IMG/VR virus record: IMGVR_UViG_2917398303_000002
Location: 1-40,825 of that record
Direction: 5' to 3' (one strand)
Source: a virus
Lineage: Duplodnaviria; Heunggongvirae; Uroviricota; Caudoviricetes
DNA length: 40,825 nucleotides
A model generated the notes under the pieces. That model did no database searches and was not told where the DNA came from. It worked only from the letters and a program-made list of their open reading frames with translations. Shown here piece by piece: positions 1 to 40,825 of the stretch. A program made the translations under genes and the position numbers. The number at the start of each line of letters is the position of its first letter. Within the stretch, counting starts at the first letter, position 1.

Positions 1-1158
1 ATGCTCACCGTTAAGCAGATTGAAGCAGCAAAGCCGAAAGAAAAACCATACCGCCTACTCGATGGTAATGGCCTGTACCTTTATGTCCCTGTATCAGGGA
101 AAAAGGTATGGCAGCTTCGCTACAAGATTGACGGTAAGGAGAAAATCCTGACTGTCGGAAAATATCCGCTTATGACTTTGCAGGAAGCAAGGGATAAGGC
201 ATGGACCGCAAGGAAAGACATCTCAGTTGGCATCGATCCGGTAAAGGCGAAAAAGGCTTCGTCTAACAACAATTCCTTTAGTGCGATTTACAAGGAATGG
301 TACGAGCACAAGAAGCAAGTCTGGTCTGTAGGTTATGCTACTGAACTTGCAAAAATGTTTGATGACGACATTTTACCTATCATCGGCGGCCTTGAAATTC
401 AGGATATTGAGCCGATGCAACTTCTTGAAGTAATCCGCAGGTTTGAAGATCGCGGTGCAATGGAGCGAGCCAACAAAGCACGCAGAAGATGCGGCGAGGT
501 TTTCCGTTACGCTATTGTCACCGGAAGGGCTAAATATAACCCAGCACCTGACCTTGCTGACGCCATGAAGGGATACCGCAAGAAGAACTTCCCGTTTCTT
601 CCTGCAGACCAGATCCCGGCATTCAACAAAGCCCTGGCAACATTTTCAGGAAGTATCGTATCGCTCATTGCCACCAAGGTTTTACGCTATACAGCCCTAA
701 GAACGAAAGAGCTTCGTTCCATGCAATGGAAGAACGTCGATTTTGAAAACAGGATTATCACCATCGACGCCAATGTGATGAAGGGACGCAAAATTCATGT
801 GGTCCCGATGTCAGACCAGGTGGTTGAACTTCTCACTACGCTAAGCTCCATCACTAAACCAGTATCAGAGTTTGTTTTTGCCGGACGCAACGATAAGAAG
901 AAGCCAATCTGCGAGAACGCGGTGCTACTTGTGATCAAGCAAATCGGCTATGAAGGTCTGGAAAGCGGTCACGGATTCAGGCATGAATTCAGCACTATTA
1001 TGAACGAGCACGAATGGCCTGCTGACGCTATTGAAGTGCAACTGGCACATGCCAACGGCGGATCTGTGCGTGGAATTTATAACCATGCTCAGTATCTCGA
1101 TAAGCGCAGAGAAATGTTGCAGTGGTGGGCGGATTGGCTTGATGAAAAGGTGGAGTGA
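1..1158 (+). CDS. intS: Tyrosine integrase, P4 family (IntS-like); the ORF begins exactly at the window edge and appears complete
   Basis: N-terminus LTVKQIEAAKP...YRLLDGNGLYLYV...VWQLRY is the arm-binding motif of P4-type integrases; C-terminal catalytic region with HxxR-type motif (GHGFRHE); position directly upstream of gtrABC as at argW in E. coli K-12. Confidence 0.9.
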   Translation: MLTVKQIEAAKPKEKPYRLLDGNGLYLYVPVSGKKVWQLRYKIDGKEKILTVGKYPLMTLQEARDKAWTARKDISVGIDPVKAKKASSNNNSFSAIYKEWYEHKKQVWSVGYATELAKMFDDDILPIIGGLEIQDIEPMQLLEVIRRFEDRGAMERANKARRRCGEVFRYAIVTGRAKYNPAPDLADAMKGYRKKNFPFLPADQIPAFNKALATFSGSIVSLIATKVLRYTALRTKELRSMQWKNVDFENRIITIDANVMKGRKIHVVPMSDQVVELLTTLSSITKPVSEFVFAGRNDKKKPICENAVLLVIKQIGYEGLESGHGFRHEFSTIMNEHEWPADAIEVQLAHANGGSVRGIYNHAQYLDKRREMLQWWADWLDEKVE

Positions 1159-1310
1159 TCCGCCTTTACTGATTTCGCAACATGTACAACCTTGCAAAGT
1201 GATGCAGACACTCTGTATCTCTCAACTCAATCTAGGAATAGGATTATTTATCGATCCTTTAGGAATTGGATGGTACACTTTGGACTTTTCTCAATTCACT
1301 GAATATAAAG

Positions 1311-1673
1311 ATGTTTAAGCTTTTCGCGAAATACACATCGATAGGTGTACTTAACACCATCATACACTGGGTTGTGTTTGCGGCGTGTATCTACGGTGCC
1401 GAGACAAGTCAGGCACTGGCAAACTTCGCAGGGTTCGTTTTGGCCGTGAGTTTCAGTTTCTTTGCAAACGCCAGATTCACGTTCAAAGCCTCTACGACAA
1501 CGACACGCTACGTGCTTTATGTTGCATTCATGGGAGCATTGAGTGCAATTGTTGGCTGGGCTGCTGACAAATGTGCCCTTCCTCCTCTCGTCACTCTTAT
1601 TACCTTCTCCGCTATCAGTCTGGTAAGCGGATTCATCTATTCCAAGTTCATTGTCTTTAGAGTTGCGAAATGA
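1311..1673 (+). CDS. gtrA: GtrA, bactoprenol-linked glucose translocase (flippase); start moved to internal Met (MFKLFAKY)
   Basis: About 120 aa, small hydrophobic protein with [17 protein letters not shown] motif typical of GtrA; 4-bp overlap (ATGA) with gtrB. Confidence 0.85.
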
Positions 1674-2584
1674 AGATATCTCTGGTCGTTCCTGTTTTCA
1701 ATGAAGAAGACGCGATACCTATTTTCTATAAAACAGTTCGTGAATTCGACGCATTGAAAAAATATGACATCGAAATCGTATTCATCAATGATGGAAGCAA
1801 AGATGCTACGGAATCTATTATCAATGCATTGGCCACATCTGATCCGTTGGTAATGCCACTATCATTCACTCGAAACTTTGGTAAAGAGCCAGCTCTGTTT
1901 GCAGGATTGGACCATGCAACAGGAGAAGCCGTTATCCCTATTGATGTAGACCTGCAGGACCCTATTGAGGTTATCCCTCATCTTATTGAGAAATGGCAGG
2001 CCGGTGCAGACATGGTGCTAGCGAAGCGTACAGATCGGTCAACAGATGGTCGATTAAAACGTAAGACTGCCGAGTGGTTTTATAAACTGCACAACAAAAT
2101 CAGCATCCCTAAGATAGAAGAAAATGTTGGTGACTTTCGCCTGATGTCCCGTGAAGTAGTAGATAACATCAAGTTGCTTCAAGAAAGAAATCTTTTTATG
2201 AAGGGGGTACTTAGTTGGGTTGGTGGAAGAACCGATGTCGTCGAATACACTCGCGCTGAACGTATAGCGGGTAACTCAAAGTTTAATGGATGGAAACTAT
2301 GGAATCTTGCACTCGAGGGGATTACAAGTTTTTCTACATTTCCTTTGCGAGTATGGACATACATTGGCCTATTAGTTGCAGGAGTTGCTTTTATTTATGG
2401 GGCATTAATGATTCTTGACAAACTAATCTACGGAAACAATGTTCCAGGTTATCCTTCTCTACTTGTATCAATACTCTTCCTTGGGGGGGTTCAACTTATT
2501 GGAATCGGAGTGCTAGGGGAATATATAGGAAGGATTTATTTAGAGTCCAAAAAAAGACCTCGTTACATTATAAAAAAAAGGTAA
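1670..2584 (+). CDS. gtrB: GtrB, bactoprenol glucosyltransferase (GT2 family)
   Basis: [13 protein letters not shown]...INDGSKD N-terminal GT2 signature, DxD-like VDLQD, C-terminal membrane anchor; position between gtrA and gtrC. Confidence 0.9.
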
Positions 2585-2590
2585 TAACTA

Positions 2591-4111
2591 ATGTTTTCAA
2601 AAGAAACGATAAATAAATTATTTTATTTTACATGCATAATTTCATGCTTGGTAACCATATTCCTTACATCTAGATTTAGCTATACATGGATCACAGATCC
2701 TGATTCAGCAAATAGCCCTATAATGTGGAAAGAGTTTTTGGCACATGGGTTTAATGCTTTCAATAACTGGAAGCCAACATTTGATAACTGGTATTTTACC
2801 GTATACCCTATAAATTTTCTTTTATTTTTCATTTTTAATGAAAATGGCTTTGTGCCTTTAATGCTTTCCAGTGCGATTTTCATAATTGCAATTTGCCTAT
2901 GTTCATCAAAGATCGCAGATATGTTATCTGGTAAAACTGCTGCTTTTGCAGCATTAATATCAATAACACTAATATCTCCAGATCTATATAGCAATTATTA
3001 TTCGCATCCTTTTTCTCATAATTCAACAAATGCATTCGGATTTGTTGTATTAGCAATATACATAATAACTCTCTCAAGCAAGAAAATAATTCCTGCCGCT
3101 TCCATTTTTATACTCTTAGTACTTTCTGGAGCTTCTGACCCTTGGATATTACCATCTTTTACACTACCTATATTGATATCTGAGGCTTACAATTCATTCA
3201 TCAATAGAAAAAGTTACAAATACTTTATCTTTCTATTGCTTGCATTTTTAACATCTTATTTGAATCTAGTTCAACACCTTTTTGATCTACCGACTGGCGA
3301 GTTCAAAATAACAACATTTGAACAGATGATATCTAATGCACAGTATGCAATAGTATTAACAGCAAAAATGATGCCATTGTGGGTAAACCCATCAGCATCT
3401 ATGTCATATTTTATTGTTTTAATATGGGTAGCCGTGTTCATAGCTGCTGCTTTAGTTTGTTTTAATAGAGGTAAAGAATTACGCATCTTTTCTATTTGCT
3501 GCGTCCTTTCAGTCCTTGGAATTTACTCTTCATCTATAATTGGAGATCAATTCCCGCATCAACGTTTTTATGTAAATGTTGCTCCCGTTGTTTTCTTGTT
3601 AACCTCTGTAGCCATAAGATTTTATAAAGCTTTCTTAATACCACTTTTCATAACTATTTGTGTTTCTGTTTATGGGTATTGTAACTCACCATTAAAATAC
3701 GAAGAAAATAAAAACCCAGTTTATGAATATATGACCTTCCTTTCCAACAATAATCTAAGTTATGGTTATGGTAGTTTTTGGTATTCTATGAATATGACAG
3801 TGAATTGGTTATCAAAAGACCAAATACATATAACACCTGTTTTCTTTAACCCTGAAACTGGTGTTGTGTATTTTCAGCCTGCAAGAATACAAACACTGTC
3901 TTCATGGCATACAAAGGAATTCATAAGCGGTAAACCAAACAGACAATTTATTGCCATAACTCAGGGACAAACCGGTGGTGATACATGTCCAAACGTTCAA
4001 ATATGTATTGATGGTGCTCAGAAGCAATTAGGAAAAGCCGATGAAATCCTATCATATAAGAACACGACATTCTTGGTGTACAACAAACCAATTGAAACAG
4101 ATATAAAGTAA
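2591..4111 (+). CDS. GtrC-type serotype-specific O-antigen glucosyltransferase (polytopic membrane protein), family not assignable
   Basis: 506 aa, many hydrophobic segments, third gene of gtr operon; conspicuously AT-rich compared with flanking genes. Confidence 0.6.
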   Translation: MFSKETINKLFYFTCIISCLVTIFLTSRFSYTWITDPDSANSPIMWKEFLAHGFNAFNNWKPTFDNWYFTVYPINFLLFFIFNENGFVPLMLSSAIFIIAICLCSSKIADMLSGKTAAFAALISITLISPDLYSNYYSHPFSHNSTNAFGFVVLAIYIITLSSKKIIPAASIFILLVLSGASDPWILPSFTLPILISEAYNSFINRKSYKYFIFLLLAFLTSYLNLVQHLFDLPTGEFKITTFEQMISNAQYAIVLTAKMMPLWVNPSASMSYFIVLIWVAVFIAAALVCFNRGKELRIFSICCVLSVLGIYSSSIIGDQFPHQRFYVNVAPVVFLLTSVAIRFYKAFLIPLFITICVSVYGYCNSPLKYEENKNPVYEYMTFLSNNNLSYGYGSFWYSMNMTVNWLSKDQIHITPVFFNPETGVVYFQPARIQTLSSWHTKEFISGKPNRQFIAITQGQTGGDTCPNVQICIDGAQKQLGKADEILSYKNTTFLVYNKPIETDIK

Positions 4112-4120
4112 TTTAATGTA

Positions 4121-4147
4121 AGAGGGGGATATTTCCCTCTCTTTTTT
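4121..4147 (+). terminator. Rho-independent terminator after gtrC (convergent with tailspike gene end)
   Basis: Hairpin AGAGGG-GGATATTT-CCCTCT followed by C TTTTTT. Confidence 0.5.
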
Positions 4148-4148
4148 A

Positions 4149-6272
4149 TTAATAATTCCCCTCAGAAAGGAAGCTGTAAACCCCGGGACCACCTGCAATA
4201 TTACATGTCCATGCCTTTGGTTGTCCTGAAGCAGGTGCGCTATTGATAACACGTTCGCCTATATCCCAGAAACCGGATGTAGGTACAGACGAAAGATAAA
4301 ATGTTGTTTTTTCAATTTGTAACGCATTTGATGGCATTCCATATACACAAAGAGACGGTGAGTTTATGAGTACATTTCCTGAACCATAATTTCTTATGCC
4401 AACATTTATAGCTGTAGCCGTTGCGTCTATATACACACCACAACTAACATAGCGCCATTTCCCATTACCAGCTAAAGGTGCTGTAGAGTCTGTTTGTCCT
4501 GCACCATTAACTATAAACATAAGTTTTGACGCTGCTCCCTGGTCATTTACCCACGCACCAAACCATACAAATTTCCCTTTTAGTTCTGGTGATTTGTTGA
4601 GGTCTATCGTTCGTCCCCAAACTCTATCTCCTGCCGTAACTAAGAATGAATAATTACCAGCATAAATGTTTTGAGTTTTTATCAATGCTCCTGTCGTTCC
4701 AGATGCCGCGTTCCAAAGCAACATATTTCGATCAAGATAGTTAGCAGTTAACTCTCTGTTCGCAATATCTATTAAATGAGCAGTATCAGGGTTTTGTGTC
4801 GCTGGATCATAACTTCCAACATACCCTATCGAATTGACCGTATTGTTAGCCAGATACAATCTATCTGTAACTTTAGACGAAAGATTATTACGGTACATTA
4901 CCAATAAATTGTTTACTTTAGATGCATCCAATAATTGATTATTTTCGATTGTCAGGTTTTTAGCATAGTTTGTGAATATAAAACCATCCTGATTAGGGAG
5001 GGAACTGGCGTAACCGATTGCAGTTTGCTGGTTTCCTCGAATCGAAACTGTATCATTAATCTTTGTTACGTCAGGTATTAATGTAAACTCATTAGCAATG
5101 AGATGAATATCGGCTTTAATGTTTATAAATTCCGGAGTACCATATGGATATCCACTTTCGCCGTTACGCTCCCAATAGTTATCATCCAAATTAAGTCCCT
5201 TAACCCCGAATGACATAAACCCGTATAACTTATTTTGCTCAATATCATTTCCGTTTACACGGACGCTCATACCGCCCTCGGCATACGCCGGAGTAAGCAA
5301 GATGCCTCCAGCACCATTACCATAAATACGGTTATTGATGATGTTAAGATTATTACATACCCCACCAATGTTAAGCGCATTTCCTGTGTTTGTTAGCAAA
5401 CGGCAGCCAATTATATCTATTGAGTAACCATTAATTAAGATAGCGTTACTTGTAGTGCCGGTTACATCTACATTTTCAATTTTGATATGGTTGGCGTTAG
5501 GAAAATTTATCCCATTAGCTGAGTAATTATTACCATCTAAGCCAAAGTCTCTAAGCTCACAGAAAGTAATTGGGTCGCTTTGCTGGGTTATGATTGGTTC
5601 GTTTGTTCCAGTAGAGAAGATTCTGGACTGATATGCGCCAGCACCTCGTATCATGGTGACAATATTTTTAATCGTTATACCAGGGTCAATAATGAACGTC
5701 CCCTCAGGGATAACAATCTCCGTTGGCAACGTAGCATCATCAATGGCTTTCTGGAATGCAGCCTTGTTTTGTGCTCCGCTGTTATCAGCCTTAAATCCAT
5801 AATCTGATAATGTTCGCACATCAACAGTCAATTTATTGGCTAAAGGGAGTGATGTTGACCCGGTGAATTGTGGATTGTGCATAACTAATGAATCACCAAG
5901 AGAGTGATTATCGCTTAGCAATTGACCTTTAAATTGGTCCGGGTCGTATTTAAGCACATTCGGAAAATAAAACTGTTGTACCCCATACGCATCGTACACA
6001 GCCATAGAATGGCCTTGCACAGTTACGAACTTCGCAATTTGTCCGTTGTATACCGGATATCCAGCGGTATTTATCACGATAGGCTGCGCAACAGGAACGT
6101 AAGATCCGTCTTCATTCTCAATATAAACCTGAATCTGGTTTTCAGGATTTACTGGGTCTTCATCTATTTTACCAATAAAGATTTTGCCATTTGATACAGT
6201 TTTAAAAGAACGAGCCATAGTGAACAATTGGCTAGGCATGCTTACCACAACATTTGCGGCGATATCTGACAT
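4149..6272 (-). CDS. Tailspike protein (P22 gp9-like N-terminal head-binding domain, divergent beta-helix receptor-binding/enzymatic domain)
   Basis: N-terminus [13 protein letters not shown]...[28 protein letters not shown]...[13 protein letters not shown] closely resembles the P22 tailspike head-binding domain; remainder rich in N/G/T repeats typical of right-handed beta-helix. Confidence 0.85.
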
Positions 6273-6390
6273 TTTGTAACTCCAGAGGAAGGATATGATT
6301 CAATTTTGATATTATTGAATACCTAAATGGTACTATTGAGTATTTATCCAGTAGGTTACGATGCCGTTCCACCCAACTGGTGAGGCATCA

Positions 6391-6654
6391 ATGATGTACA
6401 GCAAATACGACGAAGCGCAGTTTCATTTGAGACTTGCGCATGAACTCCACACCAAAATTAAGCAGCGTGCGAAGATGAATAACAGGTCACTGAACTCAGA
6501 GATAATTGCAGCGATTGAAGAATCACTGGCTAAACAAAGCACTGCATCTTTTTACAATGACGATGCTGAGCGTATTGCAGACCAACAATCCGATATGGTA
6601 AAGAAAATTGTCTTTGATACGCTCAGAGATTTATATAAAAAAGACTGCAACTAA
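6391..6654 (+). CDS. mnt: Mnt-like ribbon-helix-helix repressor (P22 immI Mnt homologue); start set at Met preceded by GGTGAGG
   Basis: C-terminal ...NDDAERIADQQSDMVKKIVFDTLRDLYKK matches P22 Mnt C-terminus as recalled; RHH N-terminal region; Shine-Dalgarno GGTGAGG 5 nt upstream of ATG at 6391. Confidence 0.75.
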   Translation: MMYSKYDEAQFHLRLAHELHTKIKQRAKMNNRSLNSEIIAAIEESLAKQSTASFYNDDAERIADQQSDMVKKIVFDTLRDLYKKDCN

Positions 6655-6671
6655 CCATCCGTGGCTTTCCG

Positions 6672-8975
6672 TTACTTCTGGTTGTCATCACTGTTCATCC
6701 AGTACATGATGCCTAGCCTTGATATGGTTTTCTTATCTGATTCTGGAAGTGAGTTGTAAAACGAGCGCCAAGCAGAAGAGCGTCTTACAGTTGTATCAAC
6801 GATGCTTTCTGGTGCTTGTTTTACTGCCAGCCTTGCTGCTTTCTGGAATTCTGGTGAGCTAATTAGCTTTTCTGCAGATTCCATTGATGCAGCGCCGCCC
6901 ATCGCCCTGATTTTGCTGGCGACTTTTGCCCCAATTTCTGACCCAGCAACAGCACCTACTGCACTGAACGGTCCTGACACAGTTGAACCAACCGCAGTGC
7001 CAATGCGTTGGGCATGGTTAGCAACAAATTCATTTGCCACAGTGACGCGATTAAACCGTTTGACGAACTCGTTTAGTCTTCCTGTGGTTATCTCGTAAGA
7101 TTTTGCGTCTTTGATAGCCTTTGCGACCTTATATACATCGTTCAGACCTGACATAGTCTCTTTTGGTAAATGTCGGGCAAGATTGCGCATCTGTCCGTTT
7201 GCTAACATGTTTTGATACCAGTCAGCAAACCCTGCAGGATTAAAATCAGCACCACGTTTTCCGTTCGAAAGCATATCCCGAAGACCTGTTCCCAGTAGCT
7301 CGGTTCTTAGCTTCCTGGACGGCGTGTTTTGCATCAATTCACGGAATCCTTTGGCATCGCCTTTCGACATTGCCTGTAGTGCTGTCGTTGCTTTGCGAGA
7401 AACATCACCGTTCAGCGTTCTGCCAGTAAGATTAATCATTTGCTCTTCCATACTTTTTCGCATCTGAACAAGCCTCTGAGCAACTTCAAAATCACGTAAT
7501 GCAATTGTCCCTGACAGCGCCGTCTTTTGATCATCGGCGAGCGAACCGTAAAGCCTCGATAAGGCAGCACGATCAGCATCTTTATATGGTCCAGAATTCT
7601 TATGAAGTGCATCACCAACAAGTCGTCGTTGCTTATTGAGATTTGCATAAGTTAATGCGCCGTTCTTGCCTGGATTAACTGCCTGAAAGACTCTCTTTTC
7701 AATAGGGTCAAGGTTTTTCATCCCGCCAAGATCTTCTGCCACCTGTTTGAGCATTGACCTTGTTGATGGCGCATCAATTTTTGCACCTGCAGGCATCGCC
7801 TTTTCAACATTGCGATAAAGCTGGTCGCTTCGTTTCATCAGGGCAGACATTCTTCCATTGACCGTATCAATAAACTTGTCGCTCATACCAAGAGCATCTT
7901 TTGCACCGGAAGCGCGATCAATTATCTTCCCCGCGCTCTGTGCTAGCTGCCTGATTGCTTCATTTTCCTGCACCTGTAGAGCAGAACCCGCACGGGACTT
8001 GATTGCTTGCTCAACAGCCTTGTATTGCTCGTTCCCGGAAAAGTGTGAAGGGAGTAATGAATCAACATTAAGCTTTTCAGCAGACTCCAGAACTTCAGCC
8101 TGAGGATTGATATCTAATTCATCAAGCGATGAAGCGAGATTTGGCCTTTTTTGTGCAGCAACTGTGCGAACGACTTCCTCTGGGTTGCTCGTCGCAGGCG
8201 TCATTGGTACACCTTGTGCTACTCTTGCCTCTGCGGCATGAACCGCAGGATTTGTTGCTGCAGCGGCATCACCGGAGAATGGTGATGTTTCTGTTGGCGC
8301 AGGGGTCGCTCTCTGTGTAGATGTTTTATTACCACTAATTATACTTGATGCGCCACGAACACCACGGGTAACGCCATTTATCAGGCCATGCGTAGCAATG
8401 TTAAGTCCGGCATTAATAGCGGTATTTTTGGCAAAATCCCCCTGTTGATTCGCCGCGTCCGCGAGAGAACCAATGACCATGTTTCCAGCTACACCTGCTC
8501 CAGGAACAAGATAACCGCCTATTGACTCTCCAGCTTGCGCATACGGATCCGTTGGCCGGTTAACTGGTCTATATACTTCATCAAGAATCTTTGGTCCATC
8601 AAAACTCTGAGATGCAGCATTAATGAGACTCGCCCCCCCCTGAAGAACGTCAAAAGGAATATTTACAAATCCTCTTACAGCCTGCTCGGCAATTTGCCCT
8701 ACGCTTTGCCCACCAGTTAGCCATTCTCCTGCACGCTGCATAAGTGATTTGTCTTGCTGAATGGCATCAGGAGATTGCCTTACTTCCTGCTGTTCTGTCT
8801 GCACAGATGGCAATGGATAGGCAGCATAGAAAGCTTGCTTAGCCTGCTCTGCATTTTCTCCGGCTTGCGGGGCCACGACTTCATTGAAGTATTGCTCCTG
8901 AGCCTGCGCTTTTTGTTCTGGTGCTAACGCCTGATACTGTGGAGAGGCGATAACATCTTTCCATGCTTTAGCCAT
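6672..8975 (-). CDS. Ejection (injection) protein, P22 gp16-like, extended version
   Basis: Position as last of three ejection protein genes before mnt/tailspike; Ala/Gly/Gln-rich low-complexity composition typical of gp16; 767 aa. Confidence 0.65.
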
Positions 8976-10369
8976 TAATCACCCCATAGTGAAGAAAAGT
9001 TACTGCTGGCTGCAGGCTGTGATACCTGTGCAGGTTGAGATTGCTGCCGCTGAGATTTACCAACATTAACGTTATATTGTTGGTTGTAATTGTTGGTGTA
9101 TTCCTGAATCTCACGAATCGACTGCTGCATAGCCTCCGGGCTTGAATAGTCAACCTGCGGCATCCCCTGAAAATACATCTTCGCTTCTGCAACGGTGTTG
9201 ATACCACTGGCCCCCATGTCCCTTGCTGCCGCCACACCCTGATTCTGCATTCTGCCCTGAATACGTTGTGCTGAGTTATATAACTGGCGCTGCTCTTTTC
9301 CTGTTAATCGGCTGCGAACATCAGCACCAATTGCCGGGCTACCTGCACCGCCTGTTATTCCTGTCATGAAATCGAGAGCAGAAGCATCTGCATTTGCGAT
9401 CGCGTCGATATCCTTCTTCATGGCATAGTTTTGTGCTGATGCAGACGATGTTGCAGGCGCAGCGATTGAACTGGCAGGGACGCGAACCATATTCCCATCG
9501 TTGTCGATGCCTTCGTAGAACGCATTAGCCCCAGCGCCATGAAGCTTCCCGCCTACAGTTACAGTTCTGCCATCTGATAACTGAACTGTACGCTCATCAT
9601 TCCCAGCGGTTCCTCTTGTTGACGCTCGCTGCATTGCCAAATCCTGCCCGCGTCGCGCAGTAGAAGCAGATAAATCCTGACCGCGCATCGTGATGTTCTG
9701 ACCTCGTGCTGTTAGCGCCTCGCCAGCCTGATTGCTGCGGATTGTCTCTGCAAGTTTTCCGCGATCAATCTCACGCCCAACGATTCTGTCTTGCGCCTGA
9801 AAATATTGTTCTGGACCAAGTGCAGCCATTCCAAGGTGATCAACAAACTCTGTGAAACCTTGTGGATTTTGCTGATACATTTTCGCCACATCCAGAGGGT
9901 CTACTCCGGCACGAGTAAGCTCAGATGAGTTGTTCTGCAACCATGACATCATGGCTTCTGGAGATGAAGCTGCGAGTCTGGCACTTGCTGCCAGTGTACC
10001 GACAGTGGAACGCTGGTCTTCATCGACAAATTTCATGCCGTTTCTTACAGCGTCAAACTGCTCAGGATACTGTGATGCCAGCTTTCGCATTGCATCGCGG
10101 TCACCAGATGTATATGCATCAGCATAAGCCTGCTGAAACTCTTGCTGCCGCTTCTGCTGATCCATCTGCTTATACATATCCATGACAGATGAAATACCCT
10201 GCAAAGCCTGCAAGCCAACGTTATTACGTCCTGAACGCTCCATCTCATTATTCTGTCGAATGTATGCAAGCGTGGCGTCTGCATCACTTGCTCTTGGAGC
10301 GTTGGAGTTCATGCCGCCTAACCCGGCAAGAAGCGCGCCTGAATTACCAGCCTGTTGCCATGTAGCCAA
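8975..10369 (-). CDS. Ejection protein, P22 gp20-like
   Basis: Synteny (between gp7-like and gp16-like), size 464 aa, Q/A-rich. Confidence 0.7.
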
Positions 10370-10381
10370 GAGACACCTCCA

Positions 10382-11035
10382 TTAAAAAAGTGAACCAAGA
10401 AGACCGACGCCAGCACCAATTGCTGTCCCCCAACCAGGCATGATTGCAGTACCTGCAGCTGCACCTGCCGCCGCTCCACCCAGGGCACTCTGAAATCCTG
10501 ATGGTTTATTCGCATTAGCCGCAGATGCTGCCGCCTGCTGTTGATACAATTGGCTGACGTTGTTAGCGTAGTTCTGTCCGGCATTTGCCTGACCTGTAAG
10601 AGCACCAAGGCCGATATTTGCCAGATTGTTGTAGTTGTTCATCTGACCTGACAGCCAGTTTTGACCGAGTGTAGGTGCGATTGCTGCCAACTGGTTTCCG
10701 GTTGCCGTAGAGCCTAATCCACCCGTTGCCTCTGCTGCTGCCAGGCTCTGGTAACGCGCCTGACCTGCTAGGTCTTTGTACTGCTGGGAGTTGTAATACT
10801 GGTTAAGTGCCTGCCCTTGCCCCTGAAGTGAGGAAAGATTCTGCAACTGTGATACATACTGCTGAGCGAGTGGCGTGAACGGTGCAAGGTTTTGCATGTT
10901 CGTTTGCCACATTTCGCGCTGTAGATCGATACCTTTTTCCGTTGCGCGTGCACTCGCTTTTGCTCCACTATCACTGCCACCTTTGCAGTAAACAGCTTTG
11001 GTGAGGTACTTATTAGCAATCTGAAAAATTAACAT
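10382..11035 (-). CDS. Ejection protein, P22 gp7-like
   Basis: Synteny after gp14; 217 aa, Gln/Ala/Gly-rich with C-terminal hydrophobic segment. Confidence 0.65.
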   Translation of the reverse strand: MLIFQIANKYLTKAVYCKGGSDSGAKASARATEKGIDLQREMWQTNMQNLAPFTPLAQQYVSQLQNLSSLQGQGQALNQYYNSQQYKDLAGQARYQSLAAAEATGGLGSTATGNQLAAIAPTLGQNWLSGQMNNYNNLANIGLGALTGQANAGQNYANNVSQLYQQQAAASAANANKPSGFQSALGGAAAGAAAGTAIMPGWGTAIGAGVGLLGSLF

Positions 11036-11489
11036 CCGTTAGTTCCTCATATTTTGAGCGCGGTAACTGATAAATCGTGATACCTACAGGATTTCCATTA
11101 CTGGTGTATGCATCATCAAGGTGACCAACACGGGTAGCACCGAGCAAACGGATGATTGCCCGTCCGTATTTTGTGGTATCAGGAACCATGGTGATGCTGT
11201 TGAGGAATGGTGAGTTTTCGAGAAGCCATTTGCAGAATAATCGGTGCCCTTGTAGTGCATATTCTCCACGGAATCCGGGGTCGTACACCGCATGGCATTC
11301 CACAACGCTATGCCAGAAGTTACGCACTTCATGAACACCAGCCAGCACTAATCCTTCGTAGATACCGAGATATACAGCATCAGGCTTGATGTAGTATTTA
11401 TCTCCACTGTCTACGATATTTCCCGTGTTTTCTGGATTGTTGAGGAATTCTGCAAGCTTCACCGGATTATCGATGAGCTTTATTTCCAT
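11013..11489 (-). CDS. Head assembly/ejection-associated protein, P22 gp14-like
   Basis: Synteny between gp26 and gp7; 158 aa. Confidence 0.6.
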   Translation of the reverse strand: MEIKLIDNPVKLAEFLNNPENTGNIVDSGDKYYIKPDAVYLGIYEGLVLAGVHEVRNFWHSVVECHAVYDPGFRGEYALQGHRLFCKWLLENSPFLNSITMVPDTTKYGRAIIRLLGATRVGHLDDAYTSNGNPVGITIYQLPRSKYEELTDVNFSDC

Positions 11490-12190
11490 TAGTTTATTAA
11501 ACCATGTGTTCGCAGTGCGTTTTCAAGGGCAAGTATTCGTTGTCTAGCCTGAATCAAACCAGTGGCTATATCATCTACTTCTGCCCGAACGTAGGTTGTT
11601 GAAAGAGGATACGGTTGATTTGCAGTAAACGCGCTTGTTAGCGGGGTTCCTGTGCCGGCAGTCCAACCGTTTTGCCTTGCACCGACCACCTTTACCCCTC
11701 CAACTGAGTATGATGTAGTCACATTGAGAGGCGATGATAGTGATTGTTGACTTACTTCAGTCTTGGAAACGTAGTCCAAACTGAGATTACCAACATCGTT
11801 TTCAACAGATGTCACTCTTCCATCAAGAGATGAAATTTCAGATTGAATGTTGAGAACTTCACCTTCAACTGTGGTTATTCTCACACCTAAATCAGCAATT
11901 GCCGCTGTATTTCCGGTAATTCTTACTTCATGACCATCAACTTCAATGCGCAGTTGTTTAATTCGTAGTTCATGGTCTGCAAGTTCATCGTCCTGCTGTT
12001 CATTCCTGACCTGCGCTTCATAAGCTCCCTGACCTGCTTCGTTAGCTTTGTTTGCTACGTTACCAACGTCTGTACCCTGTGCGATAACATACAGCAGGTA
12101 TGACTGAGAGAAGATGTCGCGCGGAAGAATTGACGTGTCGAGCCGCGTCGCCTGCACAATAACAGGGGTGTTGAGATTTAAATCAGCCAT
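11489..12190 (-). CDS. Tail needle (cell-puncturing) protein, P22 gp26-like
   Basis: 233 aa; N-terminus [43 protein letters not shown] and C-terminus ...[13 protein letters not shown] match P22 gp26 as recalled; central coiled-coil heptads. Confidence 0.85.
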
Positions 12191-13608
12191 TACTCAATCC
12201 TTACCTGGCAACCAGACAAAGTGACAGGTGACTTCGTGATAACGCGCAATTTGAAGCCGACATTTTTCCTGATGCGCCCGACTCGCTTCCACAAAACGCG
12301 TTTGTCGTAAACGAACGGTTCATTCTGCTCAATCATCTGCTCACGACCGTAATTGATGCCGTCAGTGGTTGCAGAGAGGAACAGGCGGTCAGCGTACTGA
12401 GCGACACCCGTCGATGATTCAACTTCCAGATCGAAGCATCTGCCGTTATCCGCTTTGAACAACGGAGTAAACAACAGGTGTTCCTGTTGCTTGTCGTACT
12501 GGCTGCTGATATCGAACTGCAATTTGCCGATAACCGATTCCAGCTTATCTCCGCACGTTATCTGATTGCCTTCGTAAATGAAGTCGATAGCGCGGTACAC
12601 ATCGTCATACAGGCCTGTTTTCAGCACACACCATTGCGGACCATTGGCGCTTGAAGATGCGTCGTACACGAGAACATGGCGCGGAAGGTGGATAATCAGC
12701 AACTCATGAGCATCAAAGCGCAACGATTCCATCACGCCATCAGCCAGTTCATCAGCAGTGTAGGAGCGGAGGATTTTCTCAATGCTCGCGCTGGCGATTG
12801 GTGATACCTGACCGGAACCGATGATGTATACAGACGGCGCACCTGTTGCCGGATTGCTGATGAACGCATAAGAATCAGCGAATGGCGTTTTGCAGTAAGT
12901 CCCGGCAATGCCTTTCTGCACCATCAGTGATGGCTGTGCGACATACAAAGCGGCACCAACGGTGTTTGCCCCCGTCAGGGAGAAATATTCAATCGTCGAT
13001 GAACCAAAGCAGACGATGAAGTCTCGCCATGTTCCGATGCCGATGATGCCGTCAGGCTGAGACTCAGCACGATATTGTGCGCTGTATCGGTCAGGATGTG
13101 ATTCGTCTTCAAGGTCAGTGATAAACCATGAATCAGTGCCGTCTTTTGACCACGCATAACGCCCACGTAAGCGTGTAATGTCGCGGACTGAGCCTAACTC
13201 ATACTGAGTGAATCCGCTATCAGTAGGCCAGTTTGAGACGGTTTTAACCGTGCCATCATAGCGATACTCTACCAGTTGACCATTAACGCCTACCGCCTGT
13301 GATGTCCGACCATGAGCCATTGATACGCGACCACTTCCGGCAACATTACCGACTTCACTTTCTCCTTTGTACAGCTTGCCACCACACACACGATAAACAG
13401 CATTCTGCGCCATGTTGTATTCAACGCCGCGAGATACACCGTTCACATCAGAACGTTTGGCAATGCCCGGGAATGAGCGAAGATATCCGCTGCTGTTCAG
13501 GATTTCTTTGGGTGTAGCCAGCATATTCACTGGCAGATAGTCGATATAGTCGGCGTTTCGGAAGTCTTTGCCGACACCTTTCATAAGCGGAAGTTGCTGA
13601 ATCGGCAT
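12190..13608 (-). CDS. Tail hub/head completion protein, P22 gp10-like
   Basis: 472 aa, synteny between gp4 and gp26. Confidence 0.8.
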
Positions 13609-14086
13609 TTATTCGCTCCCGTTATCGCAAGGTTCCTTCCGGTGGAAGTAATTCCAACCGTTCCACTTCGCCAACTGGTTACCACTACCAACAGGCATAC
13701 GGTTTGGATAACCGGACTTACATTTTGCGGCTTTTGCTCTGTCCATTGCAGACAGTTTGACGAGTCGCTCTTTCCCGTATCTGGCAGTGGTTATAAGTTT
13801 TGCAGACGCTTCCAGCGCATAATCCGGAGCAATGCGGCAGGCAAGGTTGAAAATGACGGCATTGATAGCGTTATTTGATAAACCGTGTTCATCGCCAGGA
13901 TCTGGAGCGACATCTGCATCAGCGAAAATGTAGCCAACGTTGATACCTGGTGACGCATTACCGCCAAGCCATTCAGCCATCATCATTTCAAGGTCGTTGA
14001 CGCCGTCTTCCATAGACTGCGGTTCGACATCGGTTAACGTGGCATTTGATGCCACACCGAGCTTACGTAATGCCGCAAGGACTAAA

Positions 14087-14109
<23 letters not shown>
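13609..14109 (-). CDS. Tail adaptor/head completion protein, P22 gp4-like; start placed at internal Met ([10 protein letters not shown]), giving 166 aa
   Basis: [28 protein letters not shown]...[27 protein letters not shown] resembles P22 gp4 as recalled; upstream in-frame extension is only the (SQ)n translation of the hexamer repeat. Confidence 0.75.
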
Positions 14110-14365
<256 letters not shown>

Positions 14366-14378
14366 GCTTGTCTACAGA

Positions 14379-14401
14379 TAAAAAAGGGAGCCGAAGCTCC
14401 C
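14379..14401 (-). terminator. Rho-independent terminator immediately after the coat gene
   Basis: On the minus strand GGGAGC-TTCG-GCTCCC hairpin followed by TTTTTTAT. Confidence 0.6.
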
Positions 14402-14409
14402 TCTGGTTA

Positions 14410-15705
14410 TCACGCGGTCTGGTTAGGCAGACCAACACCAATTGCCTCTGGTCGTACAGCACATGCTGAATACCACACAGCAATACGGCACTTACCAGAC
14501 AGAGTGTTGATATCACCCTGCGTTGCGAAGATGCCGTTAACACCAATACCAGGAATGCTGAAGGAAGACGTTTTCATGCCAGCAAACAGTTCATGGGTTA
14601 CCGGGATCGGCTGAGACAGCAGGCGGATTAAGTCATCAGCCCAGAACACGTTAGCGGTGGTTGTTGCCACGTTCAGAACGTTCACCGGAGTGGTATCAGC
14701 AAGAGAGGTGTTTACATTAGCGTAAGCCTTCTCTTCTTTTGTCAGTGACGCGTCATCCAGTGCAATCGGCTTCGGCGTGATTTCGATGTGAGTACCATCG
14801 ATCACACAGGTGATTGAGAAAGTCGCATCATCAGTCAGCACGTTCTTCGCCATCTGAGACAGGAATTTCACACCAGTGAAGCTGATTTTGTCGCCGCGCT
14901 TAAATCCGGTGGTGGAGGATACAGTCACCGTTGCAACACGGTTGTCGACGTTCTCTTTGTTACCATCGGTATCAAGGGTGTATGCCTGCGGCTTAAACTT
15001 CTGCGCACCAGACACAGTTACGCCAGTAGCGGTTGACTTGGTAACTGCCGGAAGTTTCGGTGAGCGAAGAATTTCATCAAAGCCAGCAATCTGACGCTGA
15101 ATAGTACCGTTGCGATACGCTTCTTCAGGAACGCGCCCAAAGATGTCACCATCTACCAGGTTGCGGCCTGCTTTGCGGTAATCGTCAGGGTTCAGGAAGT
15201 AACTGATGCCCATATCGCGGTTTAGCTCACGGGAGAACATCAGGCGCTCTGCATCAGACACAAAATCCCAGCCAGACAGGCCAGTAGATGGACCAATTGC
15301 GCGGGTATCGTGGACAACAAGCGAGCCCATTTCAGTTGCCTGTTTGGCAATCGCTGACTCAATGTTATTCGCCAGTTTTTTGGCGGATGCCTGGATGCGG
15401 CGACGGTAAGAACGCTCATCACGCAGGTCATCTGCACGAAGCTCGAAGAAATCGTTATCCGGATCGCCCATGTTGCATTTCACGGAGAGTTCCAGAATCC
15501 CGGTTGCGTTGCCAGTTAAATCCCAGCCAGTCTGGGTTGGCGCTTCCTGCTCAACAGGCATCCACACGGTGTTGCTTGAACGCTGCATGGATTCTGCCGG
15601 AGGGGTGTATTTTGTCACTTTGGACGCCATTGGCGTCAGGTTCTGGACGGTTTCGATGATTTCATCCAGAGCATACGTGACCAGTTGACCTTCATTTAAT
15701 GCCAT
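14410..15705 (-). CDS. Major capsid (coat) protein, P22 gp5-like
   Basis: 431 aa, follows scaffold gene with 1-bp overlap; synteny terminase-portal-scaffold-coat. Confidence 0.85.
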
Positions 15706-16616
15706 TATCGAATTCCTTTATTCAGTTGCGCCTTGAGCTTGCGGTACGTCTCTACATCCCCTTTGTTTGCTGCCGCTTCCATCTGCTTTTCAATCGCAGA
15801 GATATTTGCAACAACAGCGTGTCCCTGAATGGGTTCATCAGGTAGCGGGGCTTCTGAAACAGGTTTGGCTCGAGGCTTGAGAGTTAAACGTTCTGACAGT
15901 CGAGTGAGTTCAATCAGCGCGGATTGCCCGTCCATCGCCAGCAACTGGCGTGTTTTCTCAGGATTAGCACCAAGGTGATACATGAGAGCAGCGGATTTCT
16001 CCGGGAAGAGACGCATGATATCGGCACCGACTGCTGGCGGCACCAGTTGCATGAATGCATCCTCTTTCTCCTGATAGTCAGGGATGTTGAGCTTTTCCGC
16101 TGCGTCGTAGTGCTTACGGGCTGCCTCGACGTATTGCGCTGATTGCTGGGTGAACTCCTGAGTTTTGCGACCCTGCTCGGCGACAGCCTGGCTTCGTGCG
16201 TCCATAGCCTTGATCTGCCATTCACTGTTTGCCTGCTGGAAGGCAGCCAGTGCGCGGCTCTGGTCATAGTCGTACTTAGCCAGTGCATCTTCGGAAAGAT
16301 AATCGTTAGGGTCTGGTTGTTTTGGTAACTCAGGGTTCACCCGCAGGTGCTCCGGCAACTCTCCACGCTTAACCGCTTCCATCTGCTGCTCAAGCTCACG
16401 CTGGCGTTTGCGTTCGATGCGGCGACGGGCAAATTCAGCATTAGTTGCCGGGTCTTGTTTTGGTTTCTCATCGTCTTTCAGGACAATCTCGAAGCCTTCT
16501 TCCTGACCTGCGTTGTCGTTGGCATTATCGACAACTAAGCCATCAGCAGATGCCGCTGCATGATTGCCGGGCAGGGTTAATTCTTCAGAAGCCTGAATGT
16601 CGGTGGTTTGGTCCAT
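15705..16616 (-). CDS. Scaffolding protein, P22 gp8-like
   Basis: 303 aa, highly charged alpha-helical composition, between portal and coat. Confidence 0.8.
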
Positions 16617-16629
16617 GATTAACTCTCTC

Positions 16630-18795
16630 TTATTGAGGTGTCTCGGCTACTCCGCCGGAGGGGATTTGAACTTGACGCATAAGATTCGCGAAATCTAGGC
16701 GTTGTGAATGAGTCTGGTCTGCATCTTTAAGAAGCAGCTCAGCGTTAGCACGAGCATCTTTGCTGCGCTGTTGCTGGAATTGACCTACGAGCTTGAGGTA
16801 CTCACGCAGTTCTGCCTGCTTGTCGAGGTCCATATTGTTTAAGATTTCTGCAATCTTCGCGGCGTTGAGTTGGTTTTGGGCTTCAACCTTGGCGGCTTCA
16901 ACCTGAATCTGCGCCTGTTGGTTCTCTGCCTTGAGCAATTCAGCCTGACCTTGCAGAAGGATACCCTGCGCCTGAATTTGCTCTGCTGATGGCTGCTGCG
17001 GCTGTTGTTGTGCCTGCTGTACCATCTCCATCTCTTCAGGTGTTTCTGGTTTCTTCAGCCCCATCATCACCAGTTGCTTGTTCGCGTACTCTCGCATCAT
17101 CTCGACGCCTTTACCGTCAAGCAGCGTGAAGTATTGCAGCATCAGCATCTGGAACTCTGGAGTACCTTGCGGAACCTTGGTTAGTAACTCCTGAATCTCT
17201 GCGCGGTTCTGTTCCTTCATGCTCTGGAAGGATGGCCCAACGTCCGTATAGCACTCATAGCGACCACGAATGTCGTTGAGTGTGACCACATTGCCGGACT
17301 GGTAATCGACAACTTGCGCATAGAGTTGAACGTCTTTCTCGCTTCCATCTTCAAGTGTCAGCGTTACATGACGAGGAACGTCATAAATATCGTTGACCAT
17401 TGAGGCATAAATCTCGCCATCACGTCGCATTGCGGTAGCCAGATTATCCTGGAACACGTATGTCTCAAGGTCTGCCCGCATGTTCAGTTGATTGACGGTA
17501 TCGAAAGCGACCTGAGAGTTTGCTGCCTGCGCATCCACACCAAGACTAGCCACCTCTTTCACTGCGTTGGTGGCAGCCTCAAGCATGTAAGCGTTGGCTT
17601 GCGGCACTTCAGGGTTTTCCATGTAGGAGATTGGACCAATCGGCAGGTCGTTACCGTTTTCATCGGTCTTGTTCTGCAAATAGTACGGATAGTCATCATT
17701 TCCACCGTACATGTATTCGTAGCCTTCGATTTGCTCAGGGAAGAAGGTCGGTTTCTTCTTCGGTGAACGAGCAACAATATCGGCGTTGAATGACATGATC
17801 ATGTTACGAAGGCGTTGACCGTCTTTCGTCAGCCTTACTACACCTTCGTAGCACTCCTTGTCACCAGCGAATGACCATTCGCCATACACTGGAACGATTG
17901 GGATATGCTCTCCAGCTATCTTCTCGCGGTCTTTCAGTATCTGCGTGCAGGTGATGATCGACTTATACACACGCCGACGCTTGACCTTACGCTCTGCTAC
18001 CTTAATGAATCCACGATTAGCCAGGTCGTCAATGACGTCTTTGATATCCTGCTGGTAATAGCTGACCGGCTCACCTGTCAGCGGGTCGCGGTAGATGAAG
18101 ACCTTCTCTTTCTTCTCTTCGACCTCGTAATACTCAGCGACGTAGACGACATCATTCGATACCCACGGAAACAGCCATGTATCGTTCGGATTCTGGAAAG
18201 ATGGCAAGGTGTCCGGATCAATACCGTAATCCTCTGCGAACTCTTTCCAGCCATTGCGTGACAAGGCGTTAATCACCGTGCAGTGCTTAGCGTCGCTCTT
18301 ATCCATCTGCTTGCTGTTTGCGTCCCATATGACGTGTGAGCAGGCTTCATGGATTGGCAGGCGTCGAATTACCTGATTGTTGCTTGTTGGGTCGTTGTCT
18401 TCGTACTGTGTGACCAGACGCCATGCACCAACGCCGGACTCTATCTGCTCACGAACGCCAACGTTAACGGCAATTTTTGCCGTGTTATGGCGCATATCAG
18501 TACGATACATCCCCATCAACACATCGGCAGCATCAGGATTAGCGCCGTCTTTTGGTCGAAAGAGAACGTCGATAGGATTCCGGCGCATCTCTGCGACCAG
18601 CTTCCTGACCACCGGGCGGACTACATCGAATTGTCCGCGATATTGCAGGGTCGTGTAGTTTGATAGCCAGTCATCCCATTGCGACACTCGGCTAAAATAC
18701 AGGTCATTTGTCGCCTCGGTTCTGGCTTCATCGCTCGCCATCCAGTCCGCGTCAAACTTGCACAGAATGGAATTGAGTCTGTTTTCGTCGGCCAT
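16630..18795 (-). CDS. Portal protein, P22 gp1-like
   Basis: 721 aa; N-terminus [18 protein letters not shown]...[12 protein letters not shown] and C-terminal Q-rich barrel region match P22 portal as recalled. Confidence 0.9.
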
Positions 18796-20295
18796 TTAAG
18801 TTCTCCGTGCGATGGGCCTGATTGGGGCTGGTATCTTTTTCTCTTTTGGTTTTTTGATGTCGCGCATCATTTTGGCGAAGCGGCGCATCATGTATGCATA
18901 GCGAACGGCGGAGAGCACGTCGTCGTTAAGCTTGACGATTTTCCCGTTTTCATCACGGTGATAGAGGCGGAACTCTTCAAAAAATGGCTCACAGGTGTTG
19001 AATACTTTGAAGCGACCATCGAGCATCATGTCGCGCAATTCAGTGATGCCAGGCTCAACAGCATTACCGTCATCAGGCCATGTCGCATGCTCCTGCAACA
19101 TCATAAAACCAGCGTCCGCGTACTGCCCTTTAAGCTGCTCACCGCCGCCCTTCTCATGCTGGTTTCCGTCATGAGGCCATGCGGTTGGCACTTTATGCGC
19201 CCATGACTTAACGGCTCCCCAAGCCTGAACGGCTGTCTTTTCTTTCGCCTTCCACACGCGTGAAAGGTAGATTATGTCTGCATCCTTATCCCACCAAAGC
19301 TGAACCTGCGCCTGTGGGTGATCCCATCCGAAATCCATCCCGTTAATTACGTAGAAGTGATCAGGACACTCGAACGGCTGACACTTAATCGTCTCTTCCG
19401 GTATCTGGAAGATTCGACCGCTACCCATCGTGGGAATACCGCGAGCACGCGCCTCTCTCTCATGCTCGGGATAGGATGCGATGATTTGCTCTTTCTGCTC
19501 GTCGGTGTAGTGCTCAGCGTCGTAGATGGTCATGTTGACCACTTTCTGCGACTTGCTGGGATTCTTCAGGAACTTGGTAACAACGTCAGACATCCCCATC
19601 AGCGGGGTAAACGTCAGAATTGAGAATTGACCGTATTTGTTGGTACGGGTAAGGCCTTCGCCATAAATGCTGTATGGTGGTTCTTCGTCAAACCAGACGC
19701 CATGGATTGTGTCACCCTGCCAGCGGGCGCGGCCTTGCGAGTATGGCTTGAAGTAGCAGATTGAAATGCCATCTTCAACCCCATCAGCCGTGTGATGCTT
19801 AACCAGAAGATGATCAACAAGGTTCGGAAAGAAAGGAGACTTCTTCCAGCTAATGATGTCTTCTTTCGGTATGGAACCGTAGCCAGGTTCACCATTCTCT
19901 TCGATACGACCGCACAGGATGCGTTGAGTCGTTTTGGTTACAGTCTCGTTTGTCTCGCCACCAATCCAGAAGACAACAGGCTCATAGAAACGCTTACCTT
20001 TCCACTCACCGCCATATTTACCATCAGCAGGATAGCCTTTTGTGCCCGGATAACGCCCGGTAAGGTGAAACGCGACTTCAGCAGCACCAGTAAATGACTT
20101 ACCAAGCTGGTTACCAGCCATAAAACATCGCTCTGGATAGTCATGCCCGGCGTCGATGAACTCACGCTGTTTGCTGTATGGCGTAAATTCATATAGCAGG
20201 TGTGTGTTCCGGTAGTTCTCTTCTTCTTCGAGTAGCTCGAGCAATTCGATTTGCTCTTCGTCGCTCAGGTTATCAAGAATCGCGTCCAGTTCCAC
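18796..20295 (-). CDS. Terminase large subunit, P22 gp2-like
   Basis: 499 aa; Walker A-like [13 protein letters not shown]; directly after small terminase. Confidence 0.9.
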
Positions 20296-20767
20296 GGTTG
20301 AATAGCTCCTTGATACGAGAGCGCCGCTTATCGCGATCTCCCTTATCAGGTGTCACGTCTTCAACTTGCGACTGCTCTTTGAGGCCCAAATCACGGGCGA
20401 TGATGTTAGCGTTGAGAAGGTCAGCGGCTGCGCCAGAGAATTTCTGGTCGTAGATGACCTGTTCTGCTCGCGTAACGACTTCAGATAAATCTTCTCGCAG
20501 GCGATATGTGCGCCATGTTTCAAGCGTCACATCAATGAACAGAGTGAGGCCGGTAATAGTCATCGCTCGCATCTTGGCGATAGGCTCTTGTATCACTTCA
20601 CCCTGATACGAGAACGCCTTCATCTCCCATAGCGGGTTAGCTTCTACCCACTCGAAGTATTCACAACAAGCAGCCCACAGCGCCTCAGGCGATTCGAATT
20701 TAGGGTTTCGCCCATGACTACTGCGGGCCTCCCAAAATCGGTTGCCCTTTGGTGCCGCCATATTCAT
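20273..20767 (-). CDS. Terminase small subunit, P22 gp3-like (true start may be the second Met)
   Basis: [19 protein letters not shown]... matches P22 gp3 as recalled; contains pac-like site in codons for EDLSEVV. Confidence 0.85.
20473..20494 (-). other. pac site candidate for headful packaging initiation (within small terminase gene)
   Basis: Minus-strand sequence GAAGATTTATCTGAAGTCGTTA resembles the 22-bp P22 pac sequence as recalled from memory. Confidence 0.55.
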
Positions 20768-20784
20768 CTCACTTAGTTGTTATT

Positions 20785-20964
20785 TCAGGCTGATGACTCT
20801 TTCGCGCTTTCAATCAGTGACTGCTTCAGCAATTCGAGTGTACCAATCGCCTCGCATAAACTGATTTCACCATCGTAATCATGGATGACGCTTTCCAGCC
20901 GCTCGTATAGCTCTTGAGTAATTGGGAATTTCTTCTCCTTACCCAAATTGATTACGCGGCTCAC
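20785..20964 (-). CDS. Small hypothetical protein (59 aa, GTG start) upstream of small terminase
   Basis: ORF not in supplied track; GGAG 5 nt upstream of GTG; tightly packed between 80-aa ORF and terminase. Confidence 0.3.
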   Translation of the reverse strand: MSRVINLGKEKKFPITQELYERLESVIHDYDGEISLCEAIGTLELLKQSLIESAKESSA

Positions 20965-20965
20965 A

Positions 20966-21208
20966 TCATGCTCCGGTAGTGAACAGGTCTAACGCTTCCT
21001 TCGATTTACGCACCGCTTCAAATGTGCGGATCGTGATATCCGAATTAGCGCCGCCTGACTGGAAGTGAATTTTGAATAGCTCAAGCTTCAGTTCGTCAGT
21101 GCCAATGAACTGAAATGCTTCTTCTGCGGCTGCGTTCTGGTTCATGACCAGTTTGTAAATCTCTGACTGGAATTTCTGTTCTTCAGTCATGGGAGTAATC
21201 TCTGCCAT
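20966..21208 (-). CDS. Hypothetical protein (80 aa)
   Basis: ORF in late-gene orientation between KilA-N and terminase. Confidence 0.45.
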   Translation of the reverse strand: MAEITPMTEEQKFQSEIYKLVMNQNAAAEEAFQFIGTDELKLELFKIHFQSGGANSDITIRTFEAVRKSKEALDLFTTGA

Positions 21209-21464
21209 TGTTGGCTCCGTTTATCCGTCAAAAGGGATATCAGTTAAGTTATCCCGTGTAGGGTATAAGCCATTGTCGAGACCACTCATTGAATGGCCTC
21301 TGCAATAACCGATGTCTTTCCATCAGTCCGCCACCACAAAGAATCTTTTTTGCCTTAAGGCTGGAGGTTCATCTTTCAGTGGCTGCCAGTGTTATTTCCC
21401 CACTTACTGGCTTGGGTTGTTTCGCTGTACTGCCGTAATGCAAAAACTGGCTTAACCTGCGAAA

Positions 21465-21995
21465 TCACACCATTCCGGGCAAATACATTTGCACTTCATT
21501 TGCCGCTCTCTCACGTGCAACATGAAGCAATCTTTTTCGCCCACCAACGCCCCACTTAGCCATTTGGCTTGCGCACTGGCTTATCGCTTTGGTTTCAGTA
21601 TTGATGATGTGATCGATTCTATTCAGACGGGACATTGCGCCAACGCCGAGACGGACGACCGTTTTGAAAACTTCATAAACTTCGATTTCAAATTCCGGCT
21701 TAATCCATGCTGCATATCTGATTGCCAAAAGTTCAACACCCCACACACCTGGTTCTGCACCACCTTTGATTATTTTAAGTGGCTGAATTTGTTCCAAAGT
21801 GCTTTTTTGCACTTTGGCTTCCAGTGCTTTTATGAAGCGTTTTATCTGCGCGCTACGCAAAAACTGGCTTGGGCGCTGTTGCTCTGTAGCCTCTCCATTT
21901 GCAACTGCTGCTGCATGGAGATCGTTTAAGTTGTAGCGTCCGTCCTCATCAACACGAACGGACACACCATTGACAATAACTGTTGGGTACTTCAT
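21465..21995 (-). CDS. KilA-N domain protein
   Basis: N-terminal ...DEDGRYNLNDLHAAA... motif characteristic of KilA-N DNA-binding domains. Confidence 0.6.
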   Translation of the reverse strand: MKYPTVIVNGVSVRVDEDGRYNLNDLHAAAVANGEATEQQRPSQFLRSAQIKRFIKALEAKVQKSTLEQIQPLKIIKGGAEPGVWGVELLAIRYAAWIKPEFEIEVYEVFKTVVRLGVGAMSRLNRIDHIINTETKAISQCASQMAKWGVGGRKRLLHVARERAANEVQMYLPGMV

Positions 21996-22142
21996 CAGTG
22001 ATTACCTTTTAGTGATGAACCTTGTCACACAGGATTCCGGCCCACAGAAAGGCACCGATCACCAAACCGGCATCCTCAAGGGTCATCCTGAAAGGTTCTG
22101 TGTTCATAAGTCGCGCGTGTGAAGCGCGTTTACTGCGGACAT

Positions 22143-22166
22143 AAAAAAAGCCCCGCATCGCGAGGC
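22143..22166 (-). terminator. Rho-independent terminator downstream of the lysis cassette
   Basis: Minus-strand hairpin GCCTCGC-GAT-GCGGGGC followed by TTTTTTTAT. Confidence 0.5.
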
Positions 22167-22199
22167 TCATTAAATTGACTTTGTGATTTGCAAAAAAAA

Positions 22200-22637
22200 T
22201 TATTTCAGGCATTGCGTCCTGATGTACTCCTGCAGGTAGTTAACCTGCGCGGTTATCCTGTCGATTCCACTTCGGAGACGGTAATAATTGAGTTCAGCAT
22301 CTGCTGTAAGTCTTGGGCTTTCTCCATCGCCCATGCTGCTGGCTCCGGTCGTTGACTTTGCACAGGTGGCGGCGACTTGCAGGCGCTTACGACCAGCAGA
22401 AACATCAGCACGGAGGCTTTCGATAGTCGCGTTAGCATCAGCAAGCTCCTTTGTGTATCTGGCGTCAAGTTCTGCTACATCACGTTGACGCTTGTGCATG
22501 TCAGCAATTGTGGATGCGGCCTTATCGCGCTGCTCTTTGTAGGCGATGGCGTTATCACGGTAATGATTGACCGCCCACGACAGACAGACGACGATGCAGA
22601 TAATCAGAGCGGAGATAATCGCGATTACTCTGCTCAT
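22200..22637 (-). CDS. Rz: Rz i-spanin
   Basis: 145 aa, N-terminal transmembrane segment then coiled-coil; follows endolysin with 4-bp overlap. Confidence 0.8.
22253..22438 (-). CDS. Rz1: Rz1 o-spanin lipoprotein, embedded in +1 frame of Rz
   Basis: [20 protein letters not shown] lipobox signal followed by Pro-rich mature region, fully inside Rz. Confidence 0.65.
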
Positions 22638-23110
22638 ACCTCAATCTCTCTGACCGTTCCGCCTGCTTCTTTGAATTTTGCAATCAGGTTGTCAGCCTTA
22701 TGCTCGAACTGACCATAACCAGCACCCGGCAACGAAGCCCAGATATTGCTGCAACGGTCGATTGCCTGACGGATGTCACCGCGATCAATCATCGGTAAAG
22801 CGCCACGCTCTTTAATCTGTTGCAGTGCCACAGCGTCCTGGTTTTTCGGAGAGAAGTCTTTCAGGCCAAGCTGCTTACGATAGGCATCCCACCAACGGGA
22901 AAGAAGCTGGTAACGTCCGGCGGCTGTTGATTTGAGTTTTGGGTTTAGCGTGACAAGTTTGCGAGGGTGATCTGAGTAATCAGTGAACAGCTCTCCGCCT
23001 ACAATGACGTCATAACCATGATTTCTGGTTTTCTGTCGTCCGTTATCAGTTCCCTCTGACCACGCCAGCATATCGAGGAACGCCTTACGTTGATTATTGA
23101 TTTCCACCAT
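22634..23110 (-). CDS. R: Endolysin, lambda R-type lytic transglycosylase
   Basis: 158 aa; [24 protein letters not shown]... near-identical to lambda R as recalled. Confidence 0.9.
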
Positions 23111-23113
23111 CTT

Positions 23114-23416
23114 CTACTCCGGCTTTTTAGCAGCGAAGCGTTTGATAAGCGAACCAATCGAGTCAGTACCGATGTAGCCGATGAACACGCTCGTTATATA
23201 AGCGAGATTGCTACTTAGTCCGGCGAAGTCGAGAAGGTCACGAATGAACCAGGCGATAATGGCGCACATCGTTGCGTCGATTACTGTTTTTGTAAACGCA
23301 CCGCCATTATATCTGCCGCGAAGGTACGCCATTGCAAACGCAAGGATTGCCCCGATGCCTTGTTCCTTTGCCGCGAGAATGGCGGCTAACAGGTCATGTT
23401 TTTCTGGCATCTTCAT
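23114..23416 (-). CDS. S: Holin, lambda S-type class I, with dual-start Met1-Lys2-Met3
   Basis: [34 protein letters not shown]... matches lambda S as recalled. Confidence 0.9.
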
Positions 23417-23658
23417 GTCTTACCCCCAATAAGGGGATTTGCTCTATTTAATTAGGAATAAGGTCGATTACTGATAGAACAAATCCAGGCTACTGTGTTT
23501 AGTAATCAGATTTGTTCGTGACCGATATGCACGGGTAAAACGGCATGAGGTTGTTAGCGCAACCTCCTGCCACCCGCTTTCACGAAGGTCATGTGTAGAA
23601 GGCCGCAGCATAACTATCACTGATGAATTCAGGATAGCCAGTGGCTACGGCTCAGTTA

Positions 23659-23734
23659 TGGTGCTGGTTAACGGACTTGAACCGCTACCCATTCGCTTAC
23701 AAGGCGACTGCTCTACCATTGGAGCTAAACCAGT
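23659..23734 (-). tRNA. tRNA-like gene, predicted anticodon UGU (Thr)
   Basis: Hand-folded cloverleaf: D stem GCTC/GAGC, anticodon loop CTTGTAA, T arm AGCGG-TTCAAGT-CCGTT, 3' ...AACCAGC-A-CCA; position 1-72 mismatch. Confidence 0.55.
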
Positions 23735-23739
23735 ATATT

Positions 23740-23814
23740 TGGCGGGACAGCGTGGACTCGAACCACGATAAGAAGGTTAACAGCCTTCCGTAATGACCTT
23801 TATACGACTGACCC
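23740..23814 (-). tRNA. tRNA-like gene, predicted anticodon GUU (Asn)
   Basis: Hand-folded cloverleaf: anticodon stem GAAGG/CCTTC with loop CTGTTAA, T arm CGTGG-TTCGAGT-CCACG, 3' CTGTCCC-G-CCA; one acceptor mismatch, short D stem. Confidence 0.55.
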
Positions 23815-23877
23815 AAATAAAAAAAGCCACCGTTGCAACTTAAGAGTCACTAACGGCAGCTTACCCTCTAATTATGG

Positions 23878-24396
23878 CTAAATGGCTAATTGCATGTCAA
23901 GACTTTTAACAGCAACATGCTTAACTTTCTCAACACGTTTACGCATTTTGAAAGCATTTTGCATTGGTTGGTACAAAACAAATAACGACGCTTTCAGGAT
24001 GTCGTCAATTTCATTTCTACAGGTTGCCAGTGAAGGTTTTCTCCATCCCTCGCCACCACGTCCACACATCTTGCGTGGCTTTGCAGTCGCGTGATAGTAG
24101 GATGCAATTGCTCGCTTAGATGAACCATGAGCGTAGTAGCTGAGGAGGATGCCAAAGGCTTTCTTGTCAATGTACATGACGGAATCGACGACCTGAGAAA
24201 TCAACATTCCATCATCATCATTACACATTGGCCTTGTCATAACTCTTCCCGGCTCTACGCTCTCCATGAACTTCGCTATTACGCTGCTCATGCGCTTTTC
24301 CAGACGACCTGAATAAACCCATGCTCCCCACAGTTCAAGCCAGCCATTCAGCCACTCGTGCTGCTCTTTGGTGAGGTTTAGTTCTCTTATGCTCAT
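23878..24396 (-). CDS. Late-gene antiterminator, Q-like (non-lambda Q family)
   Basis: 172 aa with Cys/His cluster; canonical Q position between nin genes and lysis cassette; family assignment from memory only. Confidence 0.6.
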   Translation of the reverse strand: MSIRELNLTKEQHEWLNGWLELWGAWVYSGRLEKRMSSVIAKFMESVEPGRVMTRPMCNDDDGMLISQVVDSVMYIDKKAFGILLSYYAHGSSKRAIASYYHATAKPRKMCGRGGEGWRKPSLATCRNEIDDILKASLFVLYQPMQNAFKMRKRVEKVKHVAVKSLDMQLAI

Positions 24397-24581
24397 CGTC
24401 TTCCCTTTGTGCCTGGCGTGACCATCAGGACGCCGTTAACTATTACGTGACGCTCGCCTTTGCTGTCTCGGTTGTACTTGAGCACTGTTCCTCTTGCGCA
24501 GGAAAGCATCCTCGCCACTTCGGTCTGATTGCCTCGTGTCTGGATAAGAAGCTCTGGTATCGTTTGAATTGTGGCGTTCAT
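24393..24581 (-). CDS. ninH: NinH-like protein
   Basis: ...GNQTEVARMLSCARGTVLKY... resembles lambda NinH HTH region. Confidence 0.6.
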   Translation of the reverse strand: MNATIQTIPELLIQTRGNQTEVARMLSCARGTVLKYNRDSKGERHVIVNGVLMVTPGTKGRR

Positions 24582-24940
24582 ACGTTCTCCAGTTCGGTGA
24601 TTTTTATTCCAAGCCGTCCGCCTGGTACTTTCACACCACGAATTACGCGAATGTCATCGAATTGCTCGTCGTCTTCCGCAAATCCGGCGTGGATAAGGGA
24701 GTCGAGTAAACCTTTCAGGATGTTGTCGAGGTCGCGGCGGCGGGAGTCTGGAACGTCTGCGATGACTTTGATGCGGAGTCGTGATTTGGTGAAAATGTCT
24801 AACTTGAGTTGGCGGATTATTTGCTGAACTTCTTTTCGGTATTTCTGGCCTTTATCGCTGATATAGTATTGGTTTCCCCGTCTTCGCCAGTAGGTATTCA
24901 CCGACGGCGGGTATGGAAGCACAAACTGATATTCGTTCAT
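24578..24940 (-). CDS. rusA: RusA-type Holliday junction resolvase
   Basis: 120 aa; ...PDSRRRDLDN...GRLGIKITE... matches RusA catalytic motifs. Confidence 0.85.
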   Translation of the reverse strand: MNEYQFVLPYPPSVNTYWRRRGNQYYISDKGQKYRKEVQQIIRQLKLDIFTKSRLRIKVIADVPDSRRRDLDNILKGLLDSLIHAGFAEDDEQFDDIRVIRGVKVPGGRLGIKITELENV

Positions 24941-25227
24941 GTCTTAATCTTCCCCTCCTTCAGCAGTATCGCCTGCGTCCTGATTACGCCTTCGAGGTGG
25001 CAAAGTCTGGCGTCTTTGTTGTCGAGGTTATGGGTGCGTCGGTCGATTTCATCGTGACACGCGCTACAAGCCCATGCGCCGATCAGGTCGTCAGGTTTCA
25101 TTCCCGTTCCGCAAATTCCAGCCATCCGGTAATGCGCCAGAACTGTAGTTTCAGGATTGCCATTGCATACGCCGTAAATACGTACCTGGCATTCTCTGCC
25201 GCGCGCTTCTTTGCGTAGGTTAGCCAT
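24937..25227 (-). CDS. YbcO-like protein (DUF1364, putative nuclease)
   Basis: 96 aa; MANLRKEARGRECQVRIYGVCNGNPETTVLAH...CSACHDEIDRR resembles E. coli DLP12 YbcO as recalled. Confidence 0.7.
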   Translation of the reverse strand: MANLRKEARGRECQVRIYGVCNGNPETTVLAHYRMAGICGTGMKPDDLIGAWACSACHDEIDRRTHNLDNKDARLCHLEGVIRTQAILLKEGKIKT

Positions 25228-25419
25228 TTACCTTCCCTCGCAATTGAAGAATTGACTGAAGATCTTTTTTAATAAATATGCGAGTGCGAATTGAGCAGTA
25301 GTTTTCCTTCATTCTGGCGTAGTAATAGTCTTTGCTTAAGCTTGTTGGCATCCGCTGTCATCCAGTCTTTTACAGCAAACTTAATTAACCAGCGGTGGCA
25401 GAGATACCATTTCAGGTAA

Positions 25420-25596
25420 TCACTCATCGTCTTCTTCCTCGTACATTGAGCTATTCGGATCGCTCATCAGTTCTGCGCAGCAATCGGAGCACACGTGAAC
25501 TTCCAGCACATGCAGTTTCTGACCGCAGTTAGCGCACGTTAAAGCCCGCTCGACGCTTTCTTTCTGGTATTGAATGGATTGGGATGGGCTAAGCAT
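25420..25596 (-). CDS. ninF: NinF-like small Cys-rich protein
   Basis: ORF not in supplied track: [58 protein letters not shown]; resembles lambda NinF as recalled. Confidence 0.5.
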   Translation of the reverse strand: MLSPSQSIQYQKESVERALTCANCGQKLHVLEVHVCSDCCAELMSDPNSSMYEEEDDE

Positions 25597-26029
25597 TATT
25601 GACGTCCTGCATCATGAGGAAGACAATCATGGCGGCGCGGAGAGGCGATTCACCGAAGAAGCAGTAGTCAGGAATATTTTCCCATTCCCAACAACCTTCC
25701 TCTAAATCACCTCCTGACCATGCGCACCATTCTTTTTCCGCTGTCATCCACATAGTGCTGATTTTGTTTTCAGTGATGATCGGATATGCGTCTGCTGGGT
25801 TTGCGCATGGGTTAAAGGATCCGCGCTCAACCTCTACTTCAACTGCGTCTCCGTTTACAATGTCTCCCTCAAATGAGACAAACATCATATCGCCATTCTC
25901 ACCTTCTTTGTAATCCGGTGATCCGTTATGAATGGCTTCGAATACCGCCACGTTAATTTCAAAATCACTTAACTGTGAATAATCCATTGTCATTTCCTCG
26001 CACGATGTCTTAGCCACCGGATATCCCAC
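25589..26029 (-). CDS. Hypothetical nin-region protein (146 aa, acidic, Trp/Cys-rich)
   Basis: ORF in nin-region orientation between NinE and NinF. Confidence 0.5.
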
Positions 26030-26166
26030 AGGTGAGCCGTGTAATTGAAGGTTTTTACGTCAGATTCTTTGGGGATTGGCTTGCGTTTATTTCTGGAGCG
26101 TTTCGTTGGAAGGTATTTGCAGTTTTCGCAGATGATGTCGGTGATACTTCGTCGCTGTCGCCTCAT
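25990..26166 (-). CDS. ninE: NinE-like protein (start at internal Met [10 protein letters not shown])
   Basis: [58 protein letters not shown] resembles lambda NinE as recalled. Confidence 0.6.
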
Positions 26167-26603
26167 GCCGCCCTGTCTCCCCATCTTGCTTTCCACTCCA
26201 GAGCCAGTCGCGCTTCGTCTGACCACTTAACGCCATGTTCTGTACCGAATGCCTGTATAAGCTCTAATAGCTCCGCGAATTCGCTTACACGCATCCTGCT
26301 GGTTGACTGGCCTATTACCACAAAGCCATTCCCGGCAAGGTTAGGAACAACGTCCTGCTGCTTTAATGCTGCGGTAAACACACACTTCCAGCTTTCTGCA
26401 TCCAGCCAGCGACCATGCCATTCAACCTGACGAGAGACGTCACCAAGGCAAGCCCAAAGCTTTCGATTCTGGTCTAAGCTGCGGTTGCGTTCCTGAATGG
26501 TTACTACGATTGGTTTGGTTGGGTCTGGAAGAATTTGCTGTACTGCGTGAATTGCGTTTTGCTGATGTGCCGGAGATCGAATTTCAAAGGTTAGTTTTTT
26601 CAT
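26163..26603 (-). CDS. ninB: NinB (Orf family recombination mediator)
   Basis: 146 aa; [51 protein letters not shown]... near-identical to lambda NinB as recalled. Confidence 0.85.
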
Positions 26604-26620
26604 GACTTCCCTCTCCCCAA

Positions 26621-26651
26621 AATAAAAAGGCCTGCGATTACCAGCAGGCCT
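26621..26651 (-). terminator. Rho-independent terminator between replication genes and nin region (tR2-like position)
   Basis: Minus-strand perfect 8-bp hairpin AGGCCTGC-N8-GCAGGCCT followed by TTTTATTTT. Confidence 0.55.
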
Positions 26652-26680
26652 GTTATTAGCTCAGTGATGTAGATGGTCAT

Positions 26681-28561
26681 TTAATACTCCGTCACGTTTT
26701 CCTGTCGCCACGCCTCGTCATATTCCGATTTCGGCATATTGGCGATGTAGCTATATGGCGATCCTGATTCAAGTTGCAGGAACTGGTGCGATTGCTCGTC
26801 AAGGAACAACGGGACACCACCTTCCCAACCTTCGCCGTTACGTTGTTTTTCAAGCATCAAAACAGATGCCGGAGATGCCAGTAGCTGTTCGTCCTTCTCT
26901 GACATCTTTTCACCACTCTGAACTCTCTGTAACGCTCTCTCGCGAGCCTTGTTACGCCAGATGATGAAAAGGTTGTCTGTCAGGTCTGTTATCGCTCCAG
27001 AGCCTTTTACGTCCATTTTCCCGGTTGGTTTTTCTTCGCTGTCTCCTTTTCGCGAGTGAGTAACGAGAATGACGTGGGAGTTTGTTTTGTTTTTGAAGTC
27101 GCAAATCGAGTCAACAAACGCCTTCTGCCCGTTATAGTCATCGTCGCCTATGCCACATTTCATCAGGCTGTCGATGATGAATAACTGGATCCCGTATCGG
27201 CGGCGAGCGTAGTCGAATATTTCGATCAGCCTGTCGGCTTTCGCCGTTCCGGTCAGGCCAAACACCCAAAGTCTTTCGTCATAAAATTTAAATGCAGAGT
27301 CAATTTCCAGCACTGGCGGCATCTTGCAGCACGTTGCCTGACGGGTAAGTCGCTTAAGGAGAATGCCTGGCTTCAGCTCAAGTGATGCAATGCAGGTCTT
27401 TACACCCTGACGCATTGCCTCAAGTGCCATATGCCCGACAACCTCCGTTTTTCCGTGACCGTTCACACCATTGACCAGCGTCAACTCTGCCTCACGGAAC
27501 TGGAATTTATCTGCCAGAGATTCCCACGGTGGATTAAACAGATACTGCTGCTTGCCGTAGAAAGCGTTGATAGTGTCCTGGTAAAACTCTCGCGCGCTGT
27601 AGAGTTCTTCAGGATCGAAGTAGGATGCCGTGCCGATGTACTGCCAGATTTCATCCTCGGTAACACCGTTCATCAGGCATTCGTTGATGTCTTTGTACGG
27701 CAGAGTAACAAGACGGCAACGATGTTCACCGAGTCGGCTTGCGATTTCCCTTGCGGCTTCACGACCAACATCATCAACGTCCATCGAGATGAATATTTCC
27801 TCAAACCTGTCGAGGTTGTGATACTCAAACTCAATCCACTGTTGCTTAGCGCCTTTCCCGCCACCAAACGGCACGGATAACGCCGAGATGCCGTATTGCG
27901 CATAGCTCATACAATCAATTTCGCCTTCGCAAAGTACAACCGCCCTCACGCCAGCGTCCAGAGCCTGCCATCCAAACAGACAAGGTTCGCAATCACCTTC
28001 TGCCATAATGACTTTCTTCCCGTCCGGTCGCTCAGTGCTGATTCGCTTGACCTGCAACAACTCACCATCGCGTTTGTACGGAAGCACCAGTGCATCAAGT
28101 TCTCGTTCTCCATTCCACACCTTGCCGCTGACAACCTCGTAGCGCTTTACGACTTCTGGCGATATGCCACGCGATTGCAGGTACTCAAGATGGGATTCTG
28201 TTCTGGTAACGTAGCGGGCGATTTTCTTGCGGTCAGGTCTGGAGAATTTCTTCTCACGTTTGGCATCGAAATGGTGATCGTCATCCTTGATTCCGAGAAA
28301 GGCTTTCGCTTCCTGCATAGCCTGATGCAGGTTAATTCCACGACATGCCATCCACAAATCAAGCATGTCACCGCCGTCTCCCTCAGCGAAATCAGCCCAT
28401 TTTTTCTTGCCGCTAAGGTTGACCTTAAGGCTGTTTCCCTTGTCACCGTTGACGTTACCGGCAACCCACTCATGCCCCTCTTTCTTGCCGTTTGGCAACA
28501 GGTGCGGAGCCACCCTGTCAACCTGCGCCCAAAGCAGGTCGCTAAGTTCACTTGGCGTCAT
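26681..28561 (-). CDS. Bifunctional primase/helicase (N-terminal primase-like, C-terminal DnaB/RecA-like ATPase)
   Basis: 626 aa; Walker A NGVNGHGKTE and Walker B-like LFIIDSL in C-terminal half; replaces the separate P22 gene 18/12 pair. Confidence 0.75.
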   Translation of the reverse strand: MTPSELSDLLWAQVDRVAPHLLPNGKKEGHEWVAGNVNGDKGNSLKVNLSGKKKWADFAEGDGGDMLDLWMACRGINLHQAMQEAKAFLGIKDDDHHFDAKREKKFSRPDRKKIARYVTRTESHLEYLQSRGISPEVVKRYEVVSGKVWNGERELDALVLPYKRDGELLQVKRISTERPDGKKVIMAEGDCEPCLFGWQALDAGVRAVVLCEGEIDCMSYAQYGISALSVPFGGGKGAKQQWIEFEYHNLDRFEEIFISMDVDDVGREAAREIASRLGEHRCRLVTLPYKDINECLMNGVTEDEIWQYIGTASYFDPEELYSAREFYQDTINAFYGKQQYLFNPPWESLADKFQFREAELTLVNGVNGHGKTEVVGHMALEAMRQGVKTCIASLELKPGILLKRLTRQATCCKMPPVLEIDSAFKFYDERLWVFGLTGTAKADRLIEIFDYARRRYGIQLFIIDSLMKCGIGDDDYNGQKAFVDSICDFKNKTNSHVILVTHSRKGDSEEKPTGKMDVKGSGAITDLTDNLFIIWRNKARERALQRVQSGEKMSEKDEQLLASPASVLMLEKQRNGEGWEGGVPLFLDEQSHQFLQLESGSPYSYIANMPKSEYDEAWRQENVTEY

Positions 28562-28668
28562 GATTCCCTCAGATTGAGATTTTTAAACCAGAAATCGACA
28601 AACGAAATACTTAACCAGCCGTGGTTATAACCAGCGACCAGTAGCGATTTGATTTTTGATTTCATGGT

Positions 28669-29529
28669 TCACCTGTCGAAAAACACGTAGCCAGTTTTCG
28701 ATACGGTGATTGCGGATGATGGTTTGGATTGTGGTTGAATGGTTTCTGGCTTCTCGTCGTTCCAGCGCTGACCGTTCAGGTAGCTCGATGGTAACAACCT
28801 GTCGAATCCGAACTGCTTACCATTCCTGCATGCGATGTCTTCTGCCAGCATCGTGGCAAACTCTCTTGCCGTACCCCTGGTAGTTTTACGCCATTCCCTG
28901 AACTGTGTTCTGAATGCCGAAGCTGCGTTTTTCTTCCCGGCTTTCCGCATGCCTGCACACCAGAATATTTCCTCGAATGCCTTGTCGGTTTCTTCGTGAC
29001 GGTCAGATGATTTTTCACACTCCGTCCGAACAATTTCGGACATAGTGTTTTTATTATTTCTTTTTTCTTTTGTAATAGTTTCTTTTGTGTGTCCCTGTTT
29101 TGGTGACAGCGCTGTCACCGTTTTGGTGACACTTTTTGTCACCAATGCAGTGACATTATCACCAGAGTAGTGACACCCTTCGATTTGCCATTCCTCGATG
29201 TTCTTGTTAGGCCCGATTTGCTGGCCTTCGCGAAGGATAACCTTCATCGCGATAAGCTCATTCTTGGCCTTGTTTACCTTCTGTCTTGGCAGCCTGGTAA
29301 TTTGAGCTAACTGACTATCAGAGATGCGATCCATCTTTTTACCGTAGCCGTATGTTTTACGGCATATGGCGTGGGCAACCTTGCTCTGATTTTTCGTTAA
29401 ATCTGCGCCGATAAGCTCTTCATACAGGGCATTTGCAAGACGGGTATAACCATCTTCAACTTCTGCCACACGACGCTCCACAGGCCGTTGTGAAGGTCTT
29501 AAATGTGTTACGGTTGCAAGATTACTCAT
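28669..29529 (-). CDS. Replication initiator, lambda O-like N-terminal domain, with ori iterons inside the gene
   Basis: N-terminus ...[58 protein letters not shown]...GPNKNIEEW resembles lambda O N-terminal domain; internal [10 protein letters not shown] linker encoded by iterons. Confidence 0.75.
29041..29180. repeat. Candidate replication origin: AT-rich tract plus about 7 GTGACA/TGTCAC iterons within the O-like gene
   Basis: ttttggtgacagcgctgtcaccgttttggtgacactttttgtcaccaatgcagtgacattatcaccagagtagtgacaccc preceded by AT-rich catagtgtttttattatttcttttttctttt. Confidence 0.6.
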
Positions 29530-29668
29530 GACCTTTCTCCTTCTGCATCAGCTTCACCTTTTCCAACTCAGCCCGGAATCGACCAGGCTGCTTGAAGCTG
29601 GACAGGAAGCGATCACGTAGTATGTGTTTGTGAATTTTGTCCTGGTAAGGATTGAGTTGTTTTGTCAT
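29526..29668 (-). CDS. Small hypothetical protein (47 aa) between cII and O-like gene
   Basis: ORF not in track ([21 protein letters not shown]...), ATGA overlap with O-like start. Confidence 0.3.
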
Positions 29669-29700
29669 AATGACTCCTGTGGATTGATCCAGTAATTCCC

Positions 29701-29997
29701 TCAGAATTGCATATCAATTTGCTCAGAATCCTCGGTGGCAGCCGGGGATTTTTTCTTTGTGATTCCATCCAATGCATACTTAAATGCTCTGCTAATCGGA
29801 CTGATGTCTGATGCCATTCCAAAAGCACACAGAACCGAAGCAATAAACCTCCAGTCCGTTCTGCTTATCTTCGATTCATGACAGCCAATCATCTTTGCCA
29901 GACCGCGCTGGGTAAGCGTTGACAGGTTGATGAGTAAATCAGTTTCAGCGCGATCAATTTCTCGCTGTGTTGGCTTGCTGTAGCTTGCTTGTGCCAT
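29701..29997 (-). CDS. cII: CII-like transcriptional activator (lambda cII / P22 c1 family)
   Basis: 98 aa; HTH ...KISRTDWRF... and C-terminus [18 protein letters not shown] resemble lambda CII C-terminus KKRPAATERSEQIQMEF. Confidence 0.8.
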
Positions 29998-30066
29998 TTG
30001 TTAATTTTCCTATATTGATATTGAGTTATAGCGGCACACCCAATGGATTTGCCGCTGATGTTTGCT

Positions 30067-30105
30067 CACCCGGTTAGAGGTGAAAGGCCAGAACTGTTAA
30101 AGAGC
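30067..30105 (-). promoter_or_regulatory. nutR candidate (boxA GCTCTTTAA plus boxB-like hairpin)
   Basis: Minus-strand TGCTCTTTAA 8 nt downstream of cro stop, followed by CACCT-CTAACC-GGGTG hairpin. Confidence 0.5.
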
Positions 30106-30112
30106 AATTTGC

Positions 30113-30298
30113 TTATGCCGCTTGGCGGTAAGCACTTTCTTGATACTTCAGGGCGCCAGCTGTAACGATTTCCAATCGATAGGCGTCTTTCTCTGGGATA
30201 ACTTCTTTCCACTGAGAGACTGCTGCATCGCTAATGCCTAGTGCTTTAGCAACAGCACGCTGGGTTCCGAAGTGGTCAATAACATCTTTTTTGTACAT
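30113..30298 (-). CDS. cro: Cro repressor, P22-type
   Basis: 61 aa MYKKDVIDHFGTQRAVAKALGISDAAVSQWKEVIPEKDAYRLEIVTAGALKYQ... matches P22 Cro as recalled. Confidence 0.9.
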   Translation of the reverse strand: MYKKDVIDHFGTQRAVAKALGISDAAVSQWKEVIPEKDAYRLEIVTAGALKYQESAYRQAA

Positions 30299-30312
30299 AG
30301 ACTCGCTCCGAA

Positions 30313-30378
30313 ATTAAAGAACACTTAAATTATCCACCAAAGGAATCTTAAGTCAAGTTTATTTAAGATGTCTTAACT
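30313..30378. promoter_or_regulatory. OR operator region with divergent PR/PRM promoters; at least two 18-bp P22-type operator sites
   Basis: ATTAAAGAACACTTAAAT (30313-30330) and ATTTAAGATGTCTTAACT (30361-30378) fit the P22 operator pattern ANTNAAG-N4-CTTNANT. Confidence 0.65.
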
Positions 30379-31029
30379 ATGAATACACAACTGATGGGTG
30401 AGCGTATTCGCGCTCGCAGAAAAGAACTCAAGATTAGGCAGGCAGCCCTTGGCAAGATGGTTGGCGTGTCTAATGTTGCTATTTCCCAATGGGAGCGATC
30501 TGAAACTGAGCCCAATGGCGAAAACCTATTGGCCTTAGCCAAGGCTTTGCAGTGCTCCCCTGATTACCTGTTGAAAGGAGAGGATAGTCTTTCAAACATT
30601 GCCTATCACAGCAGGCATGATCCAAGAGGTTCGTATCCTCTAATTAGTTGGGTAAGCGCAGGATGTTGGATGGAAGCTGTAGAGCCATATCATAGGCGTG
30701 CAATAGATAACTGGTACGACACAACGGTAGATTGTTCTGAAGACTCTTTTTGGCTCGACGTTAAAGGCGACTCAATGACTGCCCCGGCAGGACTGAGTAT
30801 TCCTGAGGGGATGATTATTCTCGTCGACCCAGAAGTCGAACCACGTAATGGAAAGCTGGTAGTCGCCAAACTTGAAGGAGAAAACGAGGCGACATTCAAA
30901 AAATTAGTTATTGATGCCGGTAGAAAATTCCTGAAACCACTCAATCCACAATACCCAATGATTGAAATCAATGGGAACTGTAAAATTATTGGCGTTGTCG
31001 TTGATGCCAAGCTAGCAAACCTTCCTTAA
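30379..31029 (+). CDS. c2: C2 repressor, P22-type (CI-family, LexA-like autocleavage domain)
   Basis: 216 aa; MNTQLMGERIRARRKELKIRQAALGKMVGVSNVAISQWERSETEPNGENLLALAKALQCSPDYLLKG... matches P22 C2 as recalled; C-terminal GDSM..K peptidase motif. Confidence 0.9.
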   Translation: MNTQLMGERIRARRKELKIRQAALGKMVGVSNVAISQWERSETEPNGENLLALAKALQCSPDYLLKGEDSLSNIAYHSRHDPRGSYPLISWVSAGCWMEAVEPYHRRAIDNWYDTTVDCSEDSFWLDVKGDSMTAPAGLSIPEGMIILVDPEVEPRNGKLVVAKLEGENEATFKKLVIDAGRKFLKPLNPQYPMIEINGNCKIIGVVVDAKLANLP

Positions 31030-31049
31030 GGGGCTTTCGCCCCTTTTTT
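31030..31049 (+). terminator. Rho-independent terminator immediately after c2
   Basis: GGGGC-TTTC-GCCCC followed by TTTTTT. Confidence 0.7.
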
Positions 31050-31093
31050 ATTTCCCGTTAAAAATCAAAGACAAGCTAAATTTAGGCCCACAA

Positions 31094-31147
31094 AATTAAG
31101 TTTTCTTTAAAAATACACTTGACCAATAAATTAAGAAGTCTTAAATT
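31094..31147 (+). promoter_or_regulatory. OL operators and PL promoter candidate
   Basis: Operator-like AATTAAGTTTTCTTTAAA (31094-31111) and AATTAAGAAGTCTTAAAT (31129-31146); TTGACC (31119-31124) N17 TAAATT (31142-31147). Confidence 0.55.
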
Positions 31148-31192
31148 TAAGCCATCAGCAGGACGCTGGAAGCCAAACGGAACAGATTGGCA

Positions 31193-31232
31193 GGCTCTTT
31201 AACATCGACGAACTCTCAACCTAACCGTTGAG
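31193..31232 (+). promoter_or_regulatory. nutL candidate (boxA GCTCTTTAA plus boxB-like hairpin)
   Basis: GCTCTTTAA at 31193-31201; hairpin TCTCAAC-CTAACC-GTTGAGA at 31213-31232. Confidence 0.5.
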
Positions 31233-31343
31233 ACCAGAACTTGAGTGGTTTTGGGGATGGCGCGAATTGCAGCTGCAAGACAGCGATCGAGAAGATAAGC
31301 ACCTCGACGCGTCATGCGCCAAAGCCACTTAAAGGAGACCATC

Positions 31344-31649
31344 ATGGTAACCATAGTCTGGAAAGAATCCAAAGGTACAGCAAAAAGCCGCTACAAAGCT
31401 CGCAGAGCAGAACTTATTGCCGAGCGACGCAGTAATGAAGCACTGGCGCGAAAAATTGCGCTAAAGCTCTCTGGTTGCGTCAGAGCAGACAAAGCAGCAT
31501 CACTAGGAAACCTTTGCTGCAAGAAGGAAGAGGAAGTCGAGCGTAAACAGAACCGTATTTACTACCGCAAGCCACACAGTGAAATGGGCGTAACATGCTC
31601 AGGCCGCCAGAAGCAACGCGGAAAATCAATTCCAGCTTATTACGATTGA
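31344..31649 (+). CDS. N: N-like transcription antiterminator (start at Met preceded by AAGGAG)
   Basis: Arg-rich N-terminal motif (AKSRYKARRAELIAERR) and C-terminus ...GVTCSGRQKQRGKSIP resembling lambda N C-terminus; first gene of PL operon. Confidence 0.65.
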   Translation: MVTIVWKESKGTAKSRYKARRAELIAERRSNEALARKIALKLSGCVRADKAASLGNLCCKKEEEVERKQNRIYYRKPHSEMGVTCSGRQKQRGKSIPAYYD

Positions 31650-31657
31650 GGTGAGAT

Positions 31658-31909
31658 ATGGAATTTCATGAAAGTGCGATTTGTGATTTTCGCGCTAACG
31701 CAAATTCAGTAAAACCACAGCCAATTGCAGTTCTTTTTAAAACAATGGGTGCGTGGGCTGTTTTATGCTTCGCCGCTGACGACACTGACGCAAGAATGGC
31801 AATAGGCCAAGAGATGGAGATGGACCCGACAAACGATGAATTCATAATTTATGGCGCTCCATCTAATTACTTACTTGATACCTGCAACATTTACAACAAG
31901 GCTGCCTGA
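31658..31909 (+). CDS. Hypothetical early-left protein (83 aa)
   Basis: ORF immediately downstream of N. Confidence 0.4.
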   Translation: MEFHESAICDFRANANSVKPQPIAVLFKTMGAWAVLCFAADDTDARMAIGQEMEMDPTNDEFIIYGAPSNYLLDTCNIYNKAA

Positions 31910-31924
31910 TGGTGGCCTTTATTT

Positions 31925-32119
31925 TTGGCACAAACAACAGAGGCTAACATGGAATTTAAAGGTACTAGGAAAAATTGGCGAGAAGCCAATTTTGCAGGCT
32001 TAATTTTATTTTCACACCCGGGAATGGCCCTATCCGGTAAAGAAACAGAAGAGGCCGTAGCAAATGGAAGATTAGCTATGGCTGCACCGGATTTACTTGA
32101 AGCACTTCAGTTATTATAA
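31925..32119 (+). CDS. Hypothetical early-left protein (64 aa)
   Basis: ORF in operon orientation. Confidence 0.3.
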   Translation: MAQTTEANMEFKGTRKNWREANFAGLILFSHPGMALSGKETEEAVANGRLAMAAPDLLEALQLL

Positions 32120-32215
32120 GCAAGCCGAAAATAGAACAACGACAACATATCCAGAATGGTATGGAGCTGTTAATAAGGCTCGCGAAGCTATCAAAAAAGC
32201 CATAGGTGATGAGTA

Positions 32216-32374
32216 ATGAATAAGAAATACATTGTTGAAGTTATAGAGCGAGAAACGAAAGAAGCAATTAAACATTTCGAATTTGATAATTATAGAAAAG
32301 CTGACCGCGTAGAAGAAGGATTGTTGCGACAAAGTAATCTCGAAAAATTTGATGTTGTCATGCGATGCGAATAA
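32216..32374 (+). CDS. Small hypothetical protein (52 aa)
   Basis: ORF not in track (MNKKYIVEVIERETKEAIKHFEFDNYRK...), followed by terminator. Confidence 0.3.
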   Translation: MNKKYIVEVIERETKEAIKHFEFDNYRKADRVEEGLLRQSNLEKFDVVMRCE

Positions 32375-32466
32375 GCGACTATAGCAGATTTACGAGTCTG
32401 CTATGTGAGCAATGTCGCTCGTAACTAAACAGGAGCCGACTTGTTCTGATTATTGGAAATCTTCTT

Positions 32467-32494
32467 TGCCCTCCAATGTGAGGGCAGTTTTTTT
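32467..32494 (+). terminator. Rho-independent terminator within early-left operon (tL-like)
   Basis: TGCCCTC-CAATGT-GAGGGCA followed by G TTTTTTT. Confidence 0.6.
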
Positions 32495-32507
32495 GACGGA
32501 GTAAACG

Positions 32508-32756
32508 ATGATAAAAACTGATTACCCTGCAGAACTTAAACGAAAAGTAATAACAGCAATTAAATGCTCTTTTATCTCATGTCGTACAGATGAAGAACGA
32601 TATGTCGTTGAGTGTGCAATTGTCGAGTTTCTCACAGCGATGGAATTTACCGCTGCAGAATCAATAGATGTATTAAAGCAATCAGACGGAAATAATATTG
32701 AAACGGATGATGTTATTGACCGACTGATAAAATCATTCGAAGAAGAAATAGAGTAG
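32508..32756 (+). CDS. Hypothetical early-left protein (82 aa)
   Basis: ORF in operon orientation. Confidence 0.4.
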   Translation: MIKTDYPAELKRKVITAIKCSFISCRTDEERYVVECAIVEFLTAMEFTAAESIDVLKQSDGNNIETDDVIDRLIKSFEEEIE

Positions 32757-32839
32757 CCGCCTGAGCGCGGCTTTACCGCATACCAATAATGCTTCACGAG
32801 AGGCATTTTCGTTATGCAATCAAATATAAGGAGTTACCC

Positions 32840-32974
32840 ATGATGCACTTTCAGCTCGCGGGTAGCGGCGTCATGTCCGCTTTCTACCCGCACGAATCTG
32901 AATTATCACGCCGAGTTAAACAATTAATCAGAGCAGCAAAGAAACAACTGGAGGCGTTATGCGCAATGAAATAG
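32840..32974 (+). CDS. cIII: CIII-like protein (FtsH inhibitor family), start at internal Met
   Basis: MMHFQLAGSGVMSAFYPHESELSRRVKQLIRAAKKQL resembles lambda CIII as recalled. Confidence 0.55.
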   Translation: MMHFQLAGSGVMSAFYPHESELSRRVKQLIRAAKKQLEALCAMK

Positions 32975-33111
32975 CCATTAATCACCAGATGCTTCGTGCT
33001 GCACAAAACAAAGCAGTAATAGCCAGATTTATTGGTGATTCAAAAATGTGGCTTGAAGCAAATAAAGCGATGAAATCAGCTATCAACCTTCCGTGGTATC
33101 GCAGGAAATGA
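32959..33111 (+). CDS. kil: Kil-like host-killing/FtsZ-inhibiting small protein
   Basis: ORF not in track: MRNEIAINHQMLRAAQNKAVIARFIGDSKMWLEANKAMKSAINLPWYRRK; IARFIGDSKMW resembles lambda Kil IATFIGDEKMF as recalled. Confidence 0.5.
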   Translation: MRNEIAINHQMLRAAQNKAVIARFIGDSKMWLEANKAMKSAINLPWYRRK

Positions 33112-33192
33112 GTTTTACAGATAACTGTTCAGACGAAGAATTCATTCGTCAGATGAACAAAATGCTCAATCAGCACAAAGAACAGGAGAAGG

Positions 33193-33504
33193 ATGATGAT
33201 TCTGACTCTGAATGATAAGCGTGAAATATCTCAAATCATCGCAAGTTTTACTGATGAAGATTACGAACGAATCAACAGTGAAGTTGATCGTCTCTGCAAA
33301 CGTTGCGACCCAATAAGCGAAATGCTTCGCTCATATAAACCAGATGAACACACTAAGGACGCTATCGACTGGCTGGAAGATGATGACTGTAACTATCAGG
33401 AAAAAGCCGCTGAATGGTTCTGGGATGCAATAACCGAAAGAGTTAAGGCTGAATATGCCTTCGCAATATTCAAACGCAGACACATTTTTGGAGAAGCTGC
33501 ATGA
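33193..33504 (+). CDS. Hypothetical protein (103 aa) upstream of RecT; occupies the gam/arf position
   Basis: ORF, 4-bp overlap with recT. Confidence 0.4.
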   Translation: MMILTLNDKREISQIIASFTDEDYERINSEVDRLCKRCDPISEMLRSYKPDEHTKDAIDWLEDDDCNYQEKAAEWFWDAITERVKAEYAFAIFKRRHIFGEAA

Positions 33505-34403
33505 GCAATATCGTTGAATTCGTTAAACAGCAGGAGCAGTTATTCTGCGGAGCATTGACTGAACAGACGGTGACATGGGCTAAGGAAAGCCAGTTTGCAA
33601 TTCAGTATTTCCAGAAAAACGATTACCTGGCTAAAACGGCACTGGCAAATCCAACCAGCGCACAGAACGCCATCATCAATGTTGCGGCGATCGGCATCAC
33701 CTTAAACCCGGCCAGCAAACTGGCTTATCTAGTTCCGCGCGACGGCATGGTTTGCCTTGATATCAGCTATATGGGATTACTTCATCTTGCGCAATCGACA
33801 GGCTCAATTAAGTGGGGGCAATGCAAACTGGTGTACTCAAACGACACCTATGAATCAAACGGCCTTGATTCAGCACCAACCCACAAATACAACGCATTTG
33901 GTGAGCGAGGCTCTATTGTTGGTGGTTATTGCACGGTTAAAACAGCAGATGGTGACTACCTGACTGAAGAAATGAGTCTGGCAGAAATTAAAGCAGTTGA
34001 AGCAACGAGCAAGGCAAAGAATGGACCGTGGAAAACATTCTGGGAAGAGATGGCGCGTAAAACAATAGTTAAACGCGCCAGCAAATACTGGCCTAAAGCC
34101 CAGCGACTGGATAATGCCATTCACCTGCTTAACGAAGATGAAGGTATGCATCAAGAACCAGTTATGCCGCACAAATCAGAGGAAGATATCCGCGAAGATG
34201 AACGGAAACGCCAGCAGGAAATAATGGATAAAGCACAACTTCTTTGCGATGAAATGGCTCAGGCAGAAAACATGGATGATTTGAAGCGATATTTTGCAGA
34301 AGCATATCGCCTGACATCTGGAATGAAATTGCAGCAGAACGTACAAGCCATTTACATAGAATGCAAAGCGAAACTGGAGGTTGCCAGTGAGCAAACTGTA
34401 TGA
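33501..34403 (+). CDS. recT: RecT-family single-strand annealing recombinase
   Basis: 300 aa; ...AKNGPWKTFWEEMARKTIVKRASKYWP... is the RecT signature region. Confidence 0.85.
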   Translation: MSNIVEFVKQQEQLFCGALTEQTVTWAKESQFAIQYFQKNDYLAKTALANPTSAQNAIINVAAIGITLNPASKLAYLVPRDGMVCLDISYMGLLHLAQSTGSIKWGQCKLVYSNDTYESNGLDSAPTHKYNAFGERGSIVGGYCTVKTADGDYLTEEMSLAEIKAVEATSKAKNGPWKTFWEEMARKTIVKRASKYWPKAQRLDNAIHLLNEDEGMHQEPVMPHKSEEDIREDERKRQQEIMDKAQLLCDEMAQAENMDDLKRYFAEAYRLTSGMKLQQNVQAIYIECKAKLEVASEQTV

Positions 34404-34869
34404 AATTGCCAATGAATACGCAAAATTGATGGATTCAGATTTAGAACCAGAGATGATTGCTGACACAATAGAAGGCATGGAAGGAGAATTTACCGATAAA
34501 ATAGAGCAACTTCTTGCCATTATTAAAAATGAGTCTGGTTATGCTGAACGCCTCAAGGAAGAGGCAAAGTCACTGAATGAAAGAGCAGCAGTAATTCAAA
34601 ATAAGATTGATAGCATTATGACGTATATAGCGTCATCGCTTGAAATGGTTGGAAAGAAAAAGATTCGAGCAGGTATTCACCAGGTAACAATCCGCAAACC
34701 GTCAGAAACTGTAGAAATCATCGACTCAAGCGCCCTTCCTCCAGAATACGTTGAGTTTGAAACAACAATTAAAGCCGACAAACTGGCAATCAAACACCAA
34801 CTAAAAGCAGGAATAAATATCCCCGGCGCTCAACTCAAAGTTGGGAAACCTTCACTTCTTATCAAATAA
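34381..34869 (+). CDS. Gp157-family protein (commonly accompanies phage recombinases)
   Basis: 162 aa coiled-coil protein immediately after recT; family call from memory. Confidence 0.45.
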   Translation: MPVSKLYEIANEYAKLMDSDLEPEMIADTIEGMEGEFTDKIEQLLAIIKNESGYAERLKEEAKSLNERAAVIQNKIDSIMTYIASSLEMVGKKKIRAGIHQVTIRKPSETVEIIDSSALPPEYVEFETTIKADKLAIKHQLKAGINIPGAQLKVGKPSLLIK

Positions 34870-34880
34870 CGGTATCGCCT

Positions 34881-35195
34881 ATGAAAAAGACTCCATGGGA
34901 GAAATGGGAAGTCGATTTCTTACGCGAAGTAGCGGCGACAATGCCAGTTGAAGTTATCGCTGAAAAACTGGAAAGGACTGAAAAAGCAGTAATGACGAAA
35001 GCAACAAGGATTGGCGCTGACATTGTTAGCCGACTTCGTGGAAGACGATGGACAAGAGCCGAAGTATCACTTTTCGGTAAGTTCTCCGCAGAAGAAATAG
35101 CAATTGCAACCTGCCGCTCAATTTATTCAGTAAGAGCTATGCGATACAAGCTAAAAAAACTCGATGAAGAAAGAGCAGGCATACGAATAAATTAA
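34881..35195 (+). CDS. Hypothetical protein (104 aa), possible Myb/SANT-like DNA-binding repeats
   Basis: Two W...W/R-rich repeats (WEKWEVDFLRE..., GRRWTRAEVSLF...). Confidence 0.4.
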   Translation: MKKTPWEKWEVDFLREVAATMPVEVIAEKLERTEKAVMTKATRIGADIVSRLRGRRWTRAEVSLFGKFSAEEIAIATCRSIYSVRAMRYKLKKLDEERAGIRIN

Positions 35196-35211
35196 CATGG
35201 AGTAATTAACA

Positions 35212-35493
35212 ATGAAGCTAAACATCGACCTCGGCAAATACGTTATTACTGGAACAAAACACGACCTGATTCTTAATGAAAGAGGAATTATCAAAGAAGG
35301 CGAGAATGCAGGGAAAGAAACACTCAGCCGTATCGGTTATTACAGCAAGTTTGAGCATCTGGTTAAAGAGTTATGCAACCGTGAAATCCTGTTATCTCAG
35401 GCGCAGACGCTACAGGATATTCAGCAGCATATCGAGACTTTAGGTGTGTCACTTAGCATAGCTGTTGACCAGTTCATGGAGAGTAAATCATGA
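35212..35493 (+). CDS. Hypothetical protein (93 aa)
   Basis: ORF. Confidence 0.4.
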
Positions 35494-35650
35494 GAGGACT
35501 TGCATATAATCCCGGCATTCTTCCGGCAGAAATGATTATTCGCCAACGCGTAAAGCCAATGCCATCGAGAGAGGAATTGCTTAAGAGAAAGAGTTTCGGT
35601 TCTGTTAATGACAACAAATATCTGAATGCGATGTTGCGGAGTGGGAAGAA

Positions 35651-36112
35651 ATGAAACAAATGTCACTAATTGAGATGGATGGTTTTCTGAAAGGTAAATG
35701 CATCCCAAGTGATTTAAAGGTTAACGAAACAAACGCTGAATATCTGGTGCGTAAATTTGCTGAAGCGCAGGCCAAGTGCGCGGCGCTGGCAGCGGAGAAT
35801 GCGGGGCTGAAGTCTGGCGCTATGGACGAAATCAAGGTTATCAACCGTGGAGGGCAGGCATATTGCGTAAAAGATGGAGTGCAAGTTAATCCCATGTATG
35901 CAAGAGGGTGGAATGACTATCGCGCAAAGTCTCTGCAATCAGACCCCCCAGCCACCGATGCTTTCCTGGCTGAAATTGAACGCAAAGCAATCCGCAAGTT
36001 CATTAACAGCATTGAACACATCCTGCGTGACAAGTTGTCACCGTATGACACCGAAGAGATGCTTGAGACTATGCGTATTTTTCTGGAAGAACAGGGAGGC
36101 GAGCAAAAATGA
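35651..36112 (+). CDS. Hypothetical protein (153 aa)
   Basis: ORF, 4-bp overlap with next gene. Confidence 0.4.
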
Positions 36113-36423
36113 CAATCACAAAACAACGAGTAGAAAAAATCATATATCGCCATGAAATGGGACTGAACAGCGATGTCACTGCCGAAGAGGTTTATGACCT
36201 GGCTGTACTGGCGCTGAATTTATCAAATATCGCAAACCTGAAGCGATACGAGCTTGATATGGATGGTTGTGACTCGTGCGGTCAGGATTGTGGCGCTGAC
36301 ATGACTGAAGATTCTGATGGCGATTATGTCCTGTTTGATGACGTGGTTAAGTTGTTTGAGTTTGATACAACCACTCAGAAGCTAGAAAGCCCAGCAAAGG
36401 AGGCAATCAGTGAGCAAGATTAA
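36109..36423 (+). CDS. Hypothetical protein (104 aa, Cys cluster CDSCGQDCG)
   Basis: ORF. Confidence 0.4.
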   Translation: MTITKQRVEKIIYRHEMGLNSDVTAEEVYDLAVLALNLSNIANLKRYELDMDGCDSCGQDCGADMTEDSDGDYVLFDDVVKLFEFDTTTQKLESPAKEAISEQD

Positions 36424-36949
36424 CTATCAGGCACTGCGTGAAAAGGCAGAGAAAGCAACGTGTGGTGTGTGGTCGCTCGAATATGGAGAGGAGAGACTTG
36501 ATGCTGGAGATGTGCTAATTCATCGTGAAGTTGTTGGATATCTTCCCATTTGCAGAATTGAATGAGCGCATCCTGAAAGCGGTTTCGATGAAGATTTCCA
36601 AATGGAACAGCAGGCCAATGCTGAATTCATCGCCGCAGCCAATCCGGCTACCATGCTGGCACTACTGGATGAACGGGAAAGAAACCAGCAATACATCAAA
36701 CGCCGCGACCAGGAGAGCGAGGAAATTGCGCTAACGGTAGGAAAGCTGCGTGTTGAGCTGGAAGCAGCAGAGAACAACCTTATTGATAGTGAATGCCATG
36801 TAGCTGAACTGGAAGAGGCGCTACGCGATAAGCAGGCGTTACTTGAAGCATCAGAGAAGCGCATAGCAGAACTGGAAGCCGAACCTGTAAGCCAAACTTA
36901 CAAGTTGAACGAGCTGTCGGGCAACCCTCCGGTAATTCCAGAAGGTTAG
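36410..36949 (+). pseudogene. Ead/Ea22-like gene interrupted by a single in-frame TGA (at 36563-36565); downstream part (36602-36949) may still be translated
   Basis: GTG-initiated frame reads VSKINYQALREKAEKATCGVW...ICRIE-stop-AHPESGFDEDFQMEQQANAEFIAAANPATMLALLDE...; both halves resemble Ead/Ea22-family proteins as recalled. Confidence 0.5.
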
Positions 36950-36967
36950 ATAAGCTGTAGTGAGAGA

Positions 36968-37162
36968 ATGCCGAACGATAAACAGTATGTTTGGTGTTGG
37001 GGTAAGTCTTACGGCTGGACTGAGTGCGATACCTTCGAAGGGTATTACGATTGGTCGAGAAACAAATGGTGGGCAGTTACTGACGATGGGGAAGAACCGG
37101 CATCGAAAGTAACCCACTGGATGCCACTACCAGAGCCGCCGCAGGAGGTTAACCGTGGCTAA
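36968..37162 (+). CDS. Hypothetical Trp-rich protein (64 aa)
   Basis: ORF. Confidence 0.35.
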   Translation: MPNDKQYVWCWGKSYGWTECDTFEGYYDWSRNKWWAVTDDGEEPASKVTHWMPLPEPPQEVNRG

Positions 37163-37194
37163 CCTGCAACTTGCCGTCAAAGGTGAATAACAAT

Positions 37195-37220
37195 CCTCGC
37201 ACTCGCGGGGATTTCTTTTA
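37195..37220 (+). terminator. Candidate rho-independent terminator
   Basis: CCTCGC-ACTC-GCGGGG (one G-U pair) followed by T-rich ATTTCTTTTAT. Confidence 0.35.
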
Positions 37221-37262
37221 TCTGAACTCGCTACGGCGGGTTTTGTTTTATGGAGATGATAA

Positions 37263-37430
37263 ATGCACTTCCGAGTCACAGGTGAATGGAATGGAGAACC
37301 ATTCAACAGAGTTATCGAAGCCGAGAACATCAGCGACTGCTATGACCACTGGATGCTGTGGGCGCAGATAGCAAATGCAGACGTAACCAATATTCGAATT
37401 GAAGAACTGAAAGAACACCAAGCCGCCTGA
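37263..37430 (+). CDS. Small hypothetical protein (55 aa)
   Basis: ORF not in track (MHFRVTGEWNGEPFNRVIEAENISDCYDHWMLW...), followed by strong terminator. Confidence 0.3.
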   Translation: MHFRVTGEWNGEPFNRVIEAENISDCYDHWMLWAQIANADVTNIRIEELKEHQAA

Positions 37431-37442
37431 TGGCGGTTTTTT
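37423..37442 (+). terminator. Rho-independent terminator
   Basis: CCGCC-TGAT-GGCGG followed by TTTTTT. Confidence 0.6.
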
Positions 37443-37452
37443 ATTGCCTGAT

Positions 37453-37468
37453 TTGCAGGTTCGATTCC
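37453..37468 (+). other. tRNA-Arg (argW)-like T-arm fragment, not part of an intact tRNA
   Basis: TTGCAGGTTCGATTCC matches variable-loop/T-stem/T-loop of argW as recalled, but downstream sequence diverges. Confidence 0.5.
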
Positions 37469-37487
37469 CTATTCGGAGATAGCACTC

Positions 37488-37688
37488 ATGCAACACGAAC
37501 TACAACCTGATTCACTGGTTGATTTGAAACTCATCATGGCCGATACTGGCTTCGGTAAAACCTTCATCTATGACCGGATTAAGTCCGGAGACCTGCCTAA
37601 AGCCAAAGTTATCCACGGGCGAGCAAGATGGTTATATCGTGACCATTGTGAATTCAAAAATAAGCTCTTAAGCCGCGCCAATGGGTAA
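37488..37688 (+). CDS. torI: TorI-like excisionase / recombination directionality factor (AlpA-Xis winged-helix fold)
   Basis: 66 aa MQHELQPDSLVDLKLIMADTGFGKTFIYDRIKSGDLPKAKVIHGRARWLYRDHCEF...; matches E. coli TorI as recalled; terminal position next to att core. Confidence 0.8.
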   Translation: MQHELQPDSLVDLKLIMADTGFGKTFIYDRIKSGDLPKAKVIHGRARWLYRDHCEFKNKLLSRANG

Positions 37689-37761
37689 AATAGCGGGTAA
37701 AATATTTCTCACACCTAAAAAACACCATTCTAATCAATCCCCTGCCACGTCAAGTAGATGT

Positions 37762-37776
37762 CTGCAGGGGACACCA
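37762..37776 (+). other. Candidate att core (right prophage junction, shared with downstream island): 3'-terminal 15 nt of tRNA-Arg (argW)
   Basis: CTGCAGGGGACACCA equals the T-stem 3' strand/acceptor 3' strand/CCA end of argW as recalled. Confidence 0.5.
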
Positions 37777-37940
37777 TCCCGCCGTACACCAACGTCTACC
37801 ATTGTCTATAAATCCCATGTAACCATATAGAAATAAAGAGATTTTATTCTCATGACGTCCATTACCGTCTATTGAAATCAAGTAAATCTATGGGGCATAA
37901 TTGGGGGCATTGCTGGTTCGATTGTATATGTGCCCCCAAT

Positions 37941-39227
37941 ATGTCCAGAAATACCCTCAACAAATTAACAGACCGTCAGTGCAAAACAGCTAAGCCACGA
38001 GACAAAACTTATAAATTGTCTGATGGTGGTGGTCTTTATCTTGAAGTATCCCAGACCGGGTCGAAGTATTGGCGTATGAAGTATCGCCGTCCATCAGATA
38101 AGAAAGAAGACAGACTTGCTTTTGGTGTATATCCAACCATTAGCTTACAAGATGCCAGAGAGAAACGAGACAACGCCAGAAAGTTGTTAGTCAAGGGGAT
38201 AGATCCCAAAGCAGAGCAAAGAGCAGCCAAAGCAGAAGAAAAAGGTGCATTCACTTTTGAGACAATAGGACGTCAATGGGTTGAAAGCCACCAGATGTGG
38301 AACGAAGCCCACCGAAAACGCGTGCTTAGAAGCCTTGAAATGTATATTTTTCCTCACATTGGCAACTCGGATATTCGCAAACTGGAGGCGATGACAATTT
38401 TACCTTTGTTTAAGAAGGTAGATGACGCAGGGAAACACGATACAGCTAACCGACTTAAACAACGAGTAAAGGACATCATACATAGTGCCCGTCTGAGCGG
38501 CATTAAGACAGAAATTATCACGAATGATCTCGATGTCCGGTTAATGCAATATGAAACTAAGCATCATGCCGCATTACATCCCAGAGACCTACCAGACTTT
38601 TTCACTCGATTGGGAAGTTTTAGAGGTAATCCTCTTACCCGCCTTGCCATTGAGCTAACCATGTTGACCTTTGTTCGTTCAAGCGAGTTAAGGTTTGCCC
38701 GTTGGAAAGAGTTTGACCTTGATCGGGCTGAGTGGATTATCCCTAAAAAAAGAGAGCCTATCGATGGTGTGAGGTTTTCCACCCGTGGCACAAAGACGGG
38801 AAAAGACGAACATATCGTGCTTCTTAGCCGTCAGGCTGTTTCTATTGTAAAGCAGTTGAGAGAACTAAGCGGAAGCTACGATGTTGTGTTTCCGAATGAA
38901 AGAAACACCAAAGGCGTGATGAGTGAAAACACAGTAAACAAGGCATTACGTTTAATGGGATATAACACGCAAGAGGACGTAACTGGACATGGATTCCGTG
39001 CCACAGCTTGTAGTTCCTTGATGGAGTCCGGTTTGTGGCAGGAAGACGCAGTAGAGCGCCAGATGAGCCACAAAGAATATAAAGACGTTAAAAGAGCCTA
39101 CAAGCACAAGGCTGATTACTTAGAAGAGCGCAAACTAATGCTTCAATGGTGGGCAGATTATCTGGACGCCAATCGAGAAATACATATAAGCCCTTACGAG
39201 TTCGGAAGGAGAACACGCCGTGACTAA
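37941..39227 (+). CDS. Tyrosine integrase, P4 family (start placed at MSRNTLNKLTDRQ..., upstream in-frame Met codons less likely)
   Basis: LTDRQCKTAKPRDKTYKLSDGGGLYLEV...YWRMKY arm-binding motif; C-terminal HGFRAT...LMLQWWADYLD catalytic region. Confidence 0.85.
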   Translation: MSRNTLNKLTDRQCKTAKPRDKTYKLSDGGGLYLEVSQTGSKYWRMKYRRPSDKKEDRLAFGVYPTISLQDAREKRDNARKLLVKGIDPKAEQRAAKAEEKGAFTFETIGRQWVESHQMWNEAHRKRVLRSLEMYIFPHIGNSDIRKLEAMTILPLFKKVDDAGKHDTANRLKQRVKDIIHSARLSGIKTEIITNDLDVRLMQYETKHHAALHPRDLPDFFTRLGSFRGNPLTRLAIELTMLTFVRSSELRFARWKEFDLDRAEWIIPKKREPIDGVRFSTRGTKTGKDEHIVLLSRQAVSIVKQLRELSGSYDVVFPNERNTKGVMSENTVNKALRLMGYNTQEDVTGHGFRATACSSLMESGLWQEDAVERQMSHKEYKDVKRAYKHKADYLEERKLMLQWWADYLDANREIHISPYEFGRRTRRD

Positions 39228-39960
39228 GATGACAGGACTAGATGCGTTTTATAACGAGTCAGAAGATAAAATCTGGTTTGGTAATCTGATCAGCGAACTT
39301 GCAAGACTAAACAATGAAAATGAAAGAGTGATAGCTGCCGCTATCTTAAGTAACTACAGATTGAGCAAGACTAAACCAGATACTTTAGGGGGGCTGGGCT
39401 TTTATCAGTTCGATTGGGTATCTGGTTTTACGACTAATGAAGACTTTGAAAAGCAGTGTGTGGAGTTTTTAGGTCTTCTGGCTATGGGGCATGAATACAG
39501 GGAGAGCCCGATACCGGGGGAAGAAGGGACTTTCAACGTTAGGAAAGGAGAAGACTTTTTATATCACGATGATGAGGATGATTGGTATGGGTTTTACGAT
39601 TCGTTTTATTTCAAGCGGTCCGAGCTTGTGAGCTTCTTCCCAGAACTGGAAGATCACAACATTGATGAACCGATAGCAGAGGAAACAGAAAGTGGGTCGC
39701 TCCCCAGTGACTGGCGCGGCAAAAACACCGCCTGGAAAATGATTGCTGGGCTGGCGATTGCTTTATATGAATCCAGCGAGGACGTTAGAAAGAATGGAAA
39801 GCTCAACCAGTCCGCGGTGTGCGAGAAAGCAGCAAACAACATCGCAAAGTACAGTGAAGAATACAATGATGCTGGCATGACCATGGATAATCTAAGAACG
39901 CTTCTAAAAAAGACTTTGCAGCGGCACGCACCCAATTTTTTGGGAAAGATAACCAAGTAA
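39220..39960 (+). CDS. Hypothetical acidic protein (246 aa), translationally coupled to integrase (8-bp overlap)
   Basis: ORF; no recognisable motif by eye. Confidence 0.5.
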   Translation: MTKMTGLDAFYNESEDKIWFGNLISELARLNNENERVIAAAILSNYRLSKTKPDTLGGLGFYQFDWVSGFTTNEDFEKQCVEFLGLLAMGHEYRESPIPGEEGTFNVRKGEDFLYHDDEDDWYGFYDSFYFKRSELVSFFPELEDHNIDEPIAEETESGSLPSDWRGKNTAWKMIAGLAIALYESSEDVRKNGKLNQSAVCEKAANNIAKYSEEYNDAGMTMDNLRTLLKKTLQRHAPNFLGKITK

Positions 39961-39969
39961 AATAATCGA

Positions 39970-40018
39970 TGTTCCCAAATTGGCTGGAGAGACGAAAACA
40001 AACGCCCAATTTGGGACA
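39970..40018. promoter_or_regulatory. Inverted repeat upstream of alpA (candidate operator)
   Basis: TCCCAAATTGG ... CCAATTTGGGA, 11-bp arms separated by about 23 bp. Confidence 0.4.
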
Positions 40019-40116
40019 ATTCCTTTCCCGAAAACTTTTTCTCCAAATTCACAGAAAACTTAAAAAAACAATGATTTACTATCTCTCATAGTCAAGCAAC
40101 GTATTACGAGGTAGAT

Positions 40117-40308
40117 ATGAAAAAGTCGCTGATTCGGCTATCTGAGGTTTTGAAACGCACTGGCTATAGCAAGGCGTGGGTATATGCTCTGATGAGCCGA
40201 GGACAATTCCCTCAATCAGTCAAGATTGGTGCTCGCGCAATAGCTTTTATTGAAAGCGAGATCGATGACTGGATCGATCAACGTATAGCCGAATCGCGTA
40301 GTAACTAA
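40117..40308 (+). CDS. alpA: AlpA-family transcriptional regulator / excisionase-like protein
   Basis: 63 aa; ...LIRLSEVLKRTGYSKAWVYALMSRGQFPQSVKIGARAIAFIESEIDDWI... is the AlpA HTH signature. Confidence 0.8.
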   Translation: MKKSLIRLSEVLKRTGYSKAWVYALMSRGQFPQSVKIGARAIAFIESEIDDWIDQRIAESRSN

Positions 40309-40356
40309 AGAACAGAAACAAACCGGATACAAACAATACGTTATTAGGTATTAAGA

Positions 40357-40548
40357 ATGCAGTTGACCCCCACCAATCAAAAGCTGAACGTAACCCATGT
40401 TGATTTTGAGACCTTCGCGGAACTGATTAGATCAGATCCACAAAAGGTAAGCACCAGCACCAGGGTTTATGATGTGAAATCCACCAACGGTGGAAAAGCT
40501 ATCGGCATTGTCTCTGGCGATGATTACTTAGTAATCGATCTGATTTAA
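40357..40548 (+). CDS. Hypothetical protein (63 aa)
   Basis: ORF between two AlpA-like genes. Confidence 0.4.
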   Translation: MQLTPTNQKLNVTHVDFETFAELIRSDPQKVSTSTRVYDVKSTNGGKAIGIVSGDDYLVIDLI

Positions 40549-40630
40549 TCGCACAAAAATTGTAGAGTGATTTGGGAAGACAGGAAGTCTTCCTCCATAT
40601 TGCATTTTGGTACAACAGTAAGGGAATAAA

Positions 40631-40825
40631 ATGATTAATTATCTGACCGCTAAAGACGCAGCAGAATATCTTGGTGTCTGTCTATCACGCTTCTATCAGT
40701 TAAAGCGATATATCCCCAGCTTTCCCCCCTATGTAAATCAGACCATCAATGGACGCAAGCGCAGAGTGTGGCTTGCCTCCAGCCTTGATCAATTTGCCGA
40801 CAGATTTCTGGGGGGACGAAAATGA
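40631..40825 (+). CDS. Second AlpA/Xis-like HTH protein (stop codon is the last 3 nt of window)
   Basis: 64 aa; ...LTAKDAAEYLGVCLSRFYQLKR...RRVWLASSLDQF... resembles AlpA/excisionase winged helix. Confidence 0.6.
   Translation: MINYLTAKDAAEYLGVCLSRFYQLKRYIPSFPPYVNQTINGRKRRVWLASSLDQFADRFLGGRK

Follow-up and report, generated by a model that had tools for sequence, protein, structure and literature searches.

The DNA analysed here (40,825 nucleotides, referred to throughout as the window) is a P22-like (Lederbergvirus-type) prophage in Escherichia sp. E4694, inserted at the tRNA gene argW. At ~40.8 kb, and with virion genes present, it is apparently complete. Its left part carries int, gtrA, gtrB, gtrC and a tailspike gene in that order (Table 1), the gtrABC cassette lying between the integrase gene and the convergent tailspike gene just as the first-pass annotation had described. 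The span discussed, 1159–4148, runs from the stop of int to that of the tailspike gene, and therefore takes in a 152-bp intergenic region upstream and a 37-bp terminator region in addition to the three genes.

Table 1. Features of the left part of the prophage
Feature	Position	Strand	Description	Basis
int	1–1158	+	IntS-type tyrosine integrase; left prophage end	Pfam Arm-DNA-bind_3, Phage_int_M, Phage_integrase
Intergenic region	1159–1310	+	presumed gtr promoter	sequence inspection
gtrA	1311–1673	+	120 aa; small membrane protein, assigned Und-P-glucose flippase	Pfam PF04138 (GtrA_DPMS_TM), E=5e-14
gtrB	1670–2584	+	304 aa; GT2 bactoprenol (undecaprenyl-phosphate) glucosyltransferase	Pfam PF00535 (Glycos_transf_2), E=3e-31
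gtrC	2591–4111	+	506 aa; predicted type-specific O-antigen glucosyltransferase, GtrI family, GT-C fold	
Intrinsic terminator of gtr operon	4120–4150 (hairpin 4120–4143)	+	10-bp G+C-rich stem, then T-run	terminator scan
Tailspike gene	4149–6272	-	707 aa; converges on gtrC	Pfam Head_binding PF09008 (E=5e-64), Beta_helix PF13229
Tailspike head-binding domain	5913–6272 (aa 1–~120)	-	P22-type	
Tailspike receptor-binding domain	4149–5912	-	beta-helix	

The integrase matches a database entry named prophage integrase IntS of Escherichia sp. E4694, and the chromosomal locus is mlaA-yfdC-argW. The E. coli K-12 element CPS-53/KplE1 resides at the same locus, with an IntS-named integrase and the same int-gtrA-gtrB-gtrC order (intS-yfdG-yfdH-yfdI), and the gtrAB DNA of the window is 77–79% identical to genes annotated yfdG and yfdH; CPS-53/KplE1 is, however, a remnant, whereas the prophage analysed here is apparently complete and has a GtrI-family gene in the type-specific position.

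Where does the attachment site lie? In the source contig (locus L004) a gene for tRNA-Arg(CCT) stands 160 bp upstream of int, and the attachment site is upstream of int, so that int and the cassette remain adjacent in the prophage. An attP of the SfI and P22 kind, placed between int and gtrA, is ruled out: a search for tRNA-like sequence at 1159–1310 found none (there was a single weak E. coli match), and in the source contig argW precedes int. An Rfam scan of the whole window returned the two phage tRNAs and nothing else. This argW prophage, with its att site 5' of int, differs from the gtr phages of Shigella, in which the site lies between int and gtrA; in the KplE1/Sf6/HK620/Kapi1 group attP is between int and xis (PMC8787464).

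The gtr operon and its signals

The identification of the three genes as gtrABC is borne out by Pfam and PHROG matches of gtrA and gtrB and by homology of all three to phage SfI of Shigella flexneri (type I antigen), whose gtrA-gtrB-gtrI cassette has the same gene order and similar protein sizes (120, 304–306 and 506 aa). GtrA is 83% identical to its SfI counterpart over 120/120 aa (PHROG 2224, 'GtrA-like O-antigen conversion', E=1e-63), GtrB is 88% identical (PHROG 841/34335, GtrB, E=1e-163 to 1e-177), and GtrC is 39% identical. The ATG at 1311 as the start of gtrA is backed by the NCBI gene call and by the alignment with SfI GtrA; a mechanical list of open reading frames instead begins the gene at a TTG at 1266.

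The gtrA and gtrB genes overlap by 4 nt, 6 nt separate gtrB from gtrC, and the three genes form one operon. Its start is probably marked by an extended -10 promoter near 1271–1279, and its end by the hairpin listed in Table 1. An extended -10-like TGgTACACT is found at 1271–1279, the predicted -10 itself being at 1274–1279, with a GATC (1253–1256) at the expected -35 position, and the TGnTAnACT motif, together with 'TATCGATC', recurs 5' of gtrA both in SfI and at two further loci (L008 and L010). Because a generic sigma-70 promoter scan of the region upstream of gtrA gave zero plus-strand sites, we infer the gtr promoter and assume expression of the operon. The terminator occupies the 37-bp gap between the convergent stops of gtrC and the tailspike gene, and its RNA fold (-17.5 kcal/mol, z = -3.4) was equalled by none of 200 shuffles.

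In P22, four GATC sequences in two pairs 13 nt apart are overlapped by three OxyR half-sites matching at 9–10/10 positions (PMC2909390). Upstream of gtrA in the window there are just two GATC (1157 and 1253), 96 nt apart, and the top match to an OxyR half-site is 7/10; with the GATC pairs and the half-sites missing, P22-type Dam/OxyR phase variation is ruled out. Activator sites of the CII type (TTGCN6TTGY), which have been proposed 5' of gtrA in epsilon34, were likewise absent upstream of gtrA.

GtrC and the GtrI family

The position directly 3' of gtrB is occupied by a variable polytopic membrane glycosyltransferase, GtrC, which is labelled 'hypothetical' in every source and matches no family in Pfam or NCBIfam. 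It aligns with SfI GtrI over residues 32–502 (39% identity, E=1e-107), and one of its homologues carries the UniRef label 'GtrI family protein'. Closer alignment revealed no inactivating lesion: GtrC can be aligned along its entire length with homologues of 506–508 aa, keeps 44/44 invariant family positions, and is intact.

In the predicted structure some 14 helices extend to residue 365 and are followed by an alpha/beta domain (369–506). GtrI, GtrII and GtrV are reported to have a multi-helix membrane domain and then a large periplasmic C-terminal domain (PMC3259042), and in the order of its parts the predicted structure of GtrC fits the topology of the GtrI family. The model of GtrC, a confident one, has the GT-C fold of a membrane glycosyltransferase. 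A sequence search against solved structures gave nothing meaningful (best E=0.33), and fold comparison alone was informative about structure; it also shows the fold to be common to enzymes with other acceptors, such as ArnT (lipid A), PglB and Pmt (proteins) and AftB (arabinan).

Might GtrC, then, act on an acceptor other than O-antigen (enterobacterial common antigen, capsule or a periplasmic protein), or might the sugar not be glucose? The very different acceptors served by the GT-C fold would allow this, as would the loading of other sugars in other bacteria by GT2 enzymes like GtrB, whose best NCBIfam matches (PgfS and ArnC) were both under the cut-off. We nevertheless think it very improbable, in view of the 88% identity of GtrB to the SfI bactoprenol glucosyltransferase, the full-length homology of GtrC to an enzyme for which O-antigen is the proven acceptor (PMC3636060), and the adjacency and co-occurrence of GtrC with an O-antigen-type beta-helix tailspike.

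O-antigen glucosylation remains our preferred reading, although 39% identity is too low for the acceptor and linkage of GtrI (alpha-1,4 glucose on GlcNAc) to be transferred to GtrC, whose own acceptor and linkage may be different; the earlier caveat that the linkage is unreadable from sequence holds. A tblastn search of 50,697 phage records with GtrC detected similarity only in SfI GtrI and in a remnant in phage N7. On that result, similarity to the GtrII, IV, V, X, P22 and epsilon34 types was dropped from consideration. SfI GtrI would be its nearest relative with experimental data.

At 98% identity or more, gtrC is represented by 51 database sequences, nearly all of them full-length, on well over 100 contigs. 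DNA matching against 5,426 complete E. coli genomes found no intact copy and only two deletion remnants; N7 and E. coli FDN-24 and FDN-9 retain no more than 25 gtrA codons joined to the final 225 codons of this gtrC.

Such decay among relatives of the cassette, and the want of a consensus plus-strand sigma-70 promoter upstream of gtrA, would be in keeping with an intact cassette that is a silent or irrelevant passenger, either untranscribed or in a host whose O-antigen offers no acceptor, so that LPS is unchanged. That seems improbable to us, though, as the three full-length reading frames retain all invariant residues, the nearly identical copies of gtrC are numerous and almost always full-length, and the extended -10-like motif before gtrA is conserved in several distant loci; moreover, it follows from the tailspike carried by this prophage that the host O-antigen is the one on which the tailspike domain of this module was selected.

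Base composition and the history of the cassette

The first-pass annotation had remarked that gtrC is more AT-rich than the genes flanking it, and a windowed calculation agrees: GC content falls from 46.6% in gtrA through 40.7% in gtrB to 32.5% in gtrC (GC3 26.2%), compared with 39.7% in the tailspike gene and 46.3% in the window as a whole. The lowest-GC stretch of 1521 bp in the window is gtrC, 4.4 standard deviations under all non-overlapping windows (minimum 38.9%), and the best composition change point falls at ~2520, still inside gtrB and 64 bp short of its end, with 43.3% GC to its left and 32.2% to its right.

Was gtrC, then, a separate acquisition, as had been suggested, and one that this phage made recently, with gtrAB already in residence? 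The sharp change point would favour this, as would a comparison of 50 loci in which GtrB identity stays within 73–93% while that of GtrC ranges from 31% to 100%; from this comparison we conclude that, at some stage of the family's history, gtrC has been swapped independently of gtrAB. Its AT-richness, however, is no evidence of recent capture, since SfI gtrI, at only 39% protein identity, has a similarly low GC content (33.4%) and lies in a cassette with the same gradient from gtrA through gtrB to the type gene, which makes low GC an old family trait. Furthermore, alignment with another prophage (L005) yields one colinear block (1271–5813, 79% nucleotide identity) that begins 5' of gtrA and stops within the tailspike gene, so that the segment in common comprises all three gtr genes and the tailspike receptor-binding domain and does not consist of gtrC alone; among the nearest relatives, gtrABC travels with that domain. 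A recent, separate gain of gtrC by this phage thus appears rather unlikely.

The SfI cassette resembles the present one further in converging on a tail gene. SfI itself is a lambdoid myovirus integrated at thrW, its attP separating int from gtrA (PMC3636060), whereas here the phage is P22-like, at argW, and its host is another Escherichia lineage.

The tailspike and the proposed role of the cassette

The tailspike has the P22-like (Lederbergvirus) architecture of an N-terminal head-binding and a C-terminal beta-helix domain. Residues 1–120 are 84–90% identical to those of other P22-like phages, and the receptor-binding domain is, as earlier noted, divergent: among the 50,697 phage records it is matched over its whole length only in N7 (56%), with weak matches to its first part in a few others. 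An attempt to name the target O-serogroup from the tailspike was dropped, as no characterised tailspike matches this domain along its length; N7 is not mentioned in a paper on links between E. coli tailspikes and serogroups (PMC10408124).

The domain is 82% identical to that of a tailspike with another N-terminal anchor, encoded beside an 88%-identical gtrC, and in our co-occurrence table it is found solely beside the closest relatives of this gtrC, in one instance on a tailspike whose N-terminal anchor is not that of P22. Receptor-binding domain and gtrC type are physically linked, and probably functionally linked too, although their co-occurrence is also what adjacency alone would give. In N7 a 96%-identical gtrC remnant adjoins a domain only 56% identical, so the coupling is not strict. 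It is conceivable, and we put it forward tentatively, that gtrC type and receptor-binding domain make up one mobile recognise-then-mask module of ~4.5 kb, which moves as a unit between unrelated virion types, its parts co-diverging as both must fit the same O-antigen, and in which a mismatched gtr decays after domain replacement (as in N7).

P22 and P22-like phages such as epsilon34 share with this prophage the virion type, a gtrABC slot beside a convergent tailspike gene, and the presumed role of O-antigen glucosylation in lowering re-adsorption (PMC2629481); gtrABC has been counted among the superinfection-interference systems of P22 (bioRxiv 10.1101/2023.08.15.553423). They differ in that P22 has the Dam/OxyR signature absent here, and in that the GtrC proteins of the P22 group are not detectably similar to this one.

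The cassette is very probably a functional gtrABC lysogenic-conversion operon of the prophage at argW, and it most likely adds glucose to the surface O-antigen of the host. What the analysis itself shows is which genes are present and that they are intact, together with their fold, base composition and genomic surroundings and the link with the tailspike domain. By homology with the Shigella and Salmonella systems, GtrB would transfer glucose, the presumed donor sugar, from UDP-glucose to undecaprenyl phosphate at the cytoplasmic face, GtrA would flip the Und-P-glucose to the periplasmic face, and GtrC would pass the sugar to the O-antigen in a linkage of its own type. If expressed from the prophage, the operon would be likely to alter the serotype, and the phage's own tailspike and similar phages would be likely to bind or cleave less, giving exclusion at the adsorption step. 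That the prophage recognises and then modifies one and the same O-antigen, excluding superinfection, as the first-pass annotation had proposed, may be supposed by analogy with P22 and the Shigella phages, with correlative support from the co-occurrence of gtrC and tailspike domain.

The cassette is intact but ordinary and involves no new mechanism: cassette, slot, mobility and AT-rich specificity gene have already been described for Shigella and Salmonella phages, and the practical value of the finding is modest. It does provide a functional assignment (predicted GtrI-family O-antigen glucosyltransferase with a GT-C fold) for a 'hypothetical' protein outside Pfam and NCBIfam coverage, and on its strength prophages are predicted to convert the serotype of cryptic-clade Escherichia and of some E. 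coli. The linkage of gtrC to the tailspike offers a route to guessing the modified O-antigen, which bears on genome serotyping and on the prediction of phage host range; if the two do form a mobile module, the tailspike domain could predict the acceptor polysaccharide of an uncharacterised GtrC, and vice versa.

Gene content and the type-specific protein

The first-pass annotation had placed a gtrABC cassette at 1159-4148, which is exactly the interval from the stop codon of int to that of the tailspike gene, and the ORF layout bears out the order that it gave, from integrase to convergent tailspike. The start of gtrA is TTG at 1266 in a mechanical ORF list versus ATG at 1311; the latter is backed by the NCBI gene call on the source contig and by the GtrA start of the Shigella flexneri phage SfI. 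The hairpin between gtrC and the tailspike gene folds at -17.5 kcal/mol (z = -3.4; no shuffle was as stable).

Features of the window and of three related loci, with base composition
Feature	Position	Strand	Size	GC (%)	GC3 (%)	Remarks
int, tyrosine integrase	1-1158	+		47.3	51.6	window begins at its ATG
Region upstream of gtrA	1159-1310		152 bp			intergenic
Extended -10-like motif	1271-1279					TGgTACACT
gtrA	1311-1673	+	120 aa	46.6	51.2	
gtrB	1670-2584	+	304 aa	40.7	35.1	4-nt overlap with gtrA
gtrC	2591-4111	+	506 aa	32.5	26.2	starts 6 nt past gtrB
Gap, gtrC to tailspike stop			37 bp			
Hairpin and T-run in the gap	4120-4150					10-bp G+C-rich stem, then T-run
Tailspike gene	4149-6272	-	707 aa	39.7	32.9	stop codon faces gtrC
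Mnt-type repressor gene	6361-6654					
tRNA-Thr(TGT), tRNA-Asn(GTT)	23659-23814	-				adjacent
Whole window				46.3		
Deletion derivative, N7 (L001)	4813-5702					window 3447-4268
Deletion derivative, FDN-24 (L003)	4939-5702					window 3447-4268
Acyltransferase-3 gene (L012)	5729-6790		353 aa			

Pfam identifies the products of gtrA (GtrA_DPMS_TM) and gtrB (Glycos_transf_2), together with the integrase and the tailspike (Head_binding plus Beta_helix), and in PHROGs both gtr genes fall in 'O-antigen conversion' families (E 1e-63 for gtrA, 1e-163 to 1e-177 for gtrB). gtrC matched no family in Pfam or NCBIfam, and its sole PHROGs match was a weak one, to a family without assigned function. When GtrC was the query of a translated search against 50,697 phage records, the only matches were SfI gtrI and, in Escherichia phage N7, a truncated copy. 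The comparison with characterised Gtr transferases that the first-pass annotation had proposed led to SfI, whose GtrA and GtrB are 83% and 88% identical to those of the window, and whose GtrI, likewise of 506 aa, is 39% identical to GtrC over residues 32-502 (E=1e-107). The SfI system produces the type I antigen by attaching glucose, alpha-1,4-linked, to the O-unit GlcNAc (PMC3636060).

Among 5.8 billion proteins searched, 45 GtrC homologues were found, nearly all of 495-526 aa and from Enterobacterales. All 44 positions that are invariant in an alignment of 39 sequences are kept in the window protein, among them D38, T63-x-D65-N-W-Y-F-T-x-Y-P73, H139-P-F-S-H143 and D183-P-W185 (the preceding S182 is nearly invariant). 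The same alignment revealed no frameshift, truncation or loss of conserved residues in gtrC, so that the inactivating lesions which had been named as grounds for rejecting a functional cassette do not come into play. Candidates for catalysis or donor binding are three aspartates: D38 and D65, in the segment that joins membrane helices 1 and 2, and D183, where a later helix ends. The predicted GT-C fold fits the accepted scheme, in which undecaprenyl phosphate is loaded with glucose by GtrB and flipped by GtrA, after which the type-specific enzyme moves the glucose to the O-antigen in the periplasm (PMC2629481, PMC3259042). In every respect that can be judged from sequence, the cassette is a gtrABC system with a GtrI-family member.

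Upstream region and prophage locus

P22 switches gtr expression by phase variation, for which it has two 13-nt pairs of GATC sites (four in all) and, overlapping them, three OxyR half-sites (PMC2909390). The window has just two GATC sites before gtrA, at 1157 and 1253 and so separated by 96 nt, and the best match to an OxyR half-site there is 7/10; the P22-type switch is therefore absent, and the cassette cannot be placed in that phase-variable subclass. No CII-type site (TTGCN6TTGY) was found there either. When the upstream regions of six loci were aligned, two elements recurred, each in most but not all of them: an extended -10-like motif, TGnTA(C/G/A)ACT, and 'TATCGATC', the GATC of which (1253-1256) occupies the would-be -35 position. 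Both recur before gtrA in SfI and in more distant loci. Since a generic promoter scan made no call at 1253-1279, we infer, rather than report, a gtr promoter at the -10-like motif. Even in the absence of a P22-type switch, gtr expression could be affected by the lone Dam site that overlaps the -35 region.

The five proteins from int to tailspike have exact matches on one 287-kb contig of Escherichia sp. E4694 (GCA_004745285.1), in the order fadL-like, mlaA, yfdC-like, tRNA-Arg(CCT), int, gtrA, gtrB, gtrC, tailspike; from the tRNA gene before int, the window is a prophage at argW. The integrase bears the NCBI name IntS, and the layout agrees with the gene order of the intS-yfdGHI remnant of E. 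coli K-12. At the DNA level, the window's gtrAB is 77-79% identical to genes that are annotated elsewhere in E. coli as yfdG and yfdH. The remainder of the window shares 95-97% DNA identity with long stretches of P22-like coliphage genomes, APC_JM3.2 and IME10 among them. In Shigella gtr phages, attP is flanked by gtrA and int (PMC3636060). In the argW group (Sf6, HK620, KplE1, Kapi1) it lies between int and xis, which are thus found at opposite prophage ends (PMC8787464). This position of attP explains why int and the cassette are still adjacent in the prophage, why no tRNA fragment is present in 1159-1310, and why a small ORF at the xis position of this group has its stop codon at the very end of the window.

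Two further features may be recorded here. Between the tailspike and gp16-like ejection-protein genes is a lone Mnt-type repressor gene (Arc and Repressor_Mnt domains), unaccompanied by the arc and ant genes that N7 has at this place; it looks like an orphan immI repressor. The two tRNA genes were detected by both ARAGORN and Rfam.

Base composition and inheritance with the tailspike domain

Windowed GC calculation upheld the description of gtrC as AT-rich: it is the lowest-GC 1521-bp stretch of the window, 4.4 sd under all non-overlapping windows (minimum 38.9%), and because third-position GC is low, the bias is a nucleotide-level one and not merely an effect of encoding a hydrophobic protein. 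The best change point falls at about 2520, within the final 64 bp of gtrB. The same gradient is seen in SfI (gtrA 43.0%, gtrB 42.0%, gtrI 33.4%). As to the separate acquisition that had been proposed for gtrC, a composition common to such distant relatives points to a gtr(type) gene family of foreign but old origin, rather than to one that this phage captured recently.

The receptor-binding part of the tailspike is, as had been claimed, divergent: residues 1-120 have 84-90% identity to other P22-like phages, and residues 121-707 find a full-length match, among all phage records, only in N7 (56%). Fifty loci with GtrC relatives, gathered by contig look-ups and by scans of GTDB genomes and IMG/VR, were each scored against the window proteins. 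The tailspike domain is 99% identical where GtrC is 100% identical (L015, Escherichia sp. E1V33), 88% where GtrC is 99% (L035), 82% where it is 88% (L005/L006, the GtrC of which is annotated from Citrobacter sedlakii) and 49% where it is 70% (L012); loci with GtrC at 66% or less, including L011 and L050 with P22-type head-binding domains, have no homologue of it. GtrB is 73-93% identical wherever present. The L005 tailspike differs in its N-terminal anchor (PF18668), and its neighbours are unlike the window's; the two share a single colinear block (window 1271-5813, 79% nt). From this block and the co-occurrence in close loci, the travelling unit among the nearest relatives is, on alignment evidence, gtrABC plus the tailspike receptor-binding domain. 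Such co-travel agrees with the earlier proposal of a single polysaccharide that the phage first recognises and later modifies, although adjacency by itself also predicts co-inheritance.

L012, a metagenomic P22-like locus, has an acyltransferase-3 gene between gtrC and tailspike, which suggests a double cassette for O-antigen glucosylation and O-acetylation.

N7-type loci are an exception to this co-inheritance. N7 and two chicken E. coli genomes (FDN-24, FDN-9) carry a deletion derivative in which about 25 codons from a gtrA are joined to the final ~225 of this gtrC, with 97-98% nt identity. Identity stays at 97% across the terminator and the final 120 nt of the tailspike gene, past which the receptor-binding domain has only 56% protein identity to the window's. 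One might speculate that the gtr genes decayed following exchange of the tailspike domain.

More distant GtrI-family genes (32-34% identity) occur in L017, L021, L024 and L027-L031, from Erwiniaceae, Rahnella and Rouxiella genomes. Within the flanking sequence retrieved, at most 5 kb per side, they had no detectable gtrA or gtrB, and they may be orphan chromosomal copies using gtrAB elsewhere in the genome. A database protein, P0013 (349 aa, on a 1352-bp Logan contig), shares 99% identity with about half of GtrC but also has a precomputed Pfam match to Phage_P22_gp16; the contig is probably chimeric or misassembled.

Distribution and novelty

None of 5,426 complete E. coli genomes has this gtrC intact. 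Draft assemblies of E. coli and cryptic-clade Escherichia do carry it, dozens of them, with at least 98% identity; all sources annotate its product as 'hypothetical protein'. The gtrABC cassette, its mobility between phage types, its AT-rich and highly variable third gene, its position adjoining the tail receptor-binding gene, and its role in serotype conversion and reduced re-adsorption have already been described (PMC2629481, PMC3259042, PMC3636060). The first-pass observation is confirmed and its interpretation supported, with the caveats discussed. What is new is limited to this one member of the GtrI family, to which its tight pairing with one type of tailspike domain adds a further, modest observation.

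Follow-up and report, generated by a model that had tools for sequence, protein, structure and literature searches.

Between the tailspike gene and the preceding late gene of a P22-like genome lies what we consider, on balance, to be the smallest 'ant moron' of the P22 type: a self-regulated cassette predicted to comprise mnt, its promoter and its operator, placed antisense in the late operon. The 40,825-bp stretch of DNA analysed here (the window) comprises the complete genome of a P22-like (Lederbergvirus) prophage or phage. The stretch that separates gene 16 from gene 9 was named the ant moron by Villafane et al. 2008 (PMC2629481), and versions with Mnt only have been published for ST64T, ST104, Para1 and L (PMC2629481; PMC8022706), and also for ST160/SE1. 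The arrangement in the window, in which mnt is kept between gene 16 and the tailspike gene while arc, ant and sieA are absent, is a common, already described variant and is not new.

The late operon of the window runs on the minus strand. By tblastn, 22 P22 proteins match the window in synteny; the syntenic matches cover genes 3, 2, 1, 8, 5, 4, 10, 26, 7, 20, 16, mnt and the N-terminus of gene 9, as well as gtrA, gtrB, C2 (93.5%), Cro (98%) and the lysis genes. The local order is the gp20 homologue, the gene in the position of gene 16, mnt on the opposite strand and the tailspike gene (Table 1). The tailspike is 69% identical to P22 gp9 over residues 1-114. As the original prediction had it, mnt is convergent with gene 16 and divergent from the tailspike gene, and the coordinates of the reading frames bear this out: exactly 118 bp separate the mnt start at 6391 from the tailspike ATG, and 17 bp separate the mnt stop from that of the convergent frame. 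The latter encodes 767 residues (609 in P22; 614-911 in homologues from relatives). Its product is 72.5% identical to P22 gp16 over gp16 residues 53-194, a resemblance limited to that stretch, and has no Pfam match.

Table 1 Features of the mnt region and other genes of the window mentioned in the text.
Feature	Position	Strand	Description
Tyrosine integrase gene	1-1158		385 aa
Membrane protein gene	2591-4111	+	506 aa, multi-pass; directly after the gtrA and gtrB homologues
Tailspike gene	4149-6272	-	P22 head-binding domain and beta-helix; Pfam Head_binding (5e-64), Beta_helix (1.5e-8)
Tailspike ribosome-binding site, CTGGAG	6280-6285	-	7 nt from the ATG at 6272; homologue in the leader of P22 gene 9
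Inverted repeat, ATTCAAT-N9-ATTGAAT	6298-6320	-	would fold as a hairpin in the tailspike 5' leader; abuts the operator
Candidate Mnt operator, AATACCTAAATGGTACT	6318-6334		core TACC-N5-GGTA at 6320-6332, centre 6326; position homologous to P22 Omnt
Predicted Pmnt	6336-6362	+	-35 TTGAGT at 6336-6341, 15-bp spacer, -10 TACGAT at 6357-6362
mnt Shine-Dalgarno-like GGTGAGG	6379-6385	+	read from the sequence; conserved in relatives
mnt-like repressor gene	6391-6654	+	ribbon-helix-helix DNA-binding domain and Mnt C-terminal tetramerisation domain
Ejection protein gene in gene 16 position	6672-8975	-	last late gene before mnt; assigned by synteny after the gp20 homologue
gp20 homologue	8975-10369	-	
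KilA-N protein gene	21465-21995	-	flanked by the lysis genes and the small terminase gene
Tyrosine integrase gene	37872-39227		451 aa

The original prediction of an mnt homologue without arc, ant and sieA holds: Pfam, PDB and P22 matches identify the repressor, and tblastn gave no match to P22 Arc, Ant, SieA, Rha or orf59a anywhere in the window. Since the 118-bp interval is moreover too small for a 53-codon gene, arc is absent downstream of the operator, and the arc and ant genes (the latter with sar) under Pant that complete an immI region are missing. A Pfam scan of 20 other reading frames found a single antirepressor-like domain, in a KilA-N protein unrelated to Ant, with no Mnt-type operator near its gene. 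This gene occupies the place of rha in P22. Elsewhere in the window, two tyrosine integrase genes stand at opposite ends, and the second of them may belong to a neighbouring element. The membrane protein gene that follows gtrA and gtrB has no Pfam match; by its position, its product is a candidate serotype-specific glucosyltransferase of the GtrC type.

The mnt-like gene encodes a protein of 86-87 residues. Its N-terminal part is a ribbon-helix-helix domain matched by the Pfam Arc family (PF03869; E 8e-13), and its C-terminal tetramerisation helix is matched by Repressor_Mnt (PF11423; E 7e-15) over profile positions 3-28 of 28. With P22 Mnt it shares 50% identity over 78 residues, and it matches the structures 1MNT (E 3e-19, residues 6-79) and 1QEY (E 2e-9). 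From these similarities, the protein is predicted to form a tetramer that binds an operator and represses transcription. In work by Sauer and Susskind, operator specificity is said to be set by residues Arg2, His6, Asn8 and Arg10 of the N-terminal strand of Mnt; the aligned positions in the window protein are Lys, Gln, His and Arg. Among relatives, the N-terminal DNA-binding domain (MYSKYDEAQFHLRL...EESL) hardly varies and occurs with several different C-terminal tails, among them a P22-like ...VFDTLKELYKK, ...VFETLKTMYSNNKKET, ...VKEVAADILRKEKTRD and ...LVFERLSEHYRKK.

The reading frame, which ends at 6654, has possible starts at 6361, 6391 and 6394. The start kept in relatives is the ATG at 6394 (MYSKYDE...); the additional ATG of the window, at 6391, replaces a codon that is Arg in most relatives. 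We rejected the 97-residue frame from the ATG at 6361 as the true gene: this ATG falls within the conserved -10 hexamer, and the extension is missing from L253, a distant relative. The frame as annotated in Sf101 is therefore probably an over-extension. We also rejected the RefSeq label 'partition protein ATPase' for mnt, because the protein is an 87-residue ribbon-helix-helix repressor without an ATPase domain. The same wrong label is found on Sf101 gp14 (L001), P22 mnt (L003), epsilon34 (L325) and ST160 (L326), whose proteins are ribbon-helix-helix repressors of 83-97 residues; in GenBank, the Sf101 gene is a 'putative chromosome segregation ATPase'.

To locate cis elements, we aligned the 118-bp interval with the annotated Pmnt/Pant/Omnt region of P22. 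The anchor of the alignment is the shared sequence CTATTGAG, which contains the -35 hexamer of Pmnt. Directly 5' of it stand Omnt, AGGTCCACCGTGGACCT, in P22 and AATACCTAAATGGTACT in the window. The original prediction had reported no clean palindromic operator in the interval; yet a partly symmetric candidate is there. It is a 17-bp pseudo-palindrome that adjoins the repressor's own -35, as an Mnt operator does, though the window copy is only 5/8 symmetric. Its centre lies at about -43 from the predicted start of Pmnt, compared with about -42 in P22. Taken alone, the 4+4 inverted repeat is not significant (0.36 matches expected by chance with one mismatch allowed), and the window holds no second copy at one mismatch.

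Relatives strengthen this assignment. The operator core keeps a fixed distance from mnt in 80 of 82 loci, these loci having been picked by protein similarity. More symmetric versions occupy the same place in L253 (AGTACCAAAATGGTACT), L329 (CGTACCTAAATGGTACG) and L328 (CGTACCGTTAAGGTACT); relatives of this type, at 53-68% protein identity, have the recognition strand QFHLR and keep GTACC-N5-GGTAC. Across three natural classes, the residues of the recognition strand and the operator half-site change together: HFNFR with AGGTCCAC in P22 and epsilon34 (class 1), QFNLR with AAGACCAC in Gally and ST160 (class 2), and QFHLR with AGTACCA in the window family (class 3). One and the same DNA-binding domain and operator, meanwhile, are found with at least three C-terminal tails and many different tailspikes.

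The predicted Pmnt is the positional homologue of the annotated P22 promoter (TTGAGA-17-TATCAT), and its start site is inferred to lie near 6369. A homologue exists in every lineage, and 23-28 nt lie between the end of its -10 and the mnt ATG. With its short 15-bp spacer and a score of 8/12, the window copy falls below the threshold of a generic promoter scan, which over positions 6100-6800 returned nothing in the interval; it was recovered solely through homology with the annotated P22 promoter. A scan for intrinsic terminators between gene 16 and the tailspike ATG was likewise negative.

The interval also contains an inverted repeat in the tailspike leader, next to the operator. We considered and rejected it as the Mnt site: the window and the common variant have different sequences there despite identical recognition residues, and it is absent in leaders of the L006/JEP4 type, which have an unrelated hairpin. 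In the common variant, the repeat reads ATGCAAC...ATTGCAT, where T>G is compensated by A>C. Every type of tailspike leader has a hairpin of 5-8 bp about 20-45 nt before the ATG (in the window, L010, L006, L003 at 16162-16178, L253, L328 and L329), with unrelated sequences; besides the two stems already given, examples are CCGTAGC/GCTGCGG in P22 and CCGCAAGG/CCTTGCGG in L253. The stems vary by compensatory substitutions, and their G-U pairs are compatible with the tailspike-sense RNA alone. Single-fold z-scores of the leader RNAs, from -0.4 to -1.8, are not significant.

Selection acts on both the gene and its control region. Over 53 distinct class 3 sequences, the dN/dS of mnt is 0.146 (ribbon-helix-helix domain 0.096, C-terminal part 0.235), and 184 of the 187 copies are intact. 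The operator has a nucleotide diversity of 0.007, the promoter one of 0.009 and the rest of the interval one of 0.013-0.026, against 0.10 at third codon positions of mnt and 0.33 at those of the tailspike gene; operator and promoter are thus 10-15 times less variable than the third positions of mnt. Because mnt is under purifying selection and the interval varies less than neighbouring synonymous sites, the cassette is not a decaying relic.

The layout is widespread. The same 118-bp interval occurs in Sf101, in IME10 and in 65 of 80 IMG/VR loci, which were found with the protein; among 5426 complete E. coli genomes, at least 120 are matched over 80% or more of the region and 284 over part of it. 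An mnt gene directly beside the tailspike gene also occurs in Gally, JEP4, ST160 and VSe13. Two close relatives, the Shigella phage Sf101 (with gp14) and IME10 of E. coli, share cassette and interval with the window at 87-91.5% DNA identity (91.5% for Sf101) and 86% protein identity; the IME10 gene is unannotated. Their interval differs from that of the window in its tailspike-proximal half. There, 12 of the first 52 positions (6273-6324, up to the left arm of the operator) depart from the common variant; the 66 bp on the mnt side (6325-6390) show one difference from the variant found in almost all other loci. This mosaic look suggests a recombination junction at or near the operator.

Compared with the immI region of P22, the window has the same two-domain Mnt in the same position and orientation between genes 16 and 9, and shares CTATTGAG, the layout of Pmnt and the operator next to its -35. 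It differs by the loss of arc, ant, sar, sieA and orf59a, by a degenerate Pant, by the recognition strand QFHLR instead of HFNFR, by the half-site (A)GTACC instead of AGGTCC, and by a Pmnt spacer of 15 rather than 17 bp. The Salmonella phages ST64T, ST104, Para1 and L have likewise kept mnt between genes 16 and 9 without arc, ant and sieA. However, the regions of this group contain one more small gene (orf62 in L, orf64 in ST160) and are longer (836 bp in L), whereas in the window mnt is the sole gene, close against the frame in the gene 16 position; ST160, in addition, belongs to operator class 2 and the window to class 3. Escherichia phage Gally, from E. coli LF82, also has an annotated Mnt divergent from the tailspike gene without arc or ant. 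Its Mnt is 61.5% identical to ours and of class 2 specificity, its operator is a perfect palindrome, and its gene 16 is separated from mnt by two extra moron genes.

Two kinds of insertion are seen around the cassette in relatives. A homing-endonuclease gene of the HNH (+AP2) type, encoding 162-179 residues on the mnt strand, sits as an insertion at the extreme 5' end of the tailspike gene. It is present in about 16 of 196 related loci, and likewise in Rahnella-like relatives: in L005, L012, L020, L043 and L082 with a gap of 651 bp, in L019, L070, L080 and L083 with a gap of 724/725 bp, and in L328, L331 and L332. The first tailspike codons remain there as a remnant beside an intact 118-bp interval. 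In distant relatives, from Rahnella and metagenomes, a cargo gene in the same direction comes after mnt (L329 4327-4740, L328 4261-4581, L331/L332 4258-4620), the products being unknown proteins of 137 and 106 residues and a 120-residue Rap1a-domain protein (type VI immunity-like). This organisation suggests that in those divergent relatives Pmnt may drive morons expressed from the prophage. There, the mnt cassette supplies a small moron with its promoter and regulator; in the window, this unit stands bare.

Gally is the only orphan with experimental data. Its mnt is at background in LB and 40-fold up in macrophages (Misson et al. 2023, PMC9928086). The tailspike gene rises with it (log2FC 4.4, about 21-fold); together with three neighbouring genes it belongs to a group that is 6- to 40-fold up, and the upstream injection and late genes are not (PMC9928086). 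This pattern may reflect some local control of the mnt-tailspike region. A delta-mnt lysogen has been constructed and survives in macrophages like the wild type (PMC9928086), which shows that orphan mnt is dispensable for survival of the Gally lysogen under those conditions.

In the mechanism that we propose, the Mnt tetramer would bind AATACCTAAATGGTACT and regulate its own weak promoter. The cassette would be expressed from the prophage and, by analogy with Gally, would probably be dispensable for keeping the lysogen alive. Transcription of the tailspike gene probably comes from the late operon, reading through the antisense mnt, since the scans gave neither an intrinsic terminator nor a conserved promoter on the way. 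The sole conserved cis target adjoining the operator is mnt's own promoter, and autoregulation alone is insufficient to explain why selection keeps mnt. Two candidate roles could account for this: repression in trans of Pant-type promoters in related phages with the same operator class, or modulation of the transcription that enters the tailspike gene.

The original prediction saw in Mnt a repressor repurposed for the tailspike gene, acting on a promoter within the 118-bp interval that the operator would overlap. Zaworski et al. (PMC8022706) had already raised the idea. That the repressor is maintained is clear from the selection data given above; the tailspike job itself we judge improbable. 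Two candidate promoters face the tailspike gene in the window, TCAATA-17-AATAAT (8/12), which has the operator in its spacer and is seen in the window only, and ACGGCA-17-AATACT (7/12) at the place homologous to Pant. The ant moron is thought to influence tailspike expression in P22 (PMC2629481), and the tailspike gene of Gally is raised independently of the upstream late genes. Against this, neither candidate has a conserved counterpart in the common 118-bp variant, the L006/JEP4 type or the class 2 orphans, the orphan lineages share no sigma-70 promoter that faces the tailspike gene from a conserved position, and the generic scan of the interval was empty. Pant itself is TTGACA-17-TATATT (11/12) in P22, so that the window copy is no strong promoter: all ant-carrying versions examined (P22, epsilon34 and the class 2 loci L333, L386 and L397) have a perfect TTGACA at -35, whereas all class 2 and class 3 orphans have (A/T)(C/T)GGCA there and no -10 in common. 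In Gally, finally, mnt and tailspike rise together, a pattern that one would not expect if the first repressed the second, and read-through from GALLYPH_14, a moron gene upstream, could account for the tailspike signal. A relic is by far harder to defend. That mnt would be a non-functional remnant of a degraded immI, hitch-hiking with the conserved head-binding domain of the tailspike on one side and the late genes on the other, is a possibility given for phage L by Zaworski et al. (PMC8022706), and it fits the loss of arc, ant, sar and sieA, the degenerate Pant and the lack of a delta-mnt phenotype of Gally in the assay used. We consider it highly improbable in view of the low dN/dS, of the intact copies, of a non-coding operator and promoter far more conserved than adjacent synonymous sites, and of a DNA-binding domain and operator that stay together across lineages with swapped C-terminal domains and tailspikes.

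The prophage Mnt of P22 represses ant. An orphan Mnt, expressed from the prophage, could do the same in trans to P22-like phages that superinfect or reside in the same cell, acting on their ant promoter where the operator class is shared, and would thereby shield the lysogen from antirepressor-mediated induction; we hold this to be rather unlikely as the explanation for the window. It would give a reason for purifying selection where no cis target of obvious value exists. For class 2 it is mechanistically possible: of 47 Mnt-linked loci with the operator AGACCAC-N-GTGGTCT, 44 are orphans and in 3 (L333, L386 and L397) a strong Pant with an identical operator precedes arc and ant, so that one specificity is shared by both kinds of phage, which coexist. 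For class 3, however, an IMG/VR search with the asymmetric operator pattern gave about 190 loci, all beside a tailspike gene or an HNH insert and none with arc or ant beside the operator. The fully symmetric pattern gave mostly chance matches in IMG/VR and two loci, L253 and L267, which are again orphans; the absence of a second operator in the window also speaks against action in trans. A broader form of the argument treats orphan Mnt cassettes as a module that is old, is stably inherited and has two operator specificities or more, selected for a job unrelated to the phage's own antirepressor: possibly 'anti-antirepressor' immunity in trans against related phages, or a condition-responsive switch that co-controls mnt and the tailspike gene outside the lytic programme, as for Gally in macrophages. 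It draws on the same altered Pant -35 and leader in all orphans and on the some 190 class 3 loci without ant, and we offer it tentatively, with limited credence.

On the ordinary reading, that of a minimal self-regulated mnt cassette, little changes for phage biology: the window holds one more variant of the most variable spot in the late operons of P22-like phages. Two annotation errors come to light with it: the label 'partition protein ATPase' that several RefSeq phage records give to mnt, and the 97-residue frame that starts inside the promoter. The three-class series of recognition residues with their half-sites is a data set for the recognition rules of ribbon-helix-helix proteins. Whether Mnt has a new function or is a remnant was a question already in print for phage L (Zaworski et al. 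2020, PMC8022706); a concrete predicted operator and promoter make it directly testable, and the selection data argue against a remnant.

Follow-up and report, generated by a model that had tools for sequence, protein, structure and literature searches.

Tandem tRNA genes with the anticodons GUU (Asn) and UGU (Thr) have been reported downstream of Q in phages Sf6, ST64T, PS3, and p21 in the study that describes phage SfI (PMC3636060), and the phage L paper describes tRNAs at the same position in some P22-like phages (PMC8022706). The SfI authors concluded that codon supply explains only part of the arrangement and that the significance of the Asn gene is 'not clear' (PMC3636060), and the transcriptome study of phage BTP1 treats its two tRNA genes as loci of high expression and has the late operon start directly after them (PMC7067206).

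The Thr member has also been characterized functionally. The P2 Old protein kills by cutting the host tRNA-Thr(UGU), the product of the single-copy thrU gene and the sole UGU tRNA of the host, after the C of paired CNG motifs (PMC12445682), which lie in the anticodon stem at nucleotides 28-30 and 40-42 (Govande et al. 2025, PMC12445682). Cells that carry the tRNA-Thr of phage 21 (tRNAThr21) are protected from P2-OLD; in vitro this tRNA resists cleavage, and its resistance depends on both the changed CNG motifs and the shorter anticodon stem (PMC12445682). A July 2026 preprint reports that the Thr(UGU) tRNA of HK446 strongly rescues HK97, HK542, and Bas34 from OLD, but that rescue by a single Thr tRNA is partial, in that lambda and recB cells are not rescued, and that HK446 also carries a protein inhibitor, Oad2 (bioRxiv 10.64898/2026.07.10.737580). 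Asn(GUU) does not rank among the top five of the tRNAs that OLD depletes in that study, which overlooked the tRNA-Asn of HK446 while assaying its tRNA-Thr, and its authors suggest that the HK446 tRNA may serve the temperate lifestyle (bioRxiv 10.64898/2026.07.10.737580).

A second nuclease with overlapping targets is AriB of the PARIS system, which acts on Lys(UUU), Thr(UGU), and, less strongly, Asn(GUU) (Belukhina et al. 2025, PMC12409363). AriB cuts between positions 40 and 41 within the site U36-A-A-U39-C40, and substitution of U39 with A abolishes cleavage; position 41 is contributory, and the site alone is insufficient for recognition (PMC12409363). Phage T5 encodes Lys, Thr, and Asn variants that jointly neutralise PARIS, with Lys(UUU) being the prime AriB target and required for T5 to bypass the system (PMC12409363).

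The DNA analysed here (the window, 40,825 nucleotides in full length) derives from a P22-like (Lederbergvirus-type) E. coli phage whose nearest relatives are IME10 and APC_JM3.2, and it also encodes CI, N, CIII, Kil, a RecT-like protein, a Mu-Gam-like protein, and an integrase. The late control and lysis region has the following features, listed from upstream to downstream on the minus strand:

23878-24396, minus strand: Q-family late antiterminator of 172 aa, of the Sf6 gene 59 / phage 21 Q type (phrog_943)
23871-23900, minus strand: late promoter PR', with TTGACA, an 18-nt spacer, and CATAAT (promoter scan, 11 of 12 matches)
23815-23862, minus strand: tR', the intrinsic terminator of the short PR' leader, with a hairpin at 23824-23862 and then U7AU3
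23740-23814, minus strand: tRNA-Asn(GUU), 75 nt with encoded CCA (ARAGORN and Rfam)
23735-23739, minus strand: intergenic spacer of 5 nt, AAUAU in the RNA
23659-23734, minus strand: tRNA-Thr(UGU), 76 nt with encoded CCA (ARAGORN and Rfam)
23417-23658, minus strand: untranslated late leader from tRNA-Thr to S
23114-23416, minus strand: holin S of the lambda S family with the dual start MKM (phrog_126 holin/anti-holin, E 4e-38)
22634-23110, minus strand: R, an ORF for a lambda-type lysis gene
22200-22637, minus strand: Rz/Rz1, ORFs for lambda-type lysis genes

An earlier note, made by reading the letters of the window, had placed two tRNA-like sequences with UGU and GUU anticodons, encoded CCA ends, and a 5-nt separation on the late strand between Q and the holin gene, and all of this is borne out. 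ARAGORN finds exactly two tRNA genes across the 40.8-kb window, both on the minus strand with tRNA-Asn first in the transcript and tRNA-Thr second. The Rfam tRNA model (RF00005, gathering score 29) scores each at 55.3 bits (E ~2e-9), far beyond chance for both calls, and has no further match in the window.

The two sequences are genuine tRNA genes. Each has the 7-bp acceptor stem, the D, anticodon, and T arms, U33, the 7-nt anticodon loop, the UUCRA T-loop, and a score above the curated threshold, as is canonical for an elongator tRNA, and the departures from this pattern are few. In tRNA-Asn they are U4·U69 and U13·U22, and in tRNA-Thr they are A1·C72, G27·A43 at the top of the anticodon stem, and C14 in the D-loop in place of the usual A14. 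The acceptor-stem irregularities that had been noticed earlier, a 1-72 mismatch in one gene and an internal T-T in the other, are thus real, and G27·A43 and C14 of tRNA-Thr are two that were absent from the earlier description. The anticodon arms are GUCGC/GCGAA in tRNA-Thr and GAAGG/CCUUC in tRNA-Asn. The determinants listed for E. coli AsnRS are the G73 discriminator, G34-U35-U36, and A37 (PMC9976931 Table 1), and the set is complete in the tRNA-Asn of the window. The tRNA structure is also under selection in the family. In a set of 20 distinct Thr sequences, pairing in the cloverleaf register reaches 94.8% of cells compared with at most 49.5% in slid controls, both sides have changed in ten pairs, and the observed values are reached by none of 500 shuffles. 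The cassette itself shows the compensatory changes G5-C68 to U5-A68 (five loci) and A49-U65 to G49-C65 (one).

The earlier note had also considered the pair not to be the set expected at this position, which is not supported. The pair is the already known late-leader cassette of phage 21 and Sf6, long annotated in these phages and in SfI and BTP1 (PMC3636060; PMC8022706). The sequences are near-identical, with Asn followed by Thr and a 5-nt spacer between them; the pair directly follows the tR' of a PR' under Q control and precedes the holin gene. In the curated records of Sf6 and phage 21, the elements PR', qut/QBE, tR', tRNA-Asn, and tRNA-Thr are annotated in the same arrangement as in the window. 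A 341-nt query from the end of Q through the tRNAs matches 120 phage records, 28 of which cover at least 80% of the query at 96.8-98.8% identity; full-length matches include Sf6, BTP1, SPN9CC, and vB_SosS_Oslo, and matches over the tRNAs include phage 21, SfI, HK446, and mEp506. The order, the 5-nt spacing, and the place of the pair, immediately behind the U-tract of tR' and ahead of the lysis genes, are shared with phage 21, Sf6, SfI, BTP1, and HK446, although the genome backbone of the window is a different mosaic from those of the phage 21/Sf6-type carriers. The tRNA-Asn of phage 21, Sf6, and HK446 is 100% identical to that of the window, and the tRNA-Thr of the same three phages shares 75 of 76 nt with the tRNA-Thr of the window, the single difference being G1 there and A1 here. 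The pair itself is therefore nothing new, being annotated in dozens of phage records and having a functionally characterized Thr member.

The set that the earlier reader expected was probably that of the Stx phages. Stx-converting lambdoid phages carry the tRNA genes ileZ-argN-argO downstream of Q and tR', which decode rare Ile and Arg codons. They lie in the same place, with Q/PR'/tR' on one side and the late genes on the other, and share Q-dependent expression, but their anticodons differ from the Asn and Thr of the window and the Stx set fits codon supplementation; ARAGORN finds no Stx-type Ile(CAU) or Arg(UCU or UCG) tRNA in the window.

The cassette is widespread in phages of E. coli. The 156-nt pair is present in 369 of 5426 complete E. 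coli genomes, and a scan of species-representative (GTDB) genomes with the Asn anticodon and T arms returned only four loci (in Escherichia sp., E. albertii, and two gut MAG bins) and no chromosomal donor. A pattern scan of IMG/VR, with the acceptor stems left free, yielded 121 cassette loci. The tRNA-Asn is identical to that of the window in 104 of them and U4·U69 is kept in 118; G27·A43 is kept in all cassette-type Thr alleles, and position 14 of tRNA-Thr in relatives is C, or U in seven loci, where A is usual. U4·U69 and G27·A43 are thus family-wide features. The spacer is AACAT in 62 relatives, AATAT in 56, and GACAT in three, and the leader sequence downstream of the pair is common to 106 of 120 relatives. 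Across the 121 loci the pair follows a phage-21-type tR' behind at least three to four different promoter regions, and in HK446 it directly follows a lambda-type tR', so that it behaves as a small mobile module within the late leader. In a scan of IMG/VR with the Asn gene only, 109 loci have Asn followed by Thr, eight have Asn followed by a degenerate Thr and Gly(UCC), one has Asn, Thr, and Gly, two have Asn alone, and one has Thr alone; the partner tRNAs vary too little for a match with the target lists of the nucleases to be assessed.

The control elements upstream of the pair are those of a Q-dependent late operon. The Q ORF matches phrog_943 ('anti-termination protein Q-like') with an E value of 1.8e-93, and the Sf6 region from Q to the lysis genes has about 97% DNA identity with the window. 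PR' overlaps the 3' end of the Q gene, is identical to the annotated promoter of Sf6, and lies at a position equivalent to the annotated PR'/QBE of phage 21; its spacer carries a direct repeat, TTAGCCA x2, which is a candidate Q-binding element. The terminator has homologues in phage 21 and Sf6, where they are annotated as tR', and folds with -20.2 kcal/mol (z = -4.16, with none of 200 shuffles equally stable), and G1 of tRNA-Asn directly adjoins its U-tract. S is the first protein gene of the late operon, and the leader at 23417-23658 resembles the lambda sequence just ahead of S. As a separate observation, the C-terminus of the holin is frameshifted in the window.

We think it fairly probable that the two tRNAs are functional, that they make up the first 156 nt of the late transcript that Q antiterminates, and that they serve as spares that escape nucleases as well as providing extra decoding of ACA. 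Judging from the anatomy of the region and the annotation of phage 21 and Sf6, RNA polymerase would start at PR', at about 23864, and without Q would stop at tR' (23815-23862); with Q it would pass the terminator and transcribe tRNA-Asn and tRNA-Thr, then the leader, and after that the genes for lysis and for the head. Host processing enzymes would then excise the tRNAs and, because CCA is encoded, CCA addition would not be needed. The dependence of readthrough on Q implies that the tRNAs would enter the pool exactly as the late proteins are made.

The case for nuclease escape centres on the anticodon arms, which compare with those of the host as follows:

Host thrU: nt 36-41 UAAUCA; nt 28-30/40-42 CUG/CAG; 27-43 paired
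Window Thr: nt 36-41 UAAGCG; nt 28-30/40-42 UCG/CGA; G27·A43 unpaired
Host asnT: nt 36-41 UAAUCC; nt 28-30/40-42 CGG/CCG
Window Asn: nt 36-41 UAACCU; nt 28-30/40-42 AAG/CUU

The tRNA-Thr of the window has lost both CNG motifs and is unpaired at 27·43, which are the sequence features of a P2-OLD-resistant tRNA-Thr(UGU). It is identical to tRNAThr21 and the HK446 tRNA-Thr at nucleotides 2-76, the anticodon arm included. It thus has the published resistant arm, and the 'irregular' G27·A43 is one of the published determinants of OLD resistance. U39, the loss of which is the sequence feature of AriB resistance, is replaced in both tRNAs, by G39 (together with G41) in Thr and by C39 in Asn. The tRNA-Asn of the window lacks both CNG motifs and the UAAUC site, and host asnT has both. 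The suggestion in the earlier note that the pair might be processed for another role was apt.

The proposed action of the spares is as follows. The host tRNA-Thr(UGU) is the only ACA decoder, the prime target of Old, and a main target of AriB, and the phage tRNA-Thr would replace it as a form that lacks the nuclease determinants, with UCG/CGA for the CNG motifs, a stem shortened by G27·A43, and G39 and G41 for U39 and A41. Escape from a host-resident nuclease has been shown by experiment for Thr alleles that are identical but for nucleotide 1. The tRNA-Asn would likewise lack the determinants, with AAG/CUU and C39 for U39, although its role is deduced from these substitutions. The extra decoding capacity would fall on ACA, a codon that the window phage over-uses 3-fold. 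The best-supported role is thus to provide, at late onset, a nuclease-resistant Thr tRNA, probably such an Asn tRNA as well, and extra ACA decoding.

A more specific proposal for the Asn gene is that it may be a second nuclease-resistant spare and not a codon-supply gene, so that the cassette would be a two-tRNA countermeasure to OLD-family Toprim tRNases; we put this forward tentatively, as rather less than an even chance. Such a countermeasure may match the targets that P2 Old and PARIS AriB share; these nucleases are encoded by P2-like prophages and P4-like satellites, which share their hosts with lambdoid and P22-like phages and are their competitors there. The T5 variants offer a parallel, having the UGU and GUU anticodons in common with the cassette, the loss of U39, and further changes at positions 40 and 41. 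However, the sequences are unrelated, the window phage is temperate, and T5 has an array of about 25 tRNAs including Lys(UUU), whereas the window has two tRNAs and ARAGORN finds no Lys(UUU) gene in it. A search of the window for recognised triggers of OLD found no lambda Gam, Abc2, or complete Gp33 and gave only a 21-aa Gp33 fragment and the Mu-Gam-like protein. The window does encode a homologue of Oad2, with 38% identity. We also considered HepS, the Gifsy-1 anticodon nuclease, and set it aside; it acts on Thr(GGU), with Thr(UGU) secondary, and because siphovirus tail tips are its trigger, it has no obvious bearing on a podovirus of the P22 type.

The context gives the cassette its interest: here a small temperate phage opens its late transcript with tRNAs predicted to resist nucleases, and such tRNAs are not limited to large lytic phages with tRNA arrays. 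If the Asn gene is a counter-defence against PARIS or OLD, this would explain a gene whose significance genome papers call 'not clear', and the use of tRNAs as anti-defence tools would extend to widespread prophages, which about 7% of the complete genomes of E. coli contain.

The strongest alternative is that the tRNAs only supplement decoding of codons that the phage prefers and have no relation to defence systems. The earlier note had proposed that the pair may supply codons rare in the host but frequent in late genes, and a comparison of codon usage in the window genes with that of 42 K-12 genes upholds this for Thr: ACA is used at 16.4 against 5.4 per 1000, a 3.0-fold enrichment (p = 1e-18), the SfI paper finds the same bias (17.3 vs 7.1; PMC3636060), and the host has only the single-copy thrU for this anticodon (PMC12445682). 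For Asn it is not upheld. AAT is enriched 1.7-fold, total Asn codons in late genes amount to 58 against 38 per 1000, and the capsid gene of phage L uses AAC for 24 of its 25 Asn codons (PMC8022706), but AAC is enriched only 1.16-fold in the window, which is not significant (p = 0.06). The most over-used codons are AGA (8.4-fold), AGG (7.5-fold), and AUA (5-fold), and yet the window carries Asn and Thr and not the Stx-type Ile and Arg tRNAs, with no tRNA for AGA, AGG, or AUA among the ARAGORN predictions. E. coli has four asn tRNA genes of its own, and the SfI authors were without an explanation for the Asn gene. Overexpression of host thrU protects little or not at all against OLD, whereas the phage alleles do protect, so that sequence matters and not only dose. 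Furthermore, neither phage tRNA has any of its five anticodon-stem pairs in common with its host counterpart, and the differences lie exactly where the nucleases read. Codon supply as the sole function is therefore unlikely in our estimation, while extra ACA decoding is retained within the reading that we prefer.

A second alternative is that the Thr gene of this particular window is a damaged or decaying copy, in which the change of G1 to A has produced a poor tRNA or a pseudogene and only tRNA-Asn is functional. The rare G1 to A allele and the frameshifted holin tail are the only features specific to the window. The 1-72 mismatch that the earlier note had seen in one gene of the pair is present here but is not characteristic of the cassette, as nucleotide 1 is G, paired as G1-C72, in 120 of 121 IMG/VR relatives; an allele-specific scan found A1 in three IMG/VR contigs, and the exact pair sequence of the window occurs in six of the 369 pair-bearing E. 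coli genomes. The determinants listed for bacterial ThrRS are G1-C72, C2-G71, G4-C69, G5-C68, G35, and U36 (PMC9976931 Table 1), and all but the first are retained, G1-C72 being replaced by A1·C72. The Rfam score falls from 61.5 bits with G1 to 55.3 with A1, and the predicted cloverleaf energy weakens from -23.1 to -19.1 kcal/mol, a loss of about 4 kcal/mol that makes a non-cloverleaf fold the predicted MFE. In all six A1 genomes, tRNA-Asn is the only tRNA that RefSeq lists under the match, where G1 genomes list both, and the A1 Thr copy is unannotated by the NCBI pipeline in both of the genomes inspected. The loss of a listed determinant, the rarity of the allele, the weaker fold, the RefSeq omission, and a holin C-terminus that is also frameshifted in the same window all point in the direction of decay.

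Against this, ARAGORN still calls the gene and its Rfam score stands well above the threshold of 29, the other listed ThrRS determinants are intact, and thermodynamic folding is blind to tertiary contacts and modifications. The A1 allele is found behind two Q types, lambda-type in strain A3 and Sf6-type in AST215, and the contigs that bear it are 90-96% identical in their flanks, which indicates a lineage that has persisted and spread and not a sequencing error. We regard decay of the Thr gene as improbable, more so than codon supply alone. Within the preferred reading, the change of G1 to A would remove one acceptor-stem determinant of ThrRS and destabilise the cloverleaf, so that, to go by the sequence, the A1 tRNA-Thr may be charged more weakly than tRNAThr21 and the HK446 tRNA-Thr and may work less well than the common G1 allele.

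That the cassette makes up for a host tRNA gene that prophage integration has disrupted, as raised for HK446 in a 2026 preprint (bioRxiv 10.64898/2026.07.10.737580) and in keeping with the integration of many relatives into thrW (HK446 by its attP annotation, and SfI), is very hard to sustain, as the cassette occurs with unrelated integration modules and Q types, thrW-integrating phages rebuild the gene from attP (PMC8022706), the genes sit behind tR' and are thereby tied to late transcription and not to lysogeny, a search of the window for a thrW-type attP core in the P22 or HK446 version found neither, and the Asn gene would be left unexplained. Finally, an ORF on the plus strand at 23641-23793 (50 aa) overlaps the tRNA genes and is regarded as spurious.

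A counterpart of the window cassette is found in phage HK446 (L131, JQ086372.1), where ARAGORN calls tRNA-Asn(GUU) at 1511-1585 and tRNA-Thr(UGU) at 1591-1666, and the two genes are the same in sequence as the window pair except at nt 1 of tRNA-Thr. The HK446 pair lies directly 3' of a lambda-type tR'. It is not annotated in the GenBank record (JQ086372.1), which contains no tRNA annotation at all, and HK446 is credited with a single tRNA, Thr(UGU), in a recent preprint (bioRxiv 10.64898/2026.07.10.737580). Among the E. coli RefSeq genomes with the exact window pair, including the A1 allele of tRNA-Thr, two have different types of Q:

L132 (E. coli A3), 1201-1356: exact window pair (A1 allele), lambda-type Q upstream
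L133 (E. coli AST215), 20001-20156: exact window pair (A1 allele), Sf6-type Q upstream

In these A1-allele genomes the NCBI annotation includes tRNA-Asn and omits tRNA-Thr, even as a pseudogene; in G1-allele genomes both tRNAs are annotated.

The tRNA-Thr is also atypical in its D-loop, which begins with C14 (window 23721, minus strand) in place of the near-universal A14, and seven relatives have U14 instead of C14. The T5 tRNA-Thr likewise departs from A14 and has U14. In most tRNAs A14 pairs with U8. Contacts to the D-loop are noted for AriB, the PARIS nuclease that targets host tRNA-Thr(UGU) (PMC12409363).

A less common, three-gene version of the cassette (Asn, Thr and Gly(UCC)) occurs at IMG/VR loci L028, L064, L065, L009, L074, L082 and L092. 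In it the 3' half of the Thr gene is similar to host thrU, and the Gly(UCC) gene, which is glyT-like, follows 2-3 nt beyond the Thr gene. Gly(UCC) is among the targets of the P2 prophage tRNA nuclease Old (OLD; bioRxiv 10.64898/2026.07.10.737580). The Thr anticodon arm of L092 is of the intact, OLD-sensitive host type; in the six other loci it is ACUGA/UCAUC, with two mismatches, and these Thr genes score 49 bits by Rfam and are not called by ARAGORN. On the related viral contig L028, an Rfam match to the gammaproteobacterial sRNA STnc100 (258-435, minus strand; 105 bits, gathering score 47) lies about 0.8 kb downstream of the cassette.

The PR' spacer of the window contains two direct copies of TTAGCCA (23877-23894, minus strand). 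Sf6 has the same repeat, but phage 21 has a different Q-binding element (ATTGAGCA / AATGAGCA), which suggests that the window phage has Q specificity of the Sf6 type.

Four other genes in the window are of note:

32508-32756, plus strand: protein of the 'anti-restriction' family (phrog_14587), early-left operon, with 97.6% identity to HK446 gp36
33501-34403, plus strand: RecT-like annealing protein, early-left operon
34381-34869, plus strand: Mu-Gam-like end-protection protein, early-left operon
35651-36112, plus strand: 153-aa ORF of phrog_614 (function unknown), resembling HK446 gp27

The first three occupy the place at which relatives have Erf/Abc2 or Red/Gam modules, and the match to the OLD trigger Gp33 is confined to its first 21 residues (33108-33170). 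The phrog_614 ORF aligns from end to end with HK446 gp27 at 38% identity (tblastn, E 7e-27), and gp27 is Oad2, a protein inhibitor of P2 Old. An HK75 homologue that is 54% identical to Oad2 does not inhibit OLD (both from the July 2026 preprint, bioRxiv 10.64898/2026.07.10.737580), and OLD inhibition therefore cannot be inferred for the window ORF.

Two further features concern the late genes and their surroundings:

23114-23416, minus strand: holin S, 100 aa instead of 107, with a frameshift in its 3' end near 23114-23135
1311-4111, plus strand: three consecutive ORFs of about 120, 304 and 506 aa, next to the late genes at their tail end

The last codons of holin S become ...KKPE* because one nucleotide is missing from a run of A (AAAAAAG to AAAAAG). 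In the sample of 61 full-length relatives, every holin has 107 residues, with a C-terminal end that is common to them or a close variant of it. The shortening may reflect a sequencing error in the homopolymer, or it may be a true truncation of the cytoplasmic tail that alters lysis timing. The three ORFs have the position and sizes that a gtrABC-like O-antigen modification operon would have, and are a candidate for one.

Follow-up and report, generated by a model that had tools for sequence, protein, structure and literature searches.

We propose that the region around positions 37453 to 37777 of the window, meaning the whole 40,825-nucleotide stretch of viral DNA analyzed here, forms the attR end of a P22-like prophage equipped with an IntS-TorI recombination module of the KplE1/HK620/Sf6 type and located in tandem with an integrase island at the tRNA gene argW. 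We consider it likely that the upstream one of the two argW-like fragments found here (fragment 1) is an inherited part of this module and marks no junction. The composite att region is real, and it is explained by a known module, a known core, and the tandem use of a known hot spot. The att core at 37762-37777 and the tandem array at argW put forward in the preliminary description of this DNA were upheld, whereas its proposals that fragment 1 is tied to the tandem history and provides an alternative crossover were not.

Starting at the intS start codon, the window spans the P22-like prophage, torI, the attR core, and then the P4-like integrase island. Its body is a P22-like (Lederbergvirus) prophage whose structural genes are 96.6% identical to those of Escherichia phage APC_JM3.2, the closest phage, and whose right end aligns with Sf6, HK620, and their relatives at 96-98% identity. 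The prophage integrase gene intS (1-1158, + strand), which marks the attL end, encodes a 385-residue protein with the Pfam domains Arm-DNA-bind_3, Phage_int_M, and Phage_integrase that shares 382 of its residues with K-12 IntS (99%). Position 1 coincides exactly with the intS start codon, such that argW and attL lie just upstream, outside the window, and it is for this reason that ARAGORN detected no argW gene within it. The resemblance to the module that KplE1 (CPS-53), HK620, and Sf6 carry at argW extends to the integrase (99%), TorI (98.5%), the 16-nt core, the P-arm repeats, and the torI leader including fragment 1, as well as to the placement of attP between xis and int, which leaves the two genes at opposite ends of the prophage. 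What differs is that the module sits here in a full-length P22-like prophage and that attR adjoins the island rather than dsdC, with TCC alone shared with the K-12 flank after the core. Two neighboring tRNA genes, tRNA-Thr(TGT) and tRNA-Asn(GTT), are also found within the prophage (23659-23814, - strand), and the Kapi1 paper reports two tRNAs directly ahead of the lysis module in a related phage.

Alignment to the intact argW sequence of E. coli K-12, our reference throughout, shows that both of the tRNA matches claimed earlier are exact. Fragment 1 (TTGCAGGTTCGATTCC, 37453-37468, + strand) is a copy of argW nt 46-61, comprising the end of the variable loop, the 5' strand of the T-stem, the T-loop, and the first two bases of the 3' T-stem. 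The downstream match, fragment 2 (CTGCAGGGGACACCA, 37762-37776, + strand), is a copy of nt 61-75 and comprises the 3' T-stem, the acceptor strand, the discriminator, and CCA. Each sequence occurs once in the window, and the two are co-linear on the same strand and adjoin in tRNA coordinates with a one-base overlap. They would thus jointly rebuild the 3' half of the tRNA, as had been described, with the 293 nt between them holding torI. Exact argW matches reached at most 14 nt in 300 shuffled versions of the window, and a chance origin of the two fragments is thereby excluded. The interval of 165 nt given earlier between fragment 2 and the ATG of the island integrase gene, int2, at 37941 is likewise correct.

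Fragment 2 together with the following T forms the 16-nt attR core, CTGCAGGGGACACCAT (37762-37777, + strand), the identity block for IntS strand exchange. The same sequence is annotated in K-12 as the argW pseudogene pawZ and in HK620 and Sf6 as the "attP core", and the 16-nt core of the KplE1/HK620/Sf6 module has been published (PMC2951348; PMC8787464). From ~37437 to 37777 the window aligns base for base with the attR or attP halves of K-12, HK620, and Sf6. Over ~37437-37779, only scattered point differences separate the window from K-12 and E. coli 7/2, and the three diverge past ACCATCC into either dsdC-side DNA or island DNA. Homology to phage-only genomes ends exactly after the 16-nt core, and the att core earlier placed at 37762-37776 is thus real, with one further base. 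For annotation this means that, on the right, these prophages truly end at the 16-nt core past torI and not at the T-arm repeat before torI. Among the IMG/VR loci fetched for torI, about 30 of 80 end 3 nt past its stop codon, ~75 nt short of the attR core. It should also be noted that a 49-residue open reading frame (37681-37830), a homologue of HK620 hkaB and Sf6 gene 17, starts in the stop region of torI and crosses the att core, with its 3' part here made up of island DNA. Integration necessarily alters the C-terminus of this hkaB-like frame, which argues against a real gene.

Between the two fragments lies torI (37488-37688, + strand), which encodes the recombination directionality factor, or excisionase, with 65 of its 66 residues identical to HK620 HkaC/TorI (98.5%). 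The product matches the solved TorI structure (PDB 1Z4H), and the same locus is annotated torI in E. coli relatives. The gene is on the same strand as the core, from which its end is separated by 73 nt, and it lies just inside attR, at the end of the prophage opposite intS. A first scan of IMG/VR with TorI returned near-identical copies only. Two direct repeats of GGGTAAAAT (37683-37691 and 37695-37703, + strand), identical to those of K-12 attR, follow at the end of torI. The IntS arm-type sites on attL have a common TAAA motif (PMC2951348), and the repeats carry this motif of the P' sites and lie inside the 135-bp attR, which suffices for excision in vitro and is delimited by an inner primer at the torI 3' end (PMC3509656). 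By analogy, we regard the repeats as putative arm-type sites of IntS in the P arm.

Comparison with empty-site, single-occupancy, and double-occupancy genomes bears out the earlier proposal that a P22-like prophage and a P4-integrase island occupy one tRNA in tandem and have a common core. All four states of argW, that is, empty, phage only, island only, and both, were seen among E. coli genomes. The empty site, reconstructed as argW plus the K-12 right flank (argW-dsdC), is uninterrupted in 938 of 5,426 complete genomes, and the phage is present alone in K-12 and NU14. In E. coli A16 the same island, with a 23-nt repeat at its borders, comes immediately after argW, and the DNA that lies past the core in the window (TCCCGCCGTACACC...) adjoins the tRNA gene there. 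Both elements are present in E. coli 7/2, in the order yfdC, argW, intS, prophage, torI, core, int2 island, 23-nt repeat, and csc genes. The island was found in 238 genomes and the torI-core-int2 junction in 24. The argW-dsdCXA region of E. coli is known to be variable (Moritz and Welch 2006, as cited in PMC8787464 and PMC9659370). In A16 and 7/2 the 23-nt island repeat, TTCGATTCCTGCAGGGGACACCA, extends in argW terms from the first base of the T-loop to CCA, and its far copy would fall beyond the end of the window. The left repeat in the window reads GATGTCTGCAGG rather than TTCGATTCCTGCAGG, with its T-loop part replaced by the phage P arm, which we ascribe to insertion of the phage between argW and the island, trimming the left repeat of the island from 23 nt to the shared 16 nt.

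We propose the following sequence of events for the formation of this array. In the free phage, attP would lie between torI and intS, and IntS would have recombined it with the 3' end of argW within the 16-nt identity, placing intS beside argW (window position 1) and torI beside the displaced core (37762-37777). The argW copy used would already have had an island of ~8-10 kb downstream, with its own P4-like Int2 and the repeat TTCGATTCCTGCAGGGGACACCA, such that the phage would have come to sit between argW and the island. Excision by TorI and IntS should then remove only the phage and rejoin argW to the island. The island would probably have no precise exit while the phage is present if Int2 crosses over in the T-loop, a position for which the extent of the repeat is the sole guide, and strand exchange at the left edge of the repeat was reportedly described by Williams in 2002 as usual for tRNA-targeting integrases. 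The island may thus be locked until the phage leaves, its left repeat having lost the T-loop part. The preliminary description had also expected that the two elements could excise jointly, and this finds no support: the distal end of the island has no P arm for IntS, and the arm sites of Int2 lie 40 kb from argW rather than beside it, such that excision of the pair would have no obvious substrate. As in other tandem arrays at one tRNA, successive insertions into the regenerated tRNA 3' end have left partial tRNA repeats between the elements. What differs here is that the identity blocks of the two integrases are nested and measure 16 nt and 23 nt, and it is because these blocks are of unequal length that the later insertion trims the repeat of the earlier element. 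The locus offers a clean natural series (empty, phage, island, and both) at one tRNA gene, in which nested repeats may allow one element to lock the other in place.

The island begins in the window with a left arm (37778-37940, + strand) that is the sequence directly following argW in A16, and continues with int2 (37941-39227, + strand), for which the ATG at 37941 is the start annotated in 7/2 and A16. The 428-residue product, a P4-like tyrosine integrase, has the Pfam domains Arm-DNA-bind_3, Phage_int_M, and Phage_integrase, belongs to PHROG 1 (integrase), and shares the three-domain architecture of IntS at 32% identity. A promoter scan placed a promoter-like site (TTGAAA-18-CATAAT) at 37872-37901 upstream of int2, and no obvious Shine-Dalgarno sequence was seen before the gene. 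Also upstream are arm-type-like direct repeats TGGGGCAT (37891-37898) and TGGGGGCAT (37902-37910) and an inverted ATGTGCCCCCA (37928-37938) that ends 2 nt before the int2 ATG. Integrases of leuX islands are preceded by the same layout, which suggests that the repeats are arm-type sites overlapping the promoter and leader of int2, with autoregulation of the kind shown for IntS. The repeats surround TTGCTGGTTCGATTGT (37910-37925), which is T-arm-like with three mismatches and was considered as a parallel tRNA relic. We rejected this candidate on the grounds that the integrases of leuX islands have the same repeat-loop-repeat architecture, their loop reading TTCGATT or TTCGATG as against TTCGAGT in the leuX T-loop.

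The P4-likeness of the island rests on domains, and P4-like tRNA islands such as those at leuX have the same domain architecture, an int gene ~165 nt from the tRNA end, and a promoter and arm-type-like GGGGGCAT repeats ahead of the start codon. Unlike the leuX islands, the one described here targets argW and has a repeat that runs from the first T-loop base to CCA. Further downstream in the window, an AlpA-family gene (40117-40308, + strand; Pfam Phage_AlpA, 3.6e-18; PHROG "excisionase and transcriptional regulator") is a candidate excisionase or regulator. The A16 island, of 7.95 kb, contains int2, the AlpA-family gene, a replication protein, cargo genes, and a serine recombinase. Its conserved left part (int, a 246-residue open reading frame, AlpA, small HTH genes, and the replication protein) is followed in these islands by variable cargo, which consists of two large hypothetical proteins (330 and 821 residues) in 7/2 and of a GTPase-domain protein in A16, and a serine recombinase gene closes both islands. 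In its layout, the island is reminiscent of satellites or PICIs, with a slot for exchangeable cargo.

Fragment 1 had been viewed as possibly the relic of an older crossover site or an alternative one. That it is such a relic, or a still active att site in the argW T-arm, might be thought from the way in which the two fragments adjoin in argW coordinates, and the repeat of the neighboring island starts in the T-loop, which suggests that T-loop crossovers occur at this tRNA. In addition, the record of prophage CUS-3 (E. coli RS218, CP000711) assigns both its "attL core" and its "attR core" to precisely this 16-mer, where the record stops. CUS-3 has the same IntS-type integrase and attL, and its right end is 100% identical to window positions 37420-37468, but its record differs in placing the att cores at fragment 1 and the argW T-arm and in omitting torI and the canonical core. 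Its attL continues with TGCAGGGGACACCATTTATCAG into the IntS-type integrase, as does the attL of K-12, and in a chromosome that matches the CUS-3 right end at 100% identity, torI and then dsdC come next, which places the real end at the canonical core. The CUS-3 att assignment is very probably an artefact of seeking the longest direct repeat. Moreover, fragment 1 is present with the same flanks in the single-occupancy K-12 KplE1, HK620, Sf6, and CUS-3, its central motif is kept across genera, as a neutral relic would not be, and it lies outside the 135-bp attR that supports excision in vitro (PMC3509656). Neither the deletion junction argW(1-61)::torI nor a contiguous junction of fragment 1 with TGCAGGGG was found in the 5,426 E. 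coli genomes or in IMG/VR. We consequently give the crossover reading very little credence, and as a site in use it is largely refuted. The query made of fragment 1 plus TGCAGGGG was covered in 13 genomes by two pieces 410 bp apart, which correspond to an intact attP (torI-core-P' arm-intS), the simplest reading of which is tandem IntS-type prophages. One of the hits is a 12.7-kb circular "plasmid" record (NZ_CP146940.1), a P22-like phage fragment in attP configuration with several pseudogenes.

Judged from its distribution and conservation among the sequences compared, fragment 1 is a standard conserved part of the IntS-TorI prophage type rather than a peculiarity of this locus, and purifying selection acts on it. 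Its center, the 12-nt AGGTTCGATTCC (37457-37468), is a leader motif found family-wide in TorI-type excisionase genes. In a survey of TorI-family excisionase loci, which took one genome per species plus sequenced phages, the block (C)AGGTTCGATTCC(C) lay 20-37 nt upstream of the excisionase start codon in lineages of about ten genera. These are Escherichia, Citrobacter, Enterobacter, Kluyvera, Phytobacter, Serratia, Pantoea, and Edwardsiella, together with Salmonella (phage g341c) and Erwinia (phages Midgardsormr38 and phiEt88). Of all non-coding stretches in an alignment of 15 lineages, whose excisionases are as little as 35% identical, GTTCGATTCC is the most strongly conserved, with eight of its ten columns invariant and the other two nearly so. 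In Midgardsormr38 the motif CAGGTTCGATTCCC occurs twice in tandem with a 16-nt period, directly before the ribosome-binding site of the excisionase gene (2485-2514 of that locus). The full tRNA match of 16 nt is confined to the E. coli lineage, and its extra TTGC may be due to chance or may come from a TTGC box. The block is cleanly absent from three loci (L099, L116, and L117), which lack ~25 nt between TTGCCTG and GAGG, and also from Chronis and EhrS_49, where the upstream region is different. The existence of such relatives indicates that the block is selected but dispensable. All motif-bearing lineages target the same tRNA, and the motif is absent from the few relatives that may use another target (Pantoea L124 and L128, Yersinia L113-115).

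The boundary of the conserved module is consistent with this assignment. A terminator-like hairpin with a T-run closes the early-left genes (37420-37446, + strand; terminator scan), and among 54 distinct copies from the E. coli lineage the variability drops to near zero from ~37437 onward. This drop indicates that the module begins ~16 nt upstream of fragment 1, inside the T-run of the terminator. The "bsq2" boundary sequence of Sf6 starts at the equivalent of 37445 and coincides with the start of the module. The same 54 copies have too little variation anywhere in the module to bear on fragment 1 itself.

We propose that the torI leader probably has in fragment 1 a regulatory element of tRNA origin, which would act in cis on TorI synthesis, by way of an integrase half-site, an RNA hairpin, or both. 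According to the proposal of the KplE1 authors, it is mainly through the RDF gene, and thus TorI synthesis, that excision is controlled (PMC2951348). The reading that we prefer, though only tentatively, is that of a half-site for the core-binding domain of the integrase. An imperfect inverted repeat, GATGTC/GACACC, in attP led us to take TGCAGGG as the overlap region, and AGGTTCGATTCC consists of the tRNA bases that adjoin this proposed overlap, such that the block would equal the left core half-site of attB. The left core sites of attP are T-loop-like in many relatives, with TTCGATGTA preceding TGCAGGG as compared with TTCGATTCC preceding TGCAGGG in the tRNA. Furthermore, lineages that differ in their arm-type and TorI-position repeats but share the target all keep the block unchanged, which fits a site for the core-binding domain. 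With some doubt, fragment 1 might instead, or in addition, be the 5' side of a weak hairpin in which the ribosome-binding site of torI is occluded. In RNA, the ribosome-binding site GGAG (37475-37478, + strand) can pair with UUCC of fragment 1, and GGUU can pair with AACC ahead of the torI AUG. The UUCC:GGAG pairs are kept in 11 to 14 of the 15 lineages, depending on the pair. The predicted hairpin is weak, with a consensus energy of -1.3 kcal/mol, z-scores of -0.8 to -2 (+0.8 in one lineage), and almost no covariation, although covariation says little where both strands are conserved. A search of positions 37000-38100 against Rfam at a permissive threshold gave nothing relevant.

Regulation of a different kind is implied by the annotation of HK620, in which a predicted "promoter, phage integration" maps to window positions 37443-37481 and a cII binding site, TTGCCTGATTTGC, to 37444-37456 (+ strand), where it overlaps the first 4 nt of fragment 1. 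Sf6 carries the same promoter and cII annotation by homology. Fragment 1 would on this basis be the spacer of a cII-activated P_I promoter that drives the integrase across attP in lysogenisation, and its likeness to the tRNA would be incidental. The intrinsic terminator just upstream would make sense of a separate promoter here, and 13 nt lie between the second TTGC and TATTCG, the same spacing as in lambda P_RE. However, the repeat in E. coli is TTGC-N5-TTGC and not N6, and in other motif-bearing lineages the second TTGC is out of register (TTCC, or N4) or missing. The candidate -10 is poor, and the promoter scan gave no sigma-70-like site here. The region thus departs from a cII-dependent promoter in its TTGC-N6-TTGC repeat, in a usable -10, and in conservation. 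Promoter spacers, moreover, are not normally the most conserved block, and the 12-16-nt identity to the target tRNA would be left unexplained. We consider the promoter spacer to be an unlikely account of fragment 1.

The TorI sites on attL read GTTCG, GATCG, and GTCCG (PMC2951348), and the AGGTTCGAT within fragment 1 resembles site I4 (TGGTTCGCT), as would be expected if TorI bound the GTTCG of fragment 1 as an operator and autoregulated torI. The conservation, however, spans 12 nt and not the 5-nt motif of TorI. In addition, phiEt88, with an excisionase of just 35% identity, retains AGGTTCGATTCCC even though its P' arm has GATGTAAC/GCGTTAC repeats at the places of the I sites. Since the motif is kept in phiEt88 despite these differing repeats, we rejected the operator, which is very unlikely. 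It is improbable as well that fragment 1 lacks a function today, having arisen by chance or persisted as a neutral fossil. The absence of fragment 1 from some functional-looking relatives and the success of excision in vitro without it would both be compatible with such a fossil, but chance is excluded by the shuffles, eight of ten columns are invariant among lineages with diverged flanks and with coding sequences down to 35-50% protein identity, and the motif is tandemly duplicated in Midgardsormr38.

Returning to the preferred half-site, we speculate that the 12-nt T-arm copy is either a working mimic of the left half-site of attB, which would gate excisionase synthesis via the core-binding domain of the integrase or via the phage RNA, or a fossil of the insertion of xis and the P arm into an ancestral attP consisting simply of a tRNA 3' half. 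We hold this pair of possibilities to be a minority view even among our own readings, and a deep tRNA origin of fragment 1 is possible. If the mimic is a working one, the choice to excise would be read directly from a copy of the target tRNA, and in the case of either mimic or fossil, a well-studied module would contain an undescribed conserved element in about ten enterobacterial genera. In the KplE1 literature, excisionase expression is named as the main control point of excision (PMC2951348). The conserved tRNA-like leader block provides a cheap and specific target for studying how this expression is controlled. The deep conservation of a tRNA-like block in the excisionase leader may be previously undescribed, and we regard it as a modest lead. 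Contigs labelled as Actinomycetes (L097) and Parachlamydiaceae (L111) MAGs also carried enterobacterial-type torI modules, with 83-89% protein identity and the leader motif present, and these probably represent binning contamination.

What the first reader, a model, noticed from the sequence alone, without database searches (positions are those of the whole stretch)
39220..40548. Uncharacterised cargo genes coupled to the P4-family integrase of the downstream island
A 246-aa acidic protein overlaps the integrase stop by 8 bp, implying co-translation, and a 63-aa ORF sits between two AlpA-like regulators. Neither matches any family I can recognise by eye. Int-proximal genes in P4/CP4-57/PICI-like islands often encode element-specific regulators, phage-interference or anti-phage functions. 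The island sits next to a resident inducible prophage, where helper exploitation or interference would be expected.
Basis: inference. Interest (0 to 1): 0.55.

Follow-up and report, generated by a model that had tools for sequence, protein, structure and literature searches.

The report
Candidate regulator between integrase and alpA
The 246-aa gene that overlaps the island's integrase is probably not cargo: it looks like an uncharacterised two-domain DNA-binding regulator that travels as a swappable cassette with its own repeat sites in the promoter of alpA, the switch gene that wakes such islands, while the 63-aa gene remains an orphan of unknown function.

Summary
ORF246 (39220-39960, GTG start, pI 4.7) overlaps the P4-type int stop by 8 nt. 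ORF63 (40357-40548) lies between AlpA and a weaker HTH_17-like protein. Neither ORF matches Pfam, NCBIfam, PHROGs, PADLOC, PDB sequences or any known fold.

The "cargo" reading does not hold for ORF246. In every related locus examined, from at least ten Enterobacterales genera, a homologue sits directly upstream of alpA, after int wherever int is present.

ORF246 has an acidic N-domain, an acidic disordered linker and a basic C-terminal helical domain (pI 9.7). Downstream lie 4-7 helically phased repeats, and the last one replaces the -35 of the alpA promoter. The repeat sequence changes with the C-domain type. It does not change with Int (99% identical), AlpA (100%), HTH64, ORF128 or Rep. Between E. 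coli variants, one block of about 400 bp (39661-40051) is about 51% identical inside a backbone that is at least 89% identical.

Best reading (about 0.55): ORF246 is an element-specific regulator of PalpA. Whether it activates or represses is unresolved. The closest precedent is iolg of the Vibrio PICMI satellites.

ORF63 is restricted to this island lineage and its function is unknown. The real variable cargo slot, which holds a SIR2/ThsA-like gene in one strain, lies beyond the window.

The parts
37762..37776 (+). att core (3' end of argW, CTGCAGGGGACACCA): right junction of the P22-like prophage and left junction of the island
   Evidence: This is the only copy in the window. The same 15-mer flanks the island in L001 (18001 and 25952) and in L002 (18363 and 29417), which gives island sizes of about 8 and 11 kb.
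37872..37901 (+). Promoter-like site for int (TTGAAA-18-CATAAT, 10 of 12 matches)
   Evidence: Consensus scan only. No functional evidence.
37941..39227 (+). P4-family tyrosine integrase (428 aa)
   Evidence: Pfam Arm-DNA-bind_3 4.7e-29, Phage_int_M 5.1e-19, Phage_integrase 9.3e-17. The RefSeq annotation agrees.
39220..39654 (+). ORF246 N-terminal domain (aa 1-145): acidic alpha/beta domain, conserved within the argW island lineage
39655..39714 (+). ORF246 acidic disordered linker (aa 146-165)
   Evidence: pLDDT 45 for the block aa 151-160, and below 50 for aa 153-159. pI 4.05, with 6 D/E and no K/R. The left boundary of the variable cassette falls here.
39715..39960 (+). ORF246 C-terminal basic helical domain (aa 166-246 plus stop): predicted DNA-binding and specificity domain
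   Evidence: pI 9.67. Helices at 168-185, 197-211 and 222-245, with pLDDT about 90-95. The motif GK(D/E)TA..IAG.A.AL...NKSA is shared with about 30 proteins that have other N-domains. The domain type co-varies with the downstream repeats.
39661..40051 (+). Swappable cassette: linker, C-domain and repeats up to the -35 of PalpA
   Evidence: In L001 against L025, 100-nt windows are at least 89% identical over 4.5 kb, except for about 51-53% in this block. At least three cassette types sit on one backbone in E. coli: 47, 166 and 7 genomes. The conserved N-domain DNA is found in 226 of 5426 genomes.
39972..39982 (+). Repeat 1 (TTCCCAAATTG)
   Evidence: It is 100% conserved between the window and L031 while the flanking spacer has diverged.
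40005..40017 (-). Repeat 2, inverted orientation (GTCCCAAATTGGG on the minus strand)
   Evidence: It forms an 11-nt perfect inverted repeat with repeat 1 (I5). It is conserved in L031.
40025..40034 (+). Repeat 3 (TTCCCGAAAA)
   Evidence: The equivalent is TTCCCAAAAA in L002 and L031.
40040..40053 (+). Promoter-proximal repeat overlapping the predicted -35 (TCTCCAAATTCACA; -35 is TTCACA at 40048-40053)
   Evidence: It is equivalent to ACTTCCACA and ATTACCACA in other cassette types, which lie at a fixed 68-69 nt before the alpA ATG.
40048..40075 (+). Predicted PalpA core promoter (TTCACA-16-AATGAT)
   Evidence: Consensus scan, 9 of 12 matches. The region downstream of the -35 is conserved among cassette variants.
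40117..40308 (+). alpA (63 aa), AlpA-family regulator/excisionase
   Evidence: Pfam Phage_AlpA 3.6e-18. It is 100% identical in the window, L024, L025 and L031 even though their repeats differ.
40357..40548 (+). ORF63: orphan small acidic protein, function unknown
   Evidence: No family or PDB hit. Only 25 clusters were found, in E. coli, Klebsiella and Raoultella, always in this island lineage. An 82-aa homologue at 23% identity fills the same slot in Klebsiella and Erwinia islands. The frame is preserved through an STS-repeat length change. Counts are 7-9 nonsynonymous and 4-6 synonymous codon differences per pair for five of six pairs.
40574..40594 (+). Hairpin GGAAGAC-AGGAA-GTCTTCC between ORF63 and the next gene
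   Evidence: dG -14.8 kcal/mol with its flanks. The loop is conserved and the stem changes in a compensatory way in L002 and in Klebsiella. It is not part of the cassette.
40631..40825 (+). 64-aa HTH_17/excisionase-like protein (second small DNA-binding protein)
   Evidence: HTH_17 at 22.7 bits, below the cut-off; phrog_7338 2.8e-5. 62-63 of 64 residues are identical across cassette variants.

Best explanation
ORF246 is a core regulatory gene of an argW-integrated int-alpA island of about 8-11 kb. It is made together with the integrase: the two genes overlap by 8 nt, a Shine-Dalgarno sequence lies upstream, and no separate promoter was predicted.

I infer that its basic C-terminal helical domain binds a phased array of short repeats immediately downstream of its own stop codon. 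The promoter-proximal repeat takes the place of the -35 of the alpA promoter. The acidic N-terminal domain and acidic linker would be the signal-receiving or partner-binding part. ORF246 would then decide whether alpA, the island's activator/excisionase gene, is transcribed, which makes it the element's induction switch.

What is shown and what is inferred. Shown: the synteny, the two-domain architecture, the charge asymmetry, the enrichment and phasing of the repeats, and the co-variation of the cassette with its repeats. Inferred: DNA binding itself and its effect on transcription.

The direction is unresolved. I lean slightly towards signal-dependent activation, because the repeats lie upstream of and over a poor -35, none covers the -10, and the positional analogue iolg is required for excision in PICMI115. 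Repression, or a roadblock against read-through from int-ORF246, is nearly as likely, because no terminator was predicted between ORF246 and alpA.

ORF63 is a fast-evolving gene restricted to this lineage in the operon downstream of alpA. I cannot assign it a function.
For: (1) Synteny. In all 17 loci parsed, the ORF246 homologue is followed directly by alpA. Further loci with called genes show the same order. The organisms that could be named span at least ten Enterobacterales genera. This holds even for proteins that share only the C-domain (P0046, P0047, P0058).

(2) Architecture. The AF2 model built from 36 sequences has pLDDT 87.6: two domains joined by a disordered linker. N-domain pI 4.35, linker pI 4.05, C-domain pI 9.67.

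(3) Repeats. In 13 type-A loci, TTC[CT]A occurs 69 times on the + strand in 2.49 kb of intergenic DNA, against 1.73 per kb elsewhere (p=2e-57). Spacings are mostly 20-23, 30-33 and 40-43 bp. The last copy lies 68-69 nt before the alpA ATG in 11 of the 13 loci.

(4) Specificity co-variation.
- Type-A C-domain pairs with ACTTCCA(A/C)A.
- Type-B C-domain pairs with ACCCTnAGGGT in L020 and with related variants (ACCCTGAGGGT, ACCCTCATAGT, ACCATGATAGT) in L027. The two loci have different AlpA proteins.
- The window and Klebsiella type pairs with TTCCCAAA.
- L024/L025 pair with ATTAC(C/T)A(A/C)A, at spacings of 40-42, 22 and 22 bp, with the last copy 69 nt before the ATG.

(5) Exclusion of other binders. 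Between the window type and L025, Int is 99.1% identical (98 of the first 100 residues), AlpA 100%, HTH64 63/64, ORF128 124/128 and Rep 339/350. The C-domain is about 30% identical and the repeats differ.

(6) Phylogenetic footprint. Between the window and L031 the repeats are conserved (11/11, 11/11 and 9/10 positions) while the spacer between repeats 1 and 2 has diverged.

(7) In the window, the stricter motif TTCCC[AG]AA[AT] occurs only at 39938-40578.

(8) Precedent. PICMI115 iolg overlaps int, lies before alpA, is expressed constitutively and is needed for excision (PMC10803314).

Against: The C-domain coding sequence and the repeats are physically contiguous. A single recombination block would make them co-vary whether or not they interact.

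The window's own array is less regular than the type-A arrays: three direct copies plus one inverted, with spacings of 53 and 15 bp.

Islands of the same general kind work without such a gene. L023 has nothing annotated between int and alpA. In EcCICFT073 the gene after alpA is called ORF3, which suggests the same (PMC6092414).

Homology between ORF246 and PICMI115 IOLG was not tested, and those authors favour a role in the excision complex.
Confidence: 0.55

Rival explanations
1. ORF246 is an accessory subunit of the excision/integration machinery, as proposed for IOLG. It would bind Int and/or AlpA and be needed to assemble the excisive complex. The repeats in front of alpA would belong to some other factor.
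For: The 8-nt overlap with int suggests coupled, roughly stoichiometric synthesis. PICMI115 delta-iolg abolishes excision, and its authors propose an Int-IOLG-AlpA excision complex (PMC10803314). The N-domain is conserved together with Int in the argW lineage.
Against: The repeats lie about 2.2 kb from the att core (37762 against 39972-40053), too far to act as arm-type sites. No copy of the repeats was found near attL in the window. This model does not explain why a basic domain and the adjacent promoter repeats are exchanged as one cassette while Int stays 99% identical. In more distant loci the gene is separated from int by about 130-220 bp.
Confidence: 0.2
2. The co-variation is only linkage. 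The region 39661-40051 is a recombination hot spot, and ORF246 has a function unrelated to alpA control. The repeats would be bound by a host or helper factor.
For: The variable block is a single contiguous stretch. No DNA-binding fold was detected.
Against: Each cassette type keeps the same architecture, with phased copies and a last copy at a fixed distance from the alpA ATG, but uses a different motif. This pairing is seen in the distantly related loci examined from several genera, where simple linkage within one lineage cannot explain it. A host or helper factor would not need different motifs in islands of the same species. The repeats are footprinted against diverged spacers.
Confidence: 0.12
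3. ORF246 and/or ORF63 are accessory cargo. They would be anti-phage or helper-interference effectors.
For: [quoted passage not shown] ORF63 evolves fast, with roughly twice as many nonsynonymous as synonymous codon differences in most pairs. It is also restricted to one lineage. Both features are compatible with an arms-race gene.
Against: No PADLOC hit and no match in the phage or plasmid collections. The slot and the C-domain are conserved across Enterobacterales, which is core-like behaviour and not cargo-like. The island has a separate, clearly variable cargo slot.
Confidence: 0.08

Closest known systems
IOLG/ICG (integrase-overlapping or integrase-contiguous gene) of Vibrio PICMI satellites (Barcia-Cruz et al. 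2024, PMC10803314)
   Same: It lies between int and alpA on the same strand and overlaps the int stop by a few nucleotides (1, 4 or 13 nt there, 8 nt here). It has no recognisable domains. It is expressed with int and is part of the core of the element, not its cargo.
   Different: The hosts differ (Enterobacterales against Vibrionaceae). Sequence relationship is untested, and the PICMI genes already fall into 13 unrelated families. IOLG has genetic evidence (needed for excision) but no proposed DNA target. Here there is a predicted DNA target, the PalpA repeats, but no genetics.
SaPI/Gram-positive PICI master repressor Stl
   Same: It is an element-specific regulator encoded next to int. It controls the promoter of the gene that starts the island's cycle. 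It is highly diversified between islands. Works-like analogy only.
   Different: Stl is transcribed divergently from its target, has a recognisable HTH and is a proven repressor released by helper-phage proteins. ORF246 is co-directional with alpA, has no recognisable HTH, and may activate instead of repress.
Immunity cassettes of lambdoid phages (repressor plus operators exchanged as a unit)
   Same: A DNA-binding specificity determinant and its adjacent cis sites are replaced together inside an otherwise near-identical backbone. At least three cassette types sit on one E. coli backbone. The lambdoid comparison rests on my own knowledge.
   Different: Only the C-terminal domain and the repeats are exchanged, not a whole repressor gene. 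The N-domain stays constant.
OmpR/PhoB-type activation, where direct-repeat boxes replace the -35
   Same: Direct repeats phased by whole helical turns, with the promoter-proximal copy in place of a poor -35. This is a resemblance in promoter anatomy recalled from my own knowledge, not a tested relationship.
   Different: There is no receiver domain and no winged-helix OmpR fold, and no sequence or fold match.
DUF6387 proteins (PF19924)
   Same: They occupy the same int-alpA slot in other E. coli islands (L021, L022), with their own palindrome upstream of alpA.
   Different: They are unrelated in sequence: hhalign probability is 2% against the C-domain profile. Their function is also unknown.

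Membership tests
IOLG/ICG class (PICMI satellites) | Gene located between int and alpA, on the same strand | tested here: met
   and all related loci.
IOLG/ICG class (PICMI satellites) | Start overlaps the int stop by a few nucleotides | tested here: met
   8-nt overlap (39220-39227), conserved in L001, L024-L026 and L030. Not met in distant relatives such as L003, L005, L008 and L010, which have gaps of about 130-160 bp and would count as 'contiguous' genes.
IOLG/ICG class (PICMI satellites) | Required for helper-induced excision | not testable with these tools
   Genetic phenotype reported for PICMI115 only.
IOLG/ICG class (PICMI satellites) | Sequence similarity to a PICMI IOLG family | not tested
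The hits in the representative search that could be traced to an organism were all Enterobacterales.
Gram-negative PICI (Fillol-Salom 2018; SatelliteFinder model) | P4-type int followed by co-directional alpA | tested here: met
Gram-negative PICI (Fillol-Salom 2018; SatelliteFinder model) | Primase-replicase (pri-rep) module | tested here: not met
   The island's Rep is an HUH rolling-circle type (REP_ORF2-G2P, 28.5 bits), which PGAP calls 'rolling circle replication-associated protein'. Distant relatives of ORF246 do sit in islands that encode a primase.
Gram-negative PICI (Fillol-Salom 2018; SatelliteFinder model) | Packaging or capsid-redirection genes (terS, capsid morphogenesis, rpp) | tested here: not met
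   None is annotated or found by Pfam in the full island in L001, L002 or L031.
Gram-negative PICI (Fillol-Salom 2018; SatelliteFinder model) | Induction and transfer by a helper phage | not testable with these tools
   Experiment needed.
SaPI Stl-type master repressor | Recognisable HTH DNA-binding domain | tested here: not met
SaPI Stl-type master repressor | Divergent transcription from the regulated gene, with operators between the two | tested here: not met
   ORF246 and alpA are co-directional. Candidate operators do lie between them.
AlpA/Xis/TorI excisionase family (PF05930, HTH_17) | Profile match for ORF246 or ORF63 | tested here: not met
Known anti-phage defence proteins (PADLOC 2.0) | Profile match | tested here: not met
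Iteron-binding plasmid initiators (RepA/RepE, two winged helices) | Fold match, and repeats associated with the replication module | tested here: not met
PIME integrative mobilizable elements (bioRxiv 10.64898/2026.01.12.698999) | repA plus trbJ/trbL conjugation genes | tested here: not met
   None is annotated in the complete islands.

The most novel reading that the evidence does not exclude
ORF246 and its relatives are the missing helper-sensing gatekeepers of alpA in enterobacterial int-alpA satellites. The constant or variable N-domain would read a helper (phage or plasmid) signal. The exchangeable C-domain and repeat cassette would give each island private control of its own alpA promoter. 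That would make it a functional counterpart of SaPI Stl, built on previously undescribed folds.
Probability: 0.3. Interest if true: 0.8.

Novelty: new variant of a known kind. Interest (0 to 1): 0.6.

Why it matters
Two papers leave the same question open. For Gram-negative PICIs, it is unclear whether a global repressor exists, and the phage-encoded inducer of alpA is unidentified (PMC6092414). For PICMIs, the authors ask how the helper activates the early regulon and what IOLG does (PMC10803314).

A widespread protein family with no annotation sits exactly between int and alpA and carries its own matched repeats in the alpA promoter. That is a concrete, testable candidate for the missing link. 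The natural cassette variants on a near-identical backbone amount to ready-made specificity-swap experiments.

The result also corrects the working assumption that int-proximal genes of such islands are cargo.

Tried and rejected
- **Profile searches.** ORF246 and ORF63 gave nothing usable in Pfam, PHROGs, NCBIfam or PADLOC. Ten distant homologues also gave nothing usable.
- **PDB sequence profiles.** Nothing.
- **tblastn against phages and plasmids.** No match.
- **The search for related loci with the full alignment.** It failed, so I used a C-domain-only alignment instead.
- **Is the island EcCIMP1, the satellite of the P22-like phage Kapi1?** No. EcCIMP1 is a 20-kb element at tRNA-Thr.
- **Is it a PIME?** No. 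It has no trb genes and no repA.
- **Are the repeats AlpA, Int or HTH64 sites?** Rejected, because those proteins are 98-100% identical in islands whose repeats differ.
- **Are the repeats a replication origin?** Rejected, because they follow ORF246 regardless of replication-module type.
- **Is the TTCCCAAAT copy at 40570-40578 a second operator?** Probably not. It stays the same when the cassette changes, and it flanks a conserved hairpin.
- **Terminator between ORF246 and alpA.** None was predicted on the + strand. The inverted repeat folds no better than 17 of 200 shuffles (z=-1.5).
- **Rfam.** Nothing.
Full report
**Context.** The window is E. coli chromosome at the argW (tRNA-Arg) locus.
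- Bases 1 to about 37776 are a complete P22-like prophage. It runs from intS (1-1158) to torI (37488-37688), carries a P22-type tailspike, and resembles phages APC_JM3.2 and IME10.
- The prophage ends at the argW 3' repeat CTGCAGGGGACACCA (37762-37776), the only copy in the window.
- The first 3 kb of a second element follow. In complete genomes the same 15-mer flanks that element on both sides, giving about 8 kb in strain A16, where it sits alone next to argW, and about 11 kb in GPEC1292.
- Its gene order is int, ORF246, alpA, ORF63, a 64-aa HTH protein, ORF128, an HUH rolling-circle Rep (REP_ORF2-G2P, 28.5 bits), a variable slot, and a serine recombinase.
- The variable slot holds a SIR2/ThsA-like protein (PADLOC 3.9e-12), a GTPase with a partner protein, or two large unknown proteins, depending on the strain. 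That slot, not the int-proximal region, is the cargo position.

**Observation.**
- The int stop codon TAA is at 39225-39227. ORF246 starts at GTG 39220 with AAGGAG 8 nt upstream, and an in-frame ATG lies at 39229.
- RefSeq annotates the same 8-nt overlap. It recurs in E. coli, Klebsiella and Erwinia relatives.
- The protein is acidic, pI 4.72.
- ORF63 (40357-40548) lies between a solid AlpA (3.6e-18) and a weaker HTH_17-like protein (22.7 bits, below the cut-off).
- Neither ORF hits Pfam, PHROGs, NCBIfam or PADLOC.

**ORF246 family and structure.**
- A word-indexed search of 5.8 billion proteins found only 11 clusters, from E. coli, Klebsiella and Erwinia.
- Their alignment shows a conserved N-terminal part (aa 1-143) and a much more variable C-terminal part.
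- A full HMMER profile search of 1.84 billion representatives found 42 proteins. A few share the N-domain. About 30 share only the C-terminal roughly 80 residues, with the motif F.GK(D/E)TAL..IAG.A.ALE...RGGK.NKSA, fused to unrelated N-termini.
- With 36 sequences AlphaFold2 gave a confident model (pLDDT 87.6). It has an alpha/beta N-domain (aa 1-145), a disordered linker (pLDDT about 45 around aa 151-160) and a helical C-domain.
- The charge is split: N-domain pI 4.35, linker pI 4.05 with no basic residue, C-domain pI 9.67.

**Synteny.**
- I recovered genomic context for distant homologues, for nine further genomes and for close variants.
- In all 17 loci parsed, the gene is immediately followed by alpA. 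It is preceded by a P4-type integrase wherever one is present.
- The organisms that could be named include Escherichia, Klebsiella, Erwinia, Pantoea, Buttiauxella, Mangrovibacter, Leclercia, Pseudocitrobacter, Citrobacter, Lonsdalea, Serratia, Rahnella, Dickeya and Providencia.
- Most of these islands carry Bro/AntA genes and a primase, which is typical PICI-like content. The window's island instead has an HUH Rep.
- So the gene goes with the int-alpA zone and not with a particular replication or cargo module. That argues against 'cargo'.

**The repeats.**
- The intergenic DNA between this gene and alpA holds 4-7 short repeats.
- In 13 type-A loci, TTC[CT]A occurs 69 times on the coding strand in 2.49 kb, with 5 on the other strand, against 1.73 per kb in the rest of those loci (p=2e-57).
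- Spacings are mostly 20-23, 30-33 and 40-43 bp, which is whole helical turns.
- The last copy (ACTTCCACA) lies 68-69 nt before the alpA ATG in 11 of the 13 loci. It sits where a -35 would be, upstream of TGCTGAAATA.
- The window has TTCCCAAATTG (39972), the same motif inverted (40005-40017), TTCCCGAAAA (40025), and TCTCCAAATTCACA (40040). The TTCACA within the last is the predicted -35, in TTCACA-16-AATGAT.
- Across the whole 40.8-kb window, the stricter motif TTCCC[AG]AA[AT] occurs only between 39938 and 40578.

**Which protein goes with the repeats.** The repeat sequence follows the C-domain type.
- Type A pairs with ACTTCCA(A/C)A.
- Type B (coiled coil plus a different C-domain, as in P0038) pairs with ACCCTnAGGGT in L020 and with related variants in L027, although the two loci have different AlpA proteins. 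The L020 AlpA has the same YSKAWIYRL segment as type-A islands.
- A DUF6387 protein in the same slot comes with a different palindrome.
- An island with nothing in the slot has none of these repeats.

The sharpest test is within E. coli.
- L001, which is identical to the window across the cassette, and L025 are at least 89% identical in every 100-nt window over 4.5 kb.
- The exception is one block at about 51-53% identity. It corresponds to window 39661-40051 and covers the linker, the C-domain and the repeats up to the -35.
- Across that pair Int is 99.1% identical (98 of the first 100 residues, the arm-binding part), AlpA 100%, HTH64 63/64, ORF128 124/128 and Rep 339/350. The C-domain is about 30% identical.
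- The repeats become ATTAC(C/T)A(A/C)A with the same architecture: spacings of 40-42, 22 and 22 bp, and the last copy 69 nt before the ATG.
- A third cassette (L031) has a C-domain whose first helix is close to the window's. It keeps the window's repeats exactly, while the spacer between repeats 1 and 2 has diverged, which is a phylogenetic footprint.
- In 5426 complete E. coli genomes the conserved N-domain DNA occurs in 226. The three cassettes occur in 47, 166 and 7 genomes.

**Interpretation.**
- Among the island's proteins, only the basic C-domain of ORF246 changes together with the repeats. I therefore infer that it binds them and controls the alpA promoter.
- This is inference. The domain and its sites are adjacent, so linkage alone would also make them co-vary.
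- Against pure linkage: the pairing recurs in the distantly related loci examined from several genera, each cassette keeps the same geometry with a different motif, and the repeats are conserved against diverged spacers.

**Direction of regulation.** It is open.
- For activation: the sites lie upstream of and over a weak -35 and none covers the -10. In Vibrio PICMI115 the positional analogue iolg overlaps int by 4 nt, is constitutive and is required for excision, as alpA is (PMC10803314).
- For repression or a roadblock: ORF246 is made with int in the quiescent state. No + strand terminator is predicted between it and alpA. Something must keep alpA silent until a helper arrives.
- The acidic N-domain and linker could auto-inhibit the basic domain or receive the helper signal. 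That is speculation.

**Literature.**
- For Gram-negative PICIs, AlpA is an auto-activating inducer. No repressor is known and the phage signal is unidentified (PMC6092414).
- Reviews of these elements describe the int-alpA region simply as an 'integration zone', or treat genes there as accessory (PMC10111431; PMC10085698).
- My searches found no paper that assigns a function to this family.
- The island is neither EcCIMP1 nor a PIME. It fails two PICI criteria, because it has no primase and no packaging genes.

**ORF63.**
- Searches with the single sequence and with a profile found only 25 clusters, all in this island lineage (E. coli, Klebsiella, Raoultella). They include an 82-aa version at 23% identity in the same slot.
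- The frame survives an STS-repeat length polymorphism (61, 63 or 65 aa).
- Codon differences run at about 7-9 nonsynonymous to 4-6 synonymous in five of six pairs, which suggests weak constraint or fast evolution.
- There is no family, PDB or defence match. I cannot give it a function.
- It probably belongs to the alpA-led operon, so a role in the induced phase is the most that can be said.

**Verdict.** The 'cargo / anti-phage' reading is not supported for ORF246. The 'element-specific regulator' reading is supported by comparative evidence only. I rate interest at 0.6. The finding offers a concrete candidate, with natural specificity variants, for the unsolved step of how alpA is switched on in these islands, but nothing has been tested at the bench.

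Noticed in passing
window 40574-40594 (also L002, L024, L025, L026, L030): A hairpin GGAAGAC-AGGAA-GTCTTCC lies between ORF63 and the 64-aa HTH gene. The AGGAA loop is conserved while the stem changes in a compensatory way: GGGAGAC/GTCTCCC in L002, and a quite different 10-bp stem GTGATTGAGC/GCTCAATCAC in Klebsiella. It could be an RNA element or, given the island's HUH Rep, a nick-site or origin hairpin.
   Followed up: partly
window 37885-37945: A strong hairpin (TTGGGGGCA...TGCCCCCAA, dG -23.8 kcal/mol, z=-2.8) ends right at the int start codon (37941). It lies downstream of a promoter-like site at 37872-37901, and its loop contains a tRNA T-loop-like GGTTCGATT. It may control int translation or be an old att remnant.
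   Followed up: partly
L001 22600-25200; L002 23600-26800; L031 14700-18600 (island beyond the window): The slot between rep and the serine recombinase varies between strains. It holds a SIR2/ThsA-like protein (PADLOC 3.9e-12), a GTPase-domain protein with a 152-aa partner, or unknown proteins of 821 and 330 aa. It looks like a defence hotspot with untested candidates.
   Followed up: partly
L001 21516-22568 and 25184-25810: The island replicates with an HUH rolling-circle Rep (REP_ORF2-G2P, with a weak relaxase-nuclease match) and not a primase. It also carries a resolvase-type serine recombinase at its far end. This is unusual for int-alpA satellites. One paper mentions a primase-less, resolvase-bearing group at tRNA-Phe (PMC10111431).
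   Followed up: partly
L021 1928-2809 and L022; the intergenic region upstream of alpA in L021 (2810-3006): In other E. coli islands a DUF6387 protein fills the same int-alpA slot. It has its own palindrome (TCCGCTTTGAATAC / GTATTTCAAAGCGGA) before alpA, so the slot may generally hold regulators with private sites.
   Followed up: partly
window 40449-40466; alignment A4: ORF63 contains an AGCACC (Ser-Thr) repeat whose copy number differs between strains, giving proteins of 61, 63 or 65 aa.
   Followed up: no
L032 (E. coli 2013C-3342) 8779-19802: Here a lambdoid prophage abuts the island without a torI gene. A torI copy lies after the island's recombinase, so the tandem order at argW differs from the window.
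   Followed up: no
L003 8799-8988, L008 2347-2545, L014 4238-4416: In several type-A islands one repeat sits in the loop of a 7-9-bp inverted repeat. In the window the first two repeats themselves form an 11-bp inverted repeat.
   Followed up: no
window 23659-23814: The P22-like prophage carries tRNA-Thr(TGT) and tRNA-Asn(GTT) genes on the minus strand.
   Followed up: no
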